Origin: a virus
Length of the DNA: 64,000 nt
IMG/VR virus record: IMGVR_UViG_3300010334_000030
Location: 64,001 to 128,000 of that record
Strand: one strand, 5' to 3'
Shown here piece by piece: positions 1 to 64,000 of the stretch (position 1 is the stretch's first letter; each line of letters opens with the position of its first letter). The translations under genes were made by a program, and so were the position numbers. The notes under the pieces are model-generated. The model had not been told where the DNA came from, did no database searches, and was given only the letters and a program-made list of their open reading frames with translations.

Positions 1-688
1 GAGAAAATGATCCTCCCGGAATTCCCCATAGCAATGAGCTATTATTAATGCCTGGTGAAGTCCATTTAAATACTGGATGCTGTCCATAATCTAAAGGTGA
101 ACCTGTTTCTAGATTTGTTTTAGAAAACTCAAGAAGTGCTCCTGAATTTACTGACGAATCAGTGGATATCACAAATTTGGAAAGATCCGGATTTGTTGGT
201 CCTGCTTCTGGATTACTGTCTGAAAAAATAAAAGAATATAAGCTAGGATCTATCTGATTTATTATTAGAGAAGATCCGGTCAATCCGGAAGCTGGACTTG
301 CATTATCTCTATACCTACTTTCCACTATAGAAAAAACCTCACCAGTCGAATTTAAATTATATCCAGTAGGGGTCCAGCCATAATCAGTAAAAATGCTAAT
401 CTCACCATCATTGCTATTAACCCAATAGTCACTTAATATAATCGGATTATCAATACCACCTATTGGAGCTGAAGATGAGATTAACCACTTGCTCCCTCTG
501 ACTCCAGAATTTCCTGTTTGTCCCTTTGGCCCAATCTCACCTATAGGACCAGCGGGACCGGTTTCACCCTGAATTCCCTGAGATCCCCCATGAAGCTCCA
601 ACGTTTCATCAAAATTATTATTTAACTTATTTATAATAGAGCTCTGATCGTCATTATAATTTATAGCTAATATATTCGTTTTTGGCAT
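1..688 (-). CDS. Partial (runs off window start) virion/fibre protein with N-terminal collagen-like segment
   Basis: Read manually: ATG at 686-688 right after the stop of the 1934-aa ORF; MPKTNILAINYNDDQSSIINKLNNNF...GSQGIQGETGPAGPIGEIGPKGQTGNSGVRGSKW; open to position 1. Confidence 0.85.
   Translation of the reverse strand, partial: MPKTNILAINYNDDQSSIINKLNNNFDETLELHGGSQGIQGETGPAGPIGEIGPKGQTGNSGVRGSKWLISSSAPIGGIDNPIILSDYWVNSNDGEISIFTDYGWTPTGYNLNSTGEVFSIVESRYRDNASPASGLTGSSLIINQIDPSLYSFIFSDSNPEAGPTNPDLSKFVISTDSSVNSGALLEFSKTNLETGSPLDYGQHPVFKWTSPGINNSSLLWGIPGGSFS
494..586 (-). repeat. Collagen-like (Gly-X-Y)x10 coding repeat
   Basis: GSQ GIQ GET GPA GPI GEI GPK GQT GNS GVR G. Confidence 0.85.
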
Positions 689-689
689 T

Positions 690-3600
690 TTATATCTTGA
701 TTATACTTAAATCAAATTGGATTGAATAATTGTAATTTTTTTCTAGAGGATACTCAAATTCATACACTAAACTACTAATACTAGTTAGGCTATAGTTATT
801 ATCTAAGATATAACCGTTATTAATCAAATCACTCTGAAGCAAATCCCCTCTAACGGCTTCTTTAATTGATGATAAATTTTCCTGACTAGCAGTTTTCTTT
901 ACGTATAGATTAAAAGATCCACCCTGGAATGCTGGAGAAACGTTTAGATCTATATAGGAATTTATATCATCATTTATTGAATTTGGATCCCCTACTCCGA
1001 ACTCTGATATTATATTATCAATAAAAACGTTTTTTATTCCAGAATTAAGCAGAAATCTTCTTAAAATTCTATCCAATCTAATGATTCCCTTTAACTTATT
1101 TATGTCTTTAAAATACTGCCAAAAGATTTCACTCTCAGGAAATATGCTTAAATCCAATTTATTGAAATCTACCCCCGAAAGATATGGCCCAACGGATCCT
1201 ATGCCTTTCCCTGAATTTGAAGATGTGATGTTTTGAATTGGTTTTATAAATCCGCTTATTATAGAATTTAAAGAAGATATGCTTGTAGAGCCTGAAGTTC
1301 TTGATATTTCCAAAGTTATGTAATTCGGGGCTGATATAGAGTCTGGGGTCTTCATTATTTTAGAGCCAAAGAAAGTTTTTATCTCCTTCATAGATCTGGT
1401 TCCTGCCATTTTGAGGTAAGTTGTTGCACTTGTGTAACCCCTATAATATCCAGGATCCCAAGAAGATGAGAATAAATTAAAGTCCCTAATTGCTATTGGG
1501 GTTTGACCTACTAGAGGATAAACAGGTCCTTCTGGTATGGAGCTAGATAAAGCCAAAATTGGATTTCCTAATGAAACCTTGGTATAGCTTAGATTTCTGG
1601 AAACCCCAAAGTAATATTTACCAGAATCAAAATTGCAATTTCTATATGATAGATCTATGGAGTGTGTTCCTTCTGAAATAGAATCGATCTTGTCCTTGTT
1701 AAAATGAATCACCTTTCTAAAAATGGGCTCATAGAATCCAGAGTATCTAACTAAAATGGAAGAATATTTACCATCACCCGGATTTAAAACGTAATTTGTT
1801 ACTTTGGAGGTACCCCTAAGATCTTGAGGACCAGTATATGATTTAGAAAAACTTGTACCTAATGGTTTTATTATTTTAGTTGGCGGTTCAAAATAGATCT
1901 CAAATCCATTACTTTTAGAATCAGTACTTAAATCTACATCATTCCAAAAATAAGAAGTGTAAGTGATATAGCTAGAGCTGCTGTTTATTTTTTGAGAAAT
2001 GTATGCTGCTGTGCATCTGTTTAGAATTCCGCTAAAATATTTTTCCCCTCCGCCCACCTGAAAAACCGGTGCATCTTTATATATTACATTAGAACCAACA
2101 GGGACAATTACTGGCGAAGATATTGAAAAAGGAACGTTGAAAATATAATTTTGAGCCTCTGAAACCTGACCAAAATTGACATAGGAAGGACCAATACCAG
2201 TAGGCCAAGGGTACGTGCAAGAAATAGAGGGTACACTAAAACTACCAATTCCAGTTGCTAAGATTGTTGGTGCAGTAGCTCCTATTGGATTCTGTACATA
2301 AAAAAGATGGATCTCTTCCCTTAGATCTGTATCGTAAGAGTTATTTTTAGCTATGTTTATTCTCCCATTCACCCCGGTATTCGTATCAACTAAACTACCC
2401 GCTGCTAGTGATAGATCTAACCCAGAGCTCAATTTGACGTCATCAATATAAGTAAATTTAGATCCGGTAGTGATAGGATATTCTAGGTATGCAGAGAATG
2501 CTCCCGTGAAATCCAATGTTGGGGTTACTTCTAATCCAGAATTTGCTGCAGCTTTTATAACGGAATTTCCTGATGCTGTTATACCAGAGCCTATATTAAC
2601 TCCACAAAATCCTATAGACACAGAACCTGCAGTTACGCCGGAGATTTCGTATACCAGATTATAAAAAGCACCAGTGGCTGCGGAGAAAACATCGGATATT
2701 AAAGGGTCAGCGGAGGAGTTATACTCGTGGGTATATCCGCTAGAAAAATCAGTTCCTGTCCAGCCATCTCCTGATCCAGTAGTAATTAAAGTAGGTGGGG
2801 TAACACTAGTTTTATTCTTAGCAGAATATAAAGTGGTATAATCTATTATATAATCATCAGATTGGATAGATCCTAGAGGAAATAGCCTTTGGTCTTTCAT
2901 TATCAGATTGCAAACAAACAAAACGAATTTTTGCTGGGCGTTCTCAATAACTTCGTAGGAAACTGGAGCTTGAATTATAGAATCGTCCTCATTAACTATT
3001 CTTAATATCGCTGAAAATTTATAATCTTCATAGCCTCTATAATTAGGAATATATTTACTAGTTGAGTTGGTATAATTTTCTACCTTTTTTTTAAGAACAA
3101 CCTTAATTCCTCTAAAGATTGTTTCATAATAAGAAGATGCCGGATTATATTGAAAAGAAGAGAAAAGCTCCTTAGTGTAATTCTTTTCGTTAACATATTC
3201 TTGCGGATAATCACCAGGCTCAACCGTAAAATAAGAAGAAAGATAAAGGGAATCTTCAGGATTTGCACTTCTAGCTTTATCCAGATCTATTTTACCTGAC
3301 AAATAACTTTTTTGATCACCCATATCTTCTACGGGGAAGTTTCTAGGAGGTTGCTCCAACAAAAACCACTCCATTGTTAGATATCTAGTATCTATAGATA
3401 TTTTATCTAAGCTTGGAGAAAAATTAAGTGGTGTGAAAGCTGGGCTTGAATTTAGCCTGTATTGATTACCTCTTGCATCGTATCCATTAAAATAGCCCCA
3501 TTTGTTTATATAAGGAACTATTCTGGAGATGTTAGATCTTTCTATAGTGTAATTTTCCCACAAATACTCATATTCGGTATTCAATTTACCGTTATTGAAA

Positions 3601-6494
3601 ACGTCCAATTTAGAGGCGGAAGAACTTAATCTGGTAGGATCTAAACTTTGAATCCCTATAAACCCATCAAACGTATTAAAGTCCTGATAATAGTCAATAT
3701 TAGAATAATTCATATTACCAGTATATGTGACGTTAGAATACTGAGCAGGAAAAACAACAGGCAAAGAATTCAAAGATGGAGCAGAATTAATAAAAGATGT
3801 TGATCCTGTTATACCATAAAATAAATCTCCTGTATTATAAATTGAGCCAGAATACAGAATCTGTCCACTCTTTACAAAATAAGGTATATTAGCTTTAATC
3901 TCACCAGTTCTATTAACTTCTAATTGATAATACTTATATGTTTCCGGGGTTGGCGTATAAGAATACTCAGAACTCCAGAAATCAAAATCAAATTCCTTGA
4001 CGTCAAAGAATGTAAATACCCCTATATGGCTTTTATTTGAGCTATACACATTAAACGATCCATCAGATCCTAACTGAACTGTTGCAAATTGATTAGCAAG
4101 ATTAGCAACCAGGAGGCTATCAAAATTGTTAAATGACGTTATTTGACCAGTCAATGGATCAATTATTGGTTCGTCAACATACTTAGTCACTTCTAAAATT
4201 TCAGAGGTTCCTGTTAAACTGTTTATGAAATAGCCTGGTTTAACTATGTTTGAGTACTTGTTGCTGAAAACTACTCTACATTCTTTAGTATCCGATCCGC
4301 CAATAAAATTAACATTTTTGAATATCTGAGAAGCATCAGCCCCATTTATTTTAACATATCCTGATTTTGAAAAGGTGTAATAGATTTCCCAGTTATCAAT
4401 ATCATCATCAGGTGATGGACTTAGACTAGTAGACGCTACTATGTTATTTAAAGCTGAATAATAGGTCTCATTATAAAGAACAATATCAGATTGTGAGTAT
4501 GAAGAAGTACTATCCCATGATCCTTTAAATCTTGAAGTAAATTCATCATAGTTATCAAAGATACTAACAGAATAAGATTTATCCGTTTGTATGCCCCTGA
4601 ATTTTGATCTAATAATAGAGGATGCTGAATTATTTGCAGAATCCCAAGTTGAGGTGTCTACACTTCTTATTAAGGATGAAAATGCCGATGCTATTTCAGT
4701 AGTAGATCCGGTGATAGCATTAAAGTAGTACGAAGTACCACTAGAATAATAAGATCCTCCAGTCCAAATGAGAACAGCTGAAAAATCTCCAGATTTAACA
4801 AGATCATATTTTCTTCCACCTTCCCTAATAGACCCATTAGGCCAATATATTTTAAATGTAAGATGCTCCGGGAATTCCCAATTCTTCAAAAACTCAACTT
4901 CAAAATACGGGTTTCCTGCTTTAGAAGCATTTGAACCTGGAACGGTAGCAATTTTTTTATCACTCCCGGTAAAATTCAAAAGATCTGTCTTAGTGTTATG
5001 TATTACCAGGGATCCGCTTGAATTAGAGTGGAAAGATCCAGTAGTTCCAAATGAATCCGTTTCTGGACGATAAGGACCATATTGATAGCAAGAGATGTCA
5101 GTACCAGATGCCAGTTCTTCCGAATATTTTTCAATTCTTTTTAAGCTGTAAAAATTATCATACTTATCTGTTAAATAAAAAAGTTTATCTGAATATTCAA
5201 CATTTACATTATCAGATCCTGGTAGATATCCGCTGGCACCCTCGTAGTAAAGTCTAACCCCGCAAGAAGATGATATTGGATTAGAAAAATTATTGTCATA
5301 GTATCCAACATTATTTACGGATGGCTTTGGAAGATTTAAATTACCCGCATCGTTTTTGTGCTTAAAAAAGAAATTACCGTTTAACTGTAATTCGGAAACA
5401 TCATTACGTGAAACATAAAGACCAAAATACCTATTTATAGTATAGAGATCAGAGTCTTCATCATTAAAAAGAAACTCTAGATTAAGAAGATTTGGACAAA
5501 TTAAACCATTTCTTGAAAACCCCGAAGTGATATAATCTTCTAGATCTATCATTGGATCAGATTTAGAAGAGGATAAAAACGAACTTAGCTGTTCTCCTTT
5601 TTTAGAAAAAACCCCTTCTGAATAGCTAACTCCTTTAAAATAGCTATATGAATCATTTCCCCAGTTAATCTCTAATGGTGATGTGGAAAACCCTGGATTA
5701 TTAAAAATAGATCTTATATACTTTCCAATTTTAGTTGATTCCCTAAGGTCAAATGTTTTAATTACCCTGCAATTCGGAAGAATTTTTTCTCTAAATGTCG
5801 AATCAATATTATCAACAAGTGAGATGTTATTTAACTCATTAAATATAGCAACTTTTCCACTTCCACTTAGTATTGAATACGAATCAACATTTAAAACCCC
5901 TTTAAAAATATCACCACTTTTATAACTCTTTGGATTACCGTATGGATCAATCCCATATTGTATAATAAAATCACCATCCGATGAATAATCTTGGATAACC
6001 TTGTAAGAAGTACCCTCTGATATTTTAGTTTGGTTTTCTGTGTAAGAATAGCTTAAAGGTCCAGGAACTTTAAACACAACAAAAAAATCTGGTATTTCAT
6101 TTTTAACCCAAAGAGGCTGGAAGTACGAAAAATCTTCATTATAATTACCATCAATTAATAAAGAAGCTCCACTAGAATAGAAAAAATCATATTGTCCTGA
6201 AAAATTCTCAGCAGATCTTTTATCACCGTCGGTAAATTTAGCAACATCAAAAACTATGCTATTAGAAAGTGTACCCTTATCAAAATAATTAAATAGATCA
6301 ACGGAGTAACTATTATCACCTGTTATATTAAATCTCTTAAAACGTGATGAACTTAATGTTTGATTAGCATTCATAGAATTAAACCAAACACCTCCGGAAG
6401 AATCAACAGTAATTTTAAAATTTCCAGAAATTTTAGGATTAGTTCTAATTACTGAGAATGATGTATTATAATCAAAAAGTTTAGATTGGGACAT
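690..6494 (-). CDS. Large putative virion structural protein (1934 aa; baseplate/fibre-associated) with a small CBM5/12-like motif
   Basis: Long S/T/G/N/Y-rich ORF in structural operon; FKGSWDSTSSYSQSDIVLYNETYYSAL...DNWE resembles the W..Y..GD.V.Y.G..Y.A carbohydrate-binding motif. Confidence 0.6.
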   Translation of the reverse strand: MSQSKLFDYNTSFSVIRTNPKISGNFKITVDSSGGVWFNSMNANQTLSSSRFKRFNITGDNSYSVDLFNYFDKGTLSNSIVFDVAKFTDGDKRSAENFSGQYDFFYSSGASLLIDGNYNEDFSYFQPLWVKNEIPDFFVVFKVPGPLSYSYTENQTKISEGTSYKVIQDYSSDGDFIIQYGIDPYGNPKSYKSGDIFKGVLNVDSYSILSGSGKVAIFNELNNISLVDNIDSTFREKILPNCRVIKTFDLRESTKIGKYIRSIFNNPGFSTSPLEINWGNDSYSYFKGVSYSEGVFSKKGEQLSSFLSSSKSDPMIDLEDYITSGFSRNGLICPNLLNLEFLFNDEDSDLYTINRYFGLYVSRNDVSELQLNGNFFFKHKNDAGNLNLPKPSVNNVGYYDNNFSNPISSSCGVRLYYEGASGYLPGSDNVNVEYSDKLFYLTDKYDNFYSLKRIEKYSEELASGTDISCYQYGPYRPETDSFGTTGSFHSNSSGSLVIHNTKTDLLNFTGSDKKIATVPGSNASKAGNPYFEVEFLKNWEFPEHLTFKIYWPNGSIREGGRKYDLVKSGDFSAVLIWTGGSYYSSGTSYYFNAITGSTTEIASAFSSLIRSVDTSTWDSANNSASSIIRSKFRGIQTDKSYSVSIFDNYDEFTSRFKGSWDSTSSYSQSDIVLYNETYYSALNNIVASTSLSPSPDDDIDNWEIYYTFSKSGYVKINGADASQIFKNVNFIGGSDTKECRVVFSNKYSNIVKPGYFINSLTGTSEILEVTKYVDEPIIDPLTGQITSFNNFDSLLVANLANQFATVQLGSDGSFNVYSSNKSHIGVFTFFDVKEFDFDFWSSEYSYTPTPETYKYYQLEVNRTGEIKANIPYFVKSGQILYSGSIYNTGDLFYGITGSTSFINSAPSLNSLPVVFPAQYSNVTYTGNMNYSNIDYYQDFNTFDGFIGIQSLDPTRLSSSASKLDVFNNGKLNTEYEYLWENYTIERSNISRIVPYINKWGYFNGYDARGNQYRLNSSPAFTPLNFSPSLDKISIDTRYLTMEWFLLEQPPRNFPVEDMGDQKSYLSGKIDLDKARSANPEDSLYLSSYFTVEPGDYPQEYVNEKNYTKELFSSFQYNPASSYYETIFRGIKVVLKKKVENYTNSTSKYIPNYRGYEDYKFSAILRIVNEDDSIIQAPVSYEVIENAQQKFVLFVCNLIMKDQRLFPLGSIQSDDYIIDYTTLYSAKNKTSVTPPTLITTGSGDGWTGTDFSSGYTHEYNSSADPLISDVFSAATGAFYNLVYEISGVTAGSVSIGFCGVNIGSGITASGNSVIKAAANSGLEVTPTLDFTGAFSAYLEYPITTGSKFTYIDDVKLSSGLDLSLAAGSLVDTNTGVNGRINIAKNNSYDTDLREEIHLFYVQNPIGATAPTILATGIGSFSVPSISCTYPWPTGIGPSYVNFGQVSEAQNYIFNVPFSISSPVIVPVGSNVIYKDAPVFQVGGGEKYFSGILNRCTAAYISQKINSSSSYITYTSYFWNDVDLSTDSKSNGFEIYFEPPTKIIKPLGTSFSKSYTGPQDLRGTSKVTNYVLNPGDGKYSSILVRYSGFYEPIFRKVIHFNKDKIDSISEGTHSIDLSYRNCNFDSGKYYFGVSRNLSYTKVSLGNPILALSSSIPEGPVYPLVGQTPIAIRDFNLFSSSWDPGYYRGYTSATTYLKMAGTRSMKEIKTFFGSKIMKTPDSISAPNYITLEISRTSGSTSISSLNSIISGFIKPIQNITSSNSGKGIGSVGPYLSGVDFNKLDLSIFPESEIFWQYFKDINKLKGIIRLDRILRRFLLNSGIKNVFIDNIISEFGVGDPNSINDDINSYIDLNVSPAFQGGSFNLYVKKTASQENLSSIKEAVRGDLLQSDLINNGYILDNNYSLTSISSLVYEFEYPLEKNYNYSIQFDLSIIKI

Positions 6495-6524
6495 ATTATC
6501 CTTTGATTTTATCTATTACCTAAT

Positions 6525-9500
6525 TTACACTCTCCCACTACTAAAATTAGGGGAAACTAGAGTGTCGTTTTTATATGATCCAGTTACTTGTACATCAAAA
6601 GAAAATGGATCCTCGTTCAGTACTTTTACATCTATACCTATTTTTTTAGTATAGGTTATATTTGTGATGTTACCTGTTTTTCTCCATCCGCCAATATATC
6701 CAGCCTTATCCACTGTTCTGAATTGAAAAACAAGAGGAATGTTTATCGCATTAGAATCACCATCAAAAAGATTAGTAGAAGAAAGACTTGTGTTTCCAGG
6801 AACCTGTATTTTATTTGCTAAAGACGGAGCCAAGAATAAATAAGCACCGCACGAATATTTACCTATTAAGTATTCATCGTTTGAGGTAAACCCTAGCTTA
6901 TCTGAATACATGTTATCAGCCCTTGGAGTTTGATCATCAGTGGGAAACACACCAGGGGATCTGTATGAGCTCTGAACCCAATAGTAATTTAATGAAGTGT
7001 CTCCCCAAAAACATTGAGTGTGTCTAAAAGGAGCATATGATATTGCTTGTGTTGGATCTGCATAAGGCTTTACCAAGGTAGGATAATCCCCGTTATAAGT
7101 ATTCTGGTTTCCAACCTCTATTAAATATGGATGTCTTACATCTATACAAAACTCTGAAATTGCTCCTCCCCCTAAAGGTGATCCGCCACTGGTATCTGAA
7201 AAATAACCAGACCAAATATTAGATGACGTTGCACCAGATATGGTTGGGTCAATATTTCGAGGATCGTAAGGGGTCATTATAGTTCCGTTTTGCGGATATC
7301 TATCTGTTACCCCAAAATTTGTCTGAGTTATAGCATCATAGAGATAACTTGTAAAATAGGTATTACTAAAATACGTAGAAAGATTCTGTGGTGCGGATGA
7401 ATTATTAAGAAGGATCTGATCAAATCCAACACTTTTATACCTTTGATAAATAAATTGCGAATAAGAACTTGCCGATGCATAGGGTGGCTGTTGTCTAAAA
7501 AACGTATTAGATCTTCCGTCAGCAACAAGAGCAGACTGTGTTACAGATGTTAAAGAAATAGGAGCATCACTGTATCTAAGATTGGTATCATATCCCGACG
7601 GATAGTTATTCTCGACTGTTAGAGGAGCTCTAGTATCAAGCCCACCAGGAATAGATGATCCTAGCTCAACCGGGGATGCCTGTGAATTGTATAGCTGAAT
7701 AGAATAAGTAATGGAAGCAATCTTTCCAGCGTCATAATTTAAAGGTGAGGTAAAAAAGTCACTTGTAAATCCAGCATTTAGCTTAATCGAAGATCCTTTA
7801 GAAACTTTAAGCTTATTGCCTGATGAATCAACTATATAAACTTCAAGAACACCTCTAGCATTACTTATATTAGACTTAATTAGATTTATTTGATTTTGCA
7901 GATCAGTAAGCTTTTCAAAAAGATTTATCACCACACCATTACTTGTAAAAAATCCACTAGCTATTCCACTAGTATCATGAAAATATGTTTTATCTCCGGA
8001 AGTAAACTGTTGGGAAAGGTGAATCGGAAGACCCTGTGCATCAAGATCAGATTGCATTTTAACGACTGCAGCATCTTGATTATTCACCTTTACTATATCA
8101 GAAACCCCGGAAACTGATAGATTATCAGGGAAAGATATTATAACAGAAGTAGAATAATCTGACACTAAAGGATTATCTGGCCAGCCAGCTTCAGAGACTG
8201 AAGCAATCTGAATTTCCAGCCTTTCTCCTTTCGTAATAGGAAGATCTAATTGATTTATATTTTGCGCATTCCCATCTGCTGTTATTTCTGGAGACCAAAC
8301 ATACACCCCCTTAGAGGTTAAATACTCTTTTTTTCTAATGTCGGTTTTGTATTCAATCCAGTTCGAAAAAGTGCCGGTTTTTAGCGTACCGTCAGTGTCC
8401 ATATATTCTATCGTCTCAGAAGGCTGAGCTGAACCTGAATCGCTTAAATATCTATACCTAACAGAAAATTGAATCACCTCCTGATTTCCTGTCTGAGAGC
8501 TATATCTAGGTAAAGGGATTGGCCAAAATCCTCTAACCCTGTACTTTGGTGTTTCTAACAGCTGAGGAACGTCCGTAGTAAGAGAATTCACGTCAGCTAC
8601 AATAGAAGAATAAAGCTGAACTTTTTTACTTCTCTCCTCTATCAAATTATTTAAACTTGCTCTCAAAGAATTAACATTAACCCCAATAGGATTAGTAACC
8701 TGTCTGTTTTGGGATTGTGTTAGATTTGCTCCAAGAATTGCATTAATTTCATTGTTCTGGGTATTTAATTGAGAAGATGACTGATTAGAAGTACCGATTC
8801 CTGTATTTAATTGTAGTCTAACTTTATTAATCGAATCATCTAAAGATGATATCTCGCTTTTTAAAGTGGACTTAGCCTGTAGCTTTTCGTTTATTGTTTT
8901 TACTGATGTCGAGTCAGTAACCTGTTTATTGATTTGAACAACCTTAAAGTTATCAGAAGAAACTTGGGGCGTATCGGGGAGAAGCCCTTGAACCGCAGGG
9001 ATTTTTTTCTCCTTAGACATTCCCAAAAATATTTTACCCAGATCCGAAACATCTGACAGATAATAGCTCTCCAGTGAAACTACGTTTCCGTTAGAATCTT
9101 TTGTCTCCAGATTATTACTCCAGAAAACAATACCGGATGACCAATTAGATCCAACTATATTAAAATTATCATCTATTGTTTTAAAGAAAATCCCTTGTCT
9201 TTCGTTATACCCAATATTAACCTGAATATATCTTGGTCCGAAATCGGTTGAAGAAATAGAAAGGGTATTTGCCCCAAGAGCTATTGGATCATACCCTGAA
9301 ATTCGTTTAGCTTGTATTGAAGATTGATCCTTGTTAACTGATGTTATTAAATAAAGTGTTCCCCCCGGTGTTGATATTTTATCATTAACGTCTAGATATC
9401 TACCGTCATTAACTCCGGAAAGTGAATCGGTATATTTAAGTGTATTAAGCTTATAATTTCTTCTTGTTTCTTTAAATGTTTTACCGTTCTTATCTGTCAT

Positions 9501-10175
9501 TGTTATGACATCATCATAATAAGAGATAACACTAAAATTTCCAAAAAATCTAATTGATCTTAAAGGCAACTGGATAATATCTTCATCTACAAAATAATCA
9601 ATACCAGCATCTGATAGATAATTTATAAATTGATCATGTGAAAGATCGTTTCTTCCACTTAGATTTTTATCAAAGTAACTTTGTTTAGTTACCGTGTCAG
9701 TGTTGGCAATTATTCTTTTAATCTGAACTCGATCCTCTGAATCTGGGATTTTATCAGTTACATTAACATTTATATAAAGAAGAGGACTTAGAAAACTTTC
9801 AAAGAACCAATTATCCTTTACGTAGAATGTTTTAGGTACTGGCAGATTTGAAAGAGCTACAGGATCTTTAAGTGTTTCAGTTTTATAAACTTGCGAATAT
9901 GTTCCGTCAGGATTTCTGATTGTTGCAGAATTATCACCTAGGCCTGCAAGGGCTTTTATGTTATTATCAAGTCTTTGGATTTCACCTCTTAGATATCCAT
10001 ACGAAGGTATGTTTGCATTTTTTGGTAAACCGTTTTCATCCAAAACTTCTATAGATACAGTAGCATTAGTGGAAACTGCGGCTTCGTTTAAACCGTTTAA
10101 TATCTCCAATGAATTCTTCTGCAGTCTTAAAAACTGAGCTATTAATGAACTTACTGAATTTTGTGTACCTGCCAT
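6525..10175 (-). CDS. Putative virion structural protein (1216 aa) with central coiled coil
   Basis: Structural gene context; heptad-like segments (INEKLQAKSTLKSEISSLDDSINKVRLQL; LFEKLTDLQNQINLIK). Confidence 0.55.
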   Translation of the reverse strand: MAGTQNSVSSLIAQFLRLQKNSLEILNGLNEAAVSTNATVSIEVLDENGLPKNANIPSYGYLRGEIQRLDNNIKALAGLGDNSATIRNPDGTYSQVYKTETLKDPVALSNLPVPKTFYVKDNWFFESFLSPLLYINVNVTDKIPDSEDRVQIKRIIANTDTVTKQSYFDKNLSGRNDLSHDQFINYLSDAGIDYFVDEDIIQLPLRSIRFFGNFSVISYYDDVITMTDKNGKTFKETRRNYKLNTLKYTDSLSGVNDGRYLDVNDKISTPGGTLYLITSVNKDQSSIQAKRISGYDPIALGANTLSISSTDFGPRYIQVNIGYNERQGIFFKTIDDNFNIVGSNWSSGIVFWSNNLETKDSNGNVVSLESYYLSDVSDLGKIFLGMSKEKKIPAVQGLLPDTPQVSSDNFKVVQINKQVTDSTSVKTINEKLQAKSTLKSEISSLDDSINKVRLQLNTGIGTSNQSSSQLNTQNNEINAILGANLTQSQNRQVTNPIGVNVNSLRASLNNLIEERSKKVQLYSSIVADVNSLTTDVPQLLETPKYRVRGFWPIPLPRYSSQTGNQEVIQFSVRYRYLSDSGSAQPSETIEYMDTDGTLKTGTFSNWIEYKTDIRKKEYLTSKGVYVWSPEITADGNAQNINQLDLPITKGERLEIQIASVSEAGWPDNPLVSDYSTSVIISFPDNLSVSGVSDIVKVNNQDAAVVKMQSDLDAQGLPIHLSQQFTSGDKTYFHDTSGIASGFFTSNGVVINLFEKLTDLQNQINLIKSNISNARGVLEVYIVDSSGNKLKVSKGSSIKLNAGFTSDFFTSPLNYDAGKIASITYSIQLYNSQASPVELGSSIPGGLDTRAPLTVENNYPSGYDTNLRYSDAPISLTSVTQSALVADGRSNTFFRQQPPYASASSYSQFIYQRYKSVGFDQILLNNSSAPQNLSTYFSNTYFTSYLYDAITQTNFGVTDRYPQNGTIMTPYDPRNIDPTISGATSSNIWSGYFSDTSGGSPLGGGAISEFCIDVRHPYLIEVGNQNTYNGDYPTLVKPYADPTQAISYAPFRHTQCFWGDTSLNYYWVQSSYRSPGVFPTDDQTPRADNMYSDKLGFTSNDEYLIGKYSCGAYLFLAPSLANKIQVPGNTSLSSTNLFDGDSNAINIPLVFQFRTVDKAGYIGGWRKTGNITNITYTKKIGIDVKVLNEDPFSFDVQVTGSYKNDTLVSPNFSSGRV

Positions 10176-10185
10176 TTCTTAATTA

Positions 10186-12387
10186 TTAATTATTTGTTAA
10201 ACTTTTTCCTAAAAGATCAACCTGGAAAGTGAGATTGTCTCCATCTATACAAACTATCTCTATTACTGGTAAATATGAAAAGAGAGAAAAATCAGAATCT
10301 TTTAATGTTATTATAGAAGTTGAATATTGTACACCAGAAGGATTTGATAAAGGATAATTTCCTAAAGCATTAGTCAATATTCTAATTATAAAATCTCCAG
10401 GATATATTTTATCACCAAAAGAAATTCTAAATCTTTGACCAGTTTTCCATTGATTTAAACCTCCGTCATTAATTCTGATAGTTAAATCGCTAGCAAGGGT
10501 TAAAACCTGACTGTTATTAACGTATTTAAAATAATTAGAAAATGGTAAGAGATCGATTATATTAGAGGACCCAGGGACAAAGGTACCTTTAGATTTATTA
10601 GAGCCTATTGTGAAATCCTGATTGGCATTATATAGGGTCAATTCATTTTTAACGCTTCTATCAACTATAATACCCGATCCCTGCTTGATCAAGTCAAGAT
10701 CATAAGAGATCTGAACGTTAGTCTGATTATTCAAAATGGATCTTACGAGATCGTAATTTTGATTAATAAGCTGCATTATAGAGCTAGTGTTTCTAAATAA
10801 AGCCTGATTAGAAGCAAGGGTTTGCTCTAGATCTGATATTCTTCTATCGAGATTTAAAGCTGTAGAAGAGCTCAGTGTAATATTCTCAATATTCGTGACT
10901 CTGTTGCTTAGCTGAACAAAATCGTATGATGAATTATTTAAAGTGGAACTTGCCTCCTGCAAAACATTCATAGCATCCATAAACATGGACAACGAGAATG
11001 GCGAATAATCATTTATAGATTGTTCAACCCCAGTTTGGCTAACGTCAGTATCAAATCTGAGGTTTATTTTAAATCCATAAGAGTTACCGTTAAGCTTAGT
11101 TACAGGATTTGGTTTATATTTTTTAAGTCTAGGTATATAAATTTCACCCCCTGTACTGTTAACATCATCCAAGAAAAGAACACCGAAAAGATTCGTTGCG
11201 CTATCTGTTATATTAGCTGGATCATAAACATCGTAATAAACAAGCACGCAATTAAACTCAAAATCGTTAGCAATTGGGGTAGCGTTAAATTCTTCAAGAG
11301 TGCTAATACTAGGATTCTCTAAAATCTGTTGGTATGAATTAGGGTCGAAGTCTATTCCTATTGAATCTAATCTTGATCTAACGTAAGATCCACTAGCTCC
11401 ATTGTAGGTTTTAGTTAATATGTCATTAGATGCATCGGTAAAAATTAGATCACTAAAATACGTGTTTGGTGTGTCTCTCGGGGTATACCAATTTCCAGTT
11501 TGTGTTGAGCCATTGGTTCCAGTGTAAAAAAAAGTTGATGTTGGTGCTCCTAAAACGTCATCATCGAATATTGAAAGAGTTGTAAGACCGCTAGGATTAA
11601 TATCACTATAGGATCTTCCGTAAAGATACTCAACATCTAAAGGATTGTTAGGAGAATTTGTCCATTGATAGTTTGAATAGTAATTTTTATCAACAACATT
11701 CTTAAATAAAACTGTTGGGGTATTACCATCTTTAGTTGGAATATAAACGTAAACCTCTGAATATGTATTAGAAGAGTTTTTTACACTATTTACTATATCC
11801 AGATTTCCTATATACTGAACAACTTTGCTATAATTAGCCCCTGTAATTCCATAGGATCCTGTCGTACCAACAGTTGTATCACCCTCTGCATATCTTTTTT
11901 GAGTAACTGGAAGTCCGTTAGTTATTGTAACGGTACTTTGATCTAATGAAGCAGATACTTCATCGGAAGTTGCAGGTCTATATCTAATAGCTCCTATTTC
12001 TTTTAGCCATTTAAAAAAGACTCTCTCTGAAATATTACTTTTTAGTGAGGGATCATATCCAGAATTTCCAGTAACGGTTGACTCTAAGTTTAAACAGTAA
12101 CTTTGGAAGCTTTGAGAGAAATCAACATTAGGATCTCCGGTAATTATTTTTTTGGCATTAGTAACATAATCAATAAAAGCACTATCGGGTGCATTTAATC
12201 TAATTTTATTTGACTGCCCCTTATAGGTGTTATCTATATTTGGTATATTAAGAAGTGCAAATTTAGAGAACTTAAACTTATTTGCCGAGTTGTTAAAAGT
12301 AAAAGATAAATCCTCGGCGGAAGAAGAAAAAGAATAGAAGGTTCCTCCTTGAACTTGGAGAGGTCTTATAAAAGGTGTTTTTGCCAT
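10186..12387 (-). CDS. Putative virion structural protein (733 aa)
   Basis: Structural context; coiled-coil segment LSNRVTNIE...LDRRISDLEQTL typical of trimeric fibre-type proteins. Confidence 0.55.
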   Translation of the reverse strand: MAKTPFIRPLQVQGGTFYSFSSSAEDLSFTFNNSANKFKFSKFALLNIPNIDNTYKGQSNKIRLNAPDSAFIDYVTNAKKIITGDPNVDFSQSFQSYCLNLESTVTGNSGYDPSLKSNISERVFFKWLKEIGAIRYRPATSDEVSASLDQSTVTITNGLPVTQKRYAEGDTTVGTTGSYGITGANYSKVVQYIGNLDIVNSVKNSSNTYSEVYVYIPTKDGNTPTVLFKNVVDKNYYSNYQWTNSPNNPLDVEYLYGRSYSDINPSGLTTLSIFDDDVLGAPTSTFFYTGTNGSTQTGNWYTPRDTPNTYFSDLIFTDASNDILTKTYNGASGSYVRSRLDSIGIDFDPNSYQQILENPSISTLEEFNATPIANDFEFNCVLVYYDVYDPANITDSATNLFGVLFLDDVNSTGGEIYIPRLKKYKPNPVTKLNGNSYGFKINLRFDTDVSQTGVEQSINDYSPFSLSMFMDAMNVLQEASSTLNNSSYDFVQLSNRVTNIENITLSSSTALNLDRRISDLEQTLASNQALFRNTSSIMQLINQNYDLVRSILNNQTNVQISYDLDLIKQGSGIIVDRSVKNELTLYNANQDFTIGSNKSKGTFVPGSSNIIDLLPFSNYFKYVNNSQVLTLASDLTIRINDGGLNQWKTGQRFRISFGDKIYPGDFIIRILTNALGNYPLSNPSGVQYSTSIITLKDSDFSLFSYLPVIEIVCIDGDNLTFQVDLLGKSLTNN

Positions 12388-12411
12388 TAAATTATTTTAT
12401 TTTTCCTTCGA

Positions 12412-13320
12412 TTAAACTGTCATGTTTGTTGCTCCTAAAACTACCCAAGATCCTTTTTGAGTTGTTTGATCTGCTGCTATTCTTGGTTCCCATTGAAGTT
12501 GAATAGATGATCTATAAGCTTTACTTGCAGTTACTGTTATTCCGCTTGTTGAGAATCCTCCATGGGTAGAGACGTTATTAAATCCAGTATAGTATGTAGA
12601 GGAAGTTCCTGTAGCACCTGTCCAAATATAACCAGCAGCAGCACTAGTATTAACTATAGTGATTCTTGTTCCCTGAGCTATGCTTGCTGCAGTTGCACCC
12701 GTACCACCAACAACCTTTAGGTGGAATCCAGTTGGACCCTGACAATTAGCATAAATAACATCTTCCAATCCAGTTATTGTATACGGGGAATTCACAGAGG
12801 TTACATAACCTCCGCCGCCAATATTTGCAGTGTTTACCTGGAAAGCTGAGCCTGCTGTTAGACCTGTACGAACAGTGGTATTACTGCTAATAACGTGACC
12901 TTGTACGCCTAAATAAAATGCACCATTAGCAGAAAGACTACCGTTAAAACTTGCAGTTGCTCCTACTGTCATAGTAGCTGCAGAAGTTACTGAAAGACTT
13001 CCGCTGAGGGTAACATTACCAGAAGCGGTGAGAGATGTTGAGCTTACAGAGGAAAAAGATGCCTGTCCCGCAGAATCGACAGAGGCGGTCACAGTTCCTG
13101 ATGCTGGGATTGATAAAGAGCTAAATGCCCCTATTTTAGCTGAAACCTTTCCTGTTGAGGCGTTGGTTAGATCGAGTATTCCATTAACGCTATCTACTCC
13201 GAAAACAGATACGTATCCATTGATCCAATTTTGCAAAATTAAAAAATTAGAATTAATGGTTATCCTTGATCCGGAGATGGAATCTGATCCTAAAATTTCT
13301 GTGGTGTTTACTGTTGCCAT
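12412..13320 (-). CDS. Putative fibre/decoration protein (302 aa, A/G/S/T-rich)
   Basis: N-terminus ILGSDSISGSRITINSNF (fibre-anchor-like, similar to the IINKLNNNF of the 1-688 ORF), beta-rich low-complexity body, late-promoter motif upstream. Confidence 0.6.
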   Translation of the reverse strand: MATVNTTEILGSDSISGSRITINSNFLILQNWINGYVSVFGVDSVNGILDLTNASTGKVSAKIGAFSSLSIPASGTVTASVDSAGQASFSSVSSTSLTASGNVTLSGSLSVTSAATMTVGATASFNGSLSANGAFYLGVQGHVISSNTTVRTGLTAGSAFQVNTANIGGGGYVTSVNSPYTITGLEDVIYANCQGPTGFHLKVVGGTGATAASIAQGTRITIVNTSAAAGYIWTGATGTSSTYYTGFNNVSTHGGFSTSGITVTASKAYRSSIQLQWEPRIAADQTTQKGSWVVLGATNMTV

Positions 13321-13349
13321 TTTTTTGTTTTATTTCTTTTTAATCCGAA

Positions 13350-13357
13350 TATATATC
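13350..13357 (-). promoter_or_regulatory. Putative late promoter GATATATA
   Basis: Recurrent intergenic 8-mer, 30 nt upstream of ATG 13320. Confidence 0.65.
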
Positions 13358-13526
13358 AATATCTCAGACAACTCCTAAATATGATAATACAAAGAGATAA
13401 GATCTCAGACAATGAGATCACTGACTTTAATTTAACTGCAAACCTTTGGAATTATTCCAATAAAAAGGATATATTTTTTATTCCTCTTATAAAAAGAGAG
13501 ATCCGTCAACAAATCTAAAAAAAATA

Positions 13527-14189
13527 ATGTCACCTATGCAAAACCAGCCAAAAAAGCCAAAAAATTCAATAAGGTTTAATATCACCTTAAATGAGGAACA
13601 AAAAGCGGCTAAGGAGAAGATATTGCAATCAAAAGTATCCTTTCTAAAGGGTCAAGCAGGTAGCGGTAAATCACTACTAGCAGCTCAGATAGCTTTGGAT
13701 CTACTCTTTAAAAAAGATGTTAAAAAAATAATACTTACCAGGCCTGCAGTTACCGCTGGTGAGGAAATTGGATTTCTGCCAGGCGACAAAGACGCTAAAT
13801 TAGCTCCATACACAGCTGCTATCTATGACAACATGTACATGCTGTACAATAAAGAAAAAATAGATAAAGAGATCTCAGAAGGAAATATAGAGGTTATACC
13901 TATTGGCTTTATGAGGGGTAGAAATTTCTCTGATTGTTGTGTAGTTATAGACGAATCTCAAAATATCACTCAAAATCAATTAGAGCTAATTATAACCAGG
14001 CTTTGTGTAGGTGCTAAAATGGTTTTTGTTGGTGATAACTCACAAATAGATCTAAAAGACAAAAGGCTAAGCGGATTCGACTGGTTATCAAAAAAACTAA
14101 GTTTTGTTGAAGGTGTTTCTGTTATATCTCTTAAAACAAATCACAGAGATCCAATAGTAGAAGAAATTCTTAAAGTTTTAAACGACTAA
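13527..14189 (+). CDS. phoH: PhoH-like ATPase
   Basis: Walker A GQAGSGKS, TRPAV..GEEIGFLPGD, FMRGRNF, DESQN, GDNSQIDL, HRDPIV motifs of the PhoH family. Confidence 0.95.
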   Translation: MSPMQNQPKKPKNSIRFNITLNEEQKAAKEKILQSKVSFLKGQAGSGKSLLAAQIALDLLFKKDVKKIILTRPAVTAGEEIGFLPGDKDAKLAPYTAAIYDNMYMLYNKEKIDKEISEGNIEVIPIGFMRGRNFSDCCVVIDESQNITQNQLELIITRLCVGAKMVFVGDNSQIDLKDKRLSGFDWLSKKLSFVEGVSVISLKTNHRDPIVEEILKVLND

Positions 14190-17100
14190 GCAGGTTCAGA
14201 ATCGAACGTAGCATCAGGATTATCGGGAATAACAACTTCAACACCAAATTGAATTCTGTTATTCTCGAGAATCTCTTTTTCTTGAACCATAAGATCATCC
14301 TCTAATTTTCTCACATCATAATCTCTACTAACGAAGGAAGGTTCAGGGTATCCATAATCAGTTGAATCAACAAAATTAGGATTATTGTCATCAGGTCTTT
14401 TGTTTTTATGATCAATAACTTGGATAAATCCAGGTAGTGATGCTTCGTAAACATTCCCAAAAGAATCCTCAACCTGATTGTATATTTGGTAATATCCACT
14501 CTTAGTAAATGTGTATATAAAGTAAGGAGTAGATTTAACATTAAGTATTTCTTCACCTGTGAGCGAATCTGAAAGAATCCAAACATTATTCTTCTTACCA
14601 TATATGTCAGAAGAATAGTTGTTAAAAACAACAGTAGACATAAGAGGAATTTCTAGATGATTATTGGACGAGTGCACGTCGCACCAGGTCCACGCTCCCG
14701 AGCCCGGGCGGGATATAATGTTTCCAAGGTTTATCCCAAGTTCAGGTTTATATTGTTCAGATTTAAGTGTAAAGTATGCTGGATAAATTGGGGAGATGAA
14801 ACCAGTTCCTGCTCCAGTTGTCCCATATGAACTAGATGTCATATAAATATCAGAACTCTTAGATGTTGAAAAAATCAAGTCTATAGATCTAGTTCCAAAA
14901 TTGTTTGAATCTAATATATTTCCTTTAGTGTCCGTTTTAACTATATTTGTTACATACTTAGTTTTGGTGGAATTGAAATTAGAATAACTCATAAAATATT
15001 GACCATTAGAAAGAATTCTCGCATCTTTTAAAAATGGTGCACCGTTATAGCTCTCACCAAGATCGAATGAAAATATTCTTCTCACTGAAGCTTGTTCTGT
15101 TATTTGTGCAGTTATTGCTCTTTTTATAGGATTGCCCCCAGTTCCAACAGACCAACTATTAACATTAGCTCCAAAATAAGATGCAGTCGGACCAAAAGCA
15201 GTTGTTATATAATAGGAAGTTCCAGTTTTAGTGGAATAGATCTCTGCAGTAGCTCCCGCGGTTAGACCATTTTCTATAAATCCACCAGTTACACCAAACC
15301 CCTCTGAGCTAACAAGAATATAATATGGCTGTGATTCATATCCAGAAGAGCTTGTTAAATCAGTACCGCCAAAATTAAAGGCAGGTGGGACATACGGAAT
15401 AATGTATGGCAAATATCCAGTTATTAAGCTACTTCCGGTATTTAACGAAGAGATTGAAAGAGTATGATCGTTATAAAATAAGTCCTGATTGGATGCTGAA
15501 TTAATACCTGATCTAATGGAAAAATCGTCTCTGTTTAGGCTTAAACAAGAAAGAAATCTCCAATCGAATGTCAGGTCTGTTAAATATTCAGGGCTTTTAT
15601 AAGAATCATTATTTCTTAGCCATAGATTTTTTAGCGTTGATAGTTTATTGTAATGGGGGATTAAAACATTAACGGTGTAATCAGTAACATCACAGGTAAC
15701 ACTTGAGCTATCATAGGAGCCAGACCAAATAGAGGTACTTGGAAATGATCTGAAATTTATAACTCTATACGATTTTCTGATCGATTCATTATATCCGCCG
15801 GTGATTCCAGTAAAAGATGTTATCTCTCCTAAATCTTTTTCAACCTCCGCAACAAAAACACCGGGTGCTTGTTTACTTGATAAAACGGTATTGCTTAGTA
15901 AACTTGAAAGGGAAGGTATTAAAGGAAAAGTTTTATTGGAATATGTATAGACATTAAAAACTAAGTCTGAAGTGGTTGGAATTGATGTTGAACCCGATCC
16001 AGACTGGAAAGAAACTTGAAAAACAAAACGAGTTTTTGTTGCAATTATTTCCTTATATCCAGACAATATAGAATAATATCCATATAAGCTAGGGGAAGCT
16101 GCTGTTCCGATCGTCATTGCATATCTGAATGGAAGGTTATCTAAATACGAATAAGCCGACACACTGGTATACTGTGTTTCATTTAATAATATTGTTGACA
16201 CACTTCCAAATGACCCAGCTGTTGCTCCGGTCGGAATCAAGAAATCACAATTCCCTGATGTTGCAGAATTGCCGGGTGAATATCTATAGGTTAATGATGA
16301 AACCGCACCATTAGTATATTTAGATCCAGTTGCTCCTGTTGCAGAATATATCCAGGGATAAGCTCCAGAGGTTGCTCCTGTTAAACCTGAATTAGTAATC
16401 CCCAAGGGAGCACCGCTAGGTCCATTAGAGTATCCAGTAACAGCGGAAGCCAAGCCGGAATAAACATACGATCCATTCTCAATTAACAGATTATAGGTTC
16501 CTGCTAAAACAATAGAATTTCCATCGGGGGAAGGTTTTATTGATGTTACTTCAGTACTACTTCCATTGAATGTTATACTTGATTTAACACATCCGCAATC
16601 ATCATACGAAACTACAAATCCAGTATAAGAAACGCCAGTATCGGTAGAATTTATATTAAATCCATTAGTCCCGGTAATAGTTAAAGGAGTCCCATCGTTA
16701 TATGATCCAAAATTAATTGATTTGTTTTGAGCTATTTTTCCTCCTATATACAGTCTGTTGGATCCATTTATCGTAAGGGTCGCTGATGAAGTTATTTTAA
16801 ATTCATAATCATTCCCGATATTAGGATTAAGCTGAGTAATCCATTTTGGAGATTGTATTTTATTGATAAGTAAATCCTGATCATATGTTGGGATTGGGTA
16901 GTTATTCCAATAGGCTTGTTCTCCCGCACGACCATCTGCAATATCAGATAGCTTTGTGGTTAGAAAAAGATTTCTCGGATCTAAACCAGGATGCTTATAT
17001 TCAAGCTCATCATTTTGATAAACCCTCCATTCTGGGTAAGTCCAAGTGTATTTGTTAACTTTTGGAATAGGTGAAGGTGATGCTCCTCCTGTTGGGCTAT

Positions 17101-18235
17101 AATAAACGAAATTCCATCCTGTGGCTCCTGAATACTTAGAAGATGCATAAACGTGAGGAACGTCATATTCAAACGATGCAAGCGTGTTATAGCCAAGAAC
17201 CCATAAAGAACCGGCTCTTACGTCAAAAGAATTTTGACCTATATTATCACCTACGAGCTCGATACCAAGCACATTGTCGCTAGATAAGGAAGAATTAGAA
17301 GAATTAAACTGAGTGTGTGAAGTGCCGTTAAAATGCCAAATACCAGTACCCTGGCTAAGCTCGCCATCTCCCTTAGAATAAAATACGTGACCATTCTTTC
17401 TAGCTTTCACTAATGTTACTGGACCGGTCGTTCCATAGTTCCAAAAAGAGACCCCATTGAAATAAGATAAACCTATATCCGTACCTATCCAGAGATTTCC
17501 ATCTTCATCAAAGTCAAGTGAATATACGGTATCAGATATTATGCCTGATGTTTTTGTGTTATAAACAGTGGCTTGTTTTATAATTTTAGTTCCATCGTTT
17601 AAAGAGATTGTAGAAAGACTTCCTTGAGGAAAAACATATAAACCCTCTTTTGTTCCAATATAATAGAGATAGCTTTTTCCATCTACACCCTTCGTTTTAA
17701 TATCATAAATATGAGGCCATATATAGCCTTCAACTTCTTCATACCATCTATCAATTTCCTTCAGATAATAAAAAAGTCTTCCGCCTGTAGAACCCTGAAT
17801 CCTACTATATGTTGATGCAGCAGCGGTTAAACCAGTTCCGTTTAATGGACTGCAGAAAGCAAGGATATCATCACCAAAAGGACAAGCATATATGAGAGAG
17901 ATCTCTTGTTGAACGTCAAATGTTCCTAAGTCTGAAAATTTCCAAGAATTTCCAATTTCAGGATTGTTGGTGTCAATGTTGAAAACAGCAACCTGATTAT
18001 ATCCAGATTCCACCCCTTGTGCAACTCCACACCATAGCGTCTCTTCATTGTCTATGGAAAGACATCTGGTGTCTAAATAGTAAGGGCTTCCATTTGGTTG
18101 AGGGACAGCAGAATTCTGGTATCCGTAATATTCCCAGGACATCCCATTGAATCTTCTTATATCTTGTCCAGAACCCCAAACATAGAACTCGTTATCTACG
18201 TCTATTTGATTTATGTATAAATTTGCTGTTGGCAT
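14186..18235 (-). CDS. Virion-associated protein (1349 aa) with N-terminal beta-propeller (Reg_prop-like repeats) and C-terminal PKD-like segment
   Basis: SDTVYSLDFDEDGNLWIGTDIGLSYFNG and FNSSNSSLSSDNVLGI repeats; C-terminal YTFTKSGYYQIYNQVEDSFGN. Confidence 0.7.
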   Translation of the reverse strand: MPTANLYINQIDVDNEFYVWGSGQDIRRFNGMSWEYYGYQNSAVPQPNGSPYYLDTRCLSIDNEETLWCGVAQGVESGYNQVAVFNIDTNNPEIGNSWKFSDLGTFDVQQEISLIYACPFGDDILAFCSPLNGTGLTAAASTYSRIQGSTGGRLFYYLKEIDRWYEEVEGYIWPHIYDIKTKGVDGKSYLYYIGTKEGLYVFPQGSLSTISLNDGTKIIKQATVYNTKTSGIISDTVYSLDFDEDGNLWIGTDIGLSYFNGVSFWNYGTTGPVTLVKARKNGHVFYSKGDGELSQGTGIWHFNGTSHTQFNSSNSSLSSDNVLGIELVGDNIGQNSFDVRAGSLWVLGYNTLASFEYDVPHVYASSKYSGATGWNFVYYSPTGGASPSPIPKVNKYTWTYPEWRVYQNDELEYKHPGLDPRNLFLTTKLSDIADGRAGEQAYWNNYPIPTYDQDLLINKIQSPKWITQLNPNIGNDYEFKITSSATLTINGSNRLYIGGKIAQNKSINFGSYNDGTPLTITGTNGFNINSTDTGVSYTGFVVSYDDCGCVKSSITFNGSSTEVTSIKPSPDGNSIVLAGTYNLLIENGSYVYSGLASAVTGYSNGPSGAPLGITNSGLTGATSGAYPWIYSATGATGSKYTNGAVSSLTYRYSPGNSATSGNCDFLIPTGATAGSFGSVSTILLNETQYTSVSAYSYLDNLPFRYAMTIGTAASPSLYGYYSILSGYKEIIATKTRFVFQVSFQSGSGSTSIPTTSDLVFNVYTYSNKTFPLIPSLSSLLSNTVLSSKQAPGVFVAEVEKDLGEITSFTGITGGYNESIRKSYRVINFRSFPSTSIWSGSYDSSSVTCDVTDYTVNVLIPHYNKLSTLKNLWLRNNDSYKSPEYLTDLTFDWRFLSCLSLNRDDFSIRSGINSASNQDLFYNDHTLSISSLNTGSSLITGYLPYIIPYVPPAFNFGGTDLTSSSGYESQPYYILVSSEGFGVTGGFIENGLTAGATAEIYSTKTGTSYYITTAFGPTASYFGANVNSWSVGTGGNPIKRAITAQITEQASVRRIFSFDLGESYNGAPFLKDARILSNGQYFMSYSNFNSTKTKYVTNIVKTDTKGNILDSNNFGTRSIDLIFSTSKSSDIYMTSSSYGTTGAGTGFISPIYPAYFTLKSEQYKPELGINLGNIISRPGSGAWTWCDVHSSNNHLEIPLMSTVVFNNYSSDIYGKKNNVWILSDSLTGEEILNVKSTPYFIYTFTKSGYYQIYNQVEDSFGNVYEASLPGFIQVIDHKNKRPDDNNPNFVDSTDYGYPEPSFVSRDYDVRKLEDDLMVQEKEILENNRIQFGVEVVIPDNPDATFDSEPA

Positions 18236-18242
18236 TCGATTT

Positions 18243-18250
18243 TATATATT
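18243..18250 (-). promoter_or_regulatory. Putative late promoter variant AATATATA
   Basis: One mismatch to GATATATA, in the short gap before ATG 18235. Confidence 0.4.
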
Positions 18251-18261
18251 AAATTAGAAAA

Positions 18262-20283
18262 TTATCCTGGGAAATACCATCCTCTTCTGGCAGAAGTTCC
18301 CCCCACTGTGTATTGATAAGGATTTGCTATAGTGCTTTGCCCTAGCCCCATCCAGTCGACGGCTGTGTATTTTGGCCCAGTTGTTCCAGGAAACCAAGAA
18401 GCAGAGTTATCAGTAATAAGAACTTTAACAAGATAAAATCCATTGGTCACACCATATGGGTTAGGATTACCCGTTTTAGTATTAAATACATAATCCTCAT
18501 AGATTGAAAATTTCACGCCTTGAACATACCAACAAGCAGGCTCCTCAGCACTAACAGTTGAGGCATAAGCGGTTTCTCTCCATTGGTATTCCGGAGCAGC
18601 AGTGGCTCCAAAATAATATTTAAGATTAATCCCTCCGGTAACACCATAACCATTTGGAGCTGTAGTGGCAAGCTTAGAATTAATAATATCAACAAATCCA
18701 CCAGTGACTCCGTGAGGAGGTACACCCATATTCGTCGGTCTGTTATTAGCATACATTAAATTTCCATCATAAGAATTTCCAGTAGCACCTGAAGCCCCGA
18801 TGGTAATAGTAACTGCTCTTACTGTCTGGGGAGTAAAGCTACGAGAATTGTTAAAATAAAACGTAAAAGTTAAAATAATATCAGACTGAGCCCACTTTCC
18901 GGATGGTAAAACTCCGCCCATTCTGAATGGTAGTTTACTGTAGTATCCAACACTTGTATCGAGTCGCGACTCACCACCATTTAGCAAAAGAGTAGCAGCA
19001 GGGGTTAAACGAGTAGTTGTTGATTCATATCCTCTGGATGTTAGACAAGCAAAGCTTGTATCATTTATGTAATTGGTTATTGCATAATTTGACCAATATC
19101 TGTTAGTATTCGGGGTGTTATCTTCCCGATAATAGGGATCAAGCGGAATTTGATTGTTAGTATCCGCATAATAAAACTTATACCCCAAAACACTACTATA
19201 AATATCACCAGGGTACATGTAATTTCCCACAGAATATCTAGATAGTCCTGAAATGTTAAAAGGGGATACTGATAAATCGGTTGCATCATAACCAAAATCG
19301 CTATTGTTCCATTGGTATATAGTCAATTTGATCAAGCCAGAACCACTATAAGGCTCTAAAGTAGTTAGAATGGACCCAGAAGAAATCGTCTGTCCGGTAA
19401 GCATACCTGGGGTAAGACCAGGATAACTAAATTCGAAAAATGGACTGTAATAATAAATAGGTTCTCCCTGAGAATGAAAGGATAGGTTTGACATACCAGA
19501 TCCGCCCGGTTGAAGAAGATTTACACATATAATAGGACCATTTCCGCCCAGTCCAACGTTAGTTGTAGATACAAAATCATAAGGATCAACAACAGCTGAT
19601 AAAAATCTTTGCGTCTTATGTGGCGTTGTGCTATTTGCAGCTGGATAGTCTGCTAGATTTAAAAAGTCTGTGATCCCACTTTTGTTGTACGTGACACTGG
19701 TTGATGCACTATAAAGATTTCCTGTCGGGCTCGTTACAGTAAGAATAGCTGATGCAGTATATGGCGAATAAGTCGATCCAGATTCAGAGCCTGTTAGATC
19801 TCCCCAGTCGAAAATGTTTTTTGTTACTGATATGTTCTGTTTAGATGTTCCTGTAAATCCCACAGCTCCACCAGTTCCAGGTATTAAAAACTGATAATAA
19901 TAAGACCCTGTAGCAGAACTCCTGATTGTGCCAGTAGCCTGGAATTTTACATTTTGACTCATATCGACAACATTGGAAGGAGATCCTATAGGAGCACCTG
20001 CTGTTGTAAGGGTAATTATAGAGAGGTTTTCAATTTCAGATACAACGGAAACGTAAGAGGGAATAAAAATTGTATCGGTTGCTCCAATAGAATCTGTTGC
20101 TGTCAATCCTGCTCCGTATCCAGATGGGTTCTTTACAATATATCTTGTCGTAATGTTTGGAGAACTTCCAGTTGACGGTGATCCCCCAGGCAGATTCCAC
20201 GTTCTAGTAACCACAGTTCCTGGGGTAGTGTCATAGTAGTAAATGTAATCTCCTTGAACTATATAAACTTTATTGTATGCCAT
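18262..20283 (-). CDS. Virion structural protein (673 aa) with N-terminal PKD-like domain
   Basis: TRTWNLPGGSPSTGSSPNITTRY...GLTATDSIG resembles the PKD consensus; T/G/S-rich. Confidence 0.6.
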   Translation of the reverse strand: MAYNKVYIVQGDYIYYYDTTPGTVVTRTWNLPGGSPSTGSSPNITTRYIVKNPSGYGAGLTATDSIGATDTIFIPSYVSVVSEIENLSIITLTTAGAPIGSPSNVVDMSQNVKFQATGTIRSSATGSYYYQFLIPGTGGAVGFTGTSKQNISVTKNIFDWGDLTGSESGSTYSPYTASAILTVTSPTGNLYSASTSVTYNKSGITDFLNLADYPAANSTTPHKTQRFLSAVVDPYDFVSTTNVGLGGNGPIICVNLLQPGGSGMSNLSFHSQGEPIYYYSPFFEFSYPGLTPGMLTGQTISSGSILTTLEPYSGSGLIKLTIYQWNNSDFGYDATDLSVSPFNISGLSRYSVGNYMYPGDIYSSVLGYKFYYADTNNQIPLDPYYREDNTPNTNRYWSNYAITNYINDTSFACLTSRGYESTTTRLTPAATLLLNGGESRLDTSVGYYSKLPFRMGGVLPSGKWAQSDIILTFTFYFNNSRSFTPQTVRAVTITIGASGATGNSYDGNLMYANNRPTNMGVPPHGVTGGFVDIINSKLATTAPNGYGVTGGINLKYYFGATAAPEYQWRETAYASTVSAEEPACWYVQGVKFSIYEDYVFNTKTGNPNPYGVTNGFYLVKVLITDNSASWFPGTTGPKYTAVDWMGLGQSTIANPYQYTVGGTSARRGWYFPG

Positions 20284-20304
20284 TTTAAATCAGATTTCTT
20301 AAAT

Positions 20305-20312
20305 TATATATT
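20305..20312 (-). promoter_or_regulatory. Putative late promoter variant AATATATA
   Basis: In intergenic gap 22 nt before ATG 20283. Confidence 0.45.
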
Positions 20313-23300
20313 TTAAATTATCATACTAGTGGTACCTCCGGTAGAGCCAAAAGAGACTTTAAATAAAGGACTACCCCCAGGAACACTACTAGGAGGAAGG
20401 TACGAAGAATTTGTTATAGAAAAATTATTAACGCTCAAATTTGTAGGCGGTGTATCCGTTGAGAGCGGTCCTGATTCAGTAGGAATTGGTCTATAATAAA
20501 AATTAGAAACGTACATGTCGGAGGACGAATTTAACTGATCTGCTAATTCTTGGATACTTAAACCTGCAATCCCTTGCTGTATAGTTATTCCTGTAGGAAA
20601 TGGATAAGATTCATTAGCTGTGCTTAATAATATATTATCACCCGGTCTTATATTATGAAGCTCGTACCCTCCTAACCAATCATTATTAAATTCAAAATCA
20701 TACCAACCGTGAGCGTATCCATTATCCCACGTGTTATCTTCAAACGTATTCCAGTTAATCCTTTTAGTTCCCCAATACTTAAGATTCTTATTGGGAAAGG
20801 TCAGTGAGTACTCTGGCCAGTAAACATATTTGGAATCAACGTTCAATCCACCTGTCATTCCAGTATCATAGGAATTTAAAATTATCGAGCCAGAAACAGA
20901 TAATGATACTTTTGATCCATTCTGGTTTGCCCCCAGATCAGATGGTGCTGTAATTTTAATTGTTGCCGGATCTGCTGTCGGATTATCGCAGGATGCAAAA
21001 TAGTCAGGATAGGTTCTTAATGAATTAACGGAGGAAACTATCGAGTTTACTGTTGAGTGAAGTGTATCACCAGCCTCGGAGGATCCAATAAGTCTATCGT
21101 TTATATAAATAGACATTTTCCCTGCTGAGGTCATCTTTTGATTTGGGTACCAAGAGGCGGAAACGTCTACGGTAAGTCTAGTTGGAGAAGAAGCAGTATA
21201 CACAGAGCTCCAACCAAGTTCAAGAATTATAGGAATCTCAAATGTTGTGTCCGATGTAACAATACAATTCCATCTCCCCATTATCTGTGGAACTGAATTT
21301 TGGATAGAAACTACGTCGCCAGTAGTTAAATTATGTGTGGATGCTGTTGTTACCGTAGCAAATCCATACTGAATACCAGTTATTAGATACGAAGAAATGT
21401 CGAGTATTCCCAAAACATTCTGGGTAATAACAATATTGCTATAAGCAGATGAAGGCTGTGTTTTTATTTTTACGTAAACATCCTGTCCCTCTTCTGCCTT
21501 GTTTCCATAATTTGAAAAATTAAGGATCTCTTCAGGAATTGATTTTTTAAGAACCTCTATAGAGGATCCTTCGGCAGGGAATTCCCAAATTGAGTTGTAT
21601 TCCTCCCATGCTTTGTAAGTGTCTTTCCAGTCATACGTTTCAACTTCTCTGAATCTTGTCCAAGCATCGACTTTAATTGTTTTTGGACTAACCTTTATTG
21701 CCCCATCTTTTATTACTGTATTTTTAAAATTAAATCCATCTATAACATTGCAGGTAACTTTGTACTCTCCTGTATAAGGAACAAAATGCGATAAACGGTA
21801 GAAGTCTGATATTGGTCCTCTGAAAATAAAATTATATGGGCTTCCGCTCTGAGTTGTTGATTTATTTACGATCCACTCTATCTCCACCATGTTGGAGAAA
21901 TCAATATTCGTCCAGGTTAGCAATCCATATTTTTGTGATGTTGCATAGAGGGAATACGAGTCAAATGTTACTGTTGGACCCCCATCCAGCTTAATGCTAT
22001 AAGTTTCATCAAGATAACTAACAACCGCAACTACAGTTCCATTCTGACCGTAATAAGAGCTATTTGGGGATTTTACATTAACTCTTGTTCCTATTGAAAA
22101 TATAGGAAGTATAACGGAGGTCCAGGTAAAATTCAATTCATCCCATGTCCATCTATCAGGGATAAGTTCTAAAACTACTGGCATTCCTATAGGATTCTGA
22201 TATGGAAGACCAGTAACAGGATCAACGTAAACAGGGTAATCGTAATTGTATGCACCATCTCCAAGATCCTTTATTTTTCCCTGCTGCTTTAAATCATAAA
22301 AATTTGAGATTGCAGAAATCATCGAGGAGTTCTGTGATGGGGAAAATCTTTGTTGCGAAGAAAGCGGATCTACAGTATTTCCAAGATCTGATATGGTGGA
22401 AGGTAAAACTGTGATCTGTCCATTTAGTAGAGATTTATTATTCGATGAAAAATAATAAACAGGCGATGTTTGGGTAGGATTAACATACCAGGTCATTGGC
22501 GATCCCCCTGATATAGCACCATTTCCGGTAAGACCAGTCGGAGCAACAATAGAGGATAAAGTTGGATCTGTTGTTATATAAAAATCAAATCCAGTGGTAC
22601 CTATAGAGAATTCATAGGATTTACCAGAGGTTACCGAGAAAGTTGGATTTGGTGTAAGATTAAGTGAATCTGAAATTCCTTTAAAGTATAAAGCACTGCC
22701 GGTGCCACCAGCAACGCTAGCTGTTATTTCATACTTATTGTAATAATTGGACGGAGCTTGTATAGAATTAGAATAAGGTCTAGTTGAAAAATTTCTAAGA
22801 TCCTCTAAAAATCCAAAATCAGGATTTGCTTTTATTTGAAAATCAAACCCAGCACTTATTTCTGATCTGTCCATAGTATCAGTCCAAACACGGGTATTAT
22901 AAATGTCAAAATAAACTCCCTCTCCAGTAATATCAACTATTCTAGCATTTAGAGGGAGATAGTCTCTTTTGAGCCTCTCTTTTAATGCAAACAGTTTTAT
23001 CAGAACTTCCTCCTGCGTAAATGCAAAAGCGTCAGTAACTTCAGGATACCCATAATCTGAATCATTCCCTGTCACTTTGTTGAGATCGTAATACAATCCA
23101 AATAAAGCAGTTTTTTTATATGTTTTACTTGGAAGTAGTGTATCCTGCGAGGAAAGATTAAGAACATAGTTTCCGTCCGAATCCGGGCCATACGTTTGTG
23201 TTAACTTATACTTTCCAGTGTTCTCATTATTTATAAGATCAGATATTTTATAGTTCTGACTGTATCCATTTGCTTCTTGATCTGCATTTATTTGATCTAG

Positions 23301-24566
23301 AAACTCTTGATTACTTTGAAGAGGTGATGTGACTTGAGTTTTACCATATTCTAGATTAAGCCAATACTCCTTTATTCTTAAATCTTGATAACCAAAGAAC
23401 TTAAGGGCATTAACTAGACCTTTATAACTACCTGCATATGGGAATATGCTTTCACCAGCCACCATTAGCTCTTTCCTTTTCTGGTTTATTTCAAGGTAGT
23501 TTGGCATTGGTTCCTCCGGGTCATGGTCTCTAAGAATAATCGAATCTGACTGGTAAAAAGCTCGTCCTAGATTTTTAAGAAGAACGTTAAATCTTTCGTC
23601 TTCCCCTACAATCTCACCGTAGAAATTCACCTCTAAAACCTTAACTGGGCTAGGTCCTGTTATATCCTCTACTACAAGTCTTCTCTCATAAATATCAGAA
23701 TAAAGATCACTAGAGTTAAGGGCAACATTTATCGATAATGATTCTGATGTGATATTTGATGACTCGATATACCCACCAACATTAGAGTAGTAGTCATCAC
23801 TAGCTATTGCATCTATCGGATAAACTACATTTGGATAATTTATTATTATTGGCTGTCCTTCTCCGCCAGGTAACCTATCCTCTATTTTATAAGTGAATAT
23901 GATCTCAGATACATCAGTTTCACCATATTTGTCATTATACCATCTCGTTCTCCATTTTCCCTGGGCGGTTCCACCTGTCCCTCCAGTGAATCCAGTATGC
24001 GGTAACCCATATTCAATAGATCCTAAAGGATTATACATTTCTTGAACAATAAAAATTTGCTCATTCTCATAGAGTCCAGAAGAAACTGGATCAAAATAAA
24101 TGCTTCCCTTAAAATATCCGCCTGGTCTGTACTCGTAGGATGTTTTAAAATAAACTTGATATCCTTGACTTATTGTCTTCTGACCTGAAACTTGCCCAGG
24201 ATAAAAGTTAACAGTATACGTTCCAACATTAGTTGAAATTGATGATATTTTACCTTTGAATTCTTGTTGTCCAGCAATTCTACCATATAGATAAACGTCC
24301 GCTCCTTTTAACAGAAAGTCAAAAATCTCTTTAGCCCAATCAGATATATTAAACCCATTTAAATCATTAAGATTAAATGTTAAAGATGCTGGATCGGAAT
24401 CAAGAAGATCCACATCAAATTCACCAACACTCGAAGATCCAGAAGAACTTCTAAAAGTGAATTTAGAGTCAAGTGGGGTTGGTCCAGTCGGGCCAACATA
24501 ATCAAAATTCAGGGGATCCCCGTGTTTATTAAAAAAGTTAAGCCTTCTATAAAAAAAATTAGACAT
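20313..24566 (-). CDS. Baseplate wedge/fibre-attachment protein (T4 gp7 / P2 gpI-like core) with accessory domains
   Basis: YAGSYKGLVNALKFFGYQDLRIKEYW resembles the KGT..G...L.....I.E.W motif of gp7/gpI-type proteins; lies downstream of gp25 and gp6. Confidence 0.6.
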   Translation of the reverse strand: MSNFFYRRLNFFNKHGDPLNFDYVGPTGPTPLDSKFTFRSSSGSSSVGEFDVDLLDSDPASLTFNLNDLNGFNISDWAKEIFDFLLKGADVYLYGRIAGQQEFKGKISSISTNVGTYTVNFYPGQVSGQKTISQGYQVYFKTSYEYRPGGYFKGSIYFDPVSSGLYENEQIFIVQEMYNPLGSIEYGLPHTGFTGGTGGTAQGKWRTRWYNDKYGETDVSEIIFTYKIEDRLPGGEGQPIIINYPNVVYPIDAIASDDYYSNVGGYIESSNITSESLSINVALNSSDLYSDIYERRLVVEDITGPSPVKVLEVNFYGEIVGEDERFNVLLKNLGRAFYQSDSIILRDHDPEEPMPNYLEINQKRKELMVAGESIFPYAGSYKGLVNALKFFGYQDLRIKEYWLNLEYGKTQVTSPLQSNQEFLDQINADQEANGYSQNYKISDLINNENTGKYKLTQTYGPDSDGNYVLNLSSQDTLLPSKTYKKTALFGLYYDLNKVTGNDSDYGYPEVTDAFAFTQEEVLIKLFALKERLKRDYLPLNARIVDITGEGVYFDIYNTRVWTDTMDRSEISAGFDFQIKANPDFGFLEDLRNFSTRPYSNSIQAPSNYYNKYEITASVAGGTGSALYFKGISDSLNLTPNPTFSVTSGKSYEFSIGTTGFDFYITTDPTLSSIVAPTGLTGNGAISGGSPMTWYVNPTQTSPVYYFSSNNKSLLNGQITVLPSTISDLGNTVDPLSSQQRFSPSQNSSMISAISNFYDLKQQGKIKDLGDGAYNYDYPVYVDPVTGLPYQNPIGMPVVLELIPDRWTWDELNFTWTSVILPIFSIGTRVNVKSPNSSYYGQNGTVVAVVSYLDETYSIKLDGGPTVTFDSYSLYATSQKYGLLTWTNIDFSNMVEIEWIVNKSTTQSGSPYNFIFRGPISDFYRLSHFVPYTGEYKVTCNVIDGFNFKNTVIKDGAIKVSPKTIKVDAWTRFREVETYDWKDTYKAWEEYNSIWEFPAEGSSIEVLKKSIPEEILNFSNYGNKAEEGQDVYVKIKTQPSSAYSNIVITQNVLGILDISSYLITGIQYGFATVTTASTHNLTTGDVVSIQNSVPQIMGRWNCIVTSDTTFEIPIILELGWSSVYTASSPTRLTVDVSASWYPNQKMTSAGKMSIYINDRLIGSSEAGDTLHSTVNSIVSSVNSLRTYPDYFASCDNPTADPATIKITAPSDLGANQNGSKVSLSVSGSIILNSYDTGMTGGLNVDSKYVYWPEYSLTFPNKNLKYWGTKRINWNTFEDNTWDNGYAHGWYDFEFNNDWLGGYELHNIRPGDNILLSTANESYPFPTGITIQQGIAGLSIQELADQLNSSSDMYVSNFYYRPIPTESGPLSTDTPPTNLSVNNFSITNSSYLPPSSVPGGSPLFKVSFGSTGGTTSMII

Positions 24567-24569
24567 ATC

Positions 24570-25103
24570 TTAAAATACTCTTCTGTTATTTTTTTTAACT
24601 GTGTAGTTAAAAAAGTTTTTAATTTGTTTTGTACTTTCTACTAATCCATATATCACCATATCAAAGTAATGAAGTATTCCCTCTTTAATGGGATCTTTGT
24701 ATATTACACTTGAAAGAGTTCTTTTTAAAATCTGTTCCTTATAGATAAATCCCTCCTGAACGTTATCATTTACGCTATCCCTTATATCATAAATATTCTG
24801 GGTTGGATCATATTCATACCAATGCCTTTCCATTGGAATTTTAGGAAGTTCTTTCATCAATTTGCGATAATCTTTACTATCCGAACAAGGTGCAAATTTA
24901 TACTCTTTACTATTTGCTAAAATTAATCTGTACCCAGAGCATCCTATATTATAGGCTCTAGATTCTGCCAGATCTTGTGTATCATAAATATCTCTAGAAT
25001 TATAGAAAGTTGATGATGATGTCTGAGGCTTTATCCCTACCTGAGTATAGTTTATCCCTTTATCGGGATCGGGGAAAAACGGGGAGTATTCTTTTTCTGC
25101 CAT
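24570..25103 (-). CDS. Hypothetical baseplate-region protein (177 aa)
   Basis: ORF tightly packed between gp6-like and gp7-like genes. Confidence 0.6.
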   Translation of the reverse strand: MAEKEYSPFFPDPDKGINYTQVGIKPQTSSSTFYNSRDIYDTQDLAESRAYNIGCSGYRLILANSKEYKFAPCSDSKDYRKLMKELPKIPMERHWYEYDPTQNIYDIRDSVNDNVQEGFIYKEQILKRTLSSVIYKDPIKEGILHYFDMVIYGLVESTKQIKNFFNYTVKKNNRRVF

Positions 25104-25105
25104 TC

Positions 25106-26833
25106 TTAGTTAGAAGATTTTGTAATTTGAGCCTTGGTGTTAGCATTTAATTCCGCTCTGTAATCTTTCTTAGTAGTAGAAGATACACTCATATTTAATG
25201 GTCCTGGTTTTCCTTCTACTATACCCTCCGTATAAGTTATACCGTTTCTATCTGTCCAACCACCTCTTAAAACTACAAGCTCATTTCTACCTATAACTAT
25301 ATCTCCGAAATCATTAAGTCCTAACAACTGCGACATTTGTTGATCGGATATATTTGTAAGATCCTTCATCTTTGACTGATTCTCCTCGTTCTTTTGACCA
25401 ACAAAGTAGAGATTGACTGAATCGACACCATCTATAGATTCAACTATAGCTATCAAATCGGATTTAGGAATATAATCCCTTCTTGTCGTATTTAGCATAT
25501 ACGTAGATATTCTTTTCCTAATTTCTTTCTTTACTGATTCTGGATCATACCCTTCAAAAATAGTAAAAACAACATTCGTAACATATCTAGATATTACAGG
25601 ATCAACTATTTGTATTACCGTTGTAGCTATCATAGATCCTGAATCCTGAATAAGTTTAACTATCATTTTTTTCTGTGGTTCTGTTAATAGAAAATCTTCA
25701 ACAGGAACACTGAAATAATCTTGATTAGACGAGATGTTAAGTGTAATATTAGGTATCAAATAAAGATAAACAACATTATCATCGTCCAAGTAATCGTCGT
25801 CAAAAGTAGAGAATGCTTGTATTTGAGAAAATATACCAAGTTTATCTAGAAAGATCTCATAATTTTGGGCATTTGCAAAAACAAACGATCTACTAACTTT
25901 AGGAGCAACCAGTCTTATTAAATTGGTAGAGTCTGGATTTGTTCCAAACATCGGATCTATACTTTGTTTAATATCTAAATAATTTCCAAGATCCACTTCT
26001 TTACCAAAAAGATCTGTGCCTGTTTGGTTGAATTTATAACTTATTGGATTATCTTTAGTGGATGCAACATTACCTCCTGTTCCTACATTTTGAAGGTATT
26101 CTATTCTTATTTTAGATCCCTTCTGGGGAACCATTCCAAAATTAGAATTACCGAAATAAATATCTATGCCTTCCTGAATTCCACTCTTGACGAGATATCC
26201 CTTTTTGTTTAGAGGGATGTCATAAAGAGAATCGTATCTTTTCCATTTTTCCTCATTAACATAAACATCAACATAAAATTGATCTACAAATGAAGCGGAT
26301 TGTATAGGAATACTAAAGCTCTGTAGAGAAAGACCTGTTCCTGTAACTGTAAAAGAATTAAATACACCCTGAACTATTTTACATCTAATTGGATTAGTTC
26401 CTCCTGTAAGCGGAATTGTTAATTTCTGAGCTCCTAGAACGAGCGAGTAAGTTCTACCGTTCTCTTGACATCTTATTTGTGTGTGGTTACTTAGAATGAT
26501 ACATCCCCCTCCAACATCAGACTGTAATGTGTTCCAGGAAACAAAAACTTCACCCTGAGCCGATGTCGATCTTCCCGGATCATATCCAGAAATTCTAGCC
26601 AAGCTTCTTACTGAATAATCCCTTGTAGCATTTTCTATATTTAGCTCCGTAATAGAATCCTCGATAAAGTATAATATCATTTGCGATAGATTCTGAACGA
26701 CAAACAAAATTTGTCCCCATGCAGAAGCAACTGTGAACAAATTTACGGTCTGGTTATAAGTATCCTGTAGAAAATTAAAGGTGTCAGTTAAGAGTCCGTT
26801 AATCAGGATGTTATTTTTCTTAAAAATATTCAT
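25106..26833 (-). CDS. gp6: Baseplate wedge protein (T4 gp6-like)
   Basis: ENATRDYSVRSLARISGYDP, IYFGNSNFGMVP..GSKIRIEYL..GTGGN, APK...ANAQNYE motifs; adjacent to gp25-like gene. Confidence 0.85.
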   Translation of the reverse strand: MNIFKKNNILINGLLTDTFNFLQDTYNQTVNLFTVASAWGQILFVVQNLSQMILYFIEDSITELNIENATRDYSVRSLARISGYDPGRSTSAQGEVFVSWNTLQSDVGGGCIILSNHTQIRCQENGRTYSLVLGAQKLTIPLTGGTNPIRCKIVQGVFNSFTVTGTGLSLQSFSIPIQSASFVDQFYVDVYVNEEKWKRYDSLYDIPLNKKGYLVKSGIQEGIDIYFGNSNFGMVPQKGSKIRIEYLQNVGTGGNVASTKDNPISYKFNQTGTDLFGKEVDLGNYLDIKQSIDPMFGTNPDSTNLIRLVAPKVSRSFVFANAQNYEIFLDKLGIFSQIQAFSTFDDDYLDDDNVVYLYLIPNITLNISSNQDYFSVPVEDFLLTEPQKKMIVKLIQDSGSMIATTVIQIVDPVISRYVTNVVFTIFEGYDPESVKKEIRKRISTYMLNTTRRDYIPKSDLIAIVESIDGVDSVNLYFVGQKNEENQSKMKDLTNISDQQMSQLLGLNDFGDIVIGRNELVVLRGGWTDRNGITYTEGIVEGKPGPLNMSVSSTTKKDYRAELNANTKAQITKSSN

Positions 26834-26841
26834 TTTCTAAA

Positions 26842-27213
26842 TTATGTTATTCTTAAAGTTATTGTTGGACTTAATCCTCCATCAGAAGGGAGCATAAAAT
26901 CTAAAGTTGCTACGTCTCTTTGAGTTCCTTGAAAAAAATTGAGATCGTAACTTCCGCCAAGTGTTGAAAAAAGAGGAATGTAGGTCGTTAAAAAAGTATC
27001 AAGTTCATTCTTAAGACCTGATTCTGATACATTAAGATTAAAGATAAGATCCTCCAGATTTAGTCCAAATCTAGGATCTCCTAACACTTCACCTTTGTTT
27101 GTTAGAAGCAACATCTTCAATTGGCCAGTACAAATCTCTACAGGATCTGTCGTCTCTATCTGATATGGATTATATTTTGGGTCTTGTGGATCCCTATTGT
27201 AAAGTTCTTTCAT
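26842..27213 (-). CDS. gp25: Baseplate wedge subunit (gp25/GPW-like)
   Basis: LLLTNKGEVLGDPRFGLNLEDLIF matches the gp25 T..GER...P.FG..L motif. Confidence 0.85.
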   Translation of the reverse strand: MKELYNRDPQDPKYNPYQIETTDPVEICTGQLKMLLLTNKGEVLGDPRFGLNLEDLIFNLNVSESGLKNELDTFLTTYIPLFSTLGGSYDLNFFQGTQRDVATLDFMLPSDGGLSPTITLRIT

Positions 27214-27235
27214 ACTTAAATGCTAATACTGATAT

Positions 27236-27243
27236 TATATATC
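27236..27243 (-). promoter_or_regulatory. Putative late promoter GATATATA
   Basis: 23 nt upstream of gp25 ATG, just after a terminator. Confidence 0.65.
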
Positions 27244-27269
27244 TCAATTTCATAAGAGCCACAACAAAT

Positions 27270-27297
27270 AAAAAACCCCGGAAATTCCGGGGTCTTT
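27270..27297 (-). terminator. Rho-independent terminator
   Basis: ACCCCGGA-AAT-TCCGGGGT hairpin with A-tract on + (U-tract on -) downstream of the neck gene. Confidence 0.85.
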
Positions 27298-27317
27298 GGA
27301 TATTTTTTCGGTATTCT

Positions 27318-28118
27318 TTAATTCCACTGCAAGAAATAGCTAGGTGTATTCTCACCATTAATCATTTCCATAACCTCCTGAAGCTCCGCTTCACCCGTAG
27401 CTTTTATATCACCAGAATTTACTTGTATTCCACCAGGAAGATTATAGTTAAACACGGAAAGCATATTAGCTAACGCTATCTTAGATTTAGCTATACAGTA
27501 TCTAACAAACAATTCATCTTTAAAAAGGTCTTCGTCATTTATAGCAACAAAGCATCTAACTGCTACGTCAACCCCACCTACCCCAAATCCCTGAGCTAGC
27601 TGTCCATTTGAATTAGCGGATGTTCCACCCTTACCAGATCTTGATGGATCCCTACCCAGGATGGTTAAGTTCTTTGTGTTCTTGTTCCATTTAAATGCAA
27701 AAGTATTTAGAAGGTAAGCTCTAGATAAATCAAAATAGGAGTACATTACCGTTCTATAAACTAGATTATCTCCAACAAAAGGAGAAAGTAAAAGTTCAGA
27801 TCCTAAAAGTTTAGAGTCGCTAAAATCTCTATCCGGATTTCCTGAAATTCCTGATCCTCCAACTTCCCTTACATCATAAACAGTCACGATAGACTCAGGC
27901 AATTTAATTTGTCTGGTTGCTCTAAATTCTTTATGTTGAAATATTGCATTTTTAAGAATAAAAACTCTATCCTCCACAGCATACTGGTAATTGTCTCTAA
28001 ACCATGACTTAGCACGTCCTATAATTCTTTCAACCTCTTGTTTGTTTAGGTTATATGGGAGAGCACAGCTAAAGGATAGCGCGTCTTCTATTTCCTGAAT
28101 TAAACCATCTAATATCAT
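27318..28118 (-). CDS. gp13: Neck protein (T4 gp13-like)
   Basis: C-terminal LPGGIQVNSGDIKATGEAELQEVMEMI matches gp13 LPGG..lNG..iy.ea..El motif. Confidence 0.75.
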   Translation of the reverse strand: MILDGLIQEIEDALSFSCALPYNLNKQEVERIIGRAKSWFRDNYQYAVEDRVFILKNAIFQHKEFRATRQIKLPESIVTVYDVREVGGSGISGNPDRDFSDSKLLGSELLLSPFVGDNLVYRTVMYSYFDLSRAYLLNTFAFKWNKNTKNLTILGRDPSRSGKGGTSANSNGQLAQGFGVGGVDVAVRCFVAINDEDLFKDELFVRYCIAKSKIALANMLSVFNYNLPGGIQVNSGDIKATGEAELQEVMEMINGENTPSYFLQWN

Positions 28119-28133
28119 TTTCTTAGGGTTATT

Positions 28134-29540
28134 TTAGTAATTCATATTTCCGAATCTCGAAACAGCAAACTGATCATTAAGATCTTTTAGCCTACTATCG
28201 GTTACGAATCTATTGTTTCTGATTTCATCCCACCCTTTAACTTTATAGGTTTCTTTGCTAACCTCAGAATTTTCACCAAGGGTTCCAGCTCTAAAAACCC
28301 CACCAATTATTTTACAATTGATGTTCTTTTTTTCGCAATCTATAAAACAATCTTTTAATTCGTTTGTGAATTCTACTATAGATGATTTAACTTTGCTTGA
28401 GAAGATCTTAGATCCTCCAACTACGTTACAATCTTCTAAAGAGGATTTCTTTATCTCACAATTATGAATGTTGCAATTTTTCAAAATCCCATTTTTAATA
28501 TCGCAAAGAATTAAATCCATTCCGTCAATTAAAACCGCTTCTCTGCTTCTGGAATCTTTAAGTTGATATTTGCCCGTGGTTGTGTCATAATTGAAAAAAC
28601 CAGAGGTTACGTTTCCCTCAACAATAAGTTCAAATAGTTTATCTCTGATTACCGGGAAATATGTAGTAACATTTTCTTCCCATCCCTTAAGATCTATAAA
28701 TATATGGAAGTCAGGATAATTTTTAAAGAAGAAGTTTGGATTATTAAAGGATTTAACAACCTTAGTGTAATCCTTCATCATATTCTGTAACTTAGCCAAA
28801 TCATCTTTAGTGTAACCGTTTATTCTACGGCTAAGAATATCATATAGATATAATAAGACATAATCAACAACCTCTCTTATCTCCTTTATTTTCTTCTGAT
28901 AATCGCGATTCCCAAGATATCTAAATTCAAGATACCCTTTAGAAAGTTTAGTGAAATTTACTCCGTAGTATTTGTCATCAGGAATTTTGTACATCTTAGG
29001 ATCTATGCTAGTTATATTTTCTAACATAGCGAAACGATTTCTAGGAACTATTCTCTTTATGGATTTAGCATAAACATTTTTTATCCTTGTTCCGAATTTG
29101 TCGTATATCTTGTTTTCATCTAAACCTAAAATAAATTTAAGTCTATCTAAGGTTTCCATTCTATCCTTAATATCCCTTCTAGATTTATCAAAGCTAACTG
29201 AAAACTGAAAAGCGCATCTATCGTTGGTCCACCCGTTTTCGTCTATCCACTTTAATGTTTTGATCATTATAGGAATAGCCTCATTATAAGGAAGTGGCCC
29301 GGTTATAAATTCAACCATTTTGCCACCTCCAGAATAATCAGGTTCGAGTTTAAAAGTACTACCGCTAACAGAAATATTAGAGTGATACTTTTCTGAAACT
29401 ATAACTTTTTTGTTTAGAAGTTTTCCTAGGGATTCGGAAGCTTTACCCTTAAGCATATTTGTATAGAACTCAAATTCAAATCCAATTTCGGCGGAACTGA
29501 GTGCATACAATTTATCAAAATGGGTTCTTTCGTTACTCAT
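28134..29540 (-). CDS. Putative amidoligase (COOH-NH2 ligase type 2)-like protein, apparently degenerate, with C-terminal beta-helix-like repeats
   Basis: EIGFEFEF, EPDYSGG..VEFITGPL, KYYGVNF, LEFR motifs; expected CGxHxH is CAFQFS; C-terminal IKNGILKNCNIHNCEIKKSSLEDCNV repeats. Confidence 0.7.
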   Translation of the reverse strand: MSNERTHFDKLYALSSAEIGFEFEFYTNMLKGKASESLGKLLNKKVIVSEKYHSNISVSGSTFKLEPDYSGGGKMVEFITGPLPYNEAIPIMIKTLKWIDENGWTNDRCAFQFSVSFDKSRRDIKDRMETLDRLKFILGLDENKIYDKFGTRIKNVYAKSIKRIVPRNRFAMLENITSIDPKMYKIPDDKYYGVNFTKLSKGYLEFRYLGNRDYQKKIKEIREVVDYVLLYLYDILSRRINGYTKDDLAKLQNMMKDYTKVVKSFNNPNFFFKNYPDFHIFIDLKGWEENVTTYFPVIRDKLFELIVEGNVTSGFFNYDTTTGKYQLKDSRSREAVLIDGMDLILCDIKNGILKNCNIHNCEIKKSSLEDCNVVGGSKIFSSKVKSSIVEFTNELKDCFIDCEKKNINCKIIGGVFRAGTLGENSEVSKETYKVKGWDEIRNNRFVTDSRLKDLNDQFAVSRFGNMNY

Positions 29541-30693
29541 TTACTGGTTCTGCAAATATTTTTCCTGCATTGACCTCAACTTCATAAAGTGAAACTGTCA
29601 GGGAATCACCAGGTTTGAATCCTCTGTTATTCTTACCGACTCTATCTTGAGGTATTAGTGCCATAAGACCAAGAGCTATTAATTCAACAAGAATTCCATT
29701 TTTTCTTAAGTGCTTAATTCTAGCCTCAAATGACTCGCAGTCTCCGTCTTTTATCTTTGTCTCAAGCTCTTGTAGGATTACATTCTTCTCTAGTGGTTTT
29801 TCTAAAGTTAGAGTTAATCTGTTATTTTCCTTTATCTCTTTGATATAGAATTCTATTTCATCACCAGGTATAAACGAGGTAACTCTAGAATCATTTTCAA
29901 ATTCAGTTTTATGGATTAGACCAGTGTAAACTTCTTCCCATTCTACGAATACTCCAAAGTCGCTGGTTCCTGTAACGAATCCTTTATATTTTTTAGTAAG
30001 ATCAAGCTCCTGTATTTTAGAATCCATGATCTTATTTAAGTATTTCTTATAAGAGATAATAAAGATGTCTTTTGCGTCAACATAACCTTCGATCATAACA
30101 GGAAGTTCCTTTCCTATATAAGACTCAAAATCTGTAATTCTGTTTGCCGCAGCTAATGATCCAGGAAGGAAACATTTTATTCCTGAAATGCTTGCGATAT
30201 AGCCACCTTTATTTATACTTTCTATTTTAGCTCTGTATGCATGAGATCCTTCTTTGATTTGTGCAAAGAATTCGTCTCTGATACTATGCATATAGAAATC
30301 AATAACGGAGCCAAAATAGCTGCTTCCTACTTTTCTAACACTAGCTTTAAATTCCGCTCCAACTTGAAAGTCTATCTCCTCTAAATTTAATTTAGCGGCA
30401 TCTCTTCTCTCTTTTCTTAGGTCTATATAAATCGTCTGGCCTGCCGAAGTCTGAGCCAATGCTTCAGTCTCGTTCATGTTTGTGATTTTACATGGATAAA
30501 CCTCACCATCTTTAAGGTCTTTCCCTATTTTATCAAATTCATAAGAAACCCCACTAAAGTATAAATTGCTCAAATCTTGAGCATACTTTTCATGGGAATA
30601 AACTCTTGACCCCTCTGGGGCTTTAATTTTTGCATTAACCGCTCTTTTGTTTGGTAGCGTCCAATCGAAATCTTCTGCTAGATTAAAACTCAT
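29533..30693 (-). CDS. rpsA: Ribosomal protein bS1-like protein (about four S1/OB domains)
   Basis: AKIESINKGGYIASISGIKCFLPGSL and GFVTGTSDFGVFVEW...GLIHKTE are canonical bS1 domain 2 and 3 motifs. Confidence 0.85.
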   Translation of the reverse strand: MSFNLAEDFDWTLPNKRAVNAKIKAPEGSRVYSHEKYAQDLSNLYFSGVSYEFDKIGKDLKDGEVYPCKITNMNETEALAQTSAGQTIYIDLRKERRDAAKLNLEEIDFQVGAEFKASVRKVGSSYFGSVIDFYMHSIRDEFFAQIKEGSHAYRAKIESINKGGYIASISGIKCFLPGSLAAANRITDFESYIGKELPVMIEGYVDAKDIFIISYKKYLNKIMDSKIQELDLTKKYKGFVTGTSDFGVFVEWEEVYTGLIHKTEFENDSRVTSFIPGDEIEFYIKEIKENNRLTLTLEKPLEKNVILQELETKIKDGDCESFEARIKHLRKNGILVELIALGLMALIPQDRVGKNNRGFKPGDSLTVSLYEVEVNAGKIFAEPVNE

Positions 30694-30737
30694 TCGTTTT
30701 GTTTTTAAAGGTTTAGTGATAAATTATTTAGTTATAG

Positions 30738-30745
30738 TATATATC
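30738..30745 (-). promoter_or_regulatory. Putative late promoter GATATATA
   Basis: 45 nt upstream of the S1-like ATG. Confidence 0.65.
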
Positions 30746-30775
30746 AAATCTTAAGTTCCTTTAAGTGAAATAAGA

Positions 30776-31477
30776 TTATTTAGATTTGGAAACTCTACTA
30801 AGGTGAGCAATTATTTCCATTTTTTGAGAAGGAGATTCAGTTTCTCCAGTTTCAGTTTTATGAGTGTGTGAATTAAAAAGCTTCATAAAAGAATCTCCAA
30901 GGACTAACCTCTCGATTGCATTTTCTCCAAGCTCTATGCTAGAGCTATTAACAATAACTGTTTGTTTTCCGTTCTTCCTCTCCATGCGGATTTCATCGTC
31001 GTTCATTTTCAGAACAATCCTAAGATTTTCAGATCCATCTTTTGCGTTTTGAGTATCTAGTTGTATTGTTGCCTCCCCTAATTGAAATACCAATCCCTTC
31101 CTACGTGTATAGATCATTTTAAGTGGACCAGGTCGAGCTTCAGAATCGTATATAAGTGATTGCGTACCCTCATAAGAATTATCATCTTTGAGCTCAGATA
31201 AAAGATCATCAGAGATCTCCTTAATCGATTGATAGTTCATTTTATAATAATTATTCTCCTCAAAATGTACACCAACCACAGCTCCAATTCTAGGTATAGA
31301 AAGGTTACCCCCTCCGCCATTTCCACCAAAAGAAAGACCAGAGATTTGCTCTGCCCAAGGAAGATCTTCAACAGGAATATCATCAAGAACTCCGAAGACT
31401 CTCACTCTGGCTCTTCCCTCATAAAGCGGGTCCTTGTTATCTACAACTGAACCCAGGTATGTTTTTTCACTTGGCAT
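30776..31477 (-). CDS. gp5: Baseplate central spike (gp5 N-terminal OB fold / P2 gpV-like), no lysozyme domain
   Basis: GSVVDNKDPLYEGRARVRVFG..LPWA, IPRIGAVVGVHF; C-terminal FNSHTH (HxH metal-binding tip). Confidence 0.85.
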   Translation of the reverse strand: MPSEKTYLGSVVDNKDPLYEGRARVRVFGVLDDIPVEDLPWAEQISGLSFGGNGGGGNLSIPRIGAVVGVHFEENNYYKMNYQSIKEISDDLLSELKDDNSYEGTQSLIYDSEARPGPLKMIYTRRKGLVFQLGEATIQLDTQNAKDGSENLRIVLKMNDDEIRMERKNGKQTVIVNSSSIELGENAIERLVLGDSFMKLFNSHTHKTETGETESPSQKMEIIAHLSRVSKSK

Positions 31478-31479
31478 TT

Positions 31480-34400
31480 TTATTCAAATTTAGATTTAGG
31501 AGTATTAAGTCCTCCTGTGCTAATATTATATTTATCAGGTGGTTTTAGATTCCCTAAATTTATTGGGGGTTCCATTAAAAAATCTCCAGATACTGGCGGA
31601 TAATCCCTTCCAAGATCACCTCTTACTCTGGATGAAGAGATAGAAGGCGTTGGAGGATACACTGTCCCTGGAGGCTCGTTATTAAAAGTATTTAAAGGGT
31701 TGCCCATATCAAGATCAGGTCTCTGCTGTGAATATACCGGATTAGATCCTAATCCCTTAGCTGGATCCGAATATAATTTTTGATCGTAAACACCAGGGGT
31801 ATTTAGTGAATTGCTGTCGTATTCATTCTTGTAAGTAGAACCATAGCTTCCCGCTCCGAGACTGGATGTATTTGAATCCATTATTGGATTTGAATTTCTA
31901 TAAATACTACCAAAAATTTCTTGCTGGTTTAAATCTGTACCTGCCCCATAATTAGACTTCTCTTTTCCGAGATCTTTCCCTGGATGTGTTGGATATACAT
32001 CTGAGTTTTGTATATTGGAATACACGCTTTTAAATTTATCAAAACCTTCTTCTGTATTTTTAGGGTATGCCCTTTCGTTTATTCCTGGATAAGCTCTATC
32101 AGGTAATCCCAGATCTTTTCCTGGAATATTTGTATAAACGTCTCCTGGTGTTCTGGAATACACGCTTTCAATAGGATCAGAATTTCCTCCTCTCGATTCA
32201 GGATACACTTTTTCATTTATTCCGGGATAAGCTCTGGAAGGTAATCCTAGATCTTTTCCTGGGCTATCCTGATAAACATCCCCAGTTGTTTTAGAATATA
32301 CCCTATCAGGAGATCCTAGATCTTCTCCAGGAACATTAGGATATTCATCACCCTCTGGAGATTTATAAACTCTATTAGGAACACCTAAATTTTTACCCGG
32401 GGTTTCTGGGTAAACATCACCAAAAGTTTTAGGGTATACGCTATTAGGATCTCCAAGAGCATCACCAGGAACATTAGGATATTCATAACCCTCTGGAGAT
32501 TTATAAACTCTATTAGGAACCGATAGATCATTTCCTGGTGATCCTGGATAAACATCACCAAAAGTTTTAGAATATACCCTATCAGGAACACCGAGATCAT
32601 CACCAGGAACTTTAGGATATGAGTCTATACCGGGGGTTTCATAAAATCTATTCGGGATCTCTAAATCCTTTTCTGTTCTATTTGGATAAGCATCGCCAGA
32701 AGTTTTAGGATATACCCTATCAGGAACTCCAAGATCATCGCCAGGAACTTTAGGATATACATCTCCACCGGGAGATCCGTAAAATCTACTAGGAACACCT
32801 AAATCTTTACCTGGTGTTTCTAGATAAAAGTCACCTGAGATTTTATCATATACTTTTTCTGGAGATATTGTACCATCAACATTGGATTTAGGATATTCAT
32901 TTCCATATGGTGATTTATAAACCCTATCAGGGTTTCCTAAATCTTTACCTGGGGTTTCTGGATAAATATCGCCTGGCGTTCCTGGATATACTCTATCAGG
33001 AACTCCAAGATCATTTCCAGGAACTTTAGGGTACTCGTCTCCTGAAGACGGAGGGTATGCTCTATTTGGAACTCCTAAATTTTTGCCGGGGGTTTCTGGG
33101 TAAACGTCAACTGGTGTTCTGAAATACACACTTTCAAGAGGCGATCCAGTATTGTTATCAGTGACTCTAGGATACTCATCCCCTGTTGATTGAGTATAGG
33201 TTCTAGATGGTAGTCCTAAGTCTTTCCCTGGATTTTCTGGGTAAACATCTCCTGAAGTTTTACCATATACTCTATCAGGAACTCCAAGATCATTTCCAGG
33301 AACTTTAGAATAAACATCACCAGTAGACGAAGGATACGCTCTAGAGGGTAGTCCTAAATCATCCCCAGGAGAATTTGGATACACATCTCCGAAAATATTC
33401 GGATAAATTCTACCAGGGACTCCTAGATCCTTACCAGGAGATTTAGAGTACTCGTCTCCGAAAGGTGATTCGTAAAATCTGTTAGGAACCCCAAGAGCCT
33501 TTCCTTGACTATCAGGATAAACGTCGCCCTGAGTTCTTGGATAAACTCTATTTGGAGCACCAAGATCATCACCTGGAACTTTAGAATAGACGTCGCCATC
33601 AGGGGATTCGTAAAATCTGTTAGGCAAACCAAGGGCCTTTCCTTGACTGTTCGGATAGACATCACCGGATGTGGTCGGGTAAACTCTATCAGGAACACCT
33701 AAATCTTCACCTGGGTTTTTAGGATAAGCATCGCCTTCTGGTCCACCATATAGTCTATTCGGAACGCCCAAATCTCTTCCCGGGCTATCTGAATAAACAT
33801 CTCCAGATGTTCTTGGGTAAATTCTATCAGGAACCCCAAGATCTTCGCCAGGAACTTTAGGGTATACGTCTCCAGAGGGCTGGCTATATAATCTATTAGG
33901 AACACCTAGATCATTCCCTGGATTATTTGGATAGGAGTCACCAGTAGTCTTAGGATAAATTCTCTCAGGAGAACCAAGATCGTCGCCAGGAACTTTAGGG
34001 TATACATCTCCTCCAGGAGATCCGTAGAATCTATTTGGAAGTGATAGATCACTACCTGGACTGTTTGGATAAACATCGCCAGAAGGTGCTTGATAAACTC
34101 TATCAGGAACCCCGAGATCATCACCAATAACTTTAGGATATGCATCACCGTTTGGAGATCCGTAAAATCTATTAGGAACCCCCAAATCCCTTCCAGGGCT
34201 GTTTGGATAAACATCGCCAGAAGGTGCTTGATAAACTCTATCAGGAACCCCTAGATCTTCTCCTGGAGACTTCGTATAAAGATCCCCGGAAGGCTGACCG
34301 TATAGTCTGTTAGGAACCCCCAAATCCCTTCCAGGGCTGTTTGGATAAACATCGCCAGAAGGTGCTTGATAAACTCTATCAGGAACCCCTAGATCTTCTC

Positions 34401-37400
34401 CTGGAACTTTATAGTATGCATCGCCTTCTGGAGATTTGTAAACCCTATTCGGAAGTCCTAGATCTTCCCCTGGGCTATTTGGATAGACGTCTCCAGAAGG
34501 AGTTTGATAAACTCTATCAGGAGCTCCTAGATCTTCCCCTGGAACTTTAGAATACATATCCTCATTCAATGACCCATAAATTCTATTAGGAAGTCCAAGA
34601 TCTTCGCCTGGTGACTTTGAGTAAACATCGCCTGATGTGGTTGGATAAACTCTACCAGGGACACCCAGATCTTCTCCAGGAACTTTAGAGTATACATCTC
34701 CCTCAGTGGGTGCATAAACCCTACCAGGAAGTCCTAAATCAGGGCCAGGAGAATTTTGGTAAACATCACCAGCAGGATTTGGATAAACCCTATTAGGAAC
34801 TCCAAGATCATCGCCAGGAACGGTTTGATAAGCATCACCATTAGGTAAATTGTACTCTCTGTTAGGTAATCCAAGATCCCTACCTGGCGAATTTGAATAA
34901 ACATCTCCCGACGGTGTCGGGTATATTCTATTGGGAACACCTAGAGAATCTCCAGGTACCTCCGGATAAGCATCTCGATTACCTGGAGATTCGTATATCC
35001 TATTAGGAAGACCTAATTCACTCCCAGGAGAATTGGAATAGACATCTCCTGAAGGGGTTTGATAAACCCTATCAGGAACACCTAAATCTTCTCCTGGTGA
35101 TGTTGGATATAAATCACCTGATGCTACTTGATAAACTCTATCTGGAACACCTAGATCCTGTCCTGGAGATGCTGAATAAACATCACCAGATGGATTGTTA
35201 TAAATCCTATCAGGAATCCCTAGATCAGCTCCAGGAACTCCGGTATAAGCATCACCAGAAGCTTCAGGATAAGCCCTGTCAGGAAGACCTAGATCTCTTC
35301 CTGGACTGTTTGAATAAACATCTCCTTGAGGATCTTGATAGACTCTCTCAGGAGCTCCAAGATCTTTACCTGGAACTGTTGGATATACATCACCACCTGG
35401 GGATCCATAAATTCTGCTAGGAACACCCAGATCATTACCTGGACTGTTTGAATAAACGTCGCCTGATGGGGTTTGATAAACCCTTTGGGGAGATCCAAGA
35501 TCCTGCCCAGGAACGGTTGGATACTCGTCGCCACCAGGAGATGGATAAGCTCTTGTTGGTAGGCCCAAATCTGATCCTGGTGAAGTTGAATAGACATCAC
35601 CTGTCGGTTTTACATAAACTCTTTGTGGTGATCCAAGATCCTGTCCAGGAACTGTTGGATACTCGTCACCGCCAGGTGATGGATATGCCCTTGTTGGAAG
35701 GCCTAAATCTGAACCAGGTGAGTTTGGATATGCATCCCCTGTTGGTTTTACATAAACCCTTTGTGGTGATCCCAGATCCTGACCAGGAACTGTTGGATAT
35801 TCATCTCCACCTGGTGATAGATAAGCTCTTGTTGGTAATCCTAGATCTGCCCCTGGAGAAGATCTATAAGCATCATCCCTGACAGTAGGGTAAACTCTTT
35901 GAGGAACTCCGAGATCTTGACCGGGTGATGTTGGATATTCATCACCACTTGGACTATTGTATGCTCTTTGAGGAGGTCCACCCAGTCCTCCCCCTTGTGG
36001 TCCAGCCAACCTTGAGTTTCCACCGCCTAGACCCTGCAAGAAGTTTTGAGCATTATTAAAAGAAAGATTATTTCCATTCAGTAAAGCAGTATTAAAATTA
36101 TAGGCATTTCCTAAAATGGTTCGATCTACACCAGATAGAGATCTAGTAATGGATGAAACCCCCTCGTTGATCAAATCATTTAGAGAGTTACCTATAAAAT
36201 TTGTCAATAGATCCTTTCCAAGTTCAAGTATTCCTTGTAGTCCGGTTTTGGGGTTTGGTGCTTTTGGTGCTTGTTGAACAGACGATCTTGATCCGTCCCA
36301 GCTATCCCCAAGTATTAAAGGATTTCCGTCTAGTCTAATATTAGGAAACTGCGATCTCATTCTAACACGACCAACATGTATTTTGAATCCCTGTGTCACT
36401 ATATCAGGGGAGATAGTTCCTGGTGTCATTATATTTTGGACTGGAGTACTTTCACTGAAATCAAATTCGCAATTTCTACACTCAAAAACAATAACGGGTT
36501 TGATCCCAGACTGATCCTGTTGATTTTTAAAGGCAGCTAAATCGTTATTAACTCCAGCTGTATTTAAAATACCTCCGACAAAAGAGTTAAATGGATTAGC
36601 TGGATTTGTTCCTCCCCCTACTCCATACTGTTGATTCTGTCCTGCTGCAGCTTCCTCCGCTCCAAGAGAAGTTCCTGGATTTTTTGCATTGCCAAGAAGT
36701 GTTGATAGGTTGTCTATTGTTTTGAGTGTAGCAGAGGACCCTATAAGTCTAGAAGTTTTAAAGAAATTTCTTATCTCCGTAACAAAGATATACATCATAA
36801 ATCTTCTGAGGTTTCTAGGTACCAGCTCTCTCATATTATCATAATCAAAAGTGGCTTGATTGTATAGAGTAGCTAATGCGGTTATTCTTAGATTTAAAGA
36901 TTCTAATGTTTTAAATTCCAGGACTTTTCCTGCAGTTCTTTGTGGATTAAAATTAGAAGCGGAATCGTCAGGAAATCCACCTCTGGTAACTTTAGCTAAG
37001 GCATCAAGCCCAGTAATCGATTGTAAAAACCAAGGGTAGTTGTCAACAAGATCTCGCAGCGTTTCCTGAAATTGAAGAAGCATATCCGATCTTTTTCCTC
37101 CTGTTCTAAATCCATCCTCTCTGTCAGCTAAATATCCGCTTGCTGAGTAGAATGAGATTTCTCCAGCAGGTCCTGGTGTTTTAAATTCGTACATTGGCTG
37201 GCTGAATGGATTTCTGGCAGCAAAACTACTAAGATCCGCTCCTGTTAAATAGTTTTCTTTTTTTAAAAGAGGACTAGGAGGCAGACCGTCATCAGGATCA
37301 ACAGGTAAAACACCAAAATCAAAAACAACTTTAAACCCAAGGTATGTTGGGTCCTCATAATTTCCCTGTTTAGAAAGTTTAAACCCTTTTAAAAAGAGAC

Positions 37401-37425
37401 TCCTTTGTTTATCTGTTGCTGACAT
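31480..37425 (-). CDS. 1981-aa baseplate-module protein: ~480-aa globular N-domain plus ~58 tandem 23-aa Pro/Gly/Asp/Tyr repeats
   Basis: ORF between hub-like and spike genes; repeat consensus PSGDVYPxxPGxDLGVPxRVYxx. Confidence 0.8.
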   Translation of the reverse strand: MSATDKQRSLFLKGFKLSKQGNYEDPTYLGFKVVFDFGVLPVDPDDGLPPSPLLKKENYLTGADLSSFAARNPFSQPMYEFKTPGPAGEISFYSASGYLADREDGFRTGGKRSDMLLQFQETLRDLVDNYPWFLQSITGLDALAKVTRGGFPDDSASNFNPQRTAGKVLEFKTLESLNLRITALATLYNQATFDYDNMRELVPRNLRRFMMYIFVTEIRNFFKTSRLIGSSATLKTIDNLSTLLGNAKNPGTSLGAEEAAAGQNQQYGVGGGTNPANPFNSFVGGILNTAGVNNDLAAFKNQQDQSGIKPVIVFECRNCEFDFSESTPVQNIMTPGTISPDIVTQGFKIHVGRVRMRSQFPNIRLDGNPLILGDSWDGSRSSVQQAPKAPNPKTGLQGILELGKDLLTNFIGNSLNDLINEGVSSITRSLSGVDRTILGNAYNFNTALLNGNNLSFNNAQNFLQGLGGGNSRLAGPQGGGLGGPPQRAYNSPSGDEYPTSPGQDLGVPQRVYPTVRDDAYRSSPGADLGLPTRAYLSPGGDEYPTVPGQDLGSPQRVYVKPTGDAYPNSPGSDLGLPTRAYPSPGGDEYPTVPGQDLGSPQRVYVKPTGDVYSTSPGSDLGLPTRAYPSPGGDEYPTVPGQDLGSPQRVYQTPSGDVYSNSPGNDLGVPSRIYGSPGGDVYPTVPGKDLGAPERVYQDPQGDVYSNSPGRDLGLPDRAYPEASGDAYTGVPGADLGIPDRIYNNPSGDVYSASPGQDLGVPDRVYQVASGDLYPTSPGEDLGVPDRVYQTPSGDVYSNSPGSELGLPNRIYESPGNRDAYPEVPGDSLGVPNRIYPTPSGDVYSNSPGRDLGLPNREYNLPNGDAYQTVPGDDLGVPNRVYPNPAGDVYQNSPGPDLGLPGRVYAPTEGDVYSKVPGEDLGVPGRVYPTTSGDVYSKSPGEDLGLPNRIYGSLNEDMYSKVPGEDLGAPDRVYQTPSGDVYPNSPGEDLGLPNRVYKSPEGDAYYKVPGEDLGVPDRVYQAPSGDVYPNSPGRDLGVPNRLYGQPSGDLYTKSPGEDLGVPDRVYQAPSGDVYPNSPGRDLGVPNRFYGSPNGDAYPKVIGDDLGVPDRVYQAPSGDVYPNSPGSDLSLPNRFYGSPGGDVYPKVPGDDLGSPERIYPKTTGDSYPNNPGNDLGVPNRLYSQPSGDVYPKVPGEDLGVPDRIYPRTSGDVYSDSPGRDLGVPNRLYGGPEGDAYPKNPGEDLGVPDRVYPTTSGDVYPNSQGKALGLPNRFYESPDGDVYSKVPGDDLGAPNRVYPRTQGDVYPDSQGKALGVPNRFYESPFGDEYSKSPGKDLGVPGRIYPNIFGDVYPNSPGDDLGLPSRAYPSSTGDVYSKVPGNDLGVPDRVYGKTSGDVYPENPGKDLGLPSRTYTQSTGDEYPRVTDNNTGSPLESVYFRTPVDVYPETPGKNLGVPNRAYPPSSGDEYPKVPGNDLGVPDRVYPGTPGDIYPETPGKDLGNPDRVYKSPYGNEYPKSNVDGTISPEKVYDKISGDFYLETPGKDLGVPSRFYGSPGGDVYPKVPGDDLGVPDRVYPKTSGDAYPNRTEKDLEIPNRFYETPGIDSYPKVPGDDLGVPDRVYSKTFGDVYPGSPGNDLSVPNRVYKSPEGYEYPNVPGDALGDPNSVYPKTFGDVYPETPGKNLGVPNRVYKSPEGDEYPNVPGEDLGSPDRVYSKTTGDVYQDSPGKDLGLPSRAYPGINEKVYPESRGGNSDPIESVYSRTPGDVYTNIPGKDLGLPDRAYPGINERAYPKNTEEGFDKFKSVYSNIQNSDVYPTHPGKDLGKEKSNYGAGTDLNQQEIFGSIYRNSNPIMDSNTSSLGAGSYGSTYKNEYDSNSLNTPGVYDQKLYSDPAKGLGSNPVYSQQRPDLDMGNPLNTFNNEPPGTVYPPTPSISSSRVRGDLGRDYPPVSGDFLMEPPINLGNLKPPDKYNISTGGLNTPKSKFE
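31966..35989 (-). repeat. Coding tandem repeat, 69-bp unit with 138-bp higher-order period
   Basis: Units alternate YPKVPG/YPNSPG; 96-bp identical copies at 34172-34267 and 34310-34405. Confidence 0.95.
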
Positions 37426-37447
37426 TTGACGTTTAAAAAATTTAGTA

Positions 37448-37455
37448 TATTTATC
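37448..37455 (-). promoter_or_regulatory. Putative late promoter variant GATAAATA
   Basis: One mismatch to GATATATA (and to T4 TATAAATA), 23 nt before ATG 37425. Confidence 0.55.
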
Positions 37456-37461
37456 CCTATA

Positions 37462-39021
37462 TTAAAATAAATCCCTCGTTGGAGATATTGGAAATGCTTT
37501 AGGTAGGGCACCTGAGCTATTTGCATTCCAAACCCTCTTGGCCAAAGTTAAAGACTGTCTCATTCTTCCACCCGAATAACTCCAATAAACACTCACCCCA
37601 ATAACAACATAATTACCAGAAAGAAATAAATCCTGAACCGGCGAGGGGATGTCATTCGTTTCTCTATTACTCTGATTACCAGCATTCTGTTGTCTGAGCC
37701 CAGTTTCACTAACATAAATTTGAACAGGAACCACTTGACCCCTATAGATTCCAGGAAAATAGTTTTCTAATTCAACAACTAATGTCATTTTAGTTGCATC
37801 ATTTATGTTGATTAGATTTTGAAACTTCGCATGAATAAAATTAGGATGTACTCCATCACTTGGTGAAATTTTAGAATTTAAAACACCAAGCCATTCTATT
37901 CTCTTTTCCTCCTTATAAGAATTATCTCTAGCTCTACCTTTCTGAAGAATAGCGTCTATTCCAATCTTCTCTGGCGTCTGTGATTCTATATCATATTTTA
38001 TGTATTTGTTAGAAAGATTTTTTTCTTTCGCGTGTTCATCATAAAATCCTATCTGATTAACATATCCCATTTGATTAGTGTTAAGACCACTTCTAGAAGT
38101 CAAGGTATATCCAATTATAAAATAAGGAATTGTTCCATACCCACTAAGATTAGTTAAAACTAAAGGCCCTTGAACAGGTCCAGGATCTGGGGTTGCAGCA
38201 TATTCATTACTAGCTTGATAGCCTCCTCCAACATATCCGGGGAGGTAAACTGCAATTTGCTGAGGTGGATCACCATAATCAAACTGTGAGCCAAGATTAA
38301 CAAAATTGAGATTATAATAGCAATCTATCCAGCAATCAAAAAAACTTTTTTCGTCGTCCTTGTAAGCACGCAAAGAAACCTCTTGTATAAAATCATAATA
38401 TGAATATGATGGACATATCCAAGTCATCTTGTCATTTAAGGTCCTGTCATTTGTGGAAAATCCTAAGTTTAAATCCTGAGAAACCTGGAGCAAGCATTCA
38501 GAAGAGGTAACGTCTCTAAATGATTTAATTCGATTAGTATAGAGTCCAGGGATTCTACATTCACCCATAATGGTGAATTTTAAATTTTTACCTCTGCCTT
38601 CGGCATCTTTCCCGCTGGGGTCCATCACACTTGAAGGCTCACTATTCACAGAGAGAATACTAAAATCCATTCTAAATGGTTTATAGTAATCCCCAGGTGA
38701 TCTCATGTAAACAGAAGCTATATCACCATCCTTTGGGTAATTCACAGAAATAAAAACACTTTCTAGTGCATAGAAAGTAAATTTTACAATGGGCAAAAAT
38801 CCATCTAGATTCAGATCAAACTTTTTTAAATATTTAGTAACACTATATCCATTAATGGTTATAAAGGGAACATAAAGACCTATATTCTTTTCGACTACAA
38901 ATCCATCATCTCTTTCTTTCTGTAGATCGTCTGGGTTCTTTCTTCTATCTACTTGGACCTGTTCATCCAATTTGATATTGTTTAAAGCTAAAGTTACTAT
39001 TTGGATATCCTCTAATGACAT
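37462..39021 (-). CDS. Putative baseplate hub protein (gp27/GPD-like)
   Basis: Position between LysM/gp53-like and spike genes; KMTWICP..SYYDFI..V, WIDCYYNLNFV and C-terminal LSGNYVVIGVS..W....MRQSLTL typical of hub proteins. Confidence 0.6.
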   Translation of the reverse strand: MSLEDIQIVTLALNNIKLDEQVQVDRRKNPDDLQKERDDGFVVEKNIGLYVPFITINGYSVTKYLKKFDLNLDGFLPIVKFTFYALESVFISVNYPKDGDIASVYMRSPGDYYKPFRMDFSILSVNSEPSSVMDPSGKDAEGRGKNLKFTIMGECRIPGLYTNRIKSFRDVTSSECLLQVSQDLNLGFSTNDRTLNDKMTWICPSYSYYDFIQEVSLRAYKDDEKSFFDCWIDCYYNLNFVNLGSQFDYGDPPQQIAVYLPGYVGGGYQASNEYAATPDPGPVQGPLVLTNLSGYGTIPYFIIGYTLTSRSGLNTNQMGYVNQIGFYDEHAKEKNLSNKYIKYDIESQTPEKIGIDAILQKGRARDNSYKEEKRIEWLGVLNSKISPSDGVHPNFIHAKFQNLININDATKMTLVVELENYFPGIYRGQVVPVQIYVSETGLRQQNAGNQSNRETNDIPSPVQDLFLSGNYVVIGVSVYWSYSGGRMRQSLTLAKRVWNANSSGALPKAFPISPTRDLF

Positions 39022-39030
39022 AATTAAGGA

Positions 39031-39621
39031 TTAAGAGTTATTTGGTAAATTGAATCCACCTCCACCTGCGGAAGGAGCTAATACAAGGTATCCATTTTTC
39101 TTATCGATTGGAGATTCACCTGGCTGTGCAACGTTAGGAGGTAGCATCATCTGTGGATTGTTTTTAATCTGGCTGTTCAAAAATTTCTTTCTTCCGTCGC
39201 TAATTTCAAACTTTTTTTGCTCCTGATTTTTTCTAAATCCCTGATTTGGATTAGTGTTTGTGTCGCTAGATACCATTTTCTGATTTAAAATCTGTCTAGC
39301 ATTAAACATATCATCAATTGTTCTGTTATCAGGAACAGCCAAAAGTTGTCCCTGATTTAGTGAGAACGGATTACTTATTGCATTAAATTTAAGCAAGGTG
39401 CCCATCTGATTTTGATTACCCATTTTAATGGTAGCAATTAAATCGGGTCTCATTTGGAAATATTCGGTAACTATTGCAAGTGCCTTGTAATCTGGACCGA
39501 CCCCCTGAAAGCTAATAGAGGGTTTAGTTAAATCCCAAATTCCATAATTCCAAAGGGTCAATCCAGATGATGGATTAAATACCGATTTATTTCTAACAAG
39601 CGTGTCTATCTCTAAAGCCAT
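39031..39621 (-). CDS. LysM/gp53-like baseplate protein
   Basis: RPDLIA...LLKFNAISNPFSLNQGQLLAVP motif. Confidence 0.75.
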   Translation of the reverse strand: MALEIDTLVRNKSVFNPSSGLTLWNYGIWDLTKPSISFQGVGPDYKALAIVTEYFQMRPDLIATIKMGNQNQMGTLLKFNAISNPFSLNQGQLLAVPDNRTIDDMFNARQILNQKMVSSDTNTNPNQGFRKNQEQKKFEISDGRKKFLNSQIKNNPQMMLPPNVAQPGESPIDKKNGYLVLAPSAGGGGFNLPNNS

Positions 39622-39639
39622 AAAAAAAAATTAAATTAA

Positions 39640-41451
39640 TTAACCCCCACCCGGAGGAATTTTTTGCCAACTTTGACCGTCCAAATAAGCATTCTTGGTG
39701 GCTTCTGATAATACGTTTCCGTTCACATCTCCAGTTGATGCAAAAGATTGTGCATTAGCAGAGGTCTTTAATACAGATTGATAAAGTTTACCGTCACCTC
39801 TATTAAAGATACTTTCTATCTCACCTCTCTCCCTCTCCCTTCCATGCTTTAACGTAAACGTCGCCTTTACTCCGGTTGGAAAATCATCAGGTCCAAGCGA
39901 TTCAGTAAATTCTATTTTAACCCCATCGCAAACAAGATTTCCAATCATAGCAATAGGGTTACAAGGATTACCAACAGTTACGTGCCATTCTCCCACTGGT
40001 GCACCAGTTAAAAGAGACAATGGCGCCCTATAATTGTCAGTAAGCTCCCCTGATACCGAAAGTTTTATCAATCTTCCAGCTGCAGTACCTAGTGTGTTTT
40101 CGAATTGCTTTATTTGATCGACAAATTTTGCTGGATCGTTTCCACCCTCGAGGAGAAGATTAGAAAGTTTTGCTCTTACATCGTCGACTGCATTTGATTC
40201 CGGATCGTTTAAAGTTTTTGTTGTAGCATCGGCAAGTTTATTACCAAAGTCTGTGAACCATTTGATGGGATTCGAATAATACAGTTCAAGGCCTCTGTCT
40301 CCTCCAGGGAATGCGATTGCGGGGGTGTCTGCTTGGTATCGAATATCAGGGGTTAAGAAATTTCCATAGTTTGTTCCTATTGAAAGAAGATTTGCTAAAA
40401 TATCCAGCATAGCTGCTTTTGAGTTTACCTCACCAACGGAGGTTAGATCATAATCAAAGACCAAAACGATATCATTCCAGGTGAAAGGAAGTCCAGTGGC
40501 TCTTACCTGTGTTGTTGTAACTACGTCAACTGACGTCCAAATATATTCACTCATCACACCACCTAAATCCTTAGATTTATCTCTAAGTGCTCTTGTTCGT
40601 CTAGCTTTAGTTACTGTTTCGTTAGGATCAGTAGCTATAGTCAAACCCTCAACTATGCTTCTACCCGCATCATAGATGTTTTTTACCTGTGGACTAATCT
40701 TATCTAACGTGGATCCTATAAATGACATTGGGCCTATACCCTGATCACCAGTAAAAAGACCTTTAGAAAATGCCTCTTGCCTTTTTATCTCCTCTTGTGT
40801 TGCTGGAAGCCATTTTAATCCAGTAGTAAAACTGAGTATACCCGAAAGGGAGTTTCCAGTATTTCCACCAAACCAAGTTATTGCCTGGGCGACAGGTCTT
40901 CCGACCCCCTCCGTTATATAAGCCTCATTATCTTTTAATGCTGCAGGGATAGACATATTGTCCAAAACTGGAGTTGGGAATCTTCTTAACGTTATCATGT
41001 AATTATTAGGAATAGATCCATAGTATTTACAATAAAGAAAATCCTTCCAGTAATAGGGTGCGGAAAGTCCCCCTATAATATTACCAATATATGTAGTTGA
41101 AGAAACTATCCCACTTAAGTTTCCAGTGTTTTGCGAAGCAACTGACTCGTTAGACATCGTTTCCTTAACTAGCATTCCTGCAGAGGGGTTCTTTGATGCT
41201 ATAGAAGAAATTGACTTATTAAAAGAAACGGATTCTGATCTATAATAAGCGTTTTTAAAATCATTCTCGTAGCTTCCTAGAGAGTAGAAAAGAAATTGAC
41301 CATATTTTGCAGGGTTCCTCTTTCCTGCTTCATAGAATAGCGACTTAGCGGTCTCTCTCTTAATGGGATTCGCACCAATATTGCTATACTTGGAAATTAA
41401 AGTATTGGAGTCAGTCTTGAGTATCTGTTCCCGGAGAAGATCTTCTATCAT
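39640..41451 (-). CDS. Putative baseplate/tail-tube initiator (gp48/gp54-like)
   Basis: C-terminal WHVTVGNP..IGNLVCDGVKIEF...DDFPTGVKATFTLK tube-fold-like segment; directly upstream of LysM gene. Confidence 0.5.
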   Translation of the reverse strand: MIEDLLREQILKTDSNTLISKYSNIGANPIKRETAKSLFYEAGKRNPAKYGQFLFYSLGSYENDFKNAYYRSESVSFNKSISSIASKNPSAGMLVKETMSNESVASQNTGNLSGIVSSTTYIGNIIGGLSAPYYWKDFLYCKYYGSIPNNYMITLRRFPTPVLDNMSIPAALKDNEAYITEGVGRPVAQAITWFGGNTGNSLSGILSFTTGLKWLPATQEEIKRQEAFSKGLFTGDQGIGPMSFIGSTLDKISPQVKNIYDAGRSIVEGLTIATDPNETVTKARRTRALRDKSKDLGGVMSEYIWTSVDVVTTTQVRATGLPFTWNDIVLVFDYDLTSVGEVNSKAAMLDILANLLSIGTNYGNFLTPDIRYQADTPAIAFPGGDRGLELYYSNPIKWFTDFGNKLADATTKTLNDPESNAVDDVRAKLSNLLLEGGNDPAKFVDQIKQFENTLGTAAGRLIKLSVSGELTDNYRAPLSLLTGAPVGEWHVTVGNPCNPIAMIGNLVCDGVKIEFTESLGPDDFPTGVKATFTLKHGRERERGEIESIFNRGDGKLYQSVLKTSANAQSFASTGDVNGNVLSEATKNAYLDGQSWQKIPPGGG

Positions 41452-41469
41452 TTAATCCATCACTATTTT

Positions 41470-41802
41470 TTATAGTCGGTGGATAGCATACTCTTCCTCT
41501 TTTGGTAATTCGGATAAGAAGTTCTCCAAATTACTTTCAAATTCAGGGGTTATGTTCTTATAGCAAATAAGCATGCTATCACACTTCGTACTATATATTC
41601 CCTGAACAATTTTCTTACGAATAGTGTAGTTTAATATAAATTCTGATTCTGTTGCTAGATTATCTATTTCGTATCCAAGATCCCTTATTATTTTAGAGAT
41701 GTCTACAATATAAGGGTCCAGCTTTTTAATGCGTGGTTTTTTCCTAGACTCTTTGGGAGAATTTTTAGATAAGTAGATGTTAAATATTTGCTTTTTGGGC
41801 AT
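41470..41802 (-). CDS. Hypothetical protein (110 aa)
   Basis: ORF in tightly packed operon. Confidence 0.7.
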   Translation of the reverse strand: MPKKQIFNIYLSKNSPKESRKKPRIKKLDPYIVDISKIIRDLGYEIDNLATESEFILNYTIRKKIVQGIYSTKCDSMLICYKNITPEFESNLENFLSELPKEEEYAIHRL

Positions 41803-41804
41803 TT

Positions 41805-42104
41805 TTATTCTTCGGTTTCGCTCAATTCATCCCAGTTTGATTTTATCATAAATGATTTAAAACTGGTATACTCTGGGGATTCTTGATTCCAATTTTTAAA
41901 AGAATCTAATTCCAATTTTACCCCATCCCTATTGACATTCTTCATAATCTCTCTATTCTTCATCTCCTGAACAAACATTCTATGCTTGTTTTTTCCCTCC
42001 TCTATATTATTAGAAATGTCATCGATGGTTTTCTTTTGGGGAATATTGATTCCAAGTTGTTTTAATATTCTTCTTTGTTCCTTCTTAGAAATTTGTCCAC
42101 TCAT
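41805..42104 (-). CDS. Hypothetical protein (99 aa)
   Basis: ORF in tightly packed operon. Confidence 0.7.
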   Translation of the reverse strand: MSGQISKKEQRRILKQLGINIPQKKTIDDISNNIEEGKNKHRMFVQEMKNREIMKNVNRDGVKLELDSFKNWNQESPEYTSFKSFMIKSNWDELSETEE

Positions 42105-42116
42105 ATTTTTACAAAA

Positions 42117-42707
42117 TTAAATTTCAGCAGTAAATCCTCTAGGTCTACCAAAAACTGAGTCGTCCCTGTTGTACATATCCATGCCGACAACATACTTAAA
42201 CAGTTTTAGAAATAGCGCAGGTATAAAAACGTCTTTTGTTTTAACTACATCATTAGAAGGAATAAATAAAAATTCAGACTGCTTCTCATTCTCAGATCCG
42301 TCTGTAGTAGCTGTTCCTCTTTTAATTCCTGTAACATTAACAGCAAAACATGGATGCTCTGTGTCAACCATCTTTGAAGCAGTAACTGTTCCTAGAAAAA
42401 ACCATTTGTCATTTTCAGTAACAGAAAAACCAGTTTCCTCCTTTAGCTCTCTTTTAGCTGTTTCCAAAAATCCTGAATCATCATCATCAGTCCTTCCAGA
42501 AACTACGGTTAAAGAATATCCACCTTCCCTAAAATTATTTCTTTCCCTGAGTACACCTATTGATATAGGAAGATTGTTTTCGTCGGTAACATATGGTAAT
42601 ATGATAACAGAATCATCTTTAGGTCTTAATCCAATATATCCATCTCTATCTATTACATCAAATCTTGGAGCTGTATAGAGTACTTTTTCTTTTATTGATT
42701 CTTGCAT
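42117..42707 (-). CDS. Nudix hydrolase
   Basis: Nudix box GRTDDDDSGFLETAKRELKEETGF (Gx5-6...RELxEExG); ADP-ribose-pyrophosphatase-like layout. Confidence 0.9.
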   Translation of the reverse strand: MQESIKEKVLYTAPRFDVIDRDGYIGLRPKDDSVIILPYVTDENNLPISIGVLRERNNFREGGYSLTVVSGRTDDDDSGFLETAKRELKEETGFSVTENDKWFFLGTVTASKMVDTEHPCFAVNVTGIKRGTATTDGSENEKQSEFLFIPSNDVVKTKDVFIPALFLKLFKYVVGMDMYNRDDSVFGRPRGFTAEI

Positions 42708-42708
42708 T

Positions 42709-43347
42709 TTATTCTTCTACTTCTTTTTGTTCTTTCTCTGAATCCTCATTAATCTTAGATTTTTTTCCGGAGTCAGAATAATAAGATTTTTTAACAGAAT
42801 CAGCTAATGATTTTTTTATGTTATTAATATCTATCCCATCTAAGACAAAATCAATAATTTCCTTTTCTGCCTCTTCAAAAGATAAAAGAAGAACATTGTA
42901 TAAATCCTTCGGAGGAAGATTCAATTTTATCTTAATCGAAACCTCAACCATATTCTTTTTCTGCTTTCTTAACAACTTATATATCGGAGATTCAGGATTG
43001 AGATCACCAGTCTCCTCGTAAACTATAGAGGTAACTGCAGACTCTTTTATAATATCTCTTTGTTGAATTGGTTGTTCTTTTACTATAGGAGCAGCAGGAA
43101 ACATTAGCATGTATTCTTCAACTAGATCAATGTTAATTTTTCTCCCACTTTGGAAGTCAATAAAAATGAAATCACCATTATTTGAAATACCCTTGTATCT
43201 TTCTACAGCAGGCACGTTTTCACCCTTTATCCACTCAAAATCATAAGGTGAATACTGATCTTGATACTCTTTAATTGTTTTCTGAGGAGATTCCATTTTT
43301 TTATTTTTTTTTATTGTCCCAAATAGGGACTTGAATAAGTTCCCCAT
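42709..43347 (-). CDS. Hypothetical protein (true start may be ATG 43296, MESPQ)
   Basis: ORF; ATG 43296 is preceded by the A-rich leader seen before other genes. Confidence 0.7.
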   Translation of the reverse strand: MGNLFKSLFGTIKKNKKMESPQKTIKEYQDQYSPYDFEWIKGENVPAVERYKGISNNGDFIFIDFQSGRKINIDLVEEYMLMFPAAPIVKEQPIQQRDIIKESAVTSIVYEETGDLNPESPIYKLLRKQKKNMVEVSIKIKLNLPPKDLYNVLLLSFEEAEKEIIDFVLDGIDINNIKKSLADSVKKSYYSDSGKKSKINEDSEKEQKEVEE

Positions 43348-43626
43348 CTATTGTTTTTTATTATTTTTATTGTGATTTGTTCCAGAGTTCATAAACTCAT
43401 ATTCACCAGTGTTCATATAAGTTTCTAAAAAAACAGGCAAATCCTTAAGAATAAGCCATGTTGATTTTCCCTTATTTGATTTCTTGCCATCATACTTCCA
43501 CATTTCAACTATATTATCTAGTATTTTATCATTGTGTCTAGAAAACTCAATAACCTTATTGCCCTTCTTTTTTTTAAGGATTATTGAAGACCCGTATTCT
43601 AAGTTGAAGTCTAAATCAAAGCTCAT
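43348..43626 (-). CDS. Hypothetical protein (92 aa)
   Basis: ORF in operon. Confidence 0.6.
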   Translation of the reverse strand: MSFDLDFNLEYGSSIILKKKKGNKVIEFSRHNDKILDNIVEMWKYDGKKSNKGKSTWLILKDLPVFLETYMNTGEYEFMNSGTNHNKNNKKQ

Positions 43627-43665
43627 CTTTAATTGTAATACTCGATGACCTTTTTGTTTCGATGA

Positions 43666-44610
43666 TTAATTCTGATTCCTAAAATATATGCTCTCTATCT
43701 CCTCGTTAGGTAAAAATGTAGAAAGAGCTTTTCTCATCCTCCTGATGCTATCATCAGTTTCAGATCTGTATATAGGATTATCTGAAGATTTATTCTGGTT
43801 GTTGGAACGATTGTTTTTTAGGGTTTCTATAAAATAATTAACAAATCCATCCTTGTGCGTTTTGGTATCGCGTCCTGTGCATCTGTTTATCAGATAATCA
43901 TAATATGGGTTTTTAGATTTTAATTCGGATAAACCTATGGGTTCCTCTATCCCCATGGATGGATCGTCATCAAAATTAAAGGATGTCTTTTTACTTTCAC
44001 CTTTATTATCTATATGCAAGCAGGGTATTGTAGAATCCTTTGTTTTGTAAATCTTGAAAGATCCAAATAAATCATGTTTATTTCTTTTCTTTAAATCCAC
44101 CAAAGATTTATTTTTTAAAACCGCCTCCCATGAATCTCTATCTTTTCTTTTAATTGTATCTACATCGTCGGGAATACCAAGTAGGTCCAAAAGAATCTCA
44201 ATATCACATCTAGTAGATTCTGTTCTTTGTCCGTTCTTAACCGTTAAATAGTTAGCAAAGCCCTCTATAAAATCATCTATAAGATCTTCCGTGGTATCAT
44301 GATCCTCTAGATTTTTATATTTGTTAATAGATACCCTTGAGACCTTGCCGTTCTCACCCTTCTTTGTTTTAATTATACTAAGAGGAATTTCTATCGAATC
44401 TAGCTCTTCACCAGCTTTATTAACGTAACTCAATAAAGCAGACCCACCTGTACTGTTAAACAGTATCGCTCTATTTTTTTTAGAGTCTGGATTGCTGGTG
44501 ATGTCAGTAACAGAAATAACACAAGAATCATCAGAGTCCTTTACGTGTTTAAAACCGTAACTTATTGATTCCTTTAGTTGAAAAAAATCTAAAAATTTTT
44601 TAACTGACAT
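43666..44610 (-). CDS. Hypothetical protein, possible internal head protein
   Basis: N-terminus MSVKKFLDFFQLKE resembles T4 capsid-targeting sequence MKTYQEFIAE. Confidence 0.6.
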   Translation of the reverse strand: MSVKKFLDFFQLKESISYGFKHVKDSDDSCVISVTDITSNPDSKKNRAILFNSTGGSALLSYVNKAGEELDSIEIPLSIIKTKKGENGKVSRVSINKYKNLEDHDTTEDLIDDFIEGFANYLTVKNGQRTESTRCDIEILLDLLGIPDDVDTIKRKDRDSWEAVLKNKSLVDLKKRNKHDLFGSFKIYKTKDSTIPCLHIDNKGESKKTSFNFDDDPSMGIEEPIGLSELKSKNPYYDYLINRCTGRDTKTHKDGFVNYFIETLKNNRSNNQNKSSDNPIYRSETDDSIRRMRKALSTFLPNEEIESIYFRNQN

Positions 44611-44616
44611 TAGTAA

Positions 44617-45060
44617 TTAATAATTAGTGTCACTCCCGAAATGGATAGTAACATCGAATTTTTTAGGATCGGTAGACGCGTTCATATCAATTTCCAATTT
44701 AGAAGGATATGTTGGAATTTTATATTCTTTATATTCAACGTGCATTTGTCCAATATCTATAGTTCTTCCAGGTATAAGGTCTATATCAAAATCTTTGGTT
44801 GGATTTGGATGATCGTCTACACTAAATTCAAGTTCCACATTTTTTATTGAGAAAGTAACATCAGAGATTCCTTTTTTTGTGATATCTAAGTTTACTGAAT
44901 ATTCAACAAAAGCCTTAGAGTTTATGATATCCTGATATTCTTTAGGCCTATTGTGTATATCTATATCAATGTACTCTATCCCGGTGCCGAAACTATATTC
45001 ACCCCTAGGACCCTCTTTTTTTGCATATGTGAATGCTCCGTAATCGTAAATTCTAGACAT
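44617..45060 (-). CDS. Hypothetical protein (147 aa)
   Basis: ORF with late-promoter motif upstream. Confidence 0.7.
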   Translation of the reverse strand: MSRIYDYGAFTYAKKEGPRGEYSFGTGIEYIDIDIHNRPKEYQDIINSKAFVEYSVNLDITKKGISDVTFSIKNVELEFSVDDHPNPTKDFDIDLIPGRTIDIGQMHVEYKEYKIPTYPSKLEIDMNASTDPKKFDVTIHFGSDTNY

Positions 45061-45077
45061 TAAAAAGACTTTTCTTG

Positions 45078-45085
45078 TATATATC
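45078..45085 (-). promoter_or_regulatory. Putative late promoter GATATATA
   Basis: 18 nt upstream of ATG 45060. Confidence 0.65.
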
Positions 45086-45109
45086 TTTAAGCTCTTCTAA
45101 TGAGCGACA

Positions 45110-45117
45110 AATATATA
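45110..45117 (+). promoter_or_regulatory. Putative late promoter variant AATATATA (divergent)
   Basis: On + strand, 24 nt before ATG 45142; back to back with the 45078 motif. Confidence 0.5.
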
Positions 45118-45141
45118 CATTAGATTTAAAAAAGTCCAGAG

Positions 45142-45879
45142 ATGAAAAAAAAGTTAAGCCCTATATGGTTTTTGAAGGATCCACTGGATCCAGAGCACAA
45201 GGAGTATATCCTATTGGACTATTTGAAAGCAATAAGTAAGGATCTAAACCATAGCAACTGTTTTACCATTACAAAAGAGATCTCAAGGATAATAAAGTCC
45301 TTGAATGACTATAAAGAAACTAAAAAATTTAGCAAATCCGTTACTGATCTTTTGAAAAGAGAGGATAATGAATTTATGGAAGAATTCACAAAAAAGGATT
45401 TAAATGATGAAGATTTAAAGAACATAGAATCAATCATAAAGAGCTCTTTGGACACCCTTTATGGGTACTCAGGAATCTGTTTAGAGATGATAAAGGAGGA
45501 AGAATCTAAAATTAAAATATTCAAGATCCAATCAAAATTTGATCCGCCGATAAGAAAAGATGACTCTGGTATACTCATAATCAGAAATATGGCAACTGAT
45601 AAGATCTTAAATTATTTTTTCAGAGCTCAAATAATAATGAAAACAGAGGATGGCGATAAAGAGGTCTTTATCTTAAAAAAAGCTCCCGTTAGGAACCCAT
45701 TTTTTTCACTTAATTACGAGTACATATATCACGAGATTCTGAACGAGTTTAGCATAAATGGTGAGCATTTCCCACATTTATACGTTATAGAAATATATGA
45801 GAATTTTGAGGAGGAATCCGAAATTTATAAATTAGCTAAGGAGAAATTCATAGACACACTATCAAAAAAATCCACATAA
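45142..45879 (+). CDS. Hypothetical protein (245 aa)
   Basis: Plus-strand ORF with own promoter motif and terminator; N-terminal WFLKDPLDPEHKEYILLDYL. Confidence 0.8.
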   Translation: MKKKLSPIWFLKDPLDPEHKEYILLDYLKAISKDLNHSNCFTITKEISRIIKSLNDYKETKKFSKSVTDLLKREDNEFMEEFTKKDLNDEDLKNIESIIKSSLDTLYGYSGICLEMIKEEESKIKIFKIQSKFDPPIRKDDSGILIIRNMATDKILNYFFRAQIIMKTEDGDKEVFILKKAPVRNPFFSLNYEYIYHEILNEFSINGEHFPHLYVIEIYENFEEESEIYKLAKEKFIDTLSKKST

Positions 45880-45880
45880 A

Positions 45881-45902
45881 AAAAGGCCTATAAAGGCCTT
45901 TT
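45881..45902. terminator. Bidirectional rho-independent terminator
   Basis: AAAAGGCCT-ATAA-AGGCCTTTT between convergent genes, A/T tracts on both sides. Confidence 0.85.
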
Positions 45903-45923
45903 CTTTTTAATAGCATATCAATA

Positions 45924-46268
45924 TTAAAAATCTTCCAATCTTTTTAAATCCGATGAAAATTCTAGGGATTCAGTGGTGTGCATTATGCTGGTGGTACCGA
46001 AACTAGTAGCATCTTTAAATATGCCTTGCTCATTTCTATCTATTCTTACACCAGGCACATTTATGTTTGAGGTGTTTGCAAAAACAGCATTAGCATATCC
46101 AACATGATCATATGCAGGCTCTCTTTTAATGGTAGAAAGACCTGATTTCATTAACCCACCTTGCGATTGGTTAGAAGGTGCAAGTGGCTTGTATTTATTG
46201 TCATGTACCTTGTTCAGAAACTGATCAAAATTTAATATTTCCCTTTGGGCTACGTTTTGTAAATTCAT
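45924..46268 (-). CDS. Hypothetical protein, possible internal head protein
   Basis: ILNFDQFLN motif near N-terminus, nearly identical to MLNFDQFVVNE of 53963-54235. Confidence 0.65.
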   Translation of the reverse strand: MNLQNVAQREILNFDQFLNKVHDNKYKPLAPSNQSQGGLMKSGLSTIKREPAYDHVGYANAVFANTSNINVPGVRIDRNEQGIFKDATSFGTTSIMHTTESLEFSSDLKRLEDF

Positions 46269-46283
46269 ATTAAAAAAATTAAT

Positions 46284-46925
46284 TTATGCTGCAGCTGCTG
46301 AATTCCATATTCTTTGTAAAGCCCCCCAAATTCCATCTGAAGAACCTGAATCACCTCTTGATGCTCCTGTTGATGGCGATACCTGGCTTGAAGTGTATGA
46401 TTGTCCCAGTCTTTGGCTAAGAGCATTGGTAAGTTTTTCTTTGTCATTACTGCTTAAATTTTCAACAGCTTCTTTACCGATATGAGCGCTTCCTAATAGC
46501 TCCTCGAATGCTTTAACCATTTTATCCTGTCCTTCCTTACTTAAAAGCATATTTCTTAGAAAAGTAAAAGCTAAACCAGTTGTCTTAATCCCCATAGAAG
46601 CAGCTACGGTATCTATACCTTTTTGTTCTACGAATCTTCTTAAAGAGTCAGCAAGTTTAGGAGCCCAATAAGTTGAATTTAAATTATCCCCTGAAAGTAT
46701 TTTTGGGATATCACCCATTGGAATTTCTGTTACGAAGTTCTGAACAAATGAAGAAAGTAGGGATCCTTCCATAAGACCCAATTTCTCTAAAAGAGCAGCA
46801 GTTATTTTTGTCCTGATTGTGTCTTTGAATCCAGTTCCCATTACAGAAAACAGATTTGAGAAAAATCCACCGAAGTTGAAGTCCTCATTTATCTGAAATT
46901 CTTTTAATTTTTTAATGTTTGACAT
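46284..46925 (-). CDS. Probable internal head/ejection protein
   Basis: MSNIKKLKEFQINE then amphipathic DFNFGGFFSNLFSVMG; C-terminal GIWGALQRIWNS. Confidence 0.65.
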   Translation of the reverse strand: MSNIKKLKEFQINEDFNFGGFFSNLFSVMGTGFKDTIRTKITAALLEKLGLMEGSLLSSFVQNFVTEIPMGDIPKILSGDNLNSTYWAPKLADSLRRFVEQKGIDTVAASMGIKTTGLAFTFLRNMLLSKEGQDKMVKAFEELLGSAHIGKEAVENLSSNDKEKLTNALSQRLGQSYTSSQVSPSTGASRGDSGSSDGIWGALQRIWNSAAAA

Positions 46926-46943
46926 TGAAAAAAATTTTTCTTA

Positions 46944-46951
46944 TATATATC
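46944..46951 (-). promoter_or_regulatory. Putative late promoter GATATATA
   Basis: 19 nt upstream of ATG 46925. Confidence 0.65.
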
Positions 46952-46972
46952 TAAACAGGTTTAGGATTCCTC

Positions 46973-48382
46973 TTATTTAATAGATTCTATAAAGAGATTA
47001 ACCGCTTTTTGTCTATATTTAATTCTATCCTCTTTTATTTCAGGGTTTTTAAGTGCCTCTTTTTTCCTGTTTAATATAGATTCGGGTAAAAGTGGACCAA
47101 ATGTGTCCTTAAGTATTTTTTTATCTGTCCTCCATTCTATAGGTAAATGCAAGGCAAATCTAACTATTTCTAGATTCAGGAATGGATTTCTTAACTCCAG
47201 GGTATGTGCCATAGACATTTTATCAAGTCTAGGCAAGTGGTAATAGGTAAGCTCTTCAAAAATGTCAGACTGCTGGGAGTCGTATTCGTGGATTCTTGAA
47301 TATCCGCCAAAGAGCTCATCAGAGCCGTCCCCGCTAATAACTATCCGATATCCTGTTTCCTTCTTAACTGCTTCAAATAAATGGTATTGCGGTATAACAG
47401 ATCCTAGATCTATAGGTCCTTCGTTCCAATCACAATAAATATCTGCCAGTTTGCTAGAATCCATATTGTAGTCTAAAAAGTTAATCGGGGTCTCTAAATG
47501 CTCACTAAGTGCTTTAACATACTGGGATTCCCCATTTTCTATAGAAAACCAGGTTACCTTGGATTCAAGCTGTTTAAGAATTGCTGCTATGATCGAAGAA
47601 TCTAGACCCCCAGAAACTAACACCGATATTGGATAGTTCTTAGACACCAGACGGAACTTTACGCTCTCTATCATTTTATCCCAAAGCCATTCCATATGAG
47701 CCTCGTAATCAGCTCCTATTAAGCTTTTAATTGGGGTTTCCCAAGCTCTATAATACTTAGGGAAAATGTGGTTAAAAAGTGGAGACGCTATATTGTAGGA
47801 ATAAATGTTATTTGGTAAAAGTCTTTTAATGTTTAGATAAGGTGTTCTTTCATCCTTATTATATCCCCATTTCCTAACCGAACTAATATAGGATTGGTCA
47901 AGATCACTTTGACCTGTAAATAGACCTTTTATCTCTGAGCAAATCTCACCAAGCTCATTTTTATAAAGGCACTTCTTACCAAGAGGATCGGTAAAGGCGA
48001 TAATATCACCAGTTTTAGAATTGTAGATAATTATAGCCCAAAATCCATCCCAAGTTTGAATATGAGGAATATACATAGCACTAAAGAACTCCACGCTTCC
48101 ACCTCTATAACTAGAGAATAAATTACAAAGATACTCAGTATCGGATGAAAATTTAGTTTGATCATAATTAAAGATCTCACCATTAAACATCAAATATATT
48201 CCATCTGATATTTCTAGAGGCTGTGCCCATTCATCACCATCTAATGTCTGGATGGGAAGTCTATGGTGGCATAGGGTAACACCATCAAGATCAACCATTG
48301 ATTTTTCTATTCCTCTATGTTCTATAGAATCTAAGAGTTCGGGCATTTCGCTGGCCCTAGTAGTTAGCAGTATTCCGCACAT
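46973..48382 (-). CDS. asnB: Asparagine synthetase B-like glutamine amidotransferase
   Basis: N-terminal MCGI (Ntn Cys2), HRG, HRL, FNGEIFN, SGGLDSS PP-loop, GDGSDELFGGY, ELRNPFL. Confidence 0.92.
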   Translation of the reverse strand: MCGILLTTRASEMPELLDSIEHRGIEKSMVDLDGVTLCHHRLPIQTLDGDEWAQPLEISDGIYLMFNGEIFNYDQTKFSSDTEYLCNLFSSYRGGSVEFFSAMYIPHIQTWDGFWAIIIYNSKTGDIIAFTDPLGKKCLYKNELGEICSEIKGLFTGQSDLDQSYISSVRKWGYNKDERTPYLNIKRLLPNNIYSYNIASPLFNHIFPKYYRAWETPIKSLIGADYEAHMEWLWDKMIESVKFRLVSKNYPISVLVSGGLDSSIIAAILKQLESKVTWFSIENGESQYVKALSEHLETPINFLDYNMDSSKLADIYCDWNEGPIDLGSVIPQYHLFEAVKKETGYRIVISGDGSDELFGGYSRIHEYDSQQSDIFEELTYYHLPRLDKMSMAHTLELRNPFLNLEIVRFALHLPIEWRTDKKILKDTFGPLLPESILNRKKEALKNPEIKEDRIKYRQKAVNLFIESIK

Positions 48383-48384
48383 AA

Positions 48385-48945
48385 TTAAATGGTAAATTCT
48401 GATTCAAAAAATGATTTAAGTTCTGATACAGTTTTAGTATCGAAAGTATTTTTAAAGATCTTTAAGTTTCCAATACCTATTTCGTTAAATTTAGAAATAA
48501 CAAACTCGAAAGCTTTCCTTTCTGCTGATGATTTATCGGCATAGTCCCATTGATCTTTATTTCTATCGGATTTATTTGGATTGTCCCCATCTATATAAAG
48601 GACGGTAATTCCTGACATTAAACCTGAATTTTTAATATAAAGAATTTGTTTAGCTGCATCAGACTTTGATATTCTATTCTCAGAAATTCCCCAGGCTAAA
48701 ACAGTTAGGATTCCGCGGTCGTGTATGAAGTCGGGTAGATTTATATCCTTAGCCATTTGCATAAGCATGAGTTCTTTACCCATTGAAAACGAATGTGCCT
48801 CTCTGTTGTCCTTACTGGAAAGCCCTAAGAGATTAAAATAGCTGCCAAAATCAAACTGGAATCTTGGGATCCCAACAAGCTTAGAGATCTCAGTAGAGAG
48901 ATAGGTTTTACCAGAATTTCGAGAACCTTCAAAAACATAGATCAT
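48385..48945 (-). CDS. P-loop nucleoside monophosphate kinase (thymidylate-kinase-like)
   Basis: VFEGSRNSGKT Walker A and IHDRG (DR motif). Confidence 0.75.
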   Translation of the reverse strand: MIYVFEGSRNSGKTYLSTEISKLVGIPRFQFDFGSYFNLLGLSSKDNREAHSFSMGKELMLMQMAKDINLPDFIHDRGILTVLAWGISENRISKSDAAKQILYIKNSGLMSGITVLYIDGDNPNKSDRNKDQWDYADKSSAERKAFEFVISKFNEIGIGNLKIFKNTFDTKTVSELKSFFESEFTI

Positions 48946-48958
48946 TGGTCTTTATTTT

Positions 48959-48968
48959 TTATATTCTA
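48959..48968 (-). promoter_or_regulatory. Second recurrent upstream motif TAGAATATAA
   Basis: Identical 10-mer also at 49965-49974 and 63822-63831, each intergenic upstream of a minus-strand gene. Confidence 0.45.
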
Positions 48969-48997
48969 CAAATGTAATAAAATTCCACGGACATAAA

Positions 48998-49023
48998 AAA
49001 AACCAGGATTATTCCTGGTTTTT
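48998..49023 (-). terminator. Rho-independent terminator
   Basis: AAAAACCAGGA-TTAT-TCCTGGTTTTT hairpin after the 301-aa gene. Confidence 0.85.
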
Positions 49024-49043
49024 GTATTTTGAATATTTTTAAA

Positions 49044-49949
49044 TTAACCTAATGTTTCTGTCGTTCCCTCAATATCACCAACTTTTTCTAGTTCGTCTGC
49101 ACTTGTAGTAGAAGTTTGATATGTTGCAGCCAAAGTACCAGCTATCTGCTGATTGTCTGGGCTTTCTAGAGCTTCCGCACCTCTTTTTAAAAGATCGTCC
49201 TTTACCTTCTTTGCACCCTGTTTTGCAAGATCTAATGCTTGTTTAAAAGCTTTTGATTTATTTGCTAAAGTATTTATTTTCTTAACAGATTTTAGGTTAT
49301 TGAAAGCAGATTTAACTTTCTTTAGCTTGGATGTTACCTTAGCTACGTTTTTAAGAGCTTTTACTCCTTTTACTGCTTTTTGAACACCATTTAATGCTTT
49401 CAAAGCTTTAGATCCTTTACTAACGAAGCTAATGATTTTTTGAGCATACATTAAACCTGCAGGAACGCCACAAGCAGTTAATGCAACAGAAGCAACCATC
49501 ATTATAATAGGCATGGCTTTTTTAATTACCTTGACTGCTTTTTGTGCAAACTTTTTAAGACCCGCACCTAGTTTTTTCCAAAATTTTTCATTAAGTGCTA
49601 AATATCCATTAAGCTCTTCCTCACTTAAATTCTCAACAGAATCTATACCTAGATCTTCAGCAAGATAATTTAAGAAATCCCTTTCACTGAAATCATCAAA
49701 GTGCTCCTTTAAAAATTCAGAAAGAGACATATCTTCAGGGATATCAAAATCCTCGTTCAAGTCATTCATATCAAATCCAAGCTTCTCTGCAACTAAATCT
49801 AAGTAACCCTTACCCTCTGTAAGAACCATCTCATCAATTGCACGAAGCTGTTCAACGGTTAGGTTGTCAAGATCAAAACTCTTACATGACTCAAAAAGGG
49901 GTGATTTGTTAGATCCTTGAGAACTGCTAAATGGCAATATATTTTTCAT
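49044..49949 (-). CDS. Probable internal head/ejection protein: acidic pro-region, LNE site, cationic amphipathic helix and hydrophobic segment
   Basis: ...LALNE|KFWKKLGAGLKKFAQKAVKVIKK AMPIIMMVASVALTACGVPAGLMYA. Confidence 0.7.
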   Translation of the reverse strand: MKNILPFSSSQGSNKSPLFESCKSFDLDNLTVEQLRAIDEMVLTEGKGYLDLVAEKLGFDMNDLNEDFDIPEDMSLSEFLKEHFDDFSERDFLNYLAEDLGIDSVENLSEEELNGYLALNEKFWKKLGAGLKKFAQKAVKVIKKAMPIIMMVASVALTACGVPAGLMYAQKIISFVSKGSKALKALNGVQKAVKGVKALKNVAKVTSKLKKVKSAFNNLKSVKKINTLANKSKAFKQALDLAKQGAKKVKDDLLKRGAEALESPDNQQIAGTLAATYQTSTTSADELEKVGDIEGTTETLG

Positions 49950-49984
49950 AAGTCTTTATGTTTGTTATATTCTATATTGGATAA

Positions 49985-50701
49985 TTATCCGTCATTTTCG
50001 TCGTCTTCTGGCTCAAGGTCTGCTGCATTCTCTGGTACTGTTGAAGGAGGAATCTGTTTCTTTACAGATTTAGCGGTTTCAACCGCAGCGGTAAAAGCAG
50101 GAGCTATGTTTTTAATTGTTTGCATATTATCAGCACTGAAAAGCGCTTTTGCTCCATTCTTCTTTACATCATTAAAAACTTTACCTAAACTTGCCTGAAC
50201 TACATCAGCAGTCTTTCCCATTTCTGGGTTTGAATCCGATTTAGAAATCAATTTTGTTATATTAGGATATTTAGCAGCTAGTTTTCCAAGTCCACCCTGG
50301 AATTTACCAAGAAAAGCTTTAAGTTTTGGACTAGCATCAGCGGGAATCACTTTTGATATAATAGGACCAGCTATACTTTTCACCTTAGCTACTACTTCTT
50401 TTGCTTTATTAAAAGCTTTTTTCAACCAACCTTTCTCGTTAATATTGTACTCATCAGATTCGTCTAACATTTCAAAATCAAATTCATAGTCATCAGATAT
50501 ACCCTCTCTCATACAGATAAGGTCAAATGTACAAATTCCGTGATTTTCTGCCAATCTATCAAGATCTGCCAATTCCTGCTCGTTTAGGGAATTGAAGTCT
50601 AAATGACTAACGCTTTCTAAAAGCTCGGATTCATCTATTTTATAATATCCTGAGATTTCTTTTTCTGAACCGTAGTTCTCAAATGCAACGATGTTTTTCA
50701 T
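49985..50701 (-). CDS. Probable internal head/ejection protein (paralog family with 49044 and 50724 genes)
   Basis: MKNIVAFENY; LDRLAENHGICTFDLICMRE; YNINE|KGWLKKAFNKAKEVVAKVK. Confidence 0.7.
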   Translation of the reverse strand: MKNIVAFENYGSEKEISGYYKIDESELLESVSHLDFNSLNEQELADLDRLAENHGICTFDLICMREGISDDYEFDFEMLDESDEYNINEKGWLKKAFNKAKEVVAKVKSIAGPIISKVIPADASPKLKAFLGKFQGGLGKLAAKYPNITKLISKSDSNPEMGKTADVVQASLGKVFNDVKKNGAKALFSADNMQTIKNIAPAFTAAVETAKSVKKQIPPSTVPENAADLEPEDDENDG

Positions 50702-50723
50702 TTTTCTATTTTTATTTTTTTAT

Positions 50724-51452
50724 TTAGGCTGTCGGAATGTCACTAGATGACCATGGCTTTGGATCAGTTACGGCCTTAGGTACATTATTCTTTTCACCGT
50801 TCTTATTTCCTGTTTCTTTTATATTAAAAACCACCTCTTTTATAGCGGTTTGAATGATACCTATGCCCATACTAGAGCGTTTGTTGTCTTCGCTAAAAAG
50901 AGAACTTTGTGCTCTAGATTCATTATCTTTTAAAACCTTACCGTAAGTATTCACCAAAACATTAACGACATATTTATGCTCCGGAGTTTTATTTGCAATA
51001 TCGTAAAGTTCTTCCGAAGATTTAGGTCCTTTTGCAAGGGCTTTCTTTAAACCTTTTATGTACATATCAACAACTTTATTTATTGTTTGTAATGTCTTTG
51101 GTGGCATCGGTTCTTTTTTCTTGTCACCATCTATACTTAGACCATCTATTGCTTTTTTTACATCAGGCTTGATTTTGTTAATTTGTTCATTAACTGTTTT
51201 TACTAGCCAACCTGGTGCTGATGATTCATATATTTCATAATCAGAAGAAAAGTTTTCCGGCTCGTTCATACAAACAACATCAAGTGTGCAAAGATCTGAG
51301 GATTCAACCAACATATCTAATTGGTAGAAATCATCCTCGTTTATTTTTTCATACCCTCCATTAGACTCGTTTAAATTAAAAGACTTCTTTAGTATTTTCT
51401 GCACAGTATTAAAAACTGCATAGTTGTTAAAGGAAAAAAGATTACTGTTCAT
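50724..51452 (-). CDS. Probable internal head protein (paralog of 49985 gene)
   Basis: LFSFNNY; LNES; LDMLVESSDLCTLDVVCMNE; GWLVKTVNE; GKVLKD..SLFSEDN matches GKVFND..ALFSADN of neighbour. Confidence 0.7.
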   Translation of the reverse strand: MNSNLFSFNNYAVFNTVQKILKKSFNLNESNGGYEKINEDDFYQLDMLVESSDLCTLDVVCMNEPENFSSDYEIYESSAPGWLVKTVNEQINKIKPDVKKAIDGLSIDGDKKKEPMPPKTLQTINKVVDMYIKGLKKALAKGPKSSEELYDIANKTPEHKYVVNVLVNTYGKVLKDNESRAQSSLFSEDNKRSSMGIGIIQTAIKEVVFNIKETGNKNGEKNNVPKAVTDPKPWSSSDIPTA

Positions 51453-51469
51453 AGTTTAATTTATATTTG

Positions 51470-51477
51470 TATATATC
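51470..51477 (-). promoter_or_regulatory. Putative late promoter GATATATA
   Basis: 18 nt upstream of ATG 51452. Confidence 0.65.
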
Positions 51478-51479
51478 AT

Positions 51480-53951
51480 TTATAGGCTATCCGAATTTAC
51501 ACATTTAAAAGGGGAGAACTGAGGAACATCCTCAAAGGAAGTTGAATTCATTCTTTTAACATGTGCCGCAATTGAAGGATAAAGATCTGAAGCTATATAA
51601 TATAGTGTTTTTCCTAATATCTCTTTAACCCCTGAATTTTCTGGAGACTTTTTAGATGGCAGTTTAATAAGGGATAAAAATCCAGATAGTGACTTAGAAG
51701 GATCTTTAGACTCTTCTGTGCTCAGCTTATCTATAAGAGAATTACGATCGGATACCACTATTTTAGCACCTTCAAAACCAAGTAAAAATATATCTCCTGA
51801 ATCAACATCGCTTAAAGATGAATCTATGCTATCCTTAACTAATCTGTTACAGGTTGATTCACCCATAATATTATCATGGATCCACTTTATGCAGCTTACG
51901 AATTTATCACCATCAAAAGTTATACAATTCGAAAGCATAACCAAGAGATTATTTAGCATAGAGAAGTCCTTATCGTCTAAATCTGGAGATTTCTCATCAG
52001 ACTGAAGAACAGATTTAATTGACTGTGCAATTGCTCCTTTTAATAAGTTATAGCTTATAAAAGGGATTGTACTGTTTTCAACGGAAGCAGAATAAACAGT
52101 TTGATATGCCTTAGAACCTTTTAGAGATTCTCCCGCTTTTTTGTTAAATTCTTTTATACCAGAGTATCTCCATTCAGGTCTAATTAAACCAAATGTTCTC
52201 CACCCGTTCATATAGTTTGTAATGAAGTCCAAGCAATCCTCATCATCTAAAGTTGTTAGCTTTCTAGACTCTGCCCATTTTTTCCAGTTGCAAGGTGTCT
52301 TTATTGAAGACGTTGATATGTTGATATTATAAACACCACCTGAAGTGTAGAAATAAGAAAACTCACCCTCAGGTACTGCTCCATCTACAGCTTTGCTCCA
52401 AGCAGCAATAAAATCAGGGGTATATGAAGATTTGAGACTTCCATCACCCTTAATAAAATCGTCACTTTCTATTTTTAGACTGTATTTTCTTCTAAGCTTC
52501 TTTGCTAAAGAATCAACACCTGTAGTTTTTGTACTATCAGATTCAGTGTCTTCCAATTGGGATACCTGAACACCAGCTCCTGCAATTGATTTATATTGGC
52601 TGTCTAATTCTTTTTCGAACTCTGAGTTGTTGATAAATATTTTCTCCTCGTTCAATCTAGAATATCTTCTACCGTATGATCTTGATTCGTTTACTGGAGA
52701 TTTAATCTTATCTACAGCATCTCTTATTGCTAATTTATCCTTGTTTGAAATCCAATCAGAAGAAAGAAAAGAATCTAATAGACTTTTATCTATTTCACCG
52801 TTTGTGTTTTTGTTACCAGCCATTTTTTGGATGGTCATAACAACTGCATGCGTAGATGGACCAAATTTACCATTAAGTCCCTTTTTAGATTTAATCAATC
52901 TTGCAGCTGAAGGTATTCCGTTGCATAATGCAGTTTGTATAGCAAAAATTAAACCACTATCTTTGAATCTAGGATCAGTGTCTGAATCTCCTCTCTTTAT
53001 AGGAAAAAGAGATTTGCTGATCTCATTTTCTCTAGCTTCGTGTCCGTCTTTTATATCTTTTATTGCAATAGAATATTGAGTTTGAGCTCTTGTTAGGTTA
53101 TCTAATGCCTGACGATTTAAATCTGCAACATCAACATAAGAAGAGTAAACTTCTTCCTCGCCTTCCAAGTTCTGTAAAGCTTTATTTGAAGCATTTACCA
53201 AGGATTTATTAAATTCATCTTGGAACTTTTCAACTTGTTTTTCTAAATCCTCTAATATTTTTTTATTTTTCTCACCTCCACCTTTATAATCCAATGACTG
53301 CCTTCTTTGGTCTAATTCAATAAATGTTCTTTTCCAGTCTCTAGCATAGCCTCTACTTGAATCCTTACCCTCAGATGATGTTATCAGATTAGCTAAAATC
53401 TTTTTTAGATTTTTAACTCTCCCCGAATATCCTATAAAGATAGATTCATTAAGGGATTCTGCTTCTGCCCTTAACATCTTTTCTTCTTCCTCCTCTGCTT
53501 GCTGTGCAATAGAATCCAAGGTGTTTTGAATTTTCATTGGATCTATTTTAAACTTCTTAAGAATAAATGAATCAGTTTTTCCTTTACCTATTTCAGAAGC
53601 TCTATTTAAAGCATCTAAGAATTTGCTTAGACTTTCTATATACAGTCTTTTAACCTCTGCAAATCTAGAATCACTCACGTCCGCATCGTTAGAATAATCT
53701 AATAGCTTTCCAGTTAATGATTTTACGGTTTTAGATTTTGCTAAATCTGAAAGCTTATCCCTCATTACATCGGGATTTCTATCTCTCTTTTTAGCTAAAT
53801 CAAAATTTAAAATCTTAAAAATGTTCAGTGCCTGATCACATATTTTAGAAAGTACAGGTTCAACTTTCTCGTTCTCAAAAAGATTCTCATTATAAAATCC
53901 TAAAATACTCTTCGCAACTGGATTGTAAATATACGGGTTTTTATTCATCAT
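51480..53951 (-). CDS. 823-aa coiled-coil protein with peptidoglycan-binding (PG_binding_1-like) domain and several LNE/VNE sites
   Basis: IKRGDS...IFAIQTAL...NGKFGPSTHAVVMTIQK...NGEID at about 52767-53000; SLNES, PVNES, RLNEE. Confidence 0.7.
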   Translation of the reverse strand: MMNKNPYIYNPVAKSILGFYNENLFENEKVEPVLSKICDQALNIFKILNFDLAKKRDRNPDVMRDKLSDLAKSKTVKSLTGKLLDYSNDADVSDSRFAEVKRLYIESLSKFLDALNRASEIGKGKTDSFILKKFKIDPMKIQNTLDSIAQQAEEEEEKMLRAEAESLNESIFIGYSGRVKNLKKILANLITSSEGKDSSRGYARDWKRTFIELDQRRQSLDYKGGGEKNKKILEDLEKQVEKFQDEFNKSLVNASNKALQNLEGEEEVYSSYVDVADLNRQALDNLTRAQTQYSIAIKDIKDGHEARENEISKSLFPIKRGDSDTDPRFKDSGLIFAIQTALCNGIPSAARLIKSKKGLNGKFGPSTHAVVMTIQKMAGNKNTNGEIDKSLLDSFLSSDWISNKDKLAIRDAVDKIKSPVNESRSYGRRYSRLNEEKIFINNSEFEKELDSQYKSIAGAGVQVSQLEDTESDSTKTTGVDSLAKKLRRKYSLKIESDDFIKGDGSLKSSYTPDFIAAWSKAVDGAVPEGEFSYFYTSGGVYNINISTSSIKTPCNWKKWAESRKLTTLDDEDCLDFITNYMNGWRTFGLIRPEWRYSGIKEFNKKAGESLKGSKAYQTVYSASVENSTIPFISYNLLKGAIAQSIKSVLQSDEKSPDLDDKDFSMLNNLLVMLSNCITFDGDKFVSCIKWIHDNIMGESTCNRLVKDSIDSSLSDVDSGDIFLLGFEGAKIVVSDRNSLIDKLSTEESKDPSKSLSGFLSLIKLPSKKSPENSGVKEILGKTLYYIASDLYPSIAAHVKRMNSTSFEDVPQFSPFKCVNSDSL

Positions 53952-53962
53952 ATCTTAGTTTT

Positions 53963-54235
53963 TTAATATCTAGGAGTAGTTCCAGGAGTTCCTCCCGGCG
54001 TGGTGTTTTTTAATTTTAATGCATCTGTAAGGGATTTCATTAAATTCGGAATCTTTGCATATAATTCAGACTGTTTAGTTAAACTAGTGATCTCACTATT
54101 AACATCACCAGCTTTTTTCAGTTTTTTAGCATCACTTATAGCATCAAAAGTTTCAGAAATTTGTGTTCTGATTCTTTCAATTTTAGTGTGCGTGCTATCA
54201 GCTTCGTTTACTACAAATTGGTCAAAGTTAAGCAT
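53963..54235 (-). CDS. Small probable internal head protein (90 aa)
   Basis: N-terminus MLNFDQFVVNE is a close match to the capsid-targeting pattern. Confidence 0.7.
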   Translation of the reverse strand: MLNFDQFVVNEADSTHTKIERIRTQISETFDAISDAKKLKKAGDVNSEITSLTKQSELYAKIPNLMKSLTDALKLKNTTPGGTPGTTPRY

Positions 54236-55139
54236 ATCTTTTAGCTATTGTTATTTTAGATCTAAGATCTCTGATCTCAGACATGTATTTTTCTCTAATT
54301 TCTTTTATCCTTTTGGCGGCATAATTTCTTTTAGCGACATCGTCAGGATTCTTATCAATCTCAGTGTTTAGAAGATCTCTTTCCATATCTAGAGCGACAT
54401 ATTTATCATCTCTTTCATTAATAAGAAAAGAAACTAACTTCTTAGCAACGTCGCGAGGGAATCCCTTTACGGCTTCTGCAAATTCAACCACAGATAGTTT
54501 AGTTAGCATTTCAAATCTAACATCAGGGGTTCCTATTTCGTCAAAATCCATAGGAACTCTAGAAATCCTAGGGGATCTTTCCGGTGATCTCATTGATAAG
54601 AAATCTCCATATTCTTCTTTGAACTCTTTGTCCTTCTCTCTTGATTGGACTATTGCCCTTTTGTATTTAGAATATAAATCTTTCGATAAATCCTCATCAG
54701 CCAGCATCTTAGCTCTTCTGTACATCTCCTCAGAAACTTCTGAATCTATTCTTGATTTATTTACTTCCCAGTAATCTTGAAGCCTTTTATTCTCACCTAT
54801 AATTCTTTTAACCTTTAAAAAAATCTCGTCAGTTTTAGCCTTATGAGCTTTAGTTGCTGCAGGTAATATAGATTGATTACGATCTATCATACGCTCAATC
54901 CTTTTTATCTCTGCAGGATCACTCGAAGTTTGTCCTCTCTGTAATGAAAGTTTATCTATTTCAGTTTTAACTTCGTCCCACTCGTCAACATATCTTAATT
55001 CAGCAGTTTTATATTCGCCTAATAATGTATCAATCTTTTGAATATGACCTCCGAAAGCTGAGCTTATCCAATTCTTCAGACGATCCGTCATTGATGACTC
55101 GTTTAATGCACTCCAATCTTTAAATTTCAACAAAGACAT
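54228..55139 (-). CDS. Probable internal head protein, coiled-coil (paralog of 55139 gene)
   Basis: MSLLKFKDWSALNE|SSMTDRLKNWISSAFGG. Confidence 0.7.
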   Translation of the reverse strand: MSLLKFKDWSALNESSMTDRLKNWISSAFGGHIQKIDTLLGEYKTAELRYVDEWDEVKTEIDKLSLQRGQTSSDPAEIKRIERMIDRNQSILPAATKAHKAKTDEIFLKVKRIIGENKRLQDYWEVNKSRIDSEVSEEMYRRAKMLADEDLSKDLYSKYKRAIVQSREKDKEFKEEYGDFLSMRSPERSPRISRVPMDFDEIGTPDVRFEMLTKLSVVEFAEAVKGFPRDVAKKLVSFLINERDDKYVALDMERDLLNTEIDKNPDDVAKRNYAAKRIKEIREKYMSEIRDLRSKITIAKRYA

Positions 55140-56281
55140 TATTTAGTTATTTTTTTGATTGCATTTTTAAGCTTGTCTACTTCAACTTCTCCAGTTCCGT
55201 CCTTTAGGTTCTTAGCAAACAGGGAAGTTATAATTTTTTTAGTTCCAGTATTAGCATCTTGTCCGTCTATTACTGAGTAGTTGATCATATCTATAATATT
55301 AGAAAATCCACTACCAGATAGCTTAGATTTTATTTCATCAGGATTACTACCTAAAGATTTAAAAGCACTCAAAAGATTAGTTTTAGAATCTAAAGTTGAA
55401 GCTAATTCAAGAAGTTGAATTTTTGTATTATTAACAAATCCAACCGATGCTTTTCCTTTAGAGCTTAACTTCTTTTCTAGAGCTTTTAGTACAGTTTCCA
55501 TCTCTGACTTTATATCTATTATCTCTTTAGCTAGCTCATTTTTTCTCTTTATAAGATCAGATGATTTCTTAGAAGATATTTTCTTTTTCTCCTCTTGCGC
55601 ATCAACCCTTTCGACAGGTTTTATATTTTTTTCTTCCTCTGCACTATCTTCAATATCATCTTCAAGCTCTTTAATCTTCTCTGCAGCTTCACGTTTAGCT
55701 TTTAGTATTTTCTCCTCGTATTTTTTATTCTCCGAAGAGCTTGATCTTTCCTTAGCTATTTTGTATTCATTTTTAGCTATAGCTATTTCATCCTCCGCGC
55801 GTCCTGCTTCGTAATACTCCTTTCTTCTAGGACTGTTTGCAACCAGCTTAGAAATATGTTCTAAACATTTTTTAATCTTCAATTTTTGAGATTTTAAATA
55901 GGTTTCTAGCTCTTTAATTTTGGAATCCCGGTCTTTTGTTAGCGCTAACATTTTTTGTCTATCGTTAGATCTTGACAGTAAACTTATCTGGTCCTGAATA
56001 TCATCAATCTCATTTTCAAGATTTGCTCTTTGTTCAATCACATCTATTTCAAGATCAACTAGTATTTTTCTAGTATCATCGATCATCCCAGTTCTAGATA
56101 AAGGACCTAAAAAAAACTTGGAAGCTGAATTTTTAATTCTATCCATTAAAGCACCTTCGTTTACGGTGTAATAAGGGTCTGCTCTTTCAAGTTCAGAAAA
56201 CCCCCTTATTAAATCGGAATCAACAGATTCTAAAAGTGAATCATATTTTTTGAATTCGTTAAATGATGGAATATTTTTCAT
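55139..56281 (-). CDS. Probable internal head protein, coiled-coil
   Basis: MKNIPSFNEFKKYDSLLE; VNE|GALMDRIKNSASKFFLG. Confidence 0.7.
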   Translation of the reverse strand: MKNIPSFNEFKKYDSLLESVDSDLIRGFSELERADPYYTVNEGALMDRIKNSASKFFLGPLSRTGMIDDTRKILVDLEIDVIEQRANLENEIDDIQDQISLLSRSNDRQKMLALTKDRDSKIKELETYLKSQKLKIKKCLEHISKLVANSPRRKEYYEAGRAEDEIAIAKNEYKIAKERSSSSENKKYEEKILKAKREAAEKIKELEDDIEDSAEEEKNIKPVERVDAQEEKKKISSKKSSDLIKRKNELAKEIIDIKSEMETVLKALEKKLSSKGKASVGFVNNTKIQLLELASTLDSKTNLLSAFKSLGSNPDEIKSKLSGSGFSNIIDMINYSVIDGQDANTGTKKIITSLFAKNLKDGTGEVEVDKLKNAIKKITK

Positions 56282-56309
56282 ATTACTACACGAGTCTAAT
56301 TTTACTTAG

Positions 56310-56317
56310 TATATATC
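56310..56317 (-). promoter_or_regulatory. Putative late promoter GATATATA
   Basis: 29 nt upstream of ATG 56281, after the capsid terminator. Confidence 0.65.
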
Positions 56318-56372
56318 CTTTTCAGTTTCGGTATCTTAATGTTAAAGAGGAAAATGTAAGCATGGGGCAAAT

Positions 56373-56402
56373 AAAAAACCCTAAGGCAACTTAGGGTTTT
56401 TT
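56373..56402 (-). terminator. Strong rho-independent terminator after major capsid gene
   Basis: AAAAAACCCTAAG-GCAA-CTTAGGGTTTTTT perfect hairpin. Confidence 0.9.
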
Positions 56403-56420
56403 GTATGTTTAGTTTAATGA

Positions 56421-58199
56421 TTAAACTATACCACCTGATGGGATGTTTACGAAGAATGTAATATACATTGTTTCAGGTAAGAAACCAGCTTCAACTAGAG
56501 CGTATCTAGATTTAACTGCGATCTTAGGAGACATTGTACCTTCAGAGATAGTCTGAATTGATTCAGCCATCATGTAAGGCATAAACTTAAGACCTGGTTC
56601 GTCATCACCACCTTTTCTACCAACTAGGATTCTAGTATCGGCGTAGTTCATGTTCTGATCTACGTAAACAGTCATACCAGCAAGAGAACCTACAGGGTAT
56701 AATGTACCGTTATTTTGAGTCAAAGTGTTAGAGAATGGAGCGAATGTGAACTGGCTAATGTCTTGCAAAGCAGAAGCGATTTGAGAGTTAGTAACGATGA
56801 AGTTAGCAGGTCCTCTTCTACCTCTGTTAGCAACTACGTTAGCAGCAGCAAGGATTCTAGAGAATAATCTTCTTTGTAAAGTTGATTGGTTCTCAAAGTT
56901 GTTAGTCGCGATTTGACCAGGAACTGCTAAGGTAACACCAGAGTCATCTTTACCTACGTAAGCAGCTGTGTTAGCAGCAGCTGAAGTAGACAAGTTCAAG
57001 TTCAAGTTTTGTCCATCAACGTTGTTGAATTGTACGTGGTTTGACCAACCTAAAGCGAATGCTCTAGAAAGGATGTGCTTGTTAATAGCTTGAGAAACCT
57101 CGTTAACAAGAGCGTTTTCAATCATTGAAATCACATCGATACCGAATTGCTTATTCAAATCTTGGATTTGCTCAGTTGTAACAGAAGCAGCAACTTGGAA
57201 AGTCTCAGCTTCTACGAACTTAGTGAAAGTAGAAAGACCCATTGAGTTGTAGTATGTAGATTCTCCAACCGCTCTTAACATTGGGTTGTAAGTCTTAGTA
57301 CCATCAACATATGGTCCTTGTAAAGCATTGTCATTGTTGAAACCAGCACCAGAGAAACCTTGGATATGATCTTCAAGAGCTTTAACCAATGAAGCTGTAC
57401 TTGCAACAGTTGCAGTTGCAAGAGGAGCAGTAAGTGAAGCAGCAGCAGTTGCAGCAGCAGTAGCGCTATAAGGAGAAGCTACAACTTTAATGTAAGCAGC
57501 AGTTGTAGTTTGAACTATACTAGCAACGTTATATCCATTAGTAATGTCCAAGATACTGAAGATTGGACTTCCGTCTATTCTTGAAAGACCAACAAATGCA
57601 GCACTAATGTATGCAGAAGCTGTACCAATTACGTAAGTGATACTGCTTGAGTTTGCAGCAGAAGGAATGCTAAATGTTCCTGATGTAGCACCTACAGTAC
57701 CAGTAGCGCCGTAAGCAGCAAATTTAATCATTGCAGGAGCATCAGCTAAATCTGCACCAGCAGAAGCTGAAGTAGCACCAGAGATTTTACCACCAGCATA
57801 TACGTAGTCTAAGTAAGACAAGATACCAGTAGGACCAGACATTGGGATAACAGGAACGATATCAAAACCAACAGTCTTCGCAGCTACTTGAATAGCTAAA
57901 GGAAGTAATGAAGGGAATTTATCGCCTGAACCTTGATATCCAGTGTTGTAGAAGTTAGCATTAGCACTCGTACCAAAAGTAGTGTTACCGTAGCTAGCAC
58001 CTGGGAATAAAGGAGCTTGTACAGCACCCATACCGTTTACTACACCTAAAGTGTTGTAAGCACCAGCAGATTCGTTTAATGAATGGTAGTGACAATATTT
58101 AGTCAGCCATCCTTTTTTGCTTTCATCTGTAATACCTGCTTTGCTCTCGATTAGAGGCGCCCAAGTACTATAGATTTCTTGTTCGTTAATCAATTTCAT
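56421..58199 (-). CDS. gp23: Major capsid protein (T4 gp23-like)
   Basis: DIVPVIPMSGPTG, EQIQDLNKQFGIDV, RGRRGPANFIVT, VGSLAGMTVYVD, LVGRKG, FMPY, PKIAVKSRYAL; strongly biased codon usage; follows protease/scaffold. Confidence 0.95.
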   Translation of the reverse strand: MKLINEQEIYSTWAPLIESKAGITDESKKGWLTKYCHYHSLNESAGAYNTLGVVNGMGAVQAPLFPGASYGNTTFGTSANANFYNTGYQGSGDKFPSLLPLAIQVAAKTVGFDIVPVIPMSGPTGILSYLDYVYAGGKISGATSASAGADLADAPAMIKFAAYGATGTVGATSGTFSIPSAANSSSITYVIGTASAYISAAFVGLSRIDGSPIFSILDITNGYNVASIVQTTTAAYIKVVASPYSATAAATAAASLTAPLATATVASTASLVKALEDHIQGFSGAGFNNDNALQGPYVDGTKTYNPMLRAVGESTYYNSMGLSTFTKFVEAETFQVAASVTTEQIQDLNKQFGIDVISMIENALVNEVSQAINKHILSRAFALGWSNHVQFNNVDGQNLNLNLSTSAAANTAAYVGKDDSGVTLAVPGQIATNNFENQSTLQRRLFSRILAAANVVANRGRRGPANFIVTNSQIASALQDISQFTFAPFSNTLTQNNGTLYPVGSLAGMTVYVDQNMNYADTRILVGRKGGDDEPGLKFMPYMMAESIQTISEGTMSPKIAVKSRYALVEAGFLPETMYITFFVNIPSGGIV

Positions 58200-58223
58200 G
58201 ATTTGTGTTTATTATTTTTGTTT

Positions 58224-60218
58224 TTATCTGTTTGTAAACTTTTTCTCTAAAGCAGAAGCTATGTAACTCATATAATCTGATGAGTAAGCTTGAGCTGCTT
58301 GAGATTGGTTGTTTGAAACCTCTTCGCTTTCTTGAAGCTTCTGAAGACCTACTGGGCTAGTTCCAAGTTGACGTGTTGACCAGAAATTTTTGATCTGGTA
58401 TGGGGTATCTAATCTATAGAAGTTAGACTGAGCAACAATTGATTGCTTGTGTCCTTCTGATAGTGATTCCCAAACCTGAGCATACTCTTCAGGCATTTCA
58501 TCAATAAATTTGAAACCTGTTTCATGTAAGTTCTCCTCTGATTCATTAAGCATTTGTTCTGCCTTTTGTTTGTTGGCGTTTTTAGCTAATCTATTAGCTG
58601 CTTCGTTTATATTCTCCTCAGTTTTTTTGGTTTGAACTGATTCAATTAGAGAGTCGATTTTTGATGAGATATCATCGTAGCTTCCTGCAAATCCAGATTC
58701 GTTAAGATCTGATTCAACTGTAAATTCTACGCTTTCTCTTAAGTTAGTTTGGTTGCTGTAAGGATTTCCCTTCTGTACTGATTCTGCAATATACTCACTG
58801 TAAGAAATTGATCTACTAAGTTTTTCTGCTAAGTACTCAGAATAATCTATGCCCTTATTTAGATTTTCTGCTAAATAGTCAGTATATTCAATACCTCTGT
58901 TTAGATTTTCTGCAACATACTCAGTATATTCAATGCCGTCATTTAATTTTTCGGCTAGGTACTCAGTATAAGCAACACCTTTATTTAGATTTTCTCCAAG
59001 ATACTCAGAATAAGAAATGTTATTATCAACATTCTCAGCTAAGTACTCAGAATATTGGATGTTTTGATCCAACTTCTCAGCTAAATACTTAGAGTACTCG
59101 ATATTATTATCTACGCTTTCTGCAACATATTCTGTGTAAGAGATTGACTTATCAACGTTCTCAGCTAAATACTTAGAATATGAAATTGACTTGTCAACGT
59201 TCTCAGCTAGGTATCTAGAATATGAAATTGACTTATCCAAATTCTCAGCTAAATATTTGCTATAAGTGATGCTATTGTCAAGATTCTCTGACAAATATTC
59301 GCCATACTTAATAGCGTTTTCTAAATTTTCAGCTAGGTAATCTGAATATTTTTCAAGTTTAGCAACTCTTTCTTCCAATTCGTAAGAATCGTTAGTGGGT
59401 TGTTTTTGTTCTTTTAAGTCTGCAATGACTGACTTCATAGAATCCATTTCTTTTTTCAAGAAAACTGAATACTTATTTAGCTCGTCTGCGGTAACAAATT
59501 CATTGTTCTCCATAAGGGCTTTCTTATTTTTATTATCCGTTTTGTTTATGATATTGTAAAATTCCTCATTATCAACTTTATATATCTTTAATGAAGATTC
59601 ATTTTCTAGACCTAGAGATTCATTTATACACTCAAGATCATTAGTTATGCTATTAGACTGGAAACTCTTAAATTCCTCTGAGCTAAACCCTGCGCTCTCG
59701 TACACTCTATCAAGCTGTGCATTTTGAAATCCAGGATCAGCAACTAGGTCATATGTGAAAATCTTTTTAATTTGAACCTTTTTGTCGTTACCAACTGAAC
59801 CTGCTGCTCTAGACGATATAGATAAAGGAATACCTGCATCCACAATTTTTTTTGCTACTTCTCCTGCTGGGGTATCTAAAAGTTTAACTTTAATTCTTAA
59901 AGTTTTGTCACCCTTATTATGAATTAAATCTGTAACAAGGTGAGAAATATTTTTAAGAGAAACATCAAATTTTTCAGGATGATCCAATTCACCAACTAAT
60001 CTTTTTTGATCTATCTTCTCTTTTAAATACTCAAGATGGGGAAGATACTCTTTTTCCTCGTATATTCTGTGGTTGTTGTTTTCTTTACCAAAAACCGCTG
60101 CAATACCCTCTAAAAGATATTCATTATCAGAAGACTTCTTTGACTCGAGAACAAAATCCTGCTTATCCAGGATAAACACCATTTGCTCAGTTAATAAATT
60201 ATCTTTCAATCTCGGCAT
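58224..60218 (-). CDS. gp21: Prohead maturation protease (T4 gp21-like) fused to scaffolding/core domain
   Basis: NNNHRIY, GELDHP, ISSRAAG, YDLVADPG catalytic motifs; C-terminal 14-aa heptad repeats. Confidence 0.92.
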   Translation of the reverse strand: MPRLKDNLLTEQMVFILDKQDFVLESKKSSDNEYLLEGIAAVFGKENNNHRIYEEKEYLPHLEYLKEKIDQKRLVGELDHPEKFDVSLKNISHLVTDLIHNKGDKTLRIKVKLLDTPAGEVAKKIVDAGIPLSISSRAAGSVGNDKKVQIKKIFTYDLVADPGFQNAQLDRVYESAGFSSEEFKSFQSNSITNDLECINESLGLENESSLKIYKVDNEEFYNIINKTDNKNKKALMENNEFVTADELNKYSVFLKKEMDSMKSVIADLKEQKQPTNDSYELEERVAKLEKYSDYLAENLENAIKYGEYLSENLDNSITYSKYLAENLDKSISYSRYLAENVDKSISYSKYLAENVDKSISYTEYVAESVDNNIEYSKYLAEKLDQNIQYSEYLAENVDNNISYSEYLGENLNKGVAYTEYLAEKLNDGIEYTEYVAENLNRGIEYTDYLAENLNKGIDYSEYLAEKLSRSISYSEYIAESVQKGNPYSNQTNLRESVEFTVESDLNESGFAGSYDDISSKIDSLIESVQTKKTEENINEAANRLAKNANKQKAEQMLNESEENLHETGFKFIDEMPEEYAQVWESLSEGHKQSIVAQSNFYRLDTPYQIKNFWSTRQLGTSPVGLQKLQESEEVSNNQSQAAQAYSSDYMSYIASALEKKFTNR
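58780..59348 (-). repeat. Coding tandem repeat, 14 x 42 bp (YSEYLAENLDKSIS)
   Basis: 14 consecutive Y[LVI][ASG]E units at 14-aa spacing. Confidence 0.95.
59579..59586 (-). promoter_or_regulatory. Putative internal late promoter GATATATA within protease gene
   Basis: Exact motif 66 nt upstream of in-frame ATG 59513 (Met236). Confidence 0.45.
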
Positions 60219-60244
60219 ATTATTAAGAATTTTTCTCTATTTAT

Positions 60245-60252
60245 TATATATC
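60245..60252 (-). promoter_or_regulatory. Putative late promoter GATATATA
   Basis: 27 nt upstream of protease ATG 60218. Confidence 0.65.
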
Positions 60253-60279
60253 AATCGTTGATTTGATTTTTCTGATATT

Positions 60280-62970
60280 TTACCCAATTTTTATTCTATC
60301 TTTAACTTCTTCTATGAATTTTTTGGCTATTTTGAAAGATTCACCGTCCTTTGATTTAAATCTCACCTTTTTATCCAAAAAATCAGCATAACCATTTCTG
60401 AGTTTAACCTCTACAACATTTCCTGCGCTATCATATATCTCCTTGGCAGAAGTTATATATTTCCAATTGGATATACCTAAAATGTTCTTTTCCTGATTAG
60501 TTAAAAATCTATCGATAATACTAACCCCATTTGGAACAGGGTTGTCAACTATAGTGGTGTCATCCTTTGTTGTCTTGATAGAAATGTCCCTTATGTTGGC
60601 CTTTACTGGCTCCCCTACATAATCTGGTGCTTTCTTCGGATTCTCCACTTTAGTAATATCTTTGGTAGTATCTTTAGTAATATCTTTGGTAATATCTTTG
60701 GTAGTATCTTTGGTAGGATCAACAGATTTTTCTTCAGGTCCCTTATCAGAATTTTGGTCTTGCTTGTTTGAATCATCTTCCTGTCTATATTCATAGATAC
60801 CAACTCTACAGTCATCAAGACGCTCGTCAGTGTTTATCGAGATCTCCACTTCACTTCCGTCACGAAGTCTATATGATTCACCGCCTATAAAAAAATGTTC
60901 AAATAATCCTAGTCCGTACCCCTTCTTTCCTCTTAGATCTGGATTTGCATACTCCTTGTTTGTTATATTGTAAACTGCAACAATAGCAGGACTACTTTTT
61001 TGTTCGGGTGTTAGCTCTATAACATCACCAGAATCTTCATTCTCATTTTCTAGGATCCCCTTGACTTTATCATGGAAATCGTTAAACTTCAATATTCCTT
61101 TACCTTCAAAAACCTGATTTATTTTTTCAGTGTAAAGGCTTTCATTTTTCATGTCTCCCCCGCCAACTTCAGCTATACCAAATACCACTTTAAGTTGCTC
61201 CTGTGTTAATTTAGAAAGCGTATCTGAACTAACTTTTTTACCTGTCACGTTCATGACATTGCCATCCAGATCCTTAAAATTAAAAGAGAATTCTTCTGGT
61301 GCATCAGGATCCGCTTTAAGTATCATATCCTCGGCAGAAGAGTAAGCTGACATAAGCTCCTGCCATCCACAATATCCATAGAAAAGAGAAGGGGATTGTG
61401 CTCCTGATATAATTCCATCAAAAAAAGCTCCCTGAGGTTTAAGATCATCGTTATCGAAAAAACCATGCTTAACATTGGTTGATTTAGGGAATGCCAGGAG
61501 GAGTGCATCATGTTGAGCTAGCTGTTTTGTCCAGGATTCAGAGTGGATTTGTGTTACTATAAAAAGAGATCCGTCGCTACCCTCCTTTATTTTTACCATC
61601 TCCATCGTGGTTCTTTTCTCTGTGTTTAAAAACACATCAAGTAAAATCTTCCATCCACTAGCTGTACCTTGGCTGTAACAAATAGTTATTGGATTACCTA
61701 TATCAATTTGACTTGGGATGAAAGTGTTATGCATCCCAGGGGTAGACTTAACCTCATTGTATCTTGGGGCTTGATTGTTCGCCAGCCAGACCCAAGTTGA
61801 TGCAATAACATCAAGACCTAATAGGACCTCACCAATTCCGCAAGCCATACTTGCTCCCCCTGCTGATACCAAACCTACAGTTTTCTCAACACCCCCAACA
61901 ACCTCTGATGCTGAAAGAGCATATCTTGCAGCACGAGCACTTTCAGATCCTACCTTAAAAGCCCATTTAGCTCCTGTAAAGAAATTTTTAAGTTTTTCAA
62001 CTCTAGAGACCTGACCTATATATTTACCCCACTCAACAGCTCCCCTCCCGCTACTTATAGCTTCTCTTGTATTTTTTAGAAGTGCAATATCCCTAGCACC
62101 TCCCCAGAGACTTTTAACCTTGCTTGAGAATTTACCCGCTTTAGCAACTTTCTCTGCATCCTTCGCTACCTCGGCGGCATTCTTTGTTGTTTTAACTATA
62201 TCAGCAACATTGTCAAGCTTTTGGACTACTGGCTTAATTAATCTTTTCATCCTCCAACGATAAAATATACCCTGAGCTACAAACGCAGCACCAGGTAGAA
62301 CGAATCCTTTTACTGCCCCAAATATTAACAGGCTGATCGCTCCCCACGCAGCAACCGTTGCTGCATTCTCCACAATTTTTTTGTATATTGACTCTGCAGT
62401 ATCGTTTTCTGAAACTGGGCCACCTGGAAGTGTTTCGGTAACATCTACAAGAGAAAGATTTGAGCCTGAGATATTTTTAGGACTCATTCTATATGCGGTA
62501 AGAGCCTCGTCTAGGATTTCACCTTTCTCATTTTTAAGAACTGCAAAAACTGCAATATCCTGTCCTGAAGATGAAAAGTTCAGGGTGTCTCTAATTCTTC
62601 CCTTTGACAATAAACTGTTATAAGCGTAATGTAATTTAGTTGCAGTTTTAATGGTATTGTCGTCAGCCGGTTGGACTTCACCCTCTTCAAATATTCTATT
62701 AGATTTAGAATACTCTGAAAAACTTAGTGTTTTTCTATCGGATGGGTTATTTGATTCTAAGAGCTCTTCATAATCTGATAAATCCAAAGACTCCGCTTTC
62801 CAATCTCTTGGATTTTTAGCTAACCATTTTTGAAAATCGTCAGAATAACACCACCATTGAAAATCTGAAAAGTTCATCTTTTCGGCACCTTCTATTTGAG
62901 TTGGTACAACAACTAGGGGTAAAGGATTTCCCTTTTCGTAATTCGCTTTTGAAGAATATATTGCTAGCAT
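60280..62970 (-). CDS. 896-aa protein with predicted transmembrane segments and internal capsid-targeting-like motifs
   Basis: AATVAAWGAISLLIFGAVKGFVLPGAAFVAQGIFYRWRMKR; GASMACGIGEVLLGLDVIASTWVWLA; KTLSFSEY..IFE; ILKFNDF..ILE. Confidence 0.7.
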   Translation of the reverse strand: MLAIYSSKANYEKGNPLPLVVVPTQIEGAEKMNFSDFQWWCYSDDFQKWLAKNPRDWKAESLDLSDYEELLESNNPSDRKTLSFSEYSKSNRIFEEGEVQPADDNTIKTATKLHYAYNSLLSKGRIRDTLNFSSSGQDIAVFAVLKNEKGEILDEALTAYRMSPKNISGSNLSLVDVTETLPGGPVSENDTAESIYKKIVENAATVAAWGAISLLIFGAVKGFVLPGAAFVAQGIFYRWRMKRLIKPVVQKLDNVADIVKTTKNAAEVAKDAEKVAKAGKFSSKVKSLWGGARDIALLKNTREAISSGRGAVEWGKYIGQVSRVEKLKNFFTGAKWAFKVGSESARAARYALSASEVVGGVEKTVGLVSAGGASMACGIGEVLLGLDVIASTWVWLANNQAPRYNEVKSTPGMHNTFIPSQIDIGNPITICYSQGTASGWKILLDVFLNTEKRTTMEMVKIKEGSDGSLFIVTQIHSESWTKQLAQHDALLLAFPKSTNVKHGFFDNDDLKPQGAFFDGIISGAQSPSLFYGYCGWQELMSAYSSAEDMILKADPDAPEEFSFNFKDLDGNVMNVTGKKVSSDTLSKLTQEQLKVVFGIAEVGGGDMKNESLYTEKINQVFEGKGILKFNDFHDKVKGILENENEDSGDVIELTPEQKSSPAIVAVYNITNKEYANPDLRGKKGYGLGLFEHFFIGGESYRLRDGSEVEISINTDERLDDCRVGIYEYRQEDDSNKQDQNSDKGPEEKSVDPTKDTTKDITKDITKDTTKDITKVENPKKAPDYVGEPVKANIRDISIKTTKDDTTIVDNPVPNGVSIIDRFLTNQEKNILGISNWKYITSAKEIYDSAGNVVEVKLRNGYADFLDKKVRFKSKDGESFKIAKKFIEEVKDRIKIG
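60649..60714 (-). repeat. 12-bp coding microsatellite (TKD[T/I])x5.5
   Basis: TKDTTKDITKDITKDTTKDITK. Confidence 0.9.
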
Positions 62971-62979
62971 TTAAAAAAA

Positions 62980-63777
62980 CTATTTTTCTGAGTAAATTTT
63001 ATTATAAGCCTCTGAGATCGTATCTATAATCTTTTCTATATATCCTTCATTTCTAAGCTTCTTAAAGGACAAATTTCCTATAGAGAACTCCCCGTCTTTT
63101 CTTAGAGATTCCTTTCTCATTTTTTGAATCTTCTCTTTGAGCTTTATTGCTCTTTTATAAAGTTTCTTAGCATCCGAAGGTAAAGTGCTCACAGTTAATT
63201 TTGTGTGGATCTGATCAATCTCATAAGCTATAGATTCAGTCTTTTTATTAACATCCGCTTCATCAACTTCTGGCGGGTCAAAAACTGGGGTCTTTATCCA
63301 TTCATTATTTAGAAGAGAAAAAAGACCAGAAGAATCGTGGATTAGACTTGAATCCTGAACGTACATCTCCACATCATATCCACGGATCTTTATATTGTGT
63401 CTAAGGTTCCAAATGAATCTAATTCCGTCAACAGCAGCTTTAACTATTTTTGGGTTATCCTCGTCTATGTCTTCTAAATTTACAATTACATGAACATCTA
63501 AGTCGGATAGTGGGGTATAGTTATAATTTGAGATAGATCCAGTTAACTGGATATCTATTATATCCTTCTGCTTTAGTATGTCCTCGAATTTTTCAAAGAA
63601 ATCGTTTGATATTCTAAGGAGCTTTCTTCTTACCCTCTGATCCATCTGCCAAGTAACCTTCCCTGACTTATCGGTCTTCTTAGTCCAAAATGTTGGATTT
63701 AGCTCATCATTATAGAAAGGACCTATTTTAGCCTCATTGACTTTATGATATTGATCGTATTGTAAAATTTGGGGCAA
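62980..63777 (-). CDS. Pol-beta superfamily nucleotidyltransferase (start probably TTG 63777 rather than 63804)
   Basis: LTGSISNYNYTPLSDLDVHV (GS...DxD) and YDVEMY; promoter motif overlaps the 63804 start. Confidence 0.8.
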   Translation of the reverse strand: MPQILQYDQYHKVNEAKIGPFYNDELNPTFWTKKTDKSGKVTWQMDQRVRRKLLRISNDFFEKFEDILKQKDIIDIQLTGSISNYNYTPLSDLDVHVIVNLEDIDEDNPKIVKAAVDGIRFIWNLRHNIKIRGYDVEMYVQDSSLIHDSSGLFSLLNNEWIKTPVFDPPEVDEADVNKKTESIAYEIDQIHTKLTVSTLPSDAKKLYKRAIKLKEKIQKMRKESLRKDGEFSIGNLSFKKLRNEGYIEKIIDTISEAYNKIYSEK

Positions 63778-63794
63778 TAAAAAAGACTTTCCTT

Positions 63795-63802
63795 TATATA
63801 TC
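63795..63802 (-). promoter_or_regulatory. Putative late promoter GATATATA inside an 11-bp inverted repeat
   Basis: Motif flanked by AAAAGACTTTC (63781-63791) and GAAAGTCTTTT (63807-63817). Confidence 0.6.
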
Positions 63803-63848
63803 AAAAGAAAGTCTTTTAAGTTTATATTCTAGAGGTAAACCCCTTTAA

Positions 63849-64000
63849 TTAAACTAGGGCTAACATAATTTTCATAACCGTATCAACGTCAGATTGACAG
63901 TATTCCTTTATTGACTCATAATCCTTCTTGTTCCAATAATAATCTCTAACCTGTGATCCGTCAAGATTTTCTTTCGGAGAGGATATCCCCAATGAGCACG
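63849..64000 (-). CDS. Partial (C-terminus) PolB-related 3'-5' exonuclease (DNA_pol_B_exo2-like)
   Basis: Read manually: CSLGISSPKENLDGSQVRDYYWNKKDYESIKEYCQSDVDTVMKIMLALV*; LGI.SPK..LDGSQV and ExoIII YCxxDV. Confidence 0.8.
   Translation of the reverse strand, partial: CSLGISSPKENLDGSQVRDYYWNKKDYESIKEYCQSDVDTVMKIMLALV

Follow-up and report, generated by a model that had tools for sequence, protein, structure and literature searches.

Tandem paralogs with acidic propieces and cationic amphipathic mature parts in a jumbo myophage: a rare family of predicted internal head proteins

Three adjacent genes of an uncultivated jumbo myophage, referred to here as paralogs A, B and C, represent, judging by their sequences, a small and previously unnamed protein family, whose members are probably processed internal head proteins. 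In each paralog, a conserved [IL]-[N/D/Y]-E tripeptide marks an abrupt change from an acidic N-terminal part to Lys-rich amphipathic sequence, the length of which varies across the family. Although the design is already known from the ejection proteins of giant phages, the A/B/C family itself is new and rare. The full proposal, in which capsid-internal proteins of the ejection type engage a membrane at infection, is put forward tentatively, at somewhat less than even confidence.

Genomic context and family membership

The window is a stretch of 64,000 nucleotides (positions 64,001 to 128,000 of IMG/VR record IMGVR_UViG_3300010334_000030); the record, 141 kb long, is part of the genome of a jumbo phage (34% G+C) whose relatives include Lak and further huge phages of Bacteroidota. 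The three adjacent open reading frames of the initial annotation are present as claimed, all on the minus strand and of 242, 238 and 301 aa (Table 1), and their paralogy was supported by BLASTP, in which B matched A over the full length (E=1e-16) and C with E=2e-6, and A and C matched each other with an E-value of only 0.03. C and B are also linked through a distant family member, P0014, which matches both of them (6e-7 and 3e-6, respectively). Recoding was ruled out because every gene is open under table 11. A family profile search of the 141-kb record retrieved exactly three copies, namely A, B and C. The whole family comprises 10 clusters among 1.84 billion representatives, and its architecture is retained in the distant members.

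Nothing meaningful emerged when A, B, C and seven neighbors were scanned against PHROG and Pfam, blastn and tblastn searches with the region, B and C had no match among 50,697 phage records, and the family profile found no member in LR756500.1 or in the cultured relative Tenacibaculum phage PTm1. When the mature parts were compared with Pfam at E<=10, ApoLp-III (0.053) and the PspC transmembrane region (0.051) appeared as sub-threshold amphipathic-helix look-alikes, which were taken as composition effects. An AlphaFold2 model of B from a 10-row alignment consisted entirely of helices with a pLDDT of 41.5 and was uninformative, and ESM Atlas searches with B and mature C gave scores of at most 0.84, which is chance level; a row for the SseC translocator (0.76) was disregarded.

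The three genes are located 5-7 kb downstream of the genes for an S77 prohead protease and a Gp23-type capsid protein, on one strand and in one gene run, and this synteny is kept across three lineages (L004, L006/L007 and L016); a locus search with the B alignment found one syntenic IMG/VR contig. The protease assignment is based on a PF03420 match (30.1 bits vs a cutoff of 27), and the protease gene is annotated alike (S77) at the orthologous loci. Its product continues into a long C-terminal extension that is scaffold-like and holds 23 [IL]xE motifs vs 7.6 expected, and the cassette around A/B/C also includes genes for coiled-coil, scaffold-like proteins of 380 and 303 aa beside this protease-scaffold fusion. 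In a sister lineage (L006/L016), an extra gene after C encodes a protein that starts with the leader of A/B/C, continues with an INE-containing acidic pro-part and has two to three transmembrane-grade segments. An unrelated 383-aa neighbor was aligned with the family by hhalign over the leader only.

Table 1. Coordinates of the paralogs, their predicted parts and the associated head genes (positions in the window)
Feature	Position	Strand	Description
Paralog A	50724..51452	-	242 aa; acidic pro-part aa 1-76 (net -10) with a leader-like start
Paralog B	49985..50701	-	238 aa; predicted pro-part aa 1-89, mature aa 90-238
Paralog C	49044..49949	-	301 aa; predicted pro-part aa 1-121, mature aa 122-301
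Predicted boundary site I-Y-E, A aa 74-76	51225..51233	-	IYE or LYE in orthologs
Predicted maturation site I-N-E, B aa 87-89	50435..50443	-	I-[N/D]-E or LNE in all B orthologs
Predicted maturation site L-N-E, C aa 119-121	49587..49595	-	[IL]NE in both orthologs
Conserved core of B propiece, aa 36-67	50501..50596	-	Two invariant Cys; 90% identical among B orthologs
Cationic amphipathic segment, B aa 90-125	50327..50434	-	+6; hydrophobic moment 0.52
Cationic amphipathic helix, C aa 122-145	49515..49586	-	+9 in 24 aa; hydrophobic moment 0.60-0.66
Hydrophobic, transmembrane-grade segment, C aa 145-169	49443..49517	-	Conserved in L004 and L006 orthologs
Long Lys-rich run of amphipathic helices, C aa 171-266	49152..49439	-	Ends in the conserved C-terminal motif of the family
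Conserved C-terminal helical domain, B aa 158-216	50054..50230	-	NPE...GKV...LFSxDN motifs; common to all members including C
Prohead protease, presumed processing enzyme	58224..60218	-	Peptidase_S77, T4 gp21 family
Major capsid protein, Gp23 family	56421..58199	-	N-terminal 43 aa end in L-N-E

Acidic propieces and predicted maturation sites

The abrupt switch from acidic to cationic sequence that had been claimed for these proteins was borne out by the charge per 20 aa, which goes from between -4 and -8 to +5 in B and from between -5 and -7 to +6/+7 in C. In 15 of 17 family members, the independently computed switch point falls 0-4 residues from an [IL]xE, and the coincidence extends to members at E=2e-4. 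The claim that all three acidic regions end at INE or LNE holds in part: both tripeptides are where they were placed in B and C, but A has neither of them at its switch and instead carries a conserved I/L-Y-E, from which its mature part (net +8) would start three to four residues ahead of a GWL amphipathic helix.

T4 gp21, the family to which the presumed processing enzyme belongs, cuts after L/I-X-E (PMC9026906). The pro-parts are rich in this motif, with six copies in B (net charge -20), ten in C (net -22) and 4-14 in each pro-part across the family. Altogether 70 [IL]xE were observed vs 26.7 expected from composition-preserving shuffles (2.6-fold), and none of 2000 shuffles reached 70. Enrichment was seen in the pro-parts, the protease tail and the capsid N-terminus, i.e., only where cutting is expected, whereas mature parts, tail proteins and the Asn-synthase gene were at expectation. 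In the capsid protein, three [IL]xE occur within aa 1-43 vs 0.9 expected, and LR756500.1, the closest capsid relative, has L-Y-E at the corresponding N-terminal position; transfer of the cleavage site from T4 gp23 by alignment failed, the N-terminal alignment being too weak (domain E-value 2.7). The combination of acidic propiece, prohead-protease site and cationic amphipathic helix noted at the outset is thus supported by an encoded S77 enzyme and by L/I-X-E motifs that are enriched in the pro-parts and present at the boundary.

Two parts of the propiece may serve in targeting. The N-termini follow M-K-N-I/L-x-x-F-x-x-Y, similar to the M-K-x-hydrophobic-x-x-F of the T4 internal-protein leaders as read from AF158101, and this leader resembles a capsid-targeting sequence; a signal peptide is absent from A, B and C, whose N-terminus is polar and leader-like. 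The conserved core of the B propiece, the sole part of the AlphaFold2 model with a pLDDT above 60, is probably a targeting or docking element.

Mature parts

Mature B (net +8) and mature C (net +23) contain no further [IL]xE, and cleavage would therefore leave proteins of 149 and 180 aa rather than 25-30-mers or the free peptide of ~35-40 aa that a secreted cecropin precursor yields. Across the family, the mature parts have net charges of +8 to +25, nearly all from Lys, and this Lys richness is partly due to the 34% G+C genome. Where B orthologs carry a long poly-Asp tail, no net charge is left once the pro-part is removed.

The analysis of hydrophobic moments that had been suggested for the post-cleavage segments was carried out on B and C (values in Table 1), and the moment of the C helix has a z-score of 3.0 vs shuffles. 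The cationic segment of B is just 42% conserved in sequence, yet its charge (+6 to +9) and amphipathicity are kept; the new N-terminus of A is weakly cationic (+3 in 24 aa). An A-G-P hinge is present at the mature N-terminus of B, and aromatic residues occupy positions 2-3 of the new N-terminus. Aromatics near the N-terminus are typical of interfacial membrane helices.

The hydrophobic helix proposed for C corresponds to a segment with a Kyte-Doolittle mean over 19 residues (KD19) of 2.04 at aa 148. Its insertion energy of +1.95 kcal/mol is borderline, on an approximate scale. In the light of membrane-inserting ejection proteins such as T7 gp14-16 and P22 gp7/16/20, this segment of C is a candidate for spanning a bilayer. 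A and B, with KD19 of 1.05 and 1.23, have no such segment, and distant members contain Gly-zipper-like hydrophobic stretches with KD up to 1.63.

Comparison with internal proteins of other phages

The initial annotation knew of no such description in myophages; however, SPN3US gp53/gp54 and their phiKZ relatives already display the design, as they are head ejection proteins encoded by tandem paralogs and lose long propeptides through multiple cuts (PMC10052503, PMC5694885). The SPN3US propeptides, of 125 and 137 aa, receive several x-x-E cuts by the prohead protease (PMC10052503, PMC7411985, PMC5694885). When gp53 and gp54 were computed side by side using the published cleavage sites (PMC10052503, PMC7411985), the pro-parts had charges of -15 and -26, the mature parts +7 and +10, and the new N-termini hydrophobic moments of 0.58 and 0.72. 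In architecture they therefore agree with A/B/C, both being tandem paralogs in which a long acidic propeptide with multiple sites precedes a basic mature part whose N-terminus is amphipathic. Similarly, gp53 matures to a G-W start, and SPN3US gp53/gp54 and phiKZ gp93/94/95/162/163 (PF12699) are adjacent paralogs in giant myophages. Homology was not detected, as A/B/C had no Pfam match to PF12699 and hhalign of the family profile vs gp53 and gp54 gave a probability of 3.3%. The processing systems also differ, SPN3US having an S80 protease with an A/S/G-x-E motif and the A/B/C phage an S77 protease with [IL]xE. In addition, new N-termini carry +6 to +9 in the A/B/C family vs +3 in SPN3US (in 24-30 aa), and the transmembrane-grade segment sets paralog C apart from gp53/gp54.

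The T4 internal proteins IPI, IPII and IPIII share the protease family S77 and the L/I-X-E motif with A/B/C (PMC9026906). They also have a similar leader (M-K-x-aromatic/aliphatic-x-x-F, ending in [IL]xE) and a basic, Lys-rich mature part, and likewise form a poorly conserved, lineage-specific family. However, T4 propeptides are 10-19 aa long and not acidic, compared to 76-121 aa and a net charge of -10 to -22 in A/B/C; by computation, the T4 proteins are devoid of cationic amphipathic windows and of a hydrophobic segment, and PHROG and Pfam scans detected no sequence homology.

Giant phages pack tens of megadaltons of internal 'ejection' proteins. The same design of acidic multi-cut propiece, basic mature part and amphipathic new N-terminus occurs in two unrelated families with two protease specificities, suggesting a general rule by which such cargo is held inactive, directed to its place and finally activated.

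Proposed role and alternative explanations

In adenovirus protein VI and the nodavirus gamma peptide, a membrane-active amphipathic helix of a capsid-internal protein is freed or exposed by maturation cleavage within the assembled particle and used at the next entry. The logic proposed for A/B/C is the same, although membrane activity has been demonstrated in those systems and is only hypothesized here; moreover, they target eukaryotic endosomal membranes and have no homology to A/B/C. In the proposed chain of events, the leader and pro-core would dock the precursor into the prohead scaffolding core, and the S77 protease would chop the acidic propiece into small fragments that exit the head, while the basic mature proteins of 149-180 aa would stay amid the packaged DNA. 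In the producing cell, the propiece would also neutralize the segments that seek membranes and stick to DNA, and keep them in solution. At infection, the mature proteins would pass through the tail, either together with the DNA or before it, and their exposed amphipathic N-termini, together with the hydrophobic helix of C, may engage the host cytoplasmic membrane, where the bound proteins might help to form or hold open a DNA conduit, or depolarize the membrane.

The membrane step of this chain may well be wrong, and we give it a little less than an even chance. A membrane role after ejection is nevertheless plausible because C and the neighboring sister-phage gene carry transmembrane-grade segments; as predicted from these features, action on the membrane of the next host is plausible for C and less so for A. 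The cationic segment of B, which keeps its charge and amphipathicity while its sequence diverges, leans the same way. In phages with contractile tails, a membrane channel is usually sought among the tape measure and tail-tip proteins. A more specific version, in which the acidic propiece masks the head cargo, the prohead protease arms it, and its release at the next infection permeabilizes or remodels the cytoplasmic membrane, seems doubtful. If this 'pro-lytic' reading were true, A/B/C would play, among viruses of bacteria, the part of adenovirus protein VI or the nodavirus gamma peptide, and by convergence the abundant SPN3US-like gp53/gp54 would follow this logic too. In general, a true membrane role would imply a new step in myophage genome delivery and would offer membrane-active proteins in masked form from a new natural source, whereas, if it is false, what is left is simply a new and rare internal-head-protein family from a clade of uncultivated phages.

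Binding to DNA, or packing into helical bundles, is equally possible for amphipathic Lys-rich helices, and a role in a DNA-associated core is about as likely as one at the membrane. The possibility that A/B/C belong to the DNA core only, their helices neutralizing and organizing packaged DNA after cleavage and entering the cell passively without any membrane role, is a serious one, if still short of even. The net basic charge of the mature parts, almost wholly from Lys, is in line with it, and the lysines of T4 internal proteins contact DNA phosphates (PMC3012670). The SPN3US proteins of the same layout are counted in the DNA-embedded internal protein mass, and the phiKZ homologues are viewed as inner-body components (PMC5694885); loss of the acidic propiece before DNA entry also fits the T4 maturation order (PMC9026906). 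However, this explanation does not account for the conserved transmembrane-grade segment of C, the Gly-zipper-like stretches or the multi-transmembrane neighbor in L006/L016. The aromatics at the new N-terminus, the cationic amphipathic windows that T4 internal proteins do not have, and the neutrality of poly-Asp-tailed B orthologs also argue against DNA binding as the sole function.

An accessory scaffold that builds or sizes the large prohead core, is mostly expelled after proteolysis and delivers nothing functional is improbable. Such a role might be suggested by the scaffold-like genes that share the cassette, by the pro-core being the most conserved part, which points to an assembly interaction, and by the head-assembly defects of T4 IPIII mutants (PMC9026906); but the absence of [IL]xE from mature B and C, compared to 23 copies in the protease tail, is the pattern of parts that are kept rather than degraded, and the C-terminal domain is conserved family-wide. 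It is very improbable that A/B/C act outside the virion in lysis or antagonism, as bacteriocin-like factors or as cationic membrane disruptors like phiKT gp28 ('disruptin'), a phage-encoded AMP-like lysis protein (bioRxiv 10.1101/515445). A/B/C do share with disruptin a cationic and amphipathic character, with AMP-like charge at the mature N-termini; yet disruptin is small, unprocessed and encoded in a lysis cassette, and hits the outer membrane from within at lysis, whereas the A/B/C genes lie in a head cassette and not next to endolysin or holin, and encode proteins of 238-301 aa that have no signal peptide but long acidic pro-parts in which head-protease motifs abound. In addition, the only evident activating enzyme acts inside proheads.

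Relationship to antimicrobial peptides

The kinship to cecropins and sarcotoxin that had been suggested for the mature N-termini was not supported: no Pfam Cecropin match was obtained at E<=10 with either 50-aa or whole mature segments, the lone PDB match at E<=10 was an unrelated antibody domain, and the GWLKK pentapeptide regarded as a cecropin mark is not retained in orthologs. The likeness to cecropins and sarcotoxin IA lies in N-terminal physico-chemistry, i.e., an aromatic residue at positions 2-3, a Lys-rich amphipathic helix and, in B, a hinge; the cecropin helix is a free peptide, whereas in B and C the helix would be the N-terminus of a 149-180-aa protein. Among 40 proteins, GWLxK was restricted to A, B and the propeptide of the capsid protein (two independent occurrences), which is no more than suggestive of a common docking motif.

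Paralogy and Genomic Context of the Three Genes

The three consecutive minus-strand genes A, B, and C (49044-51452) belong to a new, rare family, probably of the processed internal or ejection protein type known from giant phages. In BLASTP, A and B aligned over their full length (E=1e-16, 26% identity), C aligned with B (E=2e-6), and the alignment of C with A was weak (E = 0.03); a distant member, P0014, matched both B and C (each ~1e-6), which ties the three together as one family. Exactly three copies were detected by family profile search in the 141-kb IMG/VR virus record, of which the window represents bases 64001-128000. As the estimated completeness of this record is only about half, its size points to a jumbo phage.

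The nearest capsid relatives (30-46% identity) were found in LR756500.1, Lak megaphages, Tenacibaculum phage PTm1, and Sphingomonas phage PAU, which are huge phages mostly of Bacteroidota. The Peptidase_S77 match of the protease scored 30.1 bits (cutoff 27). PHROG and Pfam searches of the 380-, 303-, 90-, and 823-aa genes gave no match. The remainder of the window is occupied by baseplate and tail genes. Three lineages known from metagenomes (L004, L006/L007, and L016) share the gene order protease, capsid, 380, 303, 90, ~830, A, B, C, 186-aa gene, and Asn-synthase-like gene. LR756500.1 (L012), the closest capsid relative, has no head-core cassette 3' of its capsid gene and holds one homing-endonuclease-like and one transposase-like ORF instead. 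The amidotransferase and 186-aa genes, which lie within the cassette and are syntenic in L004, L006, and L016, could possibly modify head proteins or DNA. Moreover, at least eight further cassette genes (including those of 380, 303, 90, 823, 213, and 314 aa) carry a leader resembling that of T4 internal proteins and ending in [ILV]-x-E, which suggests that the cassette may encode a large set of head-packaged cargo.

Features of the head-gene region and of related loci
Feature	Length (aa)	Location	Strand	Annotation or context
Head-core cassette		43666-56281	-	Leader-bearing genes
Asn-synthase-like amidotransferase		46973-48382	-	Pfam Asn_synthase, GATase_6/7
186-aa protein	186	48385-48945	-	P-loop-like G-x-x-x-x-G-K-T
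Paralog C	301	49044-49949	-	ORF
Paralog B	238	49985-50701	-	ORF
Paralog A	242	50724-51452	-	ORF
Four genes	380, 303, 90, 823		-	Upstream of A/B/C
Major capsid protein		56421-58199	-	Gp23 family; upstream of A/B/C
Protease	664	58224-60218	-	PHROG 'head maturation protease'; Pfam Peptidase_S77 (T4 gp21 family)
Portal (?)	896		-	Upstream of A/B/C
274-aa protein	274	62980-63804	-	Upstream of 896-aa gene; Pfam NTP_transf_2 (nucleotidyltransferase); SidM_N below cutoff
L012 region		13751-16598		3' of capsid gene
Extra gene after C (L006)	383	11857-13008		Directly 3' of C
Extra gene after C (L016)	383	9861-11012		Directly 3' of C
Zinc-ribbon-like ORF (L010)	90	596-868		Upstream of family member

Predicted Processing at the Charge Switch

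The initial annotation had described an acidic propiece, a protease site, and a sharp charge switch. The switch was borne out by the charge profiles: per 20 residues, charge in B is -4 to -8 through residue 89 and then +5, and in C it is -5 to -7 through residue 121 and then +6/+7. T4 gp21 is known to cleave after L/I-X-E (PMC9026906). When the switch point was computed in 17 family members without regard to motifs, an [IL]xE ended 0-4 residues from it in 15 of them, exactly there in 10. Counts were then compared with shuffles preserving the composition of each segment. Pro-parts of 11 representative members, pooled, contained 70 [IL]xE versus 26.7 expected (none of 2000 shuffles reached 70), and excesses were also observed in the C-terminal scaffold-like part of the protease (23 versus 7.6) and in residues 1-43 of the capsid protein (3 versus 0.9). 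Mature parts showed no enrichment in this test (8 versus 11.7), and three large tail proteins, the 896-aa gene, and the Asn-synthase-like gene were at shuffle expectation. In addition, the last tripeptide of the capsid propeptide is L-N-E in this phage and L-Y-E in LR756500.1, the two variants present at the B/C and A boundaries, respectively. From the enrichment and these capsid endings we conclude that [IL]xE is under selection in head-core proteins of this phage and that the acidic halves appear built for chopping into small pieces. The proposed propiece with a protease site is thus well supported by sequence statistics, cleavage itself being a prediction.

No [IL]xE is left in the predicted mature products of B (149 aa, net +8) and C (180 aa, net +23), implying a protein with an amphipathic N-terminus rather than a free peptide of 25-30 residues; mature A (166 aa, net +8) contains two. 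Among B orthologs, the propiece core (residues 36-67) is the best-conserved part (90% pairwise identity), suggesting that the propiece does more than balance charge and very likely also serves in docking. In the cationic segment, identity falls to 42% yet a charge of +6 to +9 is maintained, indicating that physical chemistry and not sequence is selected there.

A C-terminal part of ~410 aa, fused to the protease, looks like a self-destructing scaffold domain; the PTm1 counterpart of this protein is annotated as 'prohead core scaffolding protein and protease'. In the capsid protein, the propeptide includes K-K-G-W-L-T-K (aa 28-35). GW[LF] occurs just three times in 40 window proteins, namely in this propeptide and once each at the predicted new N-termini of A and B, and may represent a common docking helix or chance.

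Relatives and Comparison with Known Internal Proteins

A word-indexed search revealed six relatives of B (44-93% identity), and a profile search only ten clusters among 1.84 billion representatives, which demonstrates the rarity of the family. The more distant members (E-values between 7e-19 and 2e-4), located on short contigs with different gene neighbourhoods, retain the full architecture: an N-terminus resembling a leader, an acidic part whose Cys-containing helix is conserved, [IL]-N-E or I-Y-E, an amphipathic start rich in Gly/Lys/Phe followed by Gly-zipper-like hydrophobic stretches, and conserved C-terminal motifs. One of them, P0013 (297 aa), has a zinc-ribbon-like N-terminal extension (CxxC...CPRCG); as this sequence is a separate upstream ORF in L010, P0013 probably reflects a gene fusion or a miscalled start.

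The same descriptors were computed for T4 IPI-III (AF158101) and SPN3US gp53/gp54 (JN641803) using published cleavage sites. T4 IPI-III have leaders like the N-termini of A/B/C, but carry short propeptides, and cationic amphipathic windows are absent from the mature parts. SPN3US gp53 and gp54, paralogs encoded side by side, are proven ejection proteins of high abundance; their propeptides of 125 and 137 residues have several cut sites (PMC10052503, PMC7411985, PMC5694885). They resemble A/B/C in charge (propeptides -15 and -26, mature parts +7 and +10) and in strongly amphipathic new N-termini (hydrophobic moments 0.58 and 0.72), although the protease there has another specificity. No homology to them was detected (hhalign probability 3%), and a Pfam scan of A/B/C gave no PF12699 match. 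Hence, the layout, which had been thought undescribed in myophages, is already documented in giant ones, and its convergence between unrelated families is of greater interest.

The mature N-termini are unusually similar to antimicrobial peptides. Kinship to cecropins is not supported, since neither Pfam Cecropin nor PDB gave a match at E<=10 and orthologs have other residues in place of GWLKK; the label 'antimicrobial peptide' does not amount to a family assignment and goes too far.

Possible Membrane or DNA Role

It is probable that A/B/C are processed internal head proteins. A membrane step after ejection is a tentative proposal, favoured by the conserved helix of membrane-spanning grade in C (Kyte-Doolittle mean 2.04 over a 19-residue hydrophobic stretch), the Gly-zipper-like stretches in distant members (Kyte-Doolittle up to 1.63), the aromatic residues opening the exposed helix, and an extra gene with TM-grade segments directly 3' of C in L006 and L016. 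A role restricted to DNA association or inner-body packing, in our opinion only slightly less likely, would agree with the precedent of SPN3US and phiKZ (PMC5694885), with the DNA contacts of lysines in T4 internal proteins (PMC3012670), with the weakly cationic nature of A, and with the Lys bias expected at a genome G+C of 34%. Structure prediction (pLDDT 41.5) and an ESM Atlas search were uninformative on membrane versus DNA.

The protein encoded by the extra gene showed no homology to the family outside the leader by hhalign. It has an A/B/C-type leader and a strongly acidic stretch containing I-F-E and I-N-E, followed by two to three Ala/Gly/Val-rich segments of TM grade.
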